A stretch of DNA of 32,000 nucleotides, from positions 2,940,001 through 2,972,000 of the forward strand of contig NC_010628.1 of the NCBI RefSeq assembly GCF_000020025.1, given 5' to 3'. Made by a program: the position numbers and the translations under genes. The notes below the pieces were generated by a model, which saw only the letters and a list, made by a program, of their open reading frames with translations, had not been told where the DNA came from and searched no databases. The stretch is from Nostoc punctiforme PCC 73102. GTDB lineage: Bacteria > Cyanobacteriota > Cyanobacteriia > Cyanobacteriales > Nostocaceae. Position 1 is the stretch's first letter. The number at the start of each line of letters is the position of its first letter. Below, one piece after another: positions 1-32,000 of this stretch.

Positions 1-827
1 GAGAACTTTACGTTCAAATCCAAGAATCAATTCGGGGTTGTGATGTCTATTTAATTCAGCCATGCTGTCAACCCGTAAACGATCATTTGATGGAATTATT
101 GATTATGGTTGATGCCTGTCGTCGAGCTTCGGCGCGACAGGTGACGGCAGTAATTCCCTACTATGGCTATGCTCGTGCCGATCGCAAAACGGCAGGACGA
201 GAGTCTATAACTGCCAAGCTGGTTGCTAACTTGATCACCGAAGCAGGTGCCAACCGCGTTCTAGCAATGGATTTACACTCGGCGCAAATTCAAGGCTATT
301 TCGATATTCCCTTTGACCATGTTTATGGTTCTCCAGTATTGCTGGATTATCTAGCAAGCAAGGAATTGCCCGACCTTGTGGTTGTTTCCCCCGATGTTGG
401 CGGTGTAGCAAGAGCCAGAGCATTTGCCAAAAAATTAAATGATGCTCCCCTGGCGATTATTGACAAGCGTCGTCAAGCACATAATGTTGCAGAAGTGTTA
501 AATATCATCGGCGATGTTAAAGGCAAAACGGCAGTGTTGGTGGATGACATGATTGACACTGGCGGCACGATCGCAGAAGGAGCGCGATTACTGCGTGAAG
601 AAGGAGCGCGTCAGGTATATGCCTGTGCAACTCATGCGGTATTTTCCCCACCAGCGATGGAACGATTATCCAGTGGTTTGTTTGAGGAAGTTATTGTCAC
701 CAATACGATCCCCATACCAGAAAACAATCGTTTTCCTCAACTAGTGGTGTTGTCAGTAGCTAATCTCTTAGGAGAAACTATCTGGCGGATTCATGAAGAT
801 ACTTCAGTTAGTAGTATGTTCCGCTAA
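1..827 (+). CDS. prs: ribose-phosphate pyrophosphokinase (PRPP synthetase), 5' end cut by window edge
   Basis: The frame of ORF 87..827 stays open back to nt 3 (ELYVQIQESIRGCDVYLIQPCCQPVNDHLMELL...), so the TTG/ATG at 87 is internal. Hallmark blocks: DLHSAQIQGYFDIPFDH, VVVSPDVGGVARARAFAKKL, and the PRPP-binding loop VLVDDMIDTGGTI. Confidence 0.93.
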   Translation, partial: ELYVQIQESIRGCDVYLIQPCCQPVNDHLMELLIMVDACRRASARQVTAVIPYYGYARADRKTAGRESITAKLVANLITEAGANRVLAMDLHSAQIQGYFDIPFDHVYGSPVLLDYLASKELPDLVVVSPDVGGVARARAFAKKLNDAPLAIIDKRRQAHNVAEVLNIIGDVKGKTAVLVDDMIDTGGTIAEGARLLREEGARQVYACATHAVFSPPAMERLSSGLFEEVIVTNTIPIPENNRFPQLVVLSVANLLGETIWRIHEDTSVSSMFR

Positions 828-1134
828 CTGCATTCCCGTTACAGGGATAAATTACCCACATTAGCTCCTTGAACGGTTGCAGTGTGGGCTTTTGCTTTTA
901 GTGATTACGCCAACACTAACGTCCCTTGTCGGCGAAACCCCTAATCGCTGCACAAGACCTTTTTGATGTGCAAATGTAATGAGTATGGAAAAGCCCTGTT
1001 GGAAAAGGCTAATAAATAAAGATGACCAAAACAGACTTATGATACAGTCCCCTAAATTTATTTATAGGAACAAGAATTTTTAATTTTTAATTCCCCGTTC
1101 GCGCAGCGTCTTTGCAGGAGAAGGGGTTGACTCC

Positions 1135-4100
1135 TTACCGATACAGCCAAACTCGGAGCAGTGAAAGCAATTGCTCAGTATCTACAGGTTTGGTGATGTA
1201 GTCAGAAGCTCCAGCTTCGATGCACTTTTCGCGATCGCCTGGCATAGCTTTAGCAGTTAAAGCAATTATTGGTAGTGAGCGAAACTGTTGTTGCTGGCGG
1301 ATGGCGCGGGTGGTTTCGTAACCATCCATTTCCGGCATCATAATATCCATCAGTACTATATTAATGTCAGGATTAGTTTGCAGTCTTTCTATGCCATCTC
1401 TGCCATTTTCGGCAAACAGCACTTGCATTTGATAGCTTTCTAAGAAGCTGGTCAGGGCAAAAATATTCCGCAAGTCATCATCTACAATCAAAATTTTCCG
1501 ATTAGCTAGCACCGGGTCATTTTGATGTAGTTGCTCTAGCATTTGACGCTTTGGTTGCGGCAAATTTGCTTGCACTCGATGCAAAAACAGGGCAGTTTCG
1601 TCTAATAACCGCTCTGGCGATCGCACATTTTTAATGATAATTGTCTCTGCTAATCCCCGCAGTTGGGTTTCTTCTTGGCGGCTGAGTTCTTTGCCGGTAT
1701 AAACGATAATTGGCAGTTTCAACAGCCTGGGTTCTTGCTTGATTTGCTCAATTAGTGCAAACCCGCTCATATCGGGCAGACCAAGATCCAGTACCATACA
1801 GTCAAAGTGTTGCGATCGCAAAATCAACAGCGCTTCTGCTCCCGTACCCACTGCTGTACTCTGGACATCACCATTACCAATCAATTCGATAATACTTTGG
1901 GCTTGTACGGGATCGTCTTCTACGATGAGGAGATTTCTTACCTGACGCTCAATAAAACCTTTAATATCAGTCAATACCTGAGTTAGCGCTTCTGGAGAAA
2001 CAGGTTTTTGTAGGTAAGTAATTGCTCCTAGCTGTAATCCCCGTTGCTGTCTTTCATCTACGGAAAGTATATGTACTGGTATATGCCTAGTATCTGGCTT
2101 ATGCTTTAAACGATCCAGCACCGTCCAACCATCCATTTCTGGCATATAAATATCTAGCATAATTGCATCGGGCTTAAACTGTTGCGCGAGTGCTAGACCT
2201 TGTTTGCTCTGTAATGCAACTATAGCCTTAAAACCCTGCTCACGAGCCATATCTAGTAAGATGCGGGCGAATTTCTCATCATCCTCGATAATTAGCAAAA
2301 TGCGATCGCCAGGTTGAATTATTTCCCGGTCATCTGGAATTTCGTGGGGGAAGGTGGTAAGTACTTTCGCGGTTGGAGAGATGTCCACAGTTGTGGGTCT
2401 GTTTTCTGCCAAAGGCACTTCTTTGATAGTCGATGCTTGGCGGATTGTGATTGGCTGAGGCGGTGTAAAAGTACTTTGACTATTCTTTTCCTGTCGTCTG
2501 GGTAGGTAGAGAGTGAAGGTGCTTCCCTGCCCTGGTTTGCTGACTAATTCAATTCTCCCTCCCAACAGTTGAGCCAATTCTCGGCTGATGGACAAACCCA
2601 AGCCAGTGCCGCCATACTTGCGGCTGGTTGTGCCATCAGCCTGCTGAAATGCCTCGAAAATAACCTTCTGTTTCTCGGCTGGAATGCCTATACCCGTGTC
2701 GCTAACTGCAAAAGCAACCATCGGATTATCAATTTGGGCTGCGTCAGAAGACATAGTAATTTCTAATTTCACGCCTCCCCGTTCAGTAAACTTAAAGGCG
2801 TTAGCTAGGAGATTTTTCAGTACTTGTTGCAGACGTTTAGAATCGTTATAAATTGTCGGGGGTAACTTACTATCCAGTTCAATAGTAAAACTGAGTTCTT
2901 TATTGTGCGCTACTTGCCGGAAAGTTTGCTCTAGAGATGTCTCCAAATCTGCAAAAGCAATTTGCTCAATATCGAGCGACATCGTACCCGACTCAATTTT
3001 GGCTAAATCTAGAATGTCATTGATCAATTCCAGCAAATCAGTGCCAGCCGAGTAAATAGTCCGGCTGTACTCTACCTGTTTATCGGTCAAGTTGTTAAGA
3101 GAATTATCTGCTAACAGCCTGGCTAGAATTAACAAGCTATTTAGGGGTGTCCGTAATTCGTGGGACATATTCGCCAGAAATTCTGACTTATATTTGGAAG
3201 ACAAAGCCAGTTGTTCAGCTTTTTCTTCCAAAGACTTCCTCGCCCGCTCAACTTCTTGGTTCTTGCGAGCGACTTCTCGGTTTTGAACTTCTAAAAGTTC
3301 TGCCTTTTCTTCTAACTCCTCATTTAATTGCTGTAATTCTTCATTAGACTGCTTGACAAGAAATTGTGATTCTTCTAACTCGTGTGCCTGTTCTTCTAGA
3401 CGTTGATTGCTCTGTTGTAGTTCTTCTTGCTGAGTTTGCAGTTCTTCTGTTAAAGCAACAGACTCTTCAAGTAGTTGCTGGGTTTGCAATTGTGAAGCGA
3501 TGTTATTTAAAAATACTCCTAGATTTTCACTCAATTGCTCTAAAAATGTCAGATGCAGATGGCTGAAAGACCCAAAAGAGGCAAGTTCAATTACAGCACT
3601 CACCTGCGTTTCAAAGAGTATAGGCAAAACAATAATATTTAGCGGTGGTGCTTCTCCCAAGCCGGAACTGATGCGGATATAGTCACTAGGAACTTCTGTG
3701 AGGAGAATTCTTTGTTTTTCTAGAGCGCATTGTCCCACCAATCCTTCACCCAAGCGAAACTGATTTGCTAAGTTTTTTCGCTCTTTGTAAGCATAACTAC
3801 TCAACAACTTCAGTACTAGTTGATCGTCTATAGAGGCCATTGCATAGAAAACGCCCTGTGATGCCCCAACCAGTGGCGCTAAATTCGACAGTATCAAGTT
3901 AGACGCAGTTTCTAGATTTCGCTGCCCTTGGAGCATCTGGGTAAATTCAGCTAAGTTAGACTTTAACCAGTTTTGCTCTTCATTTTTTTGAGTTGTATTT
4001 CGCAGATTAACGATCATCTGGTTGAAGGTGCGCGTCAACACGCCAATTTCATCGTAGCGATCGCTATCTGGTAAACTCACCGATAGATCCCCATCCGCCA

Positions 4101-4770
4101 TTTTTTCTGCTAAATCAGAAACTTGCTTTAGAGGTGCTGAGATATGTCTGGTTAAGGCAAATCCGATTAAACCTAAGATTAAAGAAAATAAGGGAATACT
4201 ATAAATAATACTGGCGATCGTTTGCCGGCCAGCTGCTCTTGCTCTCTCAGAGCGCTGTTTCAGCAGTGCATTCTCCTCAGTTTTCATCGCCTGGATAACT
4301 TTCTGAATTTGATCCATCAGCTGCTTACCCTGATCTGTCAAGATAGCTTTCTGGGAAGCTTCTAAACCCTCGCTTTGCCGTAGCTCAATCACATCTTTCA
4401 TTACAGCCATTCTTTCAGTTAGTAGTGGCTGCAAAATATCAAGACGATTTTGTTGATTGGGGTTATCTGCTGTTAACTTTTGAAGTTCCTTGAATTTTTG
4501 ATTCAGTAATTGAATCGCAGCGTTATAAGGTTCTAAATAGCGCTGTTCGCCCGTAATAATGTAACCGCGTTGCCCAGTTTCAGCATTTGTCAGTTGCAGA
4601 TTCAGGTCTTCAAGCTGACTTAGTACCTGGTAGGTATGGGTTTCTTTGCGCGAAGTTTCAATTAGATCGTTGGTGCTTTGGTAGGAGATCAGACCAATGG
4701 TGGTCAGAGTTGCCAAACTCAGGGCAAAACTTACTCCAATTTTGGTTCCAATCTTCAAACGGTTAAACAT
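1135..4770 (-). CDS. hybrid sensor histidine kinase: CHASE3-like sensor, HAMP, GAF, coiled coil, HisKA/HATPase and three receiver domains
   Basis: ORF 1135..4782. I prefer the ATG at 4770 (MFNRLKIG...) over the TTG at 4782. Features in order: TM segment, CHASE3-like block (ETGQRGYIITGEQRYLEPYN), second TM, HAMP (FNQMIVNL region), GAF-like region, long E/Q/L coiled coil, H-box FLANMSHELRTPLNS, ATPase boxes LLANAFKFT / DTGIGI / GTGLGLSI. Three CheY-like receivers follow (ILLIIEDDE..MLDIYMPEMDG; LLIVEDDP..VLDLGLPDMSG; ILIVDDD..LMDIMMPEMDG..TAKA). Confidence 0.9.
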   Translation of the reverse strand: MFNRLKIGTKIGVSFALSLATLTTIGLISYQSTNDLIETSRKETHTYQVLSQLEDLNLQLTNAETGQRGYIITGEQRYLEPYNAAIQLLNQKFKELQKLTADNPNQQNRLDILQPLLTERMAVMKDVIELRQSEGLEASQKAILTDQGKQLMDQIQKVIQAMKTEENALLKQRSERARAAGRQTIASIIYSIPLFSLILGLIGFALTRHISAPLKQVSDLAEKMADGDLSVSLPDSDRYDEIGVLTRTFNQMIVNLRNTTQKNEEQNWLKSNLAEFTQMLQGQRNLETASNLILSNLAPLVGASQGVFYAMASIDDQLVLKLLSSYAYKERKNLANQFRLGEGLVGQCALEKQRILLTEVPSDYIRISSGLGEAPPLNIIVLPILFETQVSAVIELASFGSFSHLHLTFLEQLSENLGVFLNNIASQLQTQQLLEESVALTEELQTQQEELQQSNQRLEEQAHELEESQFLVKQSNEELQQLNEELEEKAELLEVQNREVARKNQEVERARKSLEEKAEQLALSSKYKSEFLANMSHELRTPLNSLLILARLLADNSLNNLTDKQVEYSRTIYSAGTDLLELINDILDLAKIESGTMSLDIEQIAFADLETSLEQTFRQVAHNKELSFTIELDSKLPPTIYNDSKRLQQVLKNLLANAFKFTERGGVKLEITMSSDAAQIDNPMVAFAVSDTGIGIPAEKQKVIFEAFQQADGTTSRKYGGTGLGLSISRELAQLLGGRIELVSKPGQGSTFTLYLPRRQEKNSQSTFTPPQPITIRQASTIKEVPLAENRPTTVDISPTAKVLTTFPHEIPDDREIIQPGDRILLIIEDDEKFARILLDMAREQGFKAIVALQSKQGLALAQQFKPDAIMLDIYMPEMDGWTVLDRLKHKPDTRHIPVHILSVDERQQRGLQLGAITYLQKPVSPEALTQVLTDIKGFIERQVRNLLIVEDDPVQAQSIIELIGNGDVQSTAVGTGAEALLILRSQHFDCMVLDLGLPDMSGFALIEQIKQEPRLLKLPIIVYTGKELSRQEETQLRGLAETIIIKNVRSPERLLDETALFLHRVQANLPQPKRQMLEQLHQNDPVLANRKILIVDDDLRNIFALTSFLESYQMQVLFAENGRDGIERLQTNPDINIVLMDIMMPEMDGYETTRAIRQQQQFRSLPIIALTAKAMPGDREKCIEAGASDYITKPVDTEQLLSLLRVWLYR

Positions 4771-5227
4771 TATTCCAGGCAAATATTTAAACTATTTCTG
4801 TTTTTAACACTATTTCGATTATGTTCTAACTATCCAAACTAAATCTAAGTAAGTGGGCGTAAATAATTGTTGTTGGCAATAGGCAATAGGTATAAGGGTT
4901 TTAGCCTAGTTTATTTTTCTTTACATAGTTTGATTTTATTGTGCCAACCTACTTATGATATTTTGTTTATCTGGGATATGCCTAGTTTTTAGCACGCCCA
5001 AATTATTATCACTTGAATTCTATATATATTTACAAATTTAACGTTATAAACAAATTTTTTAAATTAATAATTTTTTCTAATATTTTTATATTTTAACAAG
5101 TCTGAAACTTTGAAATAGCATAACCTCTTTCAAAAGAAGCGATCGTTTGTTTGACAATTTAATCTTGCGGTGGATATTTAAACAGTTGTTCTTAGATTAT
5201 AAATTTAACATCAGGCTTTACAAAAAT

Positions 5228-5456
5228 ATGGTGGTTTTTATGATTGCAGTAATTGACATAACAAGATCAAAATTCTGCAAAGGCCAAAAGGTAGAATTTA
5301 TTGGTGGATTGGGAATCATAAGAGAATGTCATCTTAACTCTGGAAGCTGGTCGTATCTTGCTTGTAGAAATGGAAATGGGCTCAGAACCGAAAATGGGTA
5401 GGATTGGTTATGAGACGACTATTTTACTATTTGAAACAGATATTATTTTACTCTAA
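5228..5456 (+). pseudogene. small (~74 aa if repaired) conserved-looking ORF, frameshifted by a 4-bp tandem duplication
   Basis: Frame A (ATG 5228 or 5240) reads ...KFCKGQKVEFIGGLGIIRECHLNSGSWSYLA, then runs into nonsense and a stop at 5399..5401. Frame B from 5364 reads VEMEMGSEPKMGRIGYETTILLFETDIILL*, with its stop at 5454..5456. The junction is cttg-cttg (5357..5360 and 5361..5364). Deleting one copy joins the two frames as ...SWSYLVEMEMGSEP... Confidence 0.45.
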
Positions 5457-5850
5457 GGCTAACTTCTTGTTGTTGCTTAGATTTAATTTGACATCATCTT
5501 TTTATCCAATAATCCTTGGAGGAGAATAAGTAATTTTACAAGAATTTAATATTCCGTAGTGAAAGTTAAACCACTGCAAAATAGATAAAAATCTTGACTA
5601 ATGCAATTAACCAGATGGGATAGAGTAAATTCAGTGCATTTCTTCTAAACGTTAAATATAGTACTTTTTGTGGATGAATAAAATACCATCACATTGTACA
5701 CTACTATAAAGAACAACCTTAACTTTTAATTATTGTAAGCAATATTATGCTAGATATTAGGGTTTTAAAAAGCAATCTATACTTACGCGAAACATTTCAT
5801 CTATAGAAAAAAATATACTTTCCCTATAAATTTCAGGTTATTGAATTTAA

Positions 5851-6762
5851 CTAGAAGTTGGTAATACTCTGGCGATCGCTTCCAGCCAGATCGAGTTCAG
5901 ATTGGCTATGTATACTAAAATCTTGGATATTGTTACTCTCTAAAATCACTCTTGCACCTGCTATGTAGATATCAGTGCCTTTTATTACTACTAGATAATG
6001 CCCCCCTGCGACCTGATGCTGATAATATCTGGCTAAATCCTTAGAAATTCCTAAAGTGGGGTAGATATCTTGGGAACTGCTGATATTCACGCCAACAATA
6101 TCACTTGTATTGCTGGTAATTTTAGCAATTATTGATACTTGACTCATAGGAAAACCAGCAGTTCTCAGTTCATTAACTGCTCTTTCTACATTATGGTGCG
6201 TATAAAAAACACCAATAGCGTGCTTATACCGACTATTAGGGGTGGAGTATGGCTCATAAACACTCCAATGCTGAAGATTGCGGCGATTAAAAATCCTCTT
6301 AGCTAGACGAATTTCTATGTCTATGGCGGTTATCATCACCAAATGATAACCTTTACAGACCAGATCGCTGTAACCCTCTGCTTGCTCTTTAGGAATTCCT
6401 AAACTTACCAATACATCCGGTAAACAACCTGGTAAATTGCTAGCGATCGCTCTCGCTTGTGCGCCGGCTACCATGACTTGGCCTACACCAGGAAGTACCC
6501 AGAAGACTAGACCAGTTAATAAGTCATTTAAATCGCCTAAATCACTATCAGTAATGGCTATATCGGTGTCTTCTGAGGATGTATTGCTAGTGCGCTCTTT
6601 AACTTCAACACCAGCAATATCACTTTGTTCTTCTGCATTTCTTGCAATTACAGAAACTTTATGCATTGGGAAATTAGAAGCTTTTAGTTCCTGAAGTGCC
6701 AATTGTGCGTCGGAACATTTAGCGAAAACTACTATAGTTCTTCGCTCTTTTTCTGATGTCAT
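5851..6762 (-). CDS. general-stress (YflT/GSP17M-like) domain protein with an internal tandem duplication
   Basis: Two homologous modules: VVFAKCSDAQLALQELKASNFPMHKVSVIARN...LGIPKEQAEGYSDLVCKGYHLVMI and GVFYTHHNVERAVNELRTAGFPMSQVSIIAKI...LGISKDLARYYQHQVAGGHYLVVI. The first module carries an extra hydrophobic G/A-rich segment (LLTGLVFWVLPGVGQVMVAGAQA). The family name is from memory. Confidence 0.65.
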   Translation of the reverse strand: MTSEKERRTIVVFAKCSDAQLALQELKASNFPMHKVSVIARNAEEQSDIAGVEVKERTSNTSSEDTDIAITDSDLGDLNDLLTGLVFWVLPGVGQVMVAGAQARAIASNLPGCLPDVLVSLGIPKEQAEGYSDLVCKGYHLVMITAIDIEIRLAKRIFNRRNLQHWSVYEPYSTPNSRYKHAIGVFYTHHNVERAVNELRTAGFPMSQVSIIAKITSNTSDIVGVNISSSQDIYPTLGISKDLARYYQHQVAGGHYLVVIKGTDIYIAGARVILESNNIQDFSIHSQSELDLAGSDRQSITNF

Positions 6763-6820
6763 TTTATCGGTTTATTGCAGTTAGAAGTGATTCCCAAGAC
6801 TATTAGTTAATTGAAGGTAA

Positions 6821-7099
6821 TTATACAGCTCGGCGAGTCAGTAAACCCCATAGGAAAATCAGTAGCATAGCACCCAGAACAGCAAATAAAATGCTTCCCA
6901 AAGATAAAGCTCCTACAGATGCTGCGGCAGCTGAACCACTCCCTAGTAAAACTTGACCCAAATAACCACCGACTACGGCTCCAAGTATTCCTAATATAAT
7001 CGTGGAGAGAATACCACCACCTTGGGTTCCTGGATAAAATAACTTAGCTAACGCGCCTGCAATTAAACCCAAAACCAGCCAAGCAATAATGTTAGTCAT
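6821..7099 (-). CDS. GlsB/YeaQ/YmgE-family small stress membrane protein (transglycosylase-associated type)
   Basis: 92 aa, three Gly-rich TM helices. The N-terminus IIAWLVLGLIAGALAKLFYPG..GGILSTIILGILGAVVGGYLG is typical of this family. It lies 58 nt upstream of, and co-directional with, the YflT-like gene. Confidence 0.85.
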   Translation of the reverse strand: MTNIIAWLVLGLIAGALAKLFYPGTQGGGILSTIILGILGAVVGGYLGQVLLGSGSAAAASVGALSLGSILFAVLGAMLLIFLWGLLTRRAV

Positions 7100-7340
7100 T
7101 GAATTTTTCCTTTGTGAAAATGTGCTTTGTCGTTTCCTTTCGACTATTTCATATTAAAGTTTGCCTCTAAAATTACCGATCTATCTAGAGAACTAAAATC
7201 AAAAATCTTTAGATATCATTTGAATATTCACTGATTCCCAGGTAGGTACAATACCTTGCAGAAAGCCTTTCTGTATCTAGATAAATTGCTCCTAAAGGGT
7301 ATAGTTTTGCGTAAGCCCTAGTAATATTTTTATTAGTGGT

Positions 7341-8201
7341 TCAAGACTCAGGAGTAACGACTAAAGAAAGAGCTAGTTGATAAAGTTGGCGACGGGGAAG
7401 GGAGGTAAATTTTGCTAGCTGACGGCTAGCTTGCGATCGCGATATTCCCTGACTAATTAAAAGTTTCAATTCGGCTTTCAATTCCTCTTCTGTCAGTTGG
7501 GGCTGACTGGCTGGAATTCCTGCCACTACTAATGTATATTCACCTTGGGGTTCTCGTTGGCTGTAGTGAGCGATCGCTTCGGCAATTGTCCCCCGCCAAA
7601 ATTCCTCATACAATTTTGTTAACTCCCGCCCTAGCACAATTTGGCGATCGCTTCCCCAAACTTGTGCTAAGTCTTGTAAAGTATCTCGCAAGCGGTGAGG
7701 CGATTCGTAGAAAATCAATGTGCGAGATTCTGTTTGCAGAGATTCTAAATGTTCTTGTCTCTGTTGAGTTTTCGCCGGCAGAAAGCCTTCAAAGACAAAG
7801 CGATCTGTTGGTAATCCAGATGCACTCAAAGCGGTAATTGCTGCACTAGCGCCAGGAATGGGAACTACTGAAATCCCCGCCTCAATGCAGGCTTTTACCA
7901 GTTCATATCCAGGATCGGAAATTCCTGGCATTCCCGCATCACTCACAAGTGCGATCGCTTTATTGTTAATTAAATGCTCTAATAGTTCTGGGATGCGGCT
8001 AGTACGATTGTGTTCGTGATAACTCACTTGGGGTGTCTTAACTTGAAAATGCTGTAGAAGTTTCCCAGTATGACGCGTGTCTTCCGCAGCAATGATATCC
8101 ACAGTCTGCAAAATTCGCACCGCCCGAAAGGTTATATCTTCCAGGTTGCCAATGGGTGTACCGACAACGTAAAGTGTTCCTGGTTTTGGATCGGTTTGCA
8201 T
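7341..8201 (-). CDS. rsmI: 16S rRNA (cytidine1402-2'-O)-methyltransferase
   Basis: GTLYVVGTPIGNLEDITFRAVRILQTVDIIAAEDTRHTGKLL followed by SDAGMPGISDPGYELV, a tetrapyrrole-methylase-fold RsmI signature. Length is 286 aa. Confidence 0.9.
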   Translation of the reverse strand: MQTDPKPGTLYVVGTPIGNLEDITFRAVRILQTVDIIAAEDTRHTGKLLQHFQVKTPQVSYHEHNRTSRIPELLEHLINNKAIALVSDAGMPGISDPGYELVKACIEAGISVVPIPGASAAITALSASGLPTDRFVFEGFLPAKTQQRQEHLESLQTESRTLIFYESPHRLRDTLQDLAQVWGSDRQIVLGRELTKLYEEFWRGTIAEAIAHYSQREPQGEYTLVVAGIPASQPQLTEEELKAELKLLISQGISRSQASRQLAKFTSLPRRQLYQLALSLVVTPES

Positions 8202-8220
8202 GAGAGAAAGTTAGGAGTTT

Positions 8221-8287
8221 GTAGAGACGCGATTCATCGCGTCTGTGCAGGAGAGACAGGAGAGACGCGATGAATCGCGTCTGTACA
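8221..8287. repeat. pair of inverted copies of a TAGAGACG-type hairpin repeat in the rsmI/pfkB divergent spacer
   Basis: agacgcga-ttca-tcgcgtct (8224..8243) and its exact reverse complement agacgcga-tgaa-tcgcgtct (8263..8282). Each is an 8-bp stem with a 4-nt loop. Related hairpins occur at 18481..18507 and 22063..22090. Confidence 0.75.
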
Positions 8288-8331
8288 AGAAAGAGTTAAA
8301 AATAATAATTTATGCAGCTATACGAACATAT

Positions 8332-9252
8332 ATGACAAATGGATCGTCCAAAATCGTTCGACTGAGCGTAGTCGAAGTCCAAAATCCAAAATCGGATCGT
8401 GGGTTATTTGTTGGTTTAGTAACTTTAGATTTGATTTACCTTGCTGAATCTGCTCCTAAAAATAATCAGAAGATTGTCGCTACTGACTATACTGTAGCGG
8501 CAGGTGGCCCAGCAACAAACGCGGCTGTGACTTTCAGTCATTTAGGTAATCAGGCTACAGTCTTAGGTGTAGTGGGTTCTCACCCAATGACACAGCTAAT
8601 TCGAGGTGATTTGGCAAATTACAAAGTTGCGATCGCAGACCTTGAGCCTACCACTGATTTAGCACCGCCTGTCTCCTCAATCATTGTCACCCAAGCCACA
8701 GGTGAAAGAGCCGTGGTTTCCATCAATGCTGTCAAAACTCAAGCCAGTAGCGCATCTATCCCACCAGATATTTTGCAAAATGTCAACATAGTACTGATTG
8801 ATGGGCATCAGATGGCTGTAAGTTATTTCATAGCCCAAGCAGCTAAAGCCAAAAATATTCCAGTAGTAATCGATGGTGGCAGTTGGAAGCCTGGATTTGA
8901 GCAAATTTTGCCGTTTGTAGATTATGCTATCTGTTCAGCTAATTTTTATCCGCCCAACTGTCAGACTGGAGAAGACGTTTTTGCCTATCTGGCCGGCTTT
9001 AACATTTCTTACATCGCCATTACCCACGGACAAAAACCAATTGAATACTTGAGTCGCACTGCATCTGGTATCGTAGATGTGCCGCAAATACACGCGGTTG
9101 ATACATTAGGGGCTGGAGATATTTTCCACGGTGCTTTTTGTGATTACATTTTAAGGGAAAGTTTTACTGATGCGCTGGCACTGGCAGCTAAGATTGCTGC
9201 TGATTCTTGTAAATTTTTTGGCACTCGGCGCTGGATGGATTTAAAGTGCTGA
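8332..9252 (+). CDS. pfkB-family carbohydrate/nucleoside kinase (ribokinase-like)
   Basis: GLVTLDLIY...AAGGPATNAAV N-terminal sugar-binding region and the C-terminal pfkB signature DTLGAGDIFHGAF. Start moved to the ATG at 8332, because the first 29 codons of ORF 8245.. are encoded by the hairpin repeat (RRDESRLY). Confidence 0.8.
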   Translation: MTNGSSKIVRLSVVEVQNPKSDRGLFVGLVTLDLIYLAESAPKNNQKIVATDYTVAAGGPATNAAVTFSHLGNQATVLGVVGSHPMTQLIRGDLANYKVAIADLEPTTDLAPPVSSIIVTQATGERAVVSINAVKTQASSASIPPDILQNVNIVLIDGHQMAVSYFIAQAAKAKNIPVVIDGGSWKPGFEQILPFVDYAICSANFYPPNCQTGEDVFAYLAGFNISYIAITHGQKPIEYLSRTASGIVDVPQIHAVDTLGAGDIFHGAFCDYILRESFTDALALAAKIAADSCKFFGTRRWMDLKC

Positions 9253-9279
9253 GTAATCAGGTTAATAAAGGCAAATTTA

Positions 9280-10140
9280 ATGAAAGACTTACAAGAAATA
9301 TTAGCGATCGCTCGTGAGATAGCTTGGGGTGCAGCAGATATACTGCGATCGTATTACCACGGTACCGCAAAAGACCCTAACTTAGATGTGCAATATAAAC
9401 AGAACGAGCCTGTTACCGTTGCCGATGTAGCTGTGAGTCAATATATCTTACAGAAGCTACAAGCAACTTTGGGTAACGAAGATTTTGCTTACATCAGCGA
9501 AGAAACCTATCAGTCACCAACTACAGGCACACACCCTTCCGCCCCTTGGGTATGGATAATTGACCCTTTGGATGGCACACGAGACTTTATTGAAAAAACT
9601 GGGGACTATGCAGTTCACATTGCTTTAGTTAAGGAAACACGCCCGATTTTAGCAGTGGTAGCAGTACCAGAAGCAGAAAAGTTATATTACGCTACCAAAG
9701 GTGGGGGGACATTTGTAGAAACCAGTGATGGCTCTGTTCCTTTACAAGTGTCGTCAGGTAAACCAATTGAGGATTTAACCTTAGTGGTTAGTCGCTCTCA
9801 CCGCAACCAGCGCTTAGATTACTTGCTACAAAATTTACCCTGTCAAAATCAGAAATCTGTGGGTAGTGTAGGCTGCAAAATCGCCACTATTGTCGAGCAA
9901 CAAGCAGATATCTACATTTCCCTTTCTGGTAAGTCTGCGCCCAAAGATTGGGATATGGCAGCACCAGAACTGATTTTAACAGAAGCTGGTGGTAAGTTTA
10001 CCCACTTTGACGGCGCTCCGTTGCAGTATAACACTGGTGATATCAATCAATGGGGAGGTTTGCTGGCGAGTAATGGTGAATATCACGAAGCACTGTGCCA
10101 GCAAGCAGAAAAGATTTTAGCGCAGTTCGACCATAGCTAA
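9280..10140 (+). CDS. cysQ: inositol-monophosphatase-superfamily phosphatase, CysQ-like 3'(2'),5'-bisphosphate nucleotidase
   Basis: PVTVADVAV, SEE, WIIDPLDGTRDF, VVSRSH and WDMAAPELILTEAGG are colinear with E. coli CysQ as I remember it (PVTAADIAA, SEE, WLVDPLDGTKEF, VVISRSH, WDTAAGHAVAAAAG). It starts 27 nt after the pfkB kinase stop. Confidence 0.7.
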   Translation: MKDLQEILAIAREIAWGAADILRSYYHGTAKDPNLDVQYKQNEPVTVADVAVSQYILQKLQATLGNEDFAYISEETYQSPTTGTHPSAPWVWIIDPLDGTRDFIEKTGDYAVHIALVKETRPILAVVAVPEAEKLYYATKGGGTFVETSDGSVPLQVSSGKPIEDLTLVVSRSHRNQRLDYLLQNLPCQNQKSVGSVGCKIATIVEQQADIYISLSGKSAPKDWDMAAPELILTEAGGKFTHFDGAPLQYNTGDINQWGGLLASNGEYHEALCQQAEKILAQFDHS

Positions 10141-10474
10141 TGGGGCATTTGAGGATGAATATTTTTTAATTTGCTTTTAAAACAGCTAGTCATGTTATGA
10201 TTGCACCCACTACCGATAATAATCTTTACCTCTAAGTCCACAGCTTAATTTTCAAAACACTAAATACCTGCGCGATCGCAGATTAAAAGTGTAACTTTTA
10301 TAGTACAAGTAACAAAAGCCAGCCAATTGAGAAGTCTGCAAACCTGCATAAAGGGTTTGATTTGTGAATAAAATTCACTATTAGACGATATTCAAAGGCT
10401 GAAGGCTGTGCTAAACTCATGGATATAAAGATTATTTTCGGTTGAGTAACTAGTTTTGATTTCTAAAAACCGTC

Positions 10475-10513
10475 TCTCCGAATTTAACTCTCTACACTCC
10501 CTGAATTCGGAGA
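10475..10513 (+). promoter_or_regulatory. 5'-leader hairpin whose 3' arm contains the rbp Shine-Dalgarno sequence
   Basis: tctccgaatt (10475..10484) pairs perfectly with aattcggaga (10504..10513) around a 19-nt loop. The GGAG at 10509..10512 lies 6 nt before the ATG at 10519. Confidence 0.4.
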
Positions 10514-10518
10514 CTTCT

Positions 10519-10833
10519 ATGTCAATTTACGTCGGGAACCTGTCATATCAGGTTACAGAAGAGGACCTAAAGCAGGCTTTTGCAGAATACGGAACAGTAA
10601 GTCGTGTTCAACTACCCACAGATCGGGAAACAGGCCGGCCTCGTGGGTTCGCTTTTGTGGAAATGGAATCAGACACACAAGAACAAGCTGCCATTGATGC
10701 ACTTGATGGTGCTGAGTGGATGGGACGTGACTTGAAAGTGAACAAAGCTAAACCTCGTGAGGATAGAAGCAGTTCTCCTCGTGGTAGCTGGGGTGGTGGT
10801 AATGCCCGCCGCAACAATAACAATCGCTACTAA
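10519..10833 (+). CDS. RRM-type RNA-binding protein with a short Gly/Arg/Asn-rich tail (cyanobacterial Rbp class)
   Basis: MSIYVGNLSY (RNP2) and RGFAFVEM (RNP1). True start is the ATG at 10519 (codon 22 of ORF 10456..10833). 104 aa. Confidence 0.92.
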   Translation: MSIYVGNLSYQVTEEDLKQAFAEYGTVSRVQLPTDRETGRPRGFAFVEMESDTQEQAAIDALDGAEWMGRDLKVNKAKPREDRSSSPRGSWGGGNARRNNNNRY

Positions 10834-10866
10834 AGTCGATTCCTAAAAGTTTCACATTTAGAGTCT

Positions 10867-10910
10867 CCAGCAGATAAAGCCAAAAGCTGCCCTCTGCTGG
10901 GGTATTTTTT
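10867..10910 (+). terminator. candidate rho-independent terminator after rbp
   Basis: 8-bp stem ccagcaga (10867..10874) / tctgctgg (10893..10900), then ggta and tttttt (10905..10910). The 18-nt loop is long, so confidence is moderate. Confidence 0.45.
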
Positions 10911-10960
10911 GTATCTAACCTTAAACCATTCATCTATTGCAGCTTCATAAAAAAATGGTA

Positions 10961-11920
10961 CTAGGGAAGAAAGTTTTTATCTACTTGAGTCTTTTGAATT
11001 GCGCGTTGCGCTTGGATGGAAACTTCTCTATCGGGATCATCCAACGCTTGTTGTAAGGGATTAATAGCATCAGGATGAGCTAAATTACCAAGTGCAATAA
11101 CTGCTTCTTTGCGTACATCTGCATATTCATCTGTTAATGCTTGAATTAATCTCGGCATAACTTGAATATCTGGGATTTTTTGCAAAGCTTGTGCTGCTGA
11201 TTTCCGCACTTGCCAATGTTCATCATTTAAAGCTGTTTCTAATGCTGAAATTGCTTGATGATTCTCATGAATAGCCAAAGATTTAGCTGCATTCCGACGA
11301 ACTTGCCAGTCACTATCATTTGTGGGTGCTTGACAAAGTATTGTAATCACTTCTGCATCTTGTAAATGTTCTAAAGTTAAAGCCGCAGCACGACGCACAC
11401 TTGCTTCTCCATCAAAAATTAGATTTAAAGCTTGGGGACATTTTTCTAGTTGATTGATATATCGCAGTGTGGTAACGGCTGCTTCTCTTAACTGAGGATT
11501 TTTTGATTCTAAAAATAAAACGTAGGGTAAACATTGAATATCATGTATCTTCCGCAAAAGCACTAAAATATTTAATTGCAGATTTACATCATTACTTTGC
11601 AGTTTATCTAGTAAAAGTAACAATTCATCTTGTGTTATTAACTCACTTAATGCTGATGCCGCTTCAGTACGAATATCTGTATCCGATGAAGTAAGGCATT
11701 CAATTAAAGCAGGTATTGCTACAGGATTAGCAATTTCCCAAAGGGCAGATATAGCTATTTTTTTAACAGTAATATGTTCATCTTTCAAAGCGATGATTAA
11801 AGCATTGATTGTTTCTTCATCGCCTAAGTGCTGCAAGGTTTTTACAGCTACTATACGATCATTTATCTCAGGCGATCGCAGCATTTCTAGCCAATACTGG
11901 AGGTTGTTATCTTTATTCAT
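10961..11920 (-). CDS. HEAT-repeat protein (PBS-lyase HEAT-like repeats)
   Basis: Repeated ~31-aa units of the form D..W.VR..AA.AL..I.....I..L..AL.D, for example DEHWQVRKSAAQALQKIPDIQVMPRLIQALTDEYADVRKEAVIALGNL. It starts 26 nt downstream of the ferredoxin gene. Confidence 0.8.
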   Translation of the reverse strand: MNKDNNLQYWLEMLRSPEINDRIVAVKTLQHLGDEETINALIIALKDEHITVKKIAISALWEIANPVAIPALIECLTSSDTDIRTEAASALSELITQDELLLLLDKLQSNDVNLQLNILVLLRKIHDIQCLPYVLFLESKNPQLREAAVTTLRYINQLEKCPQALNLIFDGEASVRRAAALTLEHLQDAEVITILCQAPTNDSDWQVRRNAAKSLAIHENHQAISALETALNDEHWQVRKSAAQALQKIPDIQVMPRLIQALTDEYADVRKEAVIALGNLAHPDAINPLQQALDDPDREVSIQAQRAIQKTQVDKNFLP

Positions 11921-11946
11921 TGTTTAAAAGCACAGAAAGGGAATCT

Positions 11947-12174
11947 TTAACGTAATAAAAAGGGAATCTGTACAGTAATTGCATTCGTTGGACATTCTTT
12001 TTCACAAGGTAGACAAAACCAACACTCATCATATTTCATGTAAGCTTTGCCTGTTTCTGGATTTTTTGCCAATACATCCAAGGGACAAACCTCAATACAG
12101 GCTGTGCATTTTTCTAAACATTTTGATTCATCAACGATCACAGGAACATCTATTCTTTGATTAATTAAAGCCAT
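11947..12174 (-). CDS. 75-aa 2x[4Fe-4S] ferredoxin, AprB-core-like
   Basis: Eight Cys in two motifs: C-x3-C-x2-C-x3-CP (CLEKCTACIEVCP) and CWFCLPCEKECP. The second motif, and the Asp/Glu preceding it, resemble the AprB CWECYSC..CP motif as I remember it. There is no AprB-type C-terminal tail. Confidence 0.75.
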   Translation of the reverse strand: MALINQRIDVPVIVDESKCLEKCTACIEVCPLDVLAKNPETGKAYMKYDECWFCLPCEKECPTNAITVQIPFLLR

Positions 12175-12410
12175 AAAACTACTCCATACTTACTTTTGTA
12201 ACTAAACCGTTAAGCGGTAAAATAGATGGGGTAAATTTGAGTGTATGATTTCAAGCTCGTATTTAAATCCTAACTTTTATATAACCCTTTGTGAAGCTTG
12301 ATTCGTCGTTAGAATAAAGCAAACTATCTAATGCAACTAATGTTGAAATTGCAGACTTCAGCAAGCAGATGGTGAGTAGTAAATGTTTTGATGAATTGCA
12401 TATTATTTTA

Positions 12411-12872
12411 CTAAAGCAATTGTTTATGAAAAGTTAATGATTGCTTGATATTGGTATAGCCAATTTTCTCATAAAATGAGTGCGCTTCTTTGCGTTTAAT
12501 ATTAGAACGTAACAGAACATTATCACATCCAGCTAGAGAAGCCCACTGTTCAATTTGATGCATCAAAAAACGCCCAATTCCACTATGACGACAATCTTTA
12601 TCTACAACTAATCCCAAAAGAATCGCTGGAGTCGGAATAACTATAGAGTCACAAATATGAGCGTGCGCCCAACCAATTACATATTCATCTTCTAAAGTGG
12701 CAACATACACAATATGAGCATCGTTATTTTTAATTTTAGTAAGGCGCTGCTCTATTTGTTGATTTGTCACAAAATATTCTAGTTGTTCGCAAAGACTAGC
12801 AATTATCTCTACATCTTTAATCTCAGCTTGTCTAATTTTAAATTGCCCAACTACAGTTAATTCATTGATCAT
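12411..12872 (-). CDS. GNAT-family N-acetyltransferase
   Basis: 153 aa. Acetyl-CoA-binding core VDKDCRHSGIGRFLMHQIEQWA and C-terminal AHSFYEKIGY. Confidence 0.8.
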   Translation of the reverse strand: MINELTVVGQFKIRQAEIKDVEIIASLCEQLEYFVTNQQIEQRLTKIKNNDAHIVYVATLEDEYVIGWAHAHICDSIVIPTPAILLGLVVDKDCRHSGIGRFLMHQIEQWASLAGCDNVLLRSNIKRKEAHSFYEKIGYTNIKQSLTFHKQLL

Positions 12873-12887
12873 GAGCTTTAGTTTTAA

Positions 12888-13670
12888 TTAGTTATTAAGT
12901 GTTGTGTGAATAAAACGATAGCCTATATCAATCTCTGTCAAATTGTGAATATCACCATATTGTTTTCTCCATTTTTCACTACTTAAATCTGCTGTAAGTA
13001 ACTTCACTCCTTGGTCTACTAAATCTTGATTAGCTAATGCCAAAGATGATATTCCCGCACGTACTTCTGCTTGAAGATATAACTCTGGCCGTCTCCAGCC
13101 TGCTGCTGCGAATAAATCAGATAAATCGTATGGTAATAAAAGGGGTATGGCTTCAACACGCCTTTTAGTATTAATCTGAATTAAGTTTATCTGTTCGTTA
13201 AGTGGTAAAAATTGTAAGGCATCTTCCCACAAAAAGGGAAAATAGTCATAAAGCCATATCTTCTGAGCTAATCTAATATCAAAAGTTAACAAAATTATTG
13301 CCCCATTCTTAATTATTCTGTGCATTTCTTGAAATGCTTTTGGGAGATGGGAAAAGTGATGAATTGCCAGGATGCTTACAACAGTATCAACAGAGTTATC
13401 AAGTAGAGGTAAATTTTCTGCATAGCCAGTAAACCATTTAACTTGCGGATGTTCTACTGCTTGTTTTTGCATTACCAAAGAAGGTTCGATAGCATTAACA
13501 AGAAATCCTTTGTTAGCTAGCGCTAGGCTGTAACCACCGGTACCAGCCCCAATATCAGCAATAATGCTATTTTTGGGTAAATTGAGTAAATCAATTATTT
13601 TATTGACAATGCGGATATCAGGAACGCGAGTTTTTGAGTAGTGTAGACCGATTGAATTATAAATAGACAT
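12888..13670 (-). CDS. class I SAM-dependent methyltransferase
   Basis: Motif I ADIGAGTGGYS and post-I/II blocks VDTVVSILAIHHF. I prefer the ATG at 13670 (MSIYNSIGLHYSKTRVPD...) over the TTG at 13691. Confidence 0.8.
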   Translation of the reverse strand: MSIYNSIGLHYSKTRVPDIRIVNKIIDLLNLPKNSIIADIGAGTGGYSLALANKGFLVNAIEPSLVMQKQAVEHPQVKWFTGYAENLPLLDNSVDTVVSILAIHHFSHLPKAFQEMHRIIKNGAIILLTFDIRLAQKIWLYDYFPFLWEDALQFLPLNEQINLIQINTKRRVEAIPLLLPYDLSDLFAAAGWRRPELYLQAEVRAGISSLALANQDLVDQGVKLLTADLSSEKWRKQYGDIHNLTEIDIGYRFIHTTLNN

Positions 13671-13748
13671 ATTTATGATAATATCTTTCAAAACAAGTTA
13701 AAACTAACCATTTAAAATTGAACTTTAAATGAACAAATTAAACATCTG

Positions 13749-14444
13749 TTATTTAACCAATTCTAGCAATTTTAAGAGTTCACTTATCATAAACTTTGGT
13801 TGTGCTTCTTGTGGTAAAACTTGGTTTTTTCGGTTGTAATAGCAAAAATCAATATTAACTTGCATTGCTCCCGCATAGTCATGAGTGAGAGAATCTCCTA
13901 CGTAAAGTACTTGTGCTGGTGTTAAATCTAATCTAGATAACGCATGATGAAATATTTCAGGAGATGGTTTAGCAAAACCAATTGCTTCCGAAACTACAAC
14001 TTCCTCAAAAAAATGCTCAATTCCCGCAGCTTGCATTCTCGGTAGTTGTGCTGATACAAAACCGTTGGTGATAACAGCTAAACGATAACTGTGTGCGAGA
14101 ACAGTTAGCACTTCCTTTACATCAGGTTCCATGACACCCAAATGATTAAAAATCTGCCAACAACTTTTACCAAGATTGCTGATTTGATCTGTTTTTATAT
14201 TCAATTCAGCAAGCGTACTTTGATAAGACATCTCGATTAACTCAGTAGGAGAAAATTTTTCTCGCTGTATCCAATACTTGGAACTATAAGTTTCAAACAC
14301 TTGAATAAAAGTAGTCTCACTTACTCCATTTAAATCTAAAGAGACTGCACAATCTTCAAGCGCTCCCAGAATAGCTCGGCGTTCACATAGCTCAAAATTT
14401 AATAGTGTATTATCGAGATCGAAAATTATGGCTTTATAATTCAT
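13749..14444 (-). CDS. HAD-superfamily hydrolase (subfamily IA-like)
   Basis: Motif I IIFDLDNTL, motif II VITNG, motif III FAKP, motif IV VGDSLTHDYAGA. Confidence 0.85.
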   Translation of the reverse strand: MNYKAIIFDLDNTLLNFELCERRAILGALEDCAVSLDLNGVSETTFIQVFETYSSKYWIQREKFSPTELIEMSYQSTLAELNIKTDQISNLGKSCWQIFNHLGVMEPDVKEVLTVLAHSYRLAVITNGFVSAQLPRMQAAGIEHFFEEVVVSEAIGFAKPSPEIFHHALSRLDLTPAQVLYVGDSLTHDYAGAMQVNIDFCYYNRKNQVLPQEAQPKFMISELLKLLELVK

Positions 14445-14470
14445 TCAATTCTTTAATTCACGAAAATGCT

Positions 14471-15175
14471 TTATTCTATAGTTGAAATTCTTCTGATTAT
14501 TTTTAGTATTCCTCTGAAATCTTTACTATAAAGTTTATAATTTTTATCATTAGGCTTCCTTACTAAAATTGCTTGTATATCTGCCCGTAATGCTCCAGCG
14601 ATATCAGCATTGTAGCTATCACCTATCATTACACATTCTGTTTTTTCAATTTTTAAATCATTGATGATATAAGCATAGAAATTGAGACTGGGTTTTTCAT
14701 ATCCAATTTTTCCAGACGTATATATTTCATCAAAGTATTCTGTAATATTTAATTGGTCTATGATTTCGTGTAACTCAGGTATATGATTTGATAAAATTAT
14801 ATTTTTATAATTATTCTTGATTGTATATTGTAAAGTAGGAATTACATCATCATATAAATGCCATTTTTCAATATTCTTATATTCATTTTGGACTTGGAAA
14901 GCATATTTTATTGCCTAATTTTTATTTATACCTACTCTCTCATATATTTCTGCAAAGTATTCATTCATGTATTCCCACCATGTTTTTTTATTAAACAATA
15001 AACTATGGGGAGTTTCAGGCGAGTGCCAAGGAAAGATATTCTTCAAGAATGGTCGAATATCTTCTAAATCTATATTGTAGATTCCATTCAATATTAAAAT
15101 TGAATGTAATGTTTCACTCCACATTCCTTGACGATAACCTAGTGTATTATCAAAATCCCAAAATAAATATTTCAT
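14471..15175 (-). pseudogene. second HAD-superfamily hydrolase, interrupted by one in-frame TAG (14915..14917)
   Basis: The listed ORF 14915..15175 gives only the N-terminus (FWDFDNTL, motif I). I translated the same frame by hand past the TAG. It stays open for 147 more codons to the TAA at 14471..14473 and encodes the remaining HAD motifs (IILSN, GYEKP, MIGDSYNADIAGA). Confidence 0.75.
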
Positions 15176-15177
15176 TT

Positions 15178-16887
15178 TTATTTCGTTGCTATATCATAAA
15201 CTTCATGATATATATCCACACCCACAATATAAGTATCAACAGGACGCTTAAACAATATCATTTGTCCTAATTCATCTTTCTTTAAATTGACATGACAAAA
15301 CCACTCTTCATTATTTTTCTCTGGATAATCTAAGCGGTAATGATAAAGACCCCAACGAGTCTCTTGACGATATAATGATGCTCTGGCTGCCATTTCTGCA
15401 CAGTCACGAATAAAGTGAACTTCTAGACTACGCATCAATTCATGAGGGTCACGGGCGCCCATTACATCTAATGTTTGTTGATATTGGACAAAATGTTTCA
15501 AACCAATCTCAATTTTATTGCCTGATTTTGGTGGTTGCAGATAATCATTAACTAAGCGTCTTAATTTGTATTCTACCTGGGTGTGAGGTACACCATTTGG
15601 GCGAGTTAAAGGTGCATAAATTCTGGCTTTTTCAGCTTCTAAAAAGTCTGTATCTGGTTCGATAAAATCTAAATCTTGGATATATTCAATGGCATCAGTT
15701 CCGGCTATGCGACCGAAAACAAATGCCCCAATCATGTAATTATGGGGAACGCTGGCCATGTCTCCGGCTGCATATAAACCAGGGACGGTTGTTTGAGCAT
15801 TTTCATTTACCCACACACCAGAGGCACTATGACCGCTACATAAGCCAATTTCGGAAATGTGCATCTCTACGCCGTGAGTGCGGTAATCTTCATTTCTGCC
15901 TTGATGAAAGCGTTCTCTACTCGGTCGTTCATTTGCCCAAAGTATTGATTCAATTTCAGCAATGGTATCTTCATCAAGGTGGGTCATTTTCAGTTGGACT
16001 GGCCCTTTACCAGAGTTTAATTCTTTCCAGATTTCCAACATCATTTGACCACTCCAATAGTCACAACTAATGAAGCGATTTCCTTCGGCGTTGGCAGTAT
16101 GAGCGCCAAAAGGCCCAGCGACATAAGCACAAGCAGGGCCGTTATAATCTTTAATTAGAGGATTAACTTGAAAGCATTCAATATTGCTGAGTTCTGCTCC
16201 TGCATGATAAGCCATTGAATAGCCATCTCCGGCATTGGTAGGATTTTCGTAAGTGCCGTAGAGATAGCCAGAAGCTGGTAATCCTAATCTGCCGCAAGCA
16301 CCTGTACACAAGATGACTGCTTTGGCTTGAATGACAATATAATCGCCGTTCCTGACATCAAATCCTACTGCACCAACAGCACCACCTTCTTTAACTAACA
16401 CCCTTGTTGACATGACACGATTTGTCACTTTGACTTTGTGGCGTTTGACTTGGCGGGTGAGAATGGTTTTGAGGTCTTTACCTTCTGGCATGGGTAAGAC
16501 ATATTTACCCACACGATGCACTTGTTTTAAATCATAGTTGCCTTGGACATCTTTTTGAAATTTCACCCCCCAACTTTCTAATTCTTGGATGACTTCATAA
16601 CCTAATTTGCCTGTTTGATATACAGCTTTTTGGTTGAGAATACCGTCGTTAGCTAAGGTGATTTCGCGCACGTATTGTTCTGGGGTAGAATGACCAGGAA
16701 TGACTGCGGTGTTTACCCCATCCATACCCATTGCGATCGCACCACTCCGTCGGATGTTAGCCTTTTCTAAAATCAGCACCTCTGCATCGGGATTTGCTTG
16801 TTTAGCTTTGATACCTGCCATTGTTCCGGCTGTACCGCCACCAATGACAAGTACATCAGTTTTTATCCGTTGGGTGTTGATGTCCAT
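15178..16887 (-). CDS. FAD flavoprotein of the fumarate-reductase/AprA superfamily, most similar to the adenylylsulfate reductase alpha subunit (AprA-like)
   Basis: VLVIGGGTAGTMAG dinucleotide fold. RRSGAIAMGMDGVNTAV sits where SdhA/FrdA carry the covalent-flavin His. PEQYVREITL..., KAVILCTG, and the C-terminal RQETRWGLYHYRLDYPEKNNEEWFCHV are colinear with A. fulgidus AprA as I remember it (RKETRWPGYYYRTDYPELNDEEWKCFV). Confidence 0.75.
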   Translation of the reverse strand: MDINTQRIKTDVLVIGGGTAGTMAGIKAKQANPDAEVLILEKANIRRSGAIAMGMDGVNTAVIPGHSTPEQYVREITLANDGILNQKAVYQTGKLGYEVIQELESWGVKFQKDVQGNYDLKQVHRVGKYVLPMPEGKDLKTILTRQVKRHKVKVTNRVMSTRVLVKEGGAVGAVGFDVRNGDYIVIQAKAVILCTGACGRLGLPASGYLYGTYENPTNAGDGYSMAYHAGAELSNIECFQVNPLIKDYNGPACAYVAGPFGAHTANAEGNRFISCDYWSGQMMLEIWKELNSGKGPVQLKMTHLDEDTIAEIESILWANERPSRERFHQGRNEDYRTHGVEMHISEIGLCSGHSASGVWVNENAQTTVPGLYAAGDMASVPHNYMIGAFVFGRIAGTDAIEYIQDLDFIEPDTDFLEAEKARIYAPLTRPNGVPHTQVEYKLRRLVNDYLQPPKSGNKIEIGLKHFVQYQQTLDVMGARDPHELMRSLEVHFIRDCAEMAARASLYRQETRWGLYHYRLDYPEKNNEEWFCHVNLKKDELGQMILFKRPVDTYIVGVDIYHEVYDIATK

Positions 16888-17018
16888 AAGCTTTTAGAAG
16901 TGGGGAGGAACTTTAAGGATTTATTACCGTTCCAAACGATATCTTTGACCTTCAGAACTATAAGCACATTCAATACTACGTTAAAACGAGCAACTTACCG
17001 TATTTTTTGATAAAATAT

Positions 17019-18089
17019 TTACATAGAACCAGAAAAAGTAGCATTTAACGCCCCAGCAATTTGCACAAATACTTGACTAGCTTTGGAGTTAGGGTCAACG
17101 AGCATTAGGGGTTCTCCGACATCGCCGCCATTACAGATGAGGGGATCAATGGGAATCTGCCCTAAAAGAGGTGCTTTGAGTTCTTCTACTAACTTTTGAC
17201 CGCCACCACTACCGAAAATCGAAATTTTTTCGCCACCATTCCCTATGAAATAGCTCATATTTTCGATAATCTCGATAACAGGAACCCCAACTTGGCGAAA
17301 CATATAAACGCTGCGGCGGACATCCGAAATTGCCACATTTTGGGGAGTTGTTACCAATATTACCCCGCAAATCGGGCTTTCTTGCACGATAGTAATTTGA
17401 GCATCACCAGTACCAGGAGGAAGGTCAATTAATAAATAATCCAGTTCTCCCCACTCCACTTCATGGATAAACTGGGTGATGATTTTATGTAAAACTGGGC
17501 CGCGCCAAGCTAAAGGATGGTCTGCTTCAGCCAACAGTCCCACAGACATAACTTTAATACCGTGGGCTTCTAATGGCACAAACCTTTGCCCTTTGGGAGT
17601 ATCAATAACTTTCACTTCAGATTTACCCAGTCCCAGCATTTGGGGAACATTGGGACCGTAAACATCAGCATCCAACAGACCGACTTTTGCCCCAGCCAAT
17701 TGTAAAGCTGCTGCTAAATTAACCGCAGTGGTAGACTTCCCCACACCCCCCTTACCACTGGAAACTGCTAGAGTTGTTCTTACTCCTGGAATGGTGCAGA
17801 GTTGAATGTAAGTTTTTTTACTCCAAGTTAGGGATGATAATACAGTTTGAATCTCGGTTTCTAATTGATGTTGATGGGAACCAATATACAAACGCAAATA
17901 TATATAATCATCAACTATCCGCAGATTTCGCACCATCCCCAGACTAATAATGTCATTTTTTAGGGTGCGATCGCTAATCTGCTTGAGAAGTTGCACAACT
18001 TCTTGTTTCCGGGCGATGGTGAGGGAGTCGCCAGAAGAAGCTTGTACTTCTTCATCTGAACGCTGGAAGGGTAATTGATGGCTTGACAT
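17019..18089 (-). CDS. mrp: Mrp/ApbC/NBP35-family Fe-S cluster carrier ATPase with an N-terminal DUF59-like domain
   Basis: Deviant Walker A SSGKGGVGKSTTAVNLAAAL, followed by LIDLPPGTGD. The N-terminal ~95 aa (IISLGMVRNLRIVDDYIYLRL) is DUF59-like. Confidence 0.9.
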   Translation of the reverse strand: MSSHQLPFQRSDEEVQASSGDSLTIARKQEVVQLLKQISDRTLKNDIISLGMVRNLRIVDDYIYLRLYIGSHQHQLETEIQTVLSSLTWSKKTYIQLCTIPGVRTTLAVSSGKGGVGKSTTAVNLAAALQLAGAKVGLLDADVYGPNVPQMLGLGKSEVKVIDTPKGQRFVPLEAHGIKVMSVGLLAEADHPLAWRGPVLHKIITQFIHEVEWGELDYLLIDLPPGTGDAQITIVQESPICGVILVTTPQNVAISDVRRSVYMFRQVGVPVIEIIENMSYFIGNGGEKISIFGSGGGQKLVEELKAPLLGQIPIDPLICNGGDVGEPLMLVDPNSKASQVFVQIAGALNATFSGSM

Positions 18090-18480
18090 GAAGAACTCCG
18101 CAAAGATAATCTATCAAATCTGGCGTGCAAATTAAATATTCGACAGCTTGGGTGCTAGTTTTGTGATGCACATAAATCTTGGACAAGTCTGATTGGGAAT
18201 ATTCCCCCCTATAGGATTGAGTGCCCCGACAATGAACGCGCTACGAAGAGAACTAAGCTATGGACAAGTATTAAATTATGAGGTATTTTGACTCTAAATT
18301 TTGAGAAGAAATCTTTGCTGAAATACTTGTTTTTTAGTAAAGACTATGGAATACTCCTGATATAATACGGTAAACCGATCGACAATTAGCATTTTAAGCG
18401 ATGGTAAGCTTGCTAGTCAAACAATTGGCGTTGCTGAATTCAGGTATGAAAATGATTTTGCGTGGTTCCAAAACCTTATA

Positions 18481-18507
18481 TAGAGACGTTTCATTGCAAC
18501 GTTTCTA
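18481..18507. repeat. TAGAGACG-family hairpin
   Basis: tagagacgtt (18481..18490) / aacgtttcta (18498..18507). 10-bp stem with one G-T pair and a 7-nt loop. Confidence 0.6.
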
Positions 18508-18630
18508 CACCAAGATTTATATATCAAATCAGCAGCACCAAATAATTTAACTATTATGAGTGAGTTTATAACTTTATTTTTCAACAGAGATTTTTCCGTA
18601 TTCTGGGTTTAACAGTTTCATCGGCGTAAA

Positions 18631-19629
18631 ATGCGAAAAAAACATTGCTTTTTAACGCTACTGCTGATTCAGCTAGTTGCACTCATATCACTATTGAGCA
18701 ATTTATCCGCATTAGCAGTTACCGTTAATCTCTGTCCTCCAGAGATGGTACTCATTCCTGGAGGTATTTTCAATATGGGAGCGGATAATTCGGGTTTTGT
18801 GGAAGAGCGAACAGCGAAAAATGTTACAGTTACCTCCTTCTGCATTGATAAATACGAGGTGACAAACGCTCAATTTGCTGAGTTTGTCAAAGCAACAAAG
18901 TATGTAACAGTTGCACAATGCCCTTTGCCAAAAGAGCAGTTTCCCGACTTACCAGATGAGCAGAGATTACCAGGTTCTCTAGTGTTTCATCAGCCAAAAC
19001 AAGGTGTTAAGCAAGTCCAATTTCTCAGTTGGTGGCATTGGACACCTGGCGCTAACTGGCAGCATCCCTTTGGTAGCGACAGCACTGTTGTAGGTAAAGA
19101 AAACTACCCAGTTGTGCATATTGCTTACGAGGATGCCCTCGCTTACGGAATATGGGCAGGAAAATCCTTACCAACAGAAGCACAGTGGGAATATGCGGCT
19201 CGTGGTGGCTTAGATGGCGCAACTTATACCTGGGGTAATCAATATTCGGAGACAAAAGCCAACACCTGGCAGGGGATTTTCCCTTTTTTCAATACCAAAG
19301 CTGATGGTTATATAGGAACGGCAAAAGTAGGCTCTTTTTCGGCCAATGGTTATGGACTTTACGATATGACCGGTAATGTTTGGGAATGGACTTCCGACTG
19401 GTTCAGTTTAGGACATGAGAACAAAGCTCACAGTGTCAACCCCACAGGAGCCAGTAAAAGTTTTGACCCTAAAAAACCCACAGAGATTGCTCTTCATGTA
19501 ATCAAAGGCGGCTCTTATCTATGTGCGCCGAACTATTGCAGCCGCTACCGTCCAGCCGCACGAGAATCTCAAGCTCCCGATACAGGAACTAGCCATATCG
19601 GGTTTCGCTTGGTGAAGAACCTGGTTTAA
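18631..19629 (+). CDS. formylglycine-generating enzyme (SUMF1/FGE family) with an N-terminal signal-like segment
   Basis: MVLIPGGIFNMGAD, YEVTNAQFAEFV, GNVWEWTSDW, and KGGSYLCAPNYCSRYRPAARE...SHIGFRLV. The N-terminus CFLTLLLIQLVALISLLSNLSALA is hydrophobic. Confidence 0.9.
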   Translation: MRKKHCFLTLLLIQLVALISLLSNLSALAVTVNLCPPEMVLIPGGIFNMGADNSGFVEERTAKNVTVTSFCIDKYEVTNAQFAEFVKATKYVTVAQCPLPKEQFPDLPDEQRLPGSLVFHQPKQGVKQVQFLSWWHWTPGANWQHPFGSDSTVVGKENYPVVHIAYEDALAYGIWAGKSLPTEAQWEYAARGGLDGATYTWGNQYSETKANTWQGIFPFFNTKADGYIGTAKVGSFSANGYGLYDMTGNVWEWTSDWFSLGHENKAHSVNPTGASKSFDPKKPTEIALHVIKGGSYLCAPNYCSRYRPAARESQAPDTGTSHIGFRLVKNLV

Positions 19630-19717
19630 AGCATATTTTCATTAGATTGCACTCTTAGGTCGTCTGAGGTGCTTCTGCGTCTCTGCGTGAGAAAAAAATA
19701 GCTATGAAAGGTATTGT

Positions 19718-22054
19718 ATGTTGAGTTTAATTTTCCGGGCAATCGCTCTATCTCTGGTCATCACCTTATTGATAGTTAGTAACCCTGCCCTAGCAGCTAC
19801 ATCAAAGGTTCTCCCTATTCGTCCACCGTCTTTTGAAGGTGAAATTGGCACAACTTACAAAGAGTCAACATCCGATTTTCCTACTCCAATCACCGCTCCT
19901 AAAAATGCTCCTAATGTCTTATTAGTGCTACTGGATGATGTGGGCTTTGGGCAGGCAAGTACTTTTGGTGGTTCTATAGAAACCCCCAATCTGACTCGTT
20001 TAGCGGAAAAAGGATTACGCTACAACCAATTCCACACTACAGCCCTTTGCTCACCTACCAGGGCAGCTTTGTTAACTGGGCGCAATCATCATTCTGTGGG
20101 TACAGGTGTAGTAGCAGAGTTAGCAACTGGTTATCCAGGTTACACAACCATTTTACCCAAGAGTGCGGCCACTGTGGCGGAAGTGCTGCGTCAAAATGGT
20201 TATAATACTGCGGCTTTTGGCAAATGGCACAATACACCAGATTATGAAACCAGTGCAGTGGGGCCTTTTGATCGCTGGCCGACAGGTTTAGGATTTGAGT
20301 ATTTTTACGGTTTTATGGGTGGTGATACTAACCAATGGAGTCCGGCTTTGGTAGAAAATACCAAGCGGGTTGCACCACCAATCAATAATCCTGATTACCA
20401 TTTAACTCCAGATTTAGTAGACCATGCGATCGCCTGGATTCGTTCTCAACAATCCATTGCTCCTGAAAAACCTTTCTTCACCTATCTGGCTATCGGTGCT
20501 ACCCATGCACCCCACCACGCCCCCAAAGCCTGGATTGACAAGTATCAAGGCAAATTTGATCGAGGCTGGGATAAATTGCGGGAAGAAACCTTTGTCCGTC
20601 AGAAACAACTGGGTGTAATTCCTGCCAATGCCCAGCTTACTCCTCGTGCCAAAGAATTCCCAGCTTGGGATTCTCTATCTCAAGATGAACAAAGAATTTA
20701 TGCCCATGAAATGGAGGTCTTTGCAGGATTTTTAGCACATACAGACTATGAAATCGGACGATTGATTGATGGTATAGACAAACTTGGGGAATTAGATAAC
20801 ACCTTAGTAATCTATATCGTTGGTGATAACGGCGCTAGTGCCGAAGGTGGTTTAACTGGTAGCGTCAATGAGCTGAAAATCTTTAACAGAATACCGGAAA
20901 GCCAAGAACAACTTTTAGCTTCCTTGAATGACTTAGGTAGTCCCAAAACCTTTAATCATTATCATGCAGGCTGGGCTTGGGCAGGAACTACACCCTTTCA
21001 ATGGACAAAACAAATTGCCTCTCACTTTGGTGGTACTCGTAATCCCTTAGTTGTTGCTTGGGGCAACCAAATTAAAGATCGTGGTGGACTCCGCAGCCAA
21101 TTCCATCATGTTATTGATATTACACCTACAATTCTCGAAGCGACAGGAATTACTGTACCTACTGAAGTTAACGGGGTGAAACAACAGAAAATTGAAGGTA
21201 CTAGCCTAGTTTACACATTTGACGATCCTGATGCTTCTTCCCAACGCAAAACCCAGTATTTTGAGATGTTTGGAAACCGAGCTATTTATAATAACGGATG
21301 GGTAGCTGCGGCTCGTCACCCGCGCTTGCCTTGGCAGGGGACAATCAATGCTGATTTCGAGCAAGATCCTTGGGAACTATACAACATTGAGGAAGATTTC
21401 AGCGAGGCAAATAACCTCGCAGACAAAAATCCAGAGAAACTGGAAAAACTGCAAAAGTTGTTTTTATCAGAAGCTCGTAAACACAAAGTTTTACCATTAG
21501 ACGATCGCGTTTCTGAACGGTTTGATGTCAAAATTCGCCCCTTTCTAGACGCAGGACGCACCACATTTATTTACTATCCTGGTGCAGTACCGATTCCCGA
21601 AGGTAGCGCCCCAAACCTCAAAAACAGATCGTTCACTATCAAAGCTGATGTAGAGATTCCAGAAAATGGTGCTGAGGGTGTCTTGTTAACCCAAGGTGGA
21701 CGCTTTGCTGGTTGGGGCTTTTTTATTGAAGATGGTAAACCAACCTATACCTACAATTTTGCAAATGCAGAGCGATACATTATTCAATCTCCTGAAAAGT
21801 TACCCCCAGGGAAAGCAACAATAGGATTTGATTTTGATTATGACGGTGGTGTTGGTGCAGGAGGAACTGGGAAATTGTTCATCAACGATCAACAGGTAGC
21901 TCAAGGTCGAATTGAAAAAACTATACCTTATCGTGTGGCATTAGATGAAACCTTTGATGTTGGTCGAGATACAGGTACACCTGTAGTTGATACCTATCAA
22001 GTACCGTTTGCTTTTACAGGTAATTTACAGAAAGTTACCCTGAACTTGAAATAA
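19718..22054 (+). CDS. Cys-type arylsulfatase (long, 778-aa form) with signal peptide
   Basis: [11 protein letters not shown] metal site and the sulfatase signature [15 protein letters not shown] (Cys111, codon 20048..20050), plus GKWH. Signal peptide ends ...SNPALA-AT. Confidence 0.92.
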
Positions 22055-22062
22055 GTTTAGGG

Positions 22063-22090
22063 GTATAGACGTTCCTGGTAACGTCTATAC
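22063..22090. repeat. perfect 11-bp-stem hairpin (TAGAGACG family) 9 nt after the sulfatase stop; possible transcript-end structure
   Basis: gtatagacgtt (22063..22073), loop cctggt, aacgtctatac (22080..22090). No T-tract follows, so it is not a canonical terminator. Confidence 0.6.
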
Positions 22091-22194
22091 AATACTTCTC
22101 GGTTAAGGGGAAAAGGGGAAAGGAAAAAGGGAAAGAAAAAACCTTTAACCCTTACCCAATTCTGAGTTAAAAATGTAAAAAACGAGAACTTTTG
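22090..22194. mobile_element. degenerate copy of the MITE-like element seen at 23208..23326
   Basis: Left end caatacttctcggttaagggg resembles ccaatacggttcggttaaagggg. The interior has the same G/A-rich then C/T-rich arms (ggggaaaagggg...cctttaacccttaccc). Right end agttaaaaatg...cgagaac resembles agtgaaaaatg...ccgaacc. I saw no clean TSD. Confidence 0.35.
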
Positions 22195-22250
22195 CCTCTA
22201 CATCTACTCTTACAAGATCCATAAAAACGATTGCGCGAAAGCAAAAATTT

Positions 22251-23123
22251 ATGAATGAAATTATCCCCATACTTGACAAACTCGCATTCTTGTTGTTTGT
22301 TGTTGCAACTATGTTTGGTACAGGGTTAAAGTTAACTTTACAGCAGATTTGGGGACCACTCCGCAATATCCGTTTAGTTATTTCATCACTGGTGGCAAAT
22401 TTTTTAATTGTACCCCTTTTTATCTATTTGTTATTGCAAGTAGTACCTGTAACCGAACCTGTAAAAGCTGGTTTTATCATTATGGCGTTAGCATCAGGTC
22501 CTCCAGCTTTACCTAAACTGGCTCAAATAGTTAAGGGTAATTTAGCTTTTTCTACAGGGTTAATGATGTTGCTAATGTTTGGCACAGTATTTTATCTGCC
22601 GATTGCACTACCGTTAGTTTTGCAAGGTGTACAAGTCAATTCTTGGGATATTGCCAAACCTTTAATATTGTTGATGTTAACCCCGTTAGTAATTGGGTTA
22701 ATTATTAAAGCAAAATCTGAAGACATAGCCCTCAATTTTCAAGCAATTACGTTCAAAATATCTAACTTTGGATTACTTTTAGGTTTAGTAGTAAGACTAG
22801 TAGTCCACTTTAACGAGATTATCATTTTATTAAAAACAGGTGTAATCTTTGTTTGTGCTATTTTTATTATCTTCTCTTTTACTGTGGGTTATTTATTGGG
22901 TGGGCCTGGTATTGATACTCAAAGAGTTTTAGGGGTAGGAACGGCTCAACGTAATTTTGCTGCTTTATTAATAGGTACGAGCAATTTTGACGATCCTAAT
23001 GTGGTGAGTACCATTATGGTGACAAGTTTATTAATGATGGTTTCAGTTCTGATTTTGGGGAAAAATTTAACAGAAGTAGACCAAGGACAGGGTGCAAAAG
23101 TAGAGTCGGTAGAAATTTCGTGA
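22251..23123 (+). CDS. bile acid:sodium symporter (BASS/SLC10-like) family transporter
   Basis: 290 aa, about 8-9 TM segments. The N-terminal FLLFVVATMFGTGLKLTLQQI and later GFIIMALASGPPA blocks are typical of the BASS family as I remember it. Confidence 0.75.
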   Translation: MNEIIPILDKLAFLLFVVATMFGTGLKLTLQQIWGPLRNIRLVISSLVANFLIVPLFIYLLLQVVPVTEPVKAGFIIMALASGPPALPKLAQIVKGNLAFSTGLMMLLMFGTVFYLPIALPLVLQGVQVNSWDIAKPLILLMLTPLVIGLIIKAKSEDIALNFQAITFKISNFGLLLGLVVRLVVHFNEIIILLKTGVIFVCAIFIIFSFTVGYLLGGPGIDTQRVLGVGTAQRNFAALLIGTSNFDDPNVVSTIMVTSLLMMVSVLILGKNLTEVDQGQGAKVESVEIS

Positions 23124-23207
23124 TTAACCCTCCATTGCTCCCACCACCAACTTGAGTACAGTGTTGCTCTAAGCTTTGCTATTGGCGCAACCTTTCCAAG
23201 AGTTGGG

Positions 23208-23326
23208 CCAATACGGTTCGGTTAAAGGGGAAAGGGAAAAGGTTTTGAATATATCCTTTCCCCTTTACCCCTTACCCTTTACCCAGACAACAAGGAAAGT
23301 GAAAAATGCTTATCCGAACCGTATTG
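23208..23326. mobile_element. 119-bp MITE-like element with 13/14-bp terminal inverted repeats and a 9-bp target-site duplication
   Basis: Left TIR ccaatacggttcgg (23208..23221); right end ccgaaccgtattg (23314..23326). An identical agagttggg abuts both ends (23199..23207 and 23327..23335). The interior is a G/A-rich / C/T-rich hairpin (aaaggggaaagggaaaagg ... cctttcccctttaccccttaccc). Confidence 0.7.
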
Positions 23327-23397
23327 AGAGTTGGGTCGAAAGGGCGAATTCTTATTGTTTTCTATCCCCCTTGCTTCTTTTCAAGGATCACCTTGCT

Positions 23398-25716
23398 CTA
23401 GATATACATAGCAAAGTAATCATTGTAGATTTCCGTATTAGTCATGACTGTGATTTCTATTTGTTTCTTTTCTTCATCTGTAGCCAGACTCATGGCCGGG
23501 TTTAAGCTATCTTGGGGGATAAAATCACCACAGTATTCATTAGCCGGTACTGTTGCATTCATCTTTTGGGGATAACTCAATTTGAGATTATTCATGATTG
23601 TAATGAATTGACTACGGCTGCGTTCGCGCAGCGCTCCGTAGGAATCGCTAAATCTAGGATTAAAACGCTTTTCTTCGCCAATGGTGGAAACTGTGCGTCC
23701 TTTGTAATCATGGGCGGGATATACCAAGGTATCATCTGGCAAGGTGAATAAGCTTTGTGTCACCACATCGTATAGGGTTCCAGGATCGCCACCTTGAAAA
23801 TCTGTGCGTCCACAACCACGAATAAATAAGGCATCACCAGTTAATAAGTGGGTTTTGTTCACCAAATATGCTATGTGACTAGCACTGTGACCTGGTGTGA
23901 AAATTGCTTCGATCGCTACCGATCCCACATCGATGATTTCGCCACCGACAAGCGAGCGATCGGCTTTCGTGACAGCAGGATTCTGGGGAACGATCACCTG
24001 ACAGCCTGTTTGTTGCCTAAGTTTGCCTGCTCCTGTGATGTGATCGGCATGAAGATGAGTTTCTAGACAATAGCGTAGCTTTAATCCTAGTTCATCTAAT
24101 GATTGCAAATCGCGGTCAACTTGCTCTAATACAGGGTCAACTAGAACAGCATCTCCTGTCTGTCGATCGGCAATCAGGTAAGTATAACTACTAGTTTCAG
24201 GATCAAATAATTGCCGAAATAGTAAGCTTGACTGGGGTATCTGTGAGCCACCATCGCCTGTTTCCTTATTTAACAGCATTGTGGGAATCGGACGCACACG
24301 TACTGGCAGCGACTGCAATAACGCTTGGGATAATTCCTGCGCCTGTACCCGTAATTCTGGAACAGCAATAGTTTCCCACAAGTCGCCTTTGCGAGGAGTT
24401 CCCAAGGTATACAGCAGTGTCGAAACATTGCTGTCTGCCGTATATAAAGCACCGTGAGCATCTGCATCTAATCCTAAGCCGATAGCATTGGGGCGAATTA
24501 ATCCTTGCGATCGCAAATCAGCAATTAGGGGGTGAGGCGATCGGCGATAATCTGCTGCTACCCCGGTACAATTCACTACTCGATGGACGTGTAAGACAGT
24601 ATTAGCATGGGTTTTGCGCTGGCATACAGTCACTGCCACACCATCCGGCAAAGCTTGATATTCCCGAATCCGTCCGGCGGAAATGTTAAGTTGACCAGAA
24701 TCCAACATTTCAGTGACAACATCTGCCACTTTGGGGGCAATGCGGTGACGATGCACGTCCCAATAAGGTGTTAGATGACGCAAAAAGCGCTGCTGTTCTT
24801 CGGTCGGTAGTTTTTGCCAAATTTTCTGAGTTATGGGACGCAGAGAATCAATTACCGATCGCCAGTCATAGCCTTGGGCAGCTGCAACTTCCACCTCGGC
24901 ACGTAGCCGATGCAACCACCCGCGCACACTTTTTGGTGAAGTCTCTGGGGTCAAAAAGCTAGGATAAGGTTTAGCTGCTTGATGTTTTTGGGGAAATAAC
25001 CCTCGTCGAGATATAGCATAAATTTTGCCCCGATGTTGGCGATCGTGCAGAGATAAAACCATATCCACCATCGTTAGTCCTGTACCAATTAGCAGCACGG
25101 GCGCATCCAGATCGAGGTCTGCTAGGGCATCGGCTGACCAGGCATTCCGCAGATAACTTTCATTATTGCTGTCTGCGTTTTTGATTGCCGGGGGTGCAGA
25201 AGGCGAGTTTCCCAACGCCAACACAACTTTATCTGCGGCAAAACAGAGACCACTACGCAGAGAGACGATCGCGCCTTTTCCTTCAGGCTGTACCCCCACG
25301 ACCTCATCGGTCAAACGTTCTAGTCGTACATCACTAGGTGCTGTGGCTTCTGCTTCTGCTAAAATCGACTGAATGTATAAACCATAGACCTTGCGGGGAA
25401 TGAAGCTACTAGCATTGACTTCTTCAGGAAAAAATGACGCTAATTCGTTGCGATTGTACTGAAGCCAACGCAGCAGATGTCCGGGATCGCGAGCAAATGC
25501 ACTCATGTTTCCGGCCGATACATTCAGCAAATGACAGTTGGTATTGGTGCTGTAGGCAATTCCCTTCCCCATTTGATGACTGCGCTCAATCAGCTTAATG
25601 GTGAGAGGTTGGCTGGCAGTTTTCAATAAGTGGGTAGCAACTAGAGAACCGCTAAAGCCTCCACCAACAATAGCGATCGTGGTTGGAGTCTGGGCAGTCA
25701 AAAAACTAGGGTTCAT
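23398..25716 (-). CDS. fusion protein: N-terminal FAD/NAD(P)-binding domain protein (~480 aa) + C-terminal ETHE1-type persulfide dioxygenase (MBL fold)
   Basis: N-terminus: TIAIVGGGFSGSLVATHLL Rossmann motif and a large uncharacterised FAD-NAD(P)-binding-type region. C-terminus: YTYLIAD, HxHxDH (ETHLHADHITG), TPGHSASH, LLTGDALFIRGCGRTDFQGGD, YPAHDYKG, FNPRF, VPANEYCG. Confidence 0.8.
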   Translation of the reverse strand: MNPSFLTAQTPTTIAIVGGGFSGSLVATHLLKTASQPLTIKLIERSHQMGKGIAYSTNTNCHLLNVSAGNMSAFARDPGHLLRWLQYNRNELASFFPEEVNASSFIPRKVYGLYIQSILAEAEATAPSDVRLERLTDEVVGVQPEGKGAIVSLRSGLCFAADKVVLALGNSPSAPPAIKNADSNNESYLRNAWSADALADLDLDAPVLLIGTGLTMVDMVLSLHDRQHRGKIYAISRRGLFPQKHQAAKPYPSFLTPETSPKSVRGWLHRLRAEVEVAAAQGYDWRSVIDSLRPITQKIWQKLPTEEQQRFLRHLTPYWDVHRHRIAPKVADVVTEMLDSGQLNISAGRIREYQALPDGVAVTVCQRKTHANTVLHVHRVVNCTGVAADYRRSPHPLIADLRSQGLIRPNAIGLGLDADAHGALYTADSNVSTLLYTLGTPRKGDLWETIAVPELRVQAQELSQALLQSLPVRVRPIPTMLLNKETGDGGSQIPQSSLLFRQLFDPETSSYTYLIADRQTGDAVLVDPVLEQVDRDLQSLDELGLKLRYCLETHLHADHITGAGKLRQQTGCQVIVPQNPAVTKADRSLVGGEIIDVGSVAIEAIFTPGHSASHIAYLVNKTHLLTGDALFIRGCGRTDFQGGDPGTLYDVVTQSLFTLPDDTLVYPAHDYKGRTVSTIGEEKRFNPRFSDSYGALRERSRSQFITIMNNLKLSYPQKMNATVPANEYCGDFIPQDSLNPAMSLATDEEKKQIEITVMTNTEIYNDYFAMYI

Positions 25717-26063
25717 GGCGATTTTAGTTAGAATCGATAATCCCGCCGATTGAATAAAGTCTATTTCCTGAGATTAAACATATTTCCAACTCAGATGAAA
25801 TAATTAGACTTTACTTAACTTTACTTAGTATGATTTTCTATAGTAGCTTGCTTTCAGGTATTTAACGCCTGGTTGACTGACAAAAGTCTGAGGTCAAGAA
25901 ATTGAAGCAGAGAAAAAAGGAGGCGCAGACTTCCAGAACAAATAATTTCGTCGGACTCTAACTGTTAGCTAAACACAGATAGAGGAATACAAGCGACCTC
26001 CCCCTGTTTAACGTATTGTAGATATCGTTAGCCTGCCATCTTTGACTCCGGATAATCAATAAA

Positions 26064-26783
26064 ATGTTAAGACTTTATCATTTATTACTAGGTTCTATTT
26101 TGCTGGTGTCAATACCAGTGGGAGCAAAATTTGTTCTTCCCCAATTTTCTCCACCTAAAGAGGTAAAGTCCTCTGCTGTTGTAAAACTTCCCAACTCTAA
26201 TGAGGGTAATATCTGGCAGAAAATCCTGGGAAATACTGCTGCTCCAACTAACTGGCAAGTTGCCGCTTGTGAGGGAAATGCACCCCTTTTGTGTGTCTCT
26301 TCCAAAGGCAAACGTTTGGGTACAGTTGAGATTAACATTTACCAACTAACAAACAATGAGGATTTCCGAAAAAAACTCTTAGCAGCCGGTATTACAAGTG
26401 GTTCCCAAGTGGACTACCAAAGTTCCCAATACCAAACCCAGGTATTACCAGTACTCAAGGCTTGGGTTGCAGACCACTACGCTGCATTTGCGAAAGACCG
26501 TCAGAGTGAATATGGAAAAGAGATTACTTTCTCAGCCTACCCACCCCAACCAGTACCGATTGGTAAGCTTCAGGGAATCCGCTATGGGTTTGCCGGACTC
26601 AAGGAACAAGGTGGAGTAAAAGAGCAACATATCGGTCATGTTGCCTTTGATGGCAGTAAACTTTACGTAATTACCACTGCATTCGATCCAGGTACGCAGA
26701 CAGGTAAGTTTGAGCAACTGGAAAATTTAGCTATTTTTCAACCTTACTTATATGCGATCGCATCCGATCTGCGTTTACCCTAA
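26064..26783 (+). CDS. hypothetical exported protein
   Basis: 239-aa ORF with an N-terminal hydrophobic signal-like segment (LLLGSILLVSIPVGA). I recognise no motif. Coding status is supported only by length and composition. Confidence 0.55.
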   Translation: MLRLYHLLLGSILLVSIPVGAKFVLPQFSPPKEVKSSAVVKLPNSNEGNIWQKILGNTAAPTNWQVAACEGNAPLLCVSSKGKRLGTVEINIYQLTNNEDFRKKLLAAGITSGSQVDYQSSQYQTQVLPVLKAWVADHYAAFAKDRQSEYGKEITFSAYPPQPVPIGKLQGIRYGFAGLKEQGGVKEQHIGHVAFDGSKLYVITTAFDPGTQTGKFEQLENLAIFQPYLYAIASDLRLP

Positions 26784-26790
26784 TGGTCAT

Positions 26791-26925
26791 GGGGTATGGG
26801 GCAGGGGGAAGGCGGAAGGGGGCATGAACAAGAGACAAGGAAGAGGGGGGAGACTTGTTCAATAATTCTCCCTTTTCCCCTTGTCCCCCTGCCTCCCTGC
26901 TCCCCTGCCCATTCTCCAGTCCCCA
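26791..26925. repeat. long imperfect G-rich / C-rich palindrome filling the convergent spacer
   Basis: Left arm ggggtatggggcagggggaaggcggaaggggg; right arm ccccttgtccccctgcctccctgctcccctgccc...ccccatc, which is roughly its reverse complement. Confidence 0.6.
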
Positions 26926-26930
26926 TCAAT

Positions 26931-27818
26931 CTAAATCTCAGCCACCGCCCGTTCAATCAAGCGACGTGCTAAAGTTTGCGTGCCAGTGTGTTCATAATAA
27001 TTAGTAGATACATCCAAGAATGCAGCCAGGTAGTCTAACTTATCATCTGCAATATCGACAAAACTATGTAAGTTGCTAACTACCTTGTGTGGCGTTAAAT
27101 TATTCGCACTGACAATACCATTCATCCAACCTTTAACTGAGTCAAAGCTTTCGCCGATAAAGTTGAGTTTACTACCAGCATTATTTCCTGGAATCACATC
27201 TTTGATATTTTGGAAAGTCGAGTTCTGTTCTAACTCATTGGGGCTTGTTTGATTAATCCCAGATATGGCTTTGCTGATAAAGTCTGGGCCTAGAGGTATT
27301 AAACCATCAACACAAACTAATGCCACCATCCGAATGAGTGACTCACCACTATACTCACCTAAAGAAGCGACAAAATCGCCAATGCTGTCTCCAGGAATGC
27401 CATTAATTTGACAGAAAGCTACCAACTCAGCCACTAACTTTAATGTCAGATCGATGGTTTGGGCTTTGTCTGGTTTGGGAGTGACAGAGTTTAAAAAACC
27501 CAATAAAGGAATTTTCTCGCCAACTTTGTTTGCTAAAGCGGCTGCACCAAGGGCTTTATCTGTACCATCAACGGTTTGATATAACCACAAAGCTGTTTGG
27601 TATCCTTGGGATTTGTCATTGAATAGATAAATCGCTCTTTCACCAATTTGTTGAATTAAATCTTCGTCATCTTCGCCAGTGACGGTTTTAATGGTGTTGA
27701 CAAAGCCGACGGTATTTTGCCACTCTCCAGGAGCAACAAAATCGAGGGACTTCAACATAGAAATAGTTAAGCCGCCGGTTGGCAATTGATCGACTAAATC
27801 AACAATCGATTTGCTCAC
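26931..27818 (-). CDS. hypothetical protein (295 aa, no TM segment or recognisable motif)
   Basis: Long ORF with ordinary composition, 49 nt downstream of and co-directional with the putative lipoprotein gene. Confidence 0.6.
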   Translation of the reverse strand: MSKSIVDLVDQLPTGGLTISMLKSLDFVAPGEWQNTVGFVNTIKTVTGEDDEDLIQQIGERAIYLFNDKSQGYQTALWLYQTVDGTDKALGAAALANKVGEKIPLLGFLNSVTPKPDKAQTIDLTLKLVAELVAFCQINGIPGDSIGDFVASLGEYSGESLIRMVALVCVDGLIPLGPDFISKAISGINQTSPNELEQNSTFQNIKDVIPGNNAGSKLNFIGESFDSVKGWMNGIVSANNLTPHKVVSNLHSFVDIADDKLDYLAAFLDVSTNYYEHTGTQTLARRLIERAVAEI

Positions 27819-27867
27819 AAAAATCTCCTTACTTAGGTTTTGTTATCTTTCATGTCGGCAATCCGGC

Positions 27868-28377
27868 TTATTTCAGGTTAGCCAGACCATTAAGATTAAA
27901 CTTTTCTAGCCAATCTGCGCGATCGCTAGCTGTAAATGACGAATCGCGGGAAAGTGCTTTTACTTGGTACTTACCTACCAAAATTGCAGTTTGCGTCTTA
28001 CCAACTTCTACTGCCGGATAACCACCAATTTTCTTGGTGCTCTTTGAGAACTTTGCTGCTGTACTAGGTGTACTGGTAGTATCAGAAATAGACAGCAATG
28101 CTACATCTTTACCACCTTTTTTCAACTTCGCCTCTGCAAAGCCTTTTTTCTCTTGGGTAAAGACACGTTGGTAGCCATCACCTGCACTAGGGAAAAGTTT
28201 ATTAAACTCACTACCCTGAGTTGCGTTCTTAGCCACGGCTTGACCGCGTTTTTGTTGAGTGCTTTCTTTTTGCGCCTGGTCAAAACGTCCAGGTGTTTTT
28301 GGGCTACAGGCTGTTGTCAGTAGTACCACTGACAGCAATAAAGCAGCTACCACCCTACGCCCACGATGTAAAATCAT
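27868..28377 (-). CDS. hypothetical lipoprotein-like protein
   Basis: I prefer the ATG at 28377 (MILHRGRRVVAALLLSVVLLTTAC-SPKT). This gives a basic n-region, a hydrophobic core and a relaxed lipobox ending in Cys. The mature part is Lys/Thr/Ser-rich. Confidence 0.55.
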   Translation of the reverse strand: MILHRGRRVVAALLLSVVLLTTACSPKTPGRFDQAQKESTQQKRGQAVAKNATQGSEFNKLFPSAGDGYQRVFTQEKKGFAEAKLKKGGKDVALLSISDTTSTPSTAAKFSKSTKKIGGYPAVEVGKTQTAILVGKYQVKALSRDSSFTASDRADWLEKFNLNGLANLK

Positions 28378-28531
28378 TCTTGGCTTCTCCCTATACTTGA
28401 ACTTTGAGGCAATTATCTGCGCTGCTAGCAATTATTACTCGTAAAATTTACTTTTTGATAATTATTGCTTAAGTGCTTAACATACCAATAAACTCAACGC
28501 AAAAATGCCCCCCTTTCAGGCTACTAGTTTG

Positions 28532-28594
28532 CCAAGTGAACTTGGCGGGGTAAAGGGAAAGGGGGAAAGGGTTTAAATCCCTTACCCTTTCCCC
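28532..28594. repeat. G/A-rich / C/T-rich hairpin repeat, same core as the MITE interior
   Basis: ccaag-tgaa-cttgg, then ggggtaaagggaaagggggaaaggg tttaaat cccttaccctttcccc. Confidence 0.6.
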
Positions 28595-28639
28595 AGCCCT
28601 CACCCAGCATTTCTGGGTTGGCAGACTACTACGGTGTAC

Positions 28640-28915
28640 ATACATCTCTATACGAGATACACAACAACGTTAGATCCTCCTAAATCCCTCTTTTTAAGGA
28701 AGACTTTGACTCCTATTCCCCGCTTTTTAAAGGGAGTTAGGGGGGATCTAAAAGCTGTGGAACAATTTTAAAAGACTTGTGGATACACCGTATCTTTTTG
28801 GAAGAGACTAGTGCCAAGCGGATTTCCCCCATGAGCAAGTGGCGTGGATTTGGCGTGGATTTAGGAGGATCTAAATGCAGTGGGATAACTCTTTTAGAGT
28901 TGTGTATAGACTTTA
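28640..28915. repeat. cluster of three ~50-bp dispersed-repeat units (one inverted, two direct) plus an 11-bp tandem duplication
   Basis: Perfect 17-bp inverted repeat tagatcctcctaaatcc (28671..28687) / ggatttaggaggatcta (28857..28873). Units gatctaaaagctgtggaacaattttaaaagacttgtggataca (~28745..28790) and gatctaaatgcagtgggataactcttttagagttgtgtataga (~28868..28915). ggcgtggattt occurs twice in tandem at 28841..28862. Confidence 0.7.
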
Positions 28916-28964
28916 GCCCTTTTAGGAGAGTGTTTTTGATTTATAGATAAGCATTCAGGTTTGA

Positions 28965-29324
<360 letters not shown>

Positions 29325-29496
29325 CTAATCATCTGCTAGAGATTTTAAAGGTTTACTGTAGTTTCTAGATCATCTACACAACAAAATACTCTTTTCTGCG
29401 ATCGAGTCTTCCATACATAAAATTAGTGTGAATATTAAGGGTGCGATCGCTCTTAGCAAAGCATTAAATACATAGACGCTGCATCGGCTTTTCACC

Positions 29497-29553
29497 AGAC
29501 ATCGCCTCTAAAATAGTCATGAATATCGCAATTTTGGCAGAGATAACCCCTAC
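29497..29553 (+). repeat. left copy of a ~57-nt direct repeat bracketing gene 29635..30105
   Basis: agacatcgcctctaaaatagtcATGaatatcgcaattttggcagagataacccc, compared with 30206..30261. My hand alignment gives about 43 of 57 matches with one gap. Confidence 0.5.
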
Positions 29554-29634
29554 GCTGGAGCGATCGCTTAAACTGGTAGTCGAAGTGGATAGCACCAATT
29601 GGCGATTCTTGGGATAATGTAGCGTATTTGCACT

Positions 29635-30105
29635 ATGGTTAATATTTTCACAATAGCTTTATTATCTACTTTTGTATTTGTTGGCACGAATAATTTCTTA
29701 CTAGTGCAGATTGTCACAGCCCAACCAGTAAAGCAAGTCAATCAAGCAAGACCAATAAACTCAGCAGTAAAAATATACCCTGCCAATAATAACCTACCAG
29801 CAAGTCGCTTGATTACAATTGAAAGTGCGATCAAAAAGTCTAGTAATATGCGAATAACCGAGGCAAAACTTATAACCTACCAGGAGTTCACAGCCCAAAC
29901 AGGAGCCTATACATCAGCCATTTCTAGCAACCGAATGGTGTGGATTGTAACTGGTTTTGTACTAGGTGAATTGAGAATGTCTAAAGGCAGAAGTATCTGC
30001 ACTAATAACGCAAAACTGGTGGAATTAATCGATGCAGAAACTGGCGATACTTTTGGTAGAAGTATTTATTGTCTCCCAAGCAACCAGATAAATTTTTTGC
30101 CCTGA
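29635..30105 (+). CDS. hypothetical exported protein (AT-rich gene)
   Basis: 156-aa ORF with an N-terminal hydrophobic segment (IFTIALLSTFVFVG). No recognisable motif. Codon composition is Asn/Ile/Lys-rich. Confidence 0.5.
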   Translation: MVNIFTIALLSTFVFVGTNNFLLVQIVTAQPVKQVNQARPINSAVKIYPANNNLPASRLITIESAIKKSSNMRITEAKLITYQEFTAQTGAYTSAISSNRMVWIVTGFVLGELRMSKGRSICTNNAKLVELIDAETGDTFGRSIYCLPSNQINFLP

Positions 30106-30205
30106 TGCCAAATACCCTAAACTAAGCAATTAACTCGCCGATGTTAGTCCAGTATCCACCTTTGCTCAGATGAAATTTTGCCTCGTTAAGCGTTAAGTAG
30201 GGAAA

Positions 30206-30261
30206 AGACATCACCTTTACAAGAGTATGAATATAGCAATTTGGGCGGTGAAAAGCCGTAA
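30206..30261 (+). repeat. right copy of the ~57-nt direct repeat
   Basis: agacatcacctttacaagagtATGaatatagcaatttgggcggtgaaaagcc. It opens a 55-codon ORF (30227..30394) whose 3' end runs into the next hairpin repeat. Confidence 0.5.
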
Positions 30262-30332
30262 TTACACTGAGGCTACCGCATCAGTACTTTCTATCTTCGC
30301 CATTCGTAAATCCATCAGCGCCCTTTTTTATC

Positions 30333-30423
30333 AGGACTTACGCAAAATCATGAAAAAACGAACCACAGAGGGCGCAGAGGACACGGAGAAATAAGAGTTT
30401 CAGAGAGTTATTGCGTAAGTCCT
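30333..30423. repeat. hairpin-type dispersed repeat with 13-bp perfect terminal inverted repeats
   Basis: aggacttacgcaa (30333..30345) / ttgcgtaagtcct (30411..30423). The interior cgcagaggacacggagaa is related, in inverse orientation, to ctgcgtctctgcgtgag at ~19675..19691. Confidence 0.65.
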
Positions 30424-30679
30424 ATTTATAACTGATGCAGATCAAAAATGCTAAGGGTGCGAAAGCTTTAATTCCAAAATGTTCGCATACGAGATTAATT
30501 TTTCCCAATACCGGAAGCTACACTTGATCTTCATTCGCCAGATAACTTATATATTTTGTAAATTGGACAGGATGCTTAACCTACAATATATAGTGCTATA
30601 TATTTGTAGTTAAAAATTTTAATAAACCACGAAGGCTTAAAAATCACAAAGCCGGACTTTTGCAAAACAACCGCATTTG

Positions 30680-32000
30680 ATGAGTAAATCAATTGTTTCA
30701 ACAAAACGGCTCAGTAGCCAGTTAATGAACTGGTTGCTTGAAGAAGACCGACGAGAGAAGAAAGGGCCTTACCGCAAGGAAGAAGCACATCGCCAGCATT
30801 CTTGGTGGCAGGTAATGTGTTTGACTGGTGTCGATTATTTCTCCACCCTTGGCTATCAACCTGGGATTGCAGCACTCGCAGCTGGCGCTCTTTCTCCTAT
30901 CGCTACCCTGATTCTAGTTTTGCTGACGCTCTTTGGAGCATTGCCAATCTATCGGCGAATTGCTGCCGAAAGCCCTCATGGTGAAGGGTCGATCGCAATG
31001 TTAGAGCGTTTGCTCCCTTGGTGGCAAGGCAAATTACTTGTGCTATGCTTACTCGGCTTTGTGGCAACCGACTTTATTATTACCATTACGCTGTCGGCTG
31101 CTGATGCTACAGCCCATATCATCGAAAATCCCCTTACTCCACATTGGTTTCACGAGCAGACGATCGCAATAACCCTAATATTAGTTGCATTACTAGGCGC
31201 AGTTTTCTTGAGAGGTTTCCGAGAAGCGATTGGGATTGCAGTAGTCTTGGTAGCAACTTATCTGCTGTTAAACTTCATTGTCGTTAGCGTCGGTGTATTT
31301 CAAATTTTAACTCACCCAGGAGCGATCGCTAACTGGCAGACTGCACTTTTTGCCCGCCATTCCAATCCTTTTATCTTAATCGGTATATCTCTTTTGATAT
31401 TTCCCAAGCTAGCACTGGGATTATCAGGCTTTGAGACTGGCGTAACCGTGATGCCCCTTGTTAAAGGTAACAGCAGTGACACTCGCCAATATTCCAAAGG
31501 GCGGATTAGGAATACACGCAAGCTGCTCACCAGTGCTGCTCTGATTATGAGCTTCTTTTTGCTCACCACTAGTTTTATAACCACTCTACTGATTCCAGTG
31601 GCAGAATTTGCATCTGGGGGCAAAGCTAACGGACGCGCCCTTGCTTATTTAGCACATTTGCATCTAGGCAACGCCTTTGGCACAATTTACGATCTAAGTA
31701 CTATTTCCATTTTGTGGTTTGCAGGTGCATCTGCAATGGCGGGGCTGCTGAATATTGTGCCTCGCTACCTACCACGCTATGGTATGGCTCCTAATTGGGC
31801 ACGAGTAACGCGACCTTTGGTGTTAGTCTACACTGCGATCGCATTTGTTGTCACAATTATCTTTAGGGCAAATGTGGAAGCCCAAGGTGGGGCTTATGCA
31901 ACTGGTGTGCTTGTATTAATCACTTCAGCAGCCTTTGCTGTTACCTTATCAGCCCACCGTCACAGAGAGAAGCGGGCAAGACTGATTTTTGCTACTATTA
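30680..32000 (+). CDS. polytopic membrane permease (APC-superfamily-like amino acid/other transporter), 3' end beyond the window
   Basis: Not in the ORF track because it has no stop inside the window. I translated the frame by hand from the ATG at 30680 and found no stop through 32000 (440 codons): [12 protein letters not shown]...[73 protein letters not shown]... It contains many hydrophobic helices. The family assignment is from memory only. Confidence 0.7.

Follow-up and report, generated by a model that had tools for sequence, protein, structure and literature searches.

A conserved AprBA-related flavoprotein, ferredoxin and HEAT-repeat module in Nostoc punctiforme PCC 73102 that may act on a sulfonate-type anion

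A FAD flavoprotein, a 75-aa ferredoxin and a HEAT-repeat protein were found to form one conserved module, encoded in Nostoc punctiforme PCC 73102 within the 32,000-nucleotide stretch of DNA that was analysed (the window). Sequence comparison places the module in a line of descent from AprBA, the APS reductase, and its substrate pocket is rebuilt relative to the sulfite-forming APS and PAPS reductases. Our tentative reading (probability about 0.45) is that the module is a ferredoxin-linked, flavin-N5 "sulfo" oxidoreductase whose substrate is an imported anion of the sulfonate or sulfate-ester kind and whose product is probably sulfite.

The earlier note had described eight minus-strand genes running from 18089 down to 10961. 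All eight were found by an ORF check, with correct coordinates, and their domain assignments were borne out by Pfam and NCBIfam. The eight genes and three non-core or recurrent neighbours are:

17019..18089, minus strand: Mrp/NBP35-type P-loop Fe-S carrier with N-terminal DUF59 (356 aa; PF10609 307 bits, PF01883 matched)
15178..16887, minus strand: FAD flavoprotein, catalytic subunit, NF006131/PRK08275, AprA/PAPS-reductase-like (569 aa; NF006131 1018 bits)
14471..15175, minus strand: HAD-family hydrolase pseudogene, insert member (one in-frame stop in the translation)
13749..14444, minus strand: HAD-IA hydrolase, YjjG-like, accessory insert (Pfam HAD_2; TIGR02254 141 bits, under cutoff)
12888..13691, minus strand: class I SAM-dependent methyltransferase, accessory insert (Methyltransf_11 and Methyltransf_25)
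12411..12872, minus strand: GNAT N-acetyltransferase, accessory insert (Acetyltransf_1)
11947..12174, minus strand: 2x[4Fe-4S] ferredoxin, AprB-core-like electron-transfer subunit (75 aa; matches aprB TIGR02060)
10961..11920, minus strand: PBS-lyase-type HEAT-repeat protein, presumed third subunit or scaffold (319 aa; HEAT_2 E 2e-53)
18631-19629, plus strand: formylglycine-generating enzyme (FGE), divergent neighbour, non-core (PF03781 E 6e-78)
19718-22054, plus strand: 778-aa sulfatase, divergent neighbour, non-core (PF00884 E 2e-65)
23398..25716, minus strand: 772-aa FAD/NAD(P)-binding and metallo-beta-lactamase fusion, persulfide-dioxygenase/GloB-like (PF13454, PF00753; Blh/GloB models matched)

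Conservation was surveyed at 80 related loci, 49 cyanobacterial and 31 proteobacterial. The ferredoxin gene accompanied the flavoprotein at 78 of the 80 loci and the HEAT gene at 73. In Streptomyces a single polypeptide combines flavoprotein and HEAT protein, and its operon encodes the ferredoxin and an importer as well. The window HEAT protein aligns with residues 610-897 of NF010374/PRK13800, the model for this fusion. The co-occurrence that the earlier note had proposed to look for is present, and the association is far beyond chance: the arrangement recurs at 73-78 of 80 loci in two phyla, and a third phylum has the fused form. The HAD genes, the methyltransferase gene and the GNAT gene make up a variable insert that is specific to Nostocales, low in GC (30-35%) and outside this conserved unit. 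Methyltransferase and GNAT genes occurred only at 7 and 10 Nostocales loci respectively, and the intact-type HAD-IA gene only at some Nostocales loci. The other HAD is interrupted by a single in-frame stop, as had been claimed; it is intact in Nostoc edaphicum pNe_5 and at locus L008.

The NCBIfam family to which the flavoprotein belongs with a full score, NF006131/PRK08275 (1018 bits, cutoff 587), is uncharacterised. In the same HMM search two AprA-type models scored 321 (cutoff 557) and 189 bits (cutoff 642), and the TfrA, SdhA and NadB models 166 bits or less. The best PDB match was 8A8O_A (E 5e-68), followed by AprA 2FJA (8e-46) and SdhA (6e-20). A neighbor-joining tree with SdhA and NadB as outgroup paired the MtPAPSR-like clade with the family plus its sister groups of ∼40% identity (support 97.5%). 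The three analyses agree in placing the protein away from SdhA, FrdA and NadB, on the AprA/PAPS-reductase branch. Motif comparison found Gly (RSGA) at the position of the SdhA/FrdA covalent-FAD His, and the C-terminus proved colinear with that of A. fulgidus AprA, both as the earlier note had read them. The proposed relation to AprBA holds, but the closest characterised relative, the methanogen PAPS reductase 8A8O, had been overlooked. The suggestion of an undescribed system in a cyanobacterium needs amending: the family is already catalogued, unnamed, as NF006131, and is widespread rather than a cyanobacterial oddity. A literature search found no paper or experiment on any NF006131 family member.

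The ferredoxin matches aprB TIGR02060 and PDB chains 3GYX_B, 8A8O_C and 1JNR_B. It corresponds, as proposed, to the AprB core without the tail, aligning to AprB residues 1-65 with the CWxC Trp included; all eight Cys and this Trp52 were invariant in 79 sequences. Among 81 flavoprotein orthologues, 223 of the 569 positions are invariant. These include N59, H353 and H382, the equivalents of Asn-A74, His-A398 and His-A446 of AprA. The AprA substrate-channel residues were thus kept only in part: the invariant Arg265 is replaced by Leu, Trp234/Tyr235 by Tyr/Glu and Tyr95 by Glu, and Glu141 and Gln145 are also replaced. The capping domain is distinct, with its own invariant Arg/His set (R271, R321, R324, R331, R336). 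APS or PAPS would be an unlikely substrate because Arg265, Trp234 and the nucleotide-contact residues are replaced. Lineage, co-occurrence and the partly retained residues together support the proposal of a divergent AprBA-like redox module with HEAT and Fe-S carrier partners.

An Fe-S maturation factor accompanies the module, Mrp in Nostoc and DUF971 in proteobacteria. The Mrp gene adjoins the operon at 41 of 49 cyanobacterial loci, and a DUF971 gene lies beside the module at 21 of 31 proteobacterial loci. DUF971 has been linked to Fe-S maintenance (10.1101/072470). The Mrp/ApbC assignment of the earlier note was correct; it can be added that the window copy is without the CxxC motif, reading ENMSYFIGNGGEKISIFG, and that a recognisable CxxC is absent also from 16 other operon-linked Mrp copies.

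An SsuA/TauA-type binding-protein (SBP) domain was found at 74 of the 80 loci. The module's usual companion is an SsuA/TauA-type ABC importer with a matching regulator, which the N. punctiforme window, unlike most related loci, does not contain. Among solved structures, those of SsuA and TauA come closest to the SBP. In an alignment that rests on ∼20-25% identity, the SBP keeps the TauA sulfonate ligands Gln30, Gly61 and Ser131, whereas Asn and His take the places of the amine ligands Glu106 and Asp205; the pattern is the same in the transporter SBP and in a LysR-fused sensor. Genes near the module loci include TauE, YeiH, SsuD-like, MetX/MetY, YeeE, sulfotransferase and encapsulated cysteine desulfurase genes, and in sulfur oxidisers FdxA-type ferredoxin genes lie inside the operon. 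The module probably handles a sulfur compound, because a sulfonate-type importer nearly always goes with it in other bacteria. In Nostoc, the 772-aa fusion gene is a recurrent neighbour and also adjoins the operon on the N. edaphicum plasmid; the FGE and sulfatase genes, which add to the sulfur context in this window, were not kept beside the module at the other loci surveyed. The surroundings of the N. punctiforme module are those of sulfur acquisition, and its accessory insert varies between strains.

In the mechanism we propose, the flavoprotein and ferredoxin would form an AprA/AprB-like heterodimer, and the conserved Trp and the two [4Fe-4S] clusters would relay electrons between the non-covalent FAD and an external partner of ferredoxin type. 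The HEAT solenoid would be a fixed third subunit and may stand in for clamping or docking by the missing AprB tail. The substrate would be neither APS nor PAPS but a small anion of sulfonate type that bears no amino group (R-SO3- or R-O-SO3-). In most genomes the dedicated SsuA/TauA-family ABC importer would bring it in, and a regulator that shares the importer's binding domain would sense it. AprA-type chemistry, in which the N5 of reduced flavin attacks the sulfo group, would be the most likely. The flavin-sulfite adduct would be held by the retained Asn59 and His353, and sulfite would then be released for assimilation or export.

Several points count against this reading. In AprA, Arg-A265 and Trp-A234 are the residues that polarise the sulfo group; with Leu and Tyr in their place, the chemistry of the sulfite adduct may have changed or disappeared. 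We know of no precedent for reductive attack on an alkanesulfonate C-S bond, for which a good leaving group would be required. Local GntR/LysR regulators of substrate type are commoner in catabolic operons than in sulfur-starvation regulons. Sulfate is not limiting in seawater, and simple sulfur scavenging is disfavoured because the module occurs in sulfate-replete marine cyanobacteria, Prochlorococcus included. The low identity behind the SBP-TauA alignment and the lack of an importer in the window itself are also adverse.

The local regulators and the marine hosts would suit an oxidative dehydrogenase, which is possible but on the unlikely side. Such an enzyme would oxidise an organosulfonate C-H or C-N bond, as NadB, Frd and TcuA do on their substrates, or would oxidise sulfite, passing electrons via ferredoxin, with export of the sulfonated product or sulfate. 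C-H and C-N dehydrogenases dominate the superfamily, and the protein has lost the Arg and Trp peculiar to AprA but not the active-site His that Frd, NadB and AprA have in common. Exporters (TauE and YeiH) and amidases resembling allophanate hydrolase are encoded next to the operon. However, the Frd/NadB residues that bind dicarboxylates and amino acids are missing (N-P-L stands in place of H-P-T, and Tyr in place of the Arg of HGANRLG), and sulfite-forming reductases are the nearest relatives by every measure. No operon holds a membrane- or quinone-linked acceptor, soluble FdxA-type ferredoxins being the only extra redox genes.

The same amidase neighbours could suggest nitrogen metabolism, and a non-sulfur substrate, with the importer carrying some other tetrahedral or planar anion (for example a phosphonate, organoarsenical or nitro compound) that the flavoprotein reduces or oxidises, was also weighed. 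The SBP falls under the SsuA-family cutoff (117 versus 163.5) with weak Phosphonate-bd matches, the GntR regulator resembles PhnF and PhnR, and the Nostoc inserts hold GNAT, methyltransferase and VOC genes weakly like ArsN, ArsM, PhnO and FosA. This is nevertheless unlikely: the nearest SBP structures all bind sulfonates and the sulfonate-ligand residues are conserved, the Nostocales SBP scores above an SsuA cutoff (308 versus 299), the recurrent neighbours are sulfur genes, and the enzyme's nearest relatives act on sulfur.

Improbable is a genuine assimilatory APS/PAPS reductase of the Methanothermococcus AprBA-like kind, beside or replacing CysH. The alpha subunit of 8A8O is the best PDB match and its beta subunit is also matched, a CysQ-like phosphatase gene lies 0.8 kb off, and two proteobacterial operons contain a sulfotransferase gene. 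Yet both Apr-type models score under their curated cutoffs, and the family branches separately from the MtPAPSR-like clade, which retains the equivalents of Arg265, Trp234/Tyr235 and Tyr95 that are replaced here. A dedicated importer and ligand-sensing regulator would be senseless for an intracellular nucleotide, and CysQ is not conserved beside the module across the 80 loci. A succinate dehydrogenase or fumarate reductase flavoprotein subunit, the name used in source annotations and in keeping with Pfam matches to FAD_binding_2 and Succ_DH_flav_C, is effectively refuted by SdhA/FrdA scores that do not exceed 150 bits (cutoffs 567-930), 22% identity to E. coli SdhA, absence of the covalent-FAD His, HPT His and substrate Arg, and partners that are an AprB-like ferredoxin and HEAT rather than SdhB, SdhC or SdhD types.

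The sulfo oxidoreductase that we favour can be set beside five known systems. The AprBA-like PAPS reductase of Methanothermococcus thermolithotrophicus (PDB 8A8O; Jespersen et al., 2023, PMC10322725) has an alpha subunit of 571 aa that aligns end to end with the window protein at ∼30% identity, non-covalent FAD, equivalents of Asn74 and His398, a short 2x[4Fe-4S] ferredoxin beta subunit with the electron-relay Trp, and an assimilatory rather than respiratory setting. In the window protein, Leu replaces the catalytic Arg, Tyr-Glu replaces Trp-Tyr and Glu replaces Tyr95. It also differs in forming a separate clade with its own capping domain, in its obligatory HEAT partner, and in family operons that carry an importer and regulator instead of sat or APS-kinase genes. 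AprBA itself (A. fulgidus 1JNR/2FJA; D. gigas 3GYX) shares the fold family, a colinear FAD-binding region and C-terminal domain including the RxETRW...YRxDYPE motif, the conserved Asn74, His398 and His446, and the AprB ferredoxin core with Trp-B48. Missing from the module are the ∼70-aa insertion of AprA and the beta-sheet and tail of AprB (75 aa versus 150 aa). The module does not conserve Arg265, Trp234, Tyr95, Glu141 or Gln145, and it scores far under the TIGR02061 and TIGR02060 cutoffs; it is not accompanied by sat, qmo, aprM or dsr genes, and its hosts are aerobes and oxygenic phototrophs.

With SsuEADCB and TauABCD the module shares a sulfur-acquisition setting and a NitT/TauT-family ABC importer, whose SsuA/TauA-like SBP retains sulfonate-ligand residues, coupled to a (here proposed) sulfite-releasing enzyme. 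That enzyme is an AprA-lineage FAD/Fe-S protein, whereas SsuD is an O2-dependent FMNH2 monooxygenase and TauD a 2-oxoglutarate dioxygenase; the SBP also has a ∼130-aa C-terminal extension and Asn and His for the TauA amine ligands. Either half of the HCF101 architecture goes with the module, Mrp with DUF59 in cyanobacteria and free-standing DUF971 in proteobacteria, but unlike the HCF101/Mrp-ApbC carriers the module's carrier gene is dedicated to one operon, and the window copy is without CxxC. The Streptomyces fusion NF010374/PRK13800 differs in joining flavoprotein and HEAT in one polypeptide and, in S. venezuelae, in an operon without a Mrp or DUF971 gene. It is otherwise orthologous: its flavoprotein part is 60% identical with every family-specific motif present, and its operon has the same 75-aa ferredoxin, SsuA/TauA-like ABC importer and GntR/UTRA regulator.

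Eight co-directional minus-strand genes had been claimed by an earlier note to run from 18089 down to 10961, the first of two HAD genes being interrupted by a nonsense codon. All eight were present in an ORF listing with domains assigned by Pfam and NCBIfam, and translation of the first HAD gene showed just one in-frame stop, following codon 86.

Genes of the string, the cassette within it and neighbouring features (first eight lines from the ORF listing with Pfam/NCBIfam, except where translation is stated)
17019-18089, minus strand: Mrp
15178-16887, minus strand: 569-aa flavoprotein
14471-15175, minus strand: HAD gene with one in-frame stop (ORF listing, translation)
13749-14444, minus strand: intact HAD
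12888-13691, minus strand: SAM methyltransferase
12411-12872, minus strand: GNAT
11947-12174, minus strand: 75-aa ferredoxin
10961-11920, minus strand: 319-aa HEAT protein
12411-15175, minus strand: strain-variable cassette (also in the related loci L007-L033, L050, L068 and L089 of other genomes)
18631-23123, plus strand, divergent from Mrp: formylglycine-generating enzyme (FGE), 778-aa sulfatase and BASS-family transporter
23398-25716, minus strand: 772-aa FAD/NAD(P)-binding and metallo-beta-lactamase (MBL; persulfide-dioxygenase/GloB type) fusion
9280-10140, plus strand: CysQ-like inositol-monophosphatase-family protein (TIGR01331, 158 bits, cutoff 228.8)

The flavoprotein shares 95-97% identity with several proteins of Nostoc and scored 1018.3 bits against NF006131/PRK08275 (cutoff 587), residues 2-559 matching model positions 3-561 of 577. 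This family is catalogued in databases but misnamed, its label being only 'fumarate reductase/succinate dehydrogenase flavoprotein subunit', and a search of PDB sequences found no solved structure for any member. NF010374/PRK13800, an 898-position model of a flavoprotein and HEAT fusion, gave 906 bits (cutoff 1196). Among the remaining models the Apr types scored highest, each below its cutoff, with 320.6 bits for NF005331 (adenylyl-sulfate reductase alpha, MtPAPSR type; cutoff 557) and 189 bits for TIGR02061 (aprA; cutoff 641.75). TfrA, SdhA/FrdA, NadB and TcuA models gave 166 bits or less; those for SdhA/FrdA all stayed at or below 154 bits against cutoffs of at least 567, and the NadB model TIGR00551 gave 114.6 bits (cutoff 452.75), with 23% identity to E. 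coli NadB. Searches against all PDB sequences ranked 8A8O alpha first (E value 5e-68, or 2e-82 with a family profile), followed by AprA of A. fulgidus, AprA of D. gigas, SdhA and lastly NadB. 8A8O (MtPAPSR, from Methanothermococcus thermolithotrophicus) is an enzyme of AprBA architecture that forms sulfite from PAPS as part of an assimilatory pathway (Jespersen et al., 2023, PMC10322725).

A distance-based neighbour-joining tree with 200 bootstraps, containing no full-length dissimilatory AprA, had the same topology with saturated distances and with a distance cap. The window protein grouped with cyanobacterial and proteobacterial orthologues and a Streptomyces fusion representative, with protein P0131 as the next branch (100% support). 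The remaining uncharacterised groups of ∼40% identity fell outside this clade, and the whole assemblage was sister to the MtPAPSR-like clade (97.5% support), with SdhA and NadB of E. coli as the outgroup. Profiles and tree agree with the AprA-like placement first proposed, over SdhA/FrdA and NadB.

The ferredoxin was also described correctly as an AprB-like core lacking the AprB tail: its 75 residues align to AprB 1-65, and it has neither the beta-sheet segment of AprB nor the C-terminal tail with which AprB wraps AprA. Matches to AprB models and to chains 3GYX_B, 8A8O_C and 1JNR_B cover the first ∼65 residues only, with 37.3 bits for TIGR02060 (aprB; cutoff 135.65). Cysteines C19, C23, C26, C30, C51, C54, C57 and C61 are invariant in 79 sequences, as are the C-terminal IPxLL motif and W52, which lies in a CWxC motif and corresponds to the electron-relay Trp-B48 of AprB. 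For the HEAT protein only the generic HEAT_2 and HEAT_PBS models were satisfied; identity as a phycobiliprotein lyase or NblB (CpcE, CpcF, NblB) was not supported, as equivalog scores fell below cutoffs (NblB 89 bits, cutoff 300; CpcE 79, cutoff 330). Its PDB matches were confined to designed alphaRep proteins and deoxyhypusine hydroxylase and gave no functional lead.

Mrp matched PF10609 (NUBPL/Mrp P-loop domain) with 307 bits but fell short of the cutoff of NF008669 (283.8 bits, cutoff 348). The window copy (17019-18089, minus strand) has no canonical CxxC cluster-ligand motif after ENMS; the sequence there is ENMSYFIGNGGE, also given as ENMSYFIGNGGEKISIFG. CxxC was present in 24 of 41 operon-linked cyanobacterial copies and absent from 17 (3 of these truncated, with the region missing), and therefore two Mrp types share one operon slot. 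The HCF101 architecture is made up of two halves, Mrp and DUF971, and DUF971 has been linked to Fe-S maintenance by mutant cofitness data (10.1101/072470).

A genome scan confirmed at least 598 relatives among the 600 stretches listed, of which the best 80 (49 cyanobacterial and 31 proteobacterial loci) were analyzed. The co-occurrence on which the earlier note had made its proposal depend was found: the ferredoxin adjoins the flavoprotein in 78/80 loci and the HEAT protein is present in 73/80, loci that lack one or the other being mostly truncated contigs. The cyanobacterial order is flavoprotein-ferredoxin-HEAT-Mrp, with Mrp in 41/49; carriers include two Prochlorococcus single-cell genomes (72% identity). 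Proteobacterial loci run GntR/UTRA-flavoprotein-ferredoxin-SBP-permease-ATPase-HEAT-DUF971, where SBP is the SsuA/TauA-type binding protein of an ABC importer, with GntR in 29/31 and DUF971 in 21/31. Their hosts are Acinetobacter (including A. baumannii), Pseudomonas, Herbaspirillum, Massilia, Burkholderiaceae, rhizobial plasmids, methanotrophs, Sulfuriferula and Halothiobacillus. Mesorhizobium pMLa carries DUF971-flavoprotein-ferredoxin-HEAT only, and the Synechococcus elongatus sulfur plasmid pANL, suspected as a carrier, was not among the 40 listed of 58 plasmid matches to the module. The partners conserved across loci therefore define a core of flavoprotein, ferredoxin and HEAT protein, joined by an Fe-S maturation factor (Mrp or DUF971). 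Flavoprotein and HEAT form a single ∼910-aa protein in Streptomyces, and the S. venezuelae operon reads GntR-ferredoxin-SBP-permease-ATPase-flavoprotein::HEAT. An AlphaFold2 model of the Streptomyces fusion from a 30-sequence alignment (pLDDT 61, pTM 0.41) was confident over the HEAT solenoid only and is uninformative on the interface.

The eight genes as one conserved pathway were rejected, because the HAD-HAD-methyltransferase-GNAT block is confined to Nostocales, where it always lies in the gap between flavoprotein and ferredoxin. Cassette content varies by strain, comprising HAD, methyltransferase, GNAT, VOC/FosA-like, PdxJ-like or ArgJ-like genes, or YghX-like with MetY and MetX. GC content of the cassette in the window is 30-35%, against 38-43% in the flanks. 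One site in Nostocales thus repeatedly gathers small-molecule-modifying genes. The interrupted form of the first HAD gene was also seen in contigs of several independent sequencing runs, and Nostoc edaphicum and related locus L008 carry an uninterrupted copy. On plasmid pNe_5 of N. edaphicum the genes are arranged as in the window, apart from the uninterrupted first HAD, an added VOC gene, and Mrp placed downstream of HEAT.

FGE, sulfatase and BASS transporter are a set for sulfate-ester utilisation that other loci do not keep next to the module. The CysQ-like gene lies on the opposite strand, 0.8 kb past the HEAT gene. CysQ, sulfatase and FGE were rejected as conserved partners, since none is kept beside the module elsewhere in the 80 loci. 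The 772-aa FAD/NAD(P)-binding and MBL protein adjoins the operon on pNe_5 too and may therefore be an extra sulfur-related partner in Nostoc. The presence of prs and rsmI makes the window chromosomal. It also holds a 1215-aa hybrid histidine kinase unrelated to the module (1135-4782, minus strand; CHASE3, HAMP, GAF, HisKA, HATPase and three receiver domains). The kilobase with the lowest GC (29%) is 5001-6000, adjoined by a 303-aa ORF (5851-6762) whose sole domain match is a weak YflT stress-protein hit. Within the window, Rfam identified neither riboswitches nor other RNAs, a search for tRNA genes was negative, promoter and terminator scans did no better than on shuffled sequence, and the only two tandem-repeat arrays were short, low-scoring and uninformative.

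Homology, conservation of the cofactor ligands and conservation of the gene partnership are direct results of these comparisons. We give a probability of roughly 0.45 to an AprBA-style complex in which reduced flavin would strip sulfite from an imported anion of sulfonate or sulfate-ester type. The 75-aa ferredoxin would pass electrons between a soluble donor and FAD, an arrangement that fits the FdxA-type ferredoxin added to the operons of three sulfur-oxidiser loci. Mrp or DUF971 would supply the Fe-S clusters. HEAT would be a fixed structural subunit, as the flavoprotein::HEAT fusion indicates, and may stand in for the AprB tail. The reduced flavin would then attack the sulfo group of the imported anion, with sulfite as product. 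Against this mechanism stand the loss of AprA Arg265 and Trp234, the want of precedent for reductive C-S cleavage, local regulators of substrate type, and the occurrence of the module in sulfate-replete marine cyanobacteria. The chief competitor is a module working in the oxidative direction, as a dehydrogenase or in sulfite oxidation, which we regard as doubtful but the strongest of the alternatives. A substrate that is an anion without sulfur is less probable still.

Hints about the substrate come from the importer and its neighbours. An SsuA/TauA-type binding-protein domain occurs in 74/80 loci in three forms. It may be the SBP of a NitT/TauT ABC importer encoded alongside; Nostocales have it as a canonical SsuA immediately upstream (NF008588, 308 bits, cutoff 299); and in other cyanobacteria it is fused to a LysR regulator (∼680 aa, range ∼660-700) divergent from the flavoprotein. 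No SBP or ABC genes lie within the window. The regulator, with LysR HTH, effector domain and C-terminal SsuA/TauA-like domain, has an unusual architecture and was found at L037:3349-5448 and in 20 other cyanobacterial loci. The closest structures to the transporter SBP are SsuA and TauA. In a low-identity alignment with E. coli TauA, the SBP retains the TauA sulfonate ligands Gln30, Gly61 and Ser131 and uniformly has Asn and His in place of the amine ligands Glu106 and Asp205. Sulfonate ligands are kept and amine ligands replaced in both transporter SBP and regulator sensor domain, and from this identical pattern importer and regulator appear to see one common ligand, non-amino and of sulfonate type. 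A C-terminal extension of ∼130 aa is present on the SBP at L071:8119-9525 and on 37 other SBPs of the linked importer; its sole match is NosL, below threshold (20 bits, cutoff 24).

YeiH 'sulfate exporter' genes occur in 14/80 loci and TauE/SafE in 7/80, and other recurrent sulfur neighbours are SsuD-like monooxygenase, MetX/MetY and YeeE. A Sulfotransfer_3 gene (E 5e-36) sits inside two proteobacterial operons, in the gap between ferredoxin and ABC genes (L066:8515-9669, Methylomonas; L060:5109-6263, Porticoccaceae), and ties them directly to the chemistry of sulfate esters or PAPS. Three Acinetobacter loci (L062:351-3228, L067 and L074) carry genes for a family-2A encapsulin and its cysteine-desulfurase cargo 2-3 kb upstream of the operon GntR, with two genes between; these encode the SrpI-type nanocompartment of sulfur starvation. 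An allophanate-hydrolase-like amidase occurs in 7-9 loci. Cys+Met content is 1.3-1.9% in the SBP, HEAT and regulator proteins against 2.7% in background ORFs, which is only suggestive of sulfur-starvation economy, because the flavoprotein itself is sulfur-rich.

That the module is a genuine APS or PAPS reductase is improbable. The active site was compared with that of AprA. AprA has an invariant active-site quartet of Asn-A74, Trp-A234, Arg-A265 plus His-A398, and contacts AMP through Tyr-A95, His-A446, Val273/Gly274 and an Arg317/Leu278 clamp (PMC2211403). The earlier note had left the fate of the AprA substrate-channel residues to be checked, and only part of the channel is preserved: N59, H353 (the superfamily active-site His, equal to AprA His398) and H382 (His446) are kept, while the following are replaced, invariantly in all orthologues examined.

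AprA residues replaced in the window flavoprotein
Trp234-Tyr235: Tyr213-Glu214
Arg265: Leu244, inside N242-P243-L244
Tyr95: Glu75
Glu141: Val126
Gln145: Val130

AprA Leu278 aligns with Ala257, and Arg317 falls in a non-aligning region. Where the NF006131 family has Y-E, L and E, members of the MtPAPSR-like clade retain W-Y, R and Y. In 81 cyanobacterial and proteobacterial sequences 223/569 flavoprotein residues are invariant, including a capping-domain cluster (R271, H303, R321, R324, H328, R331, R336) with no counterpart in AprA. We read the pocket as AprA-like at the flavin/sulfite end and rebuilt at the leaving-group end, and APS or PAPS is therefore an unlikely substrate. Function as Sdh/Frd, as annotated, can be set aside as highly improbable: SdhA, FrdA or NadB identity was rejected on profile scores below cutoffs and on missing substrate residues, motif comparison finding neither fumarate-reductase nor NadB residues (H-P-T of SdhA/FrdA is N242-P243-L244, and the substrate Arg of HGANRLG is Tyr384), and the covalent-flavin His is absent as claimed, R47-S48-G49-A50 matching ERSGA of AprA, with Gly49 implying non-covalent FAD.

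Within the preferred reading of sulfite release, a narrower proposal is tentative and less likely than the general one: that the module is a ferredoxin-dependent 'sulfo-reductase' descended from AprBA, removing sulfite reductively at flavin N5 from an imported non-nucleotide sulfo compound. Its substrate could be a sulfonate with an activated C-S bond, a sulfate ester or a thiosulfate ester. The complex would then depend on the HEAT solenoid as an obligatory third subunit, and a dedicated Mrp/DUF971 factor would mature its Fe-S clusters.

No study of the NF006131 family was found in the full-text literature, coverage of which is incomplete, so that one may have been published; the work found concerns relatives only (PMC10322725, PMC2211403, PMC6906117, 10.1101/072470). 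What is new here is an AprBA descendant that has an obligatory new partner, a pocket that has been rebuilt and an operon coupled to a transporter. The family is large (at least 598 relatives) and strongly constrained (223 invariant residues between cyanobacteria and proteobacteria), and any outcome on function would supersede the misleading 'succinate dehydrogenase' label throughout it. Its hosts are genetically tractable or ecologically relevant (Acinetobacter baumannii, Pseudomonas, Streptomyces venezuelae, rhizobial plasmids, methanotrophs, Nostoc and some Prochlorococcus), and the hypothesis is therefore open to direct test.

The known aerobic routes by which sulfonates and sulfate esters yield assimilable sulfur are of two kinds: desulfonation that requires O2, by SsuD, TauD or MsuD, and hydrolysis to sulfate followed by re-activation at ATP cost. 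If the proposed chemistry is correct, a third kind would be added by a ferredoxin-linked enzyme that derives from AprBA and has its own importer, and a 'sulfo-reductase' would allow organosulfur assimilation in three bacterial phyla without O2 or ATP. The enzyme would be just the second AprBA relative found outside dissimilatory metabolism, after the methanogen PAPS reductase of 2023.
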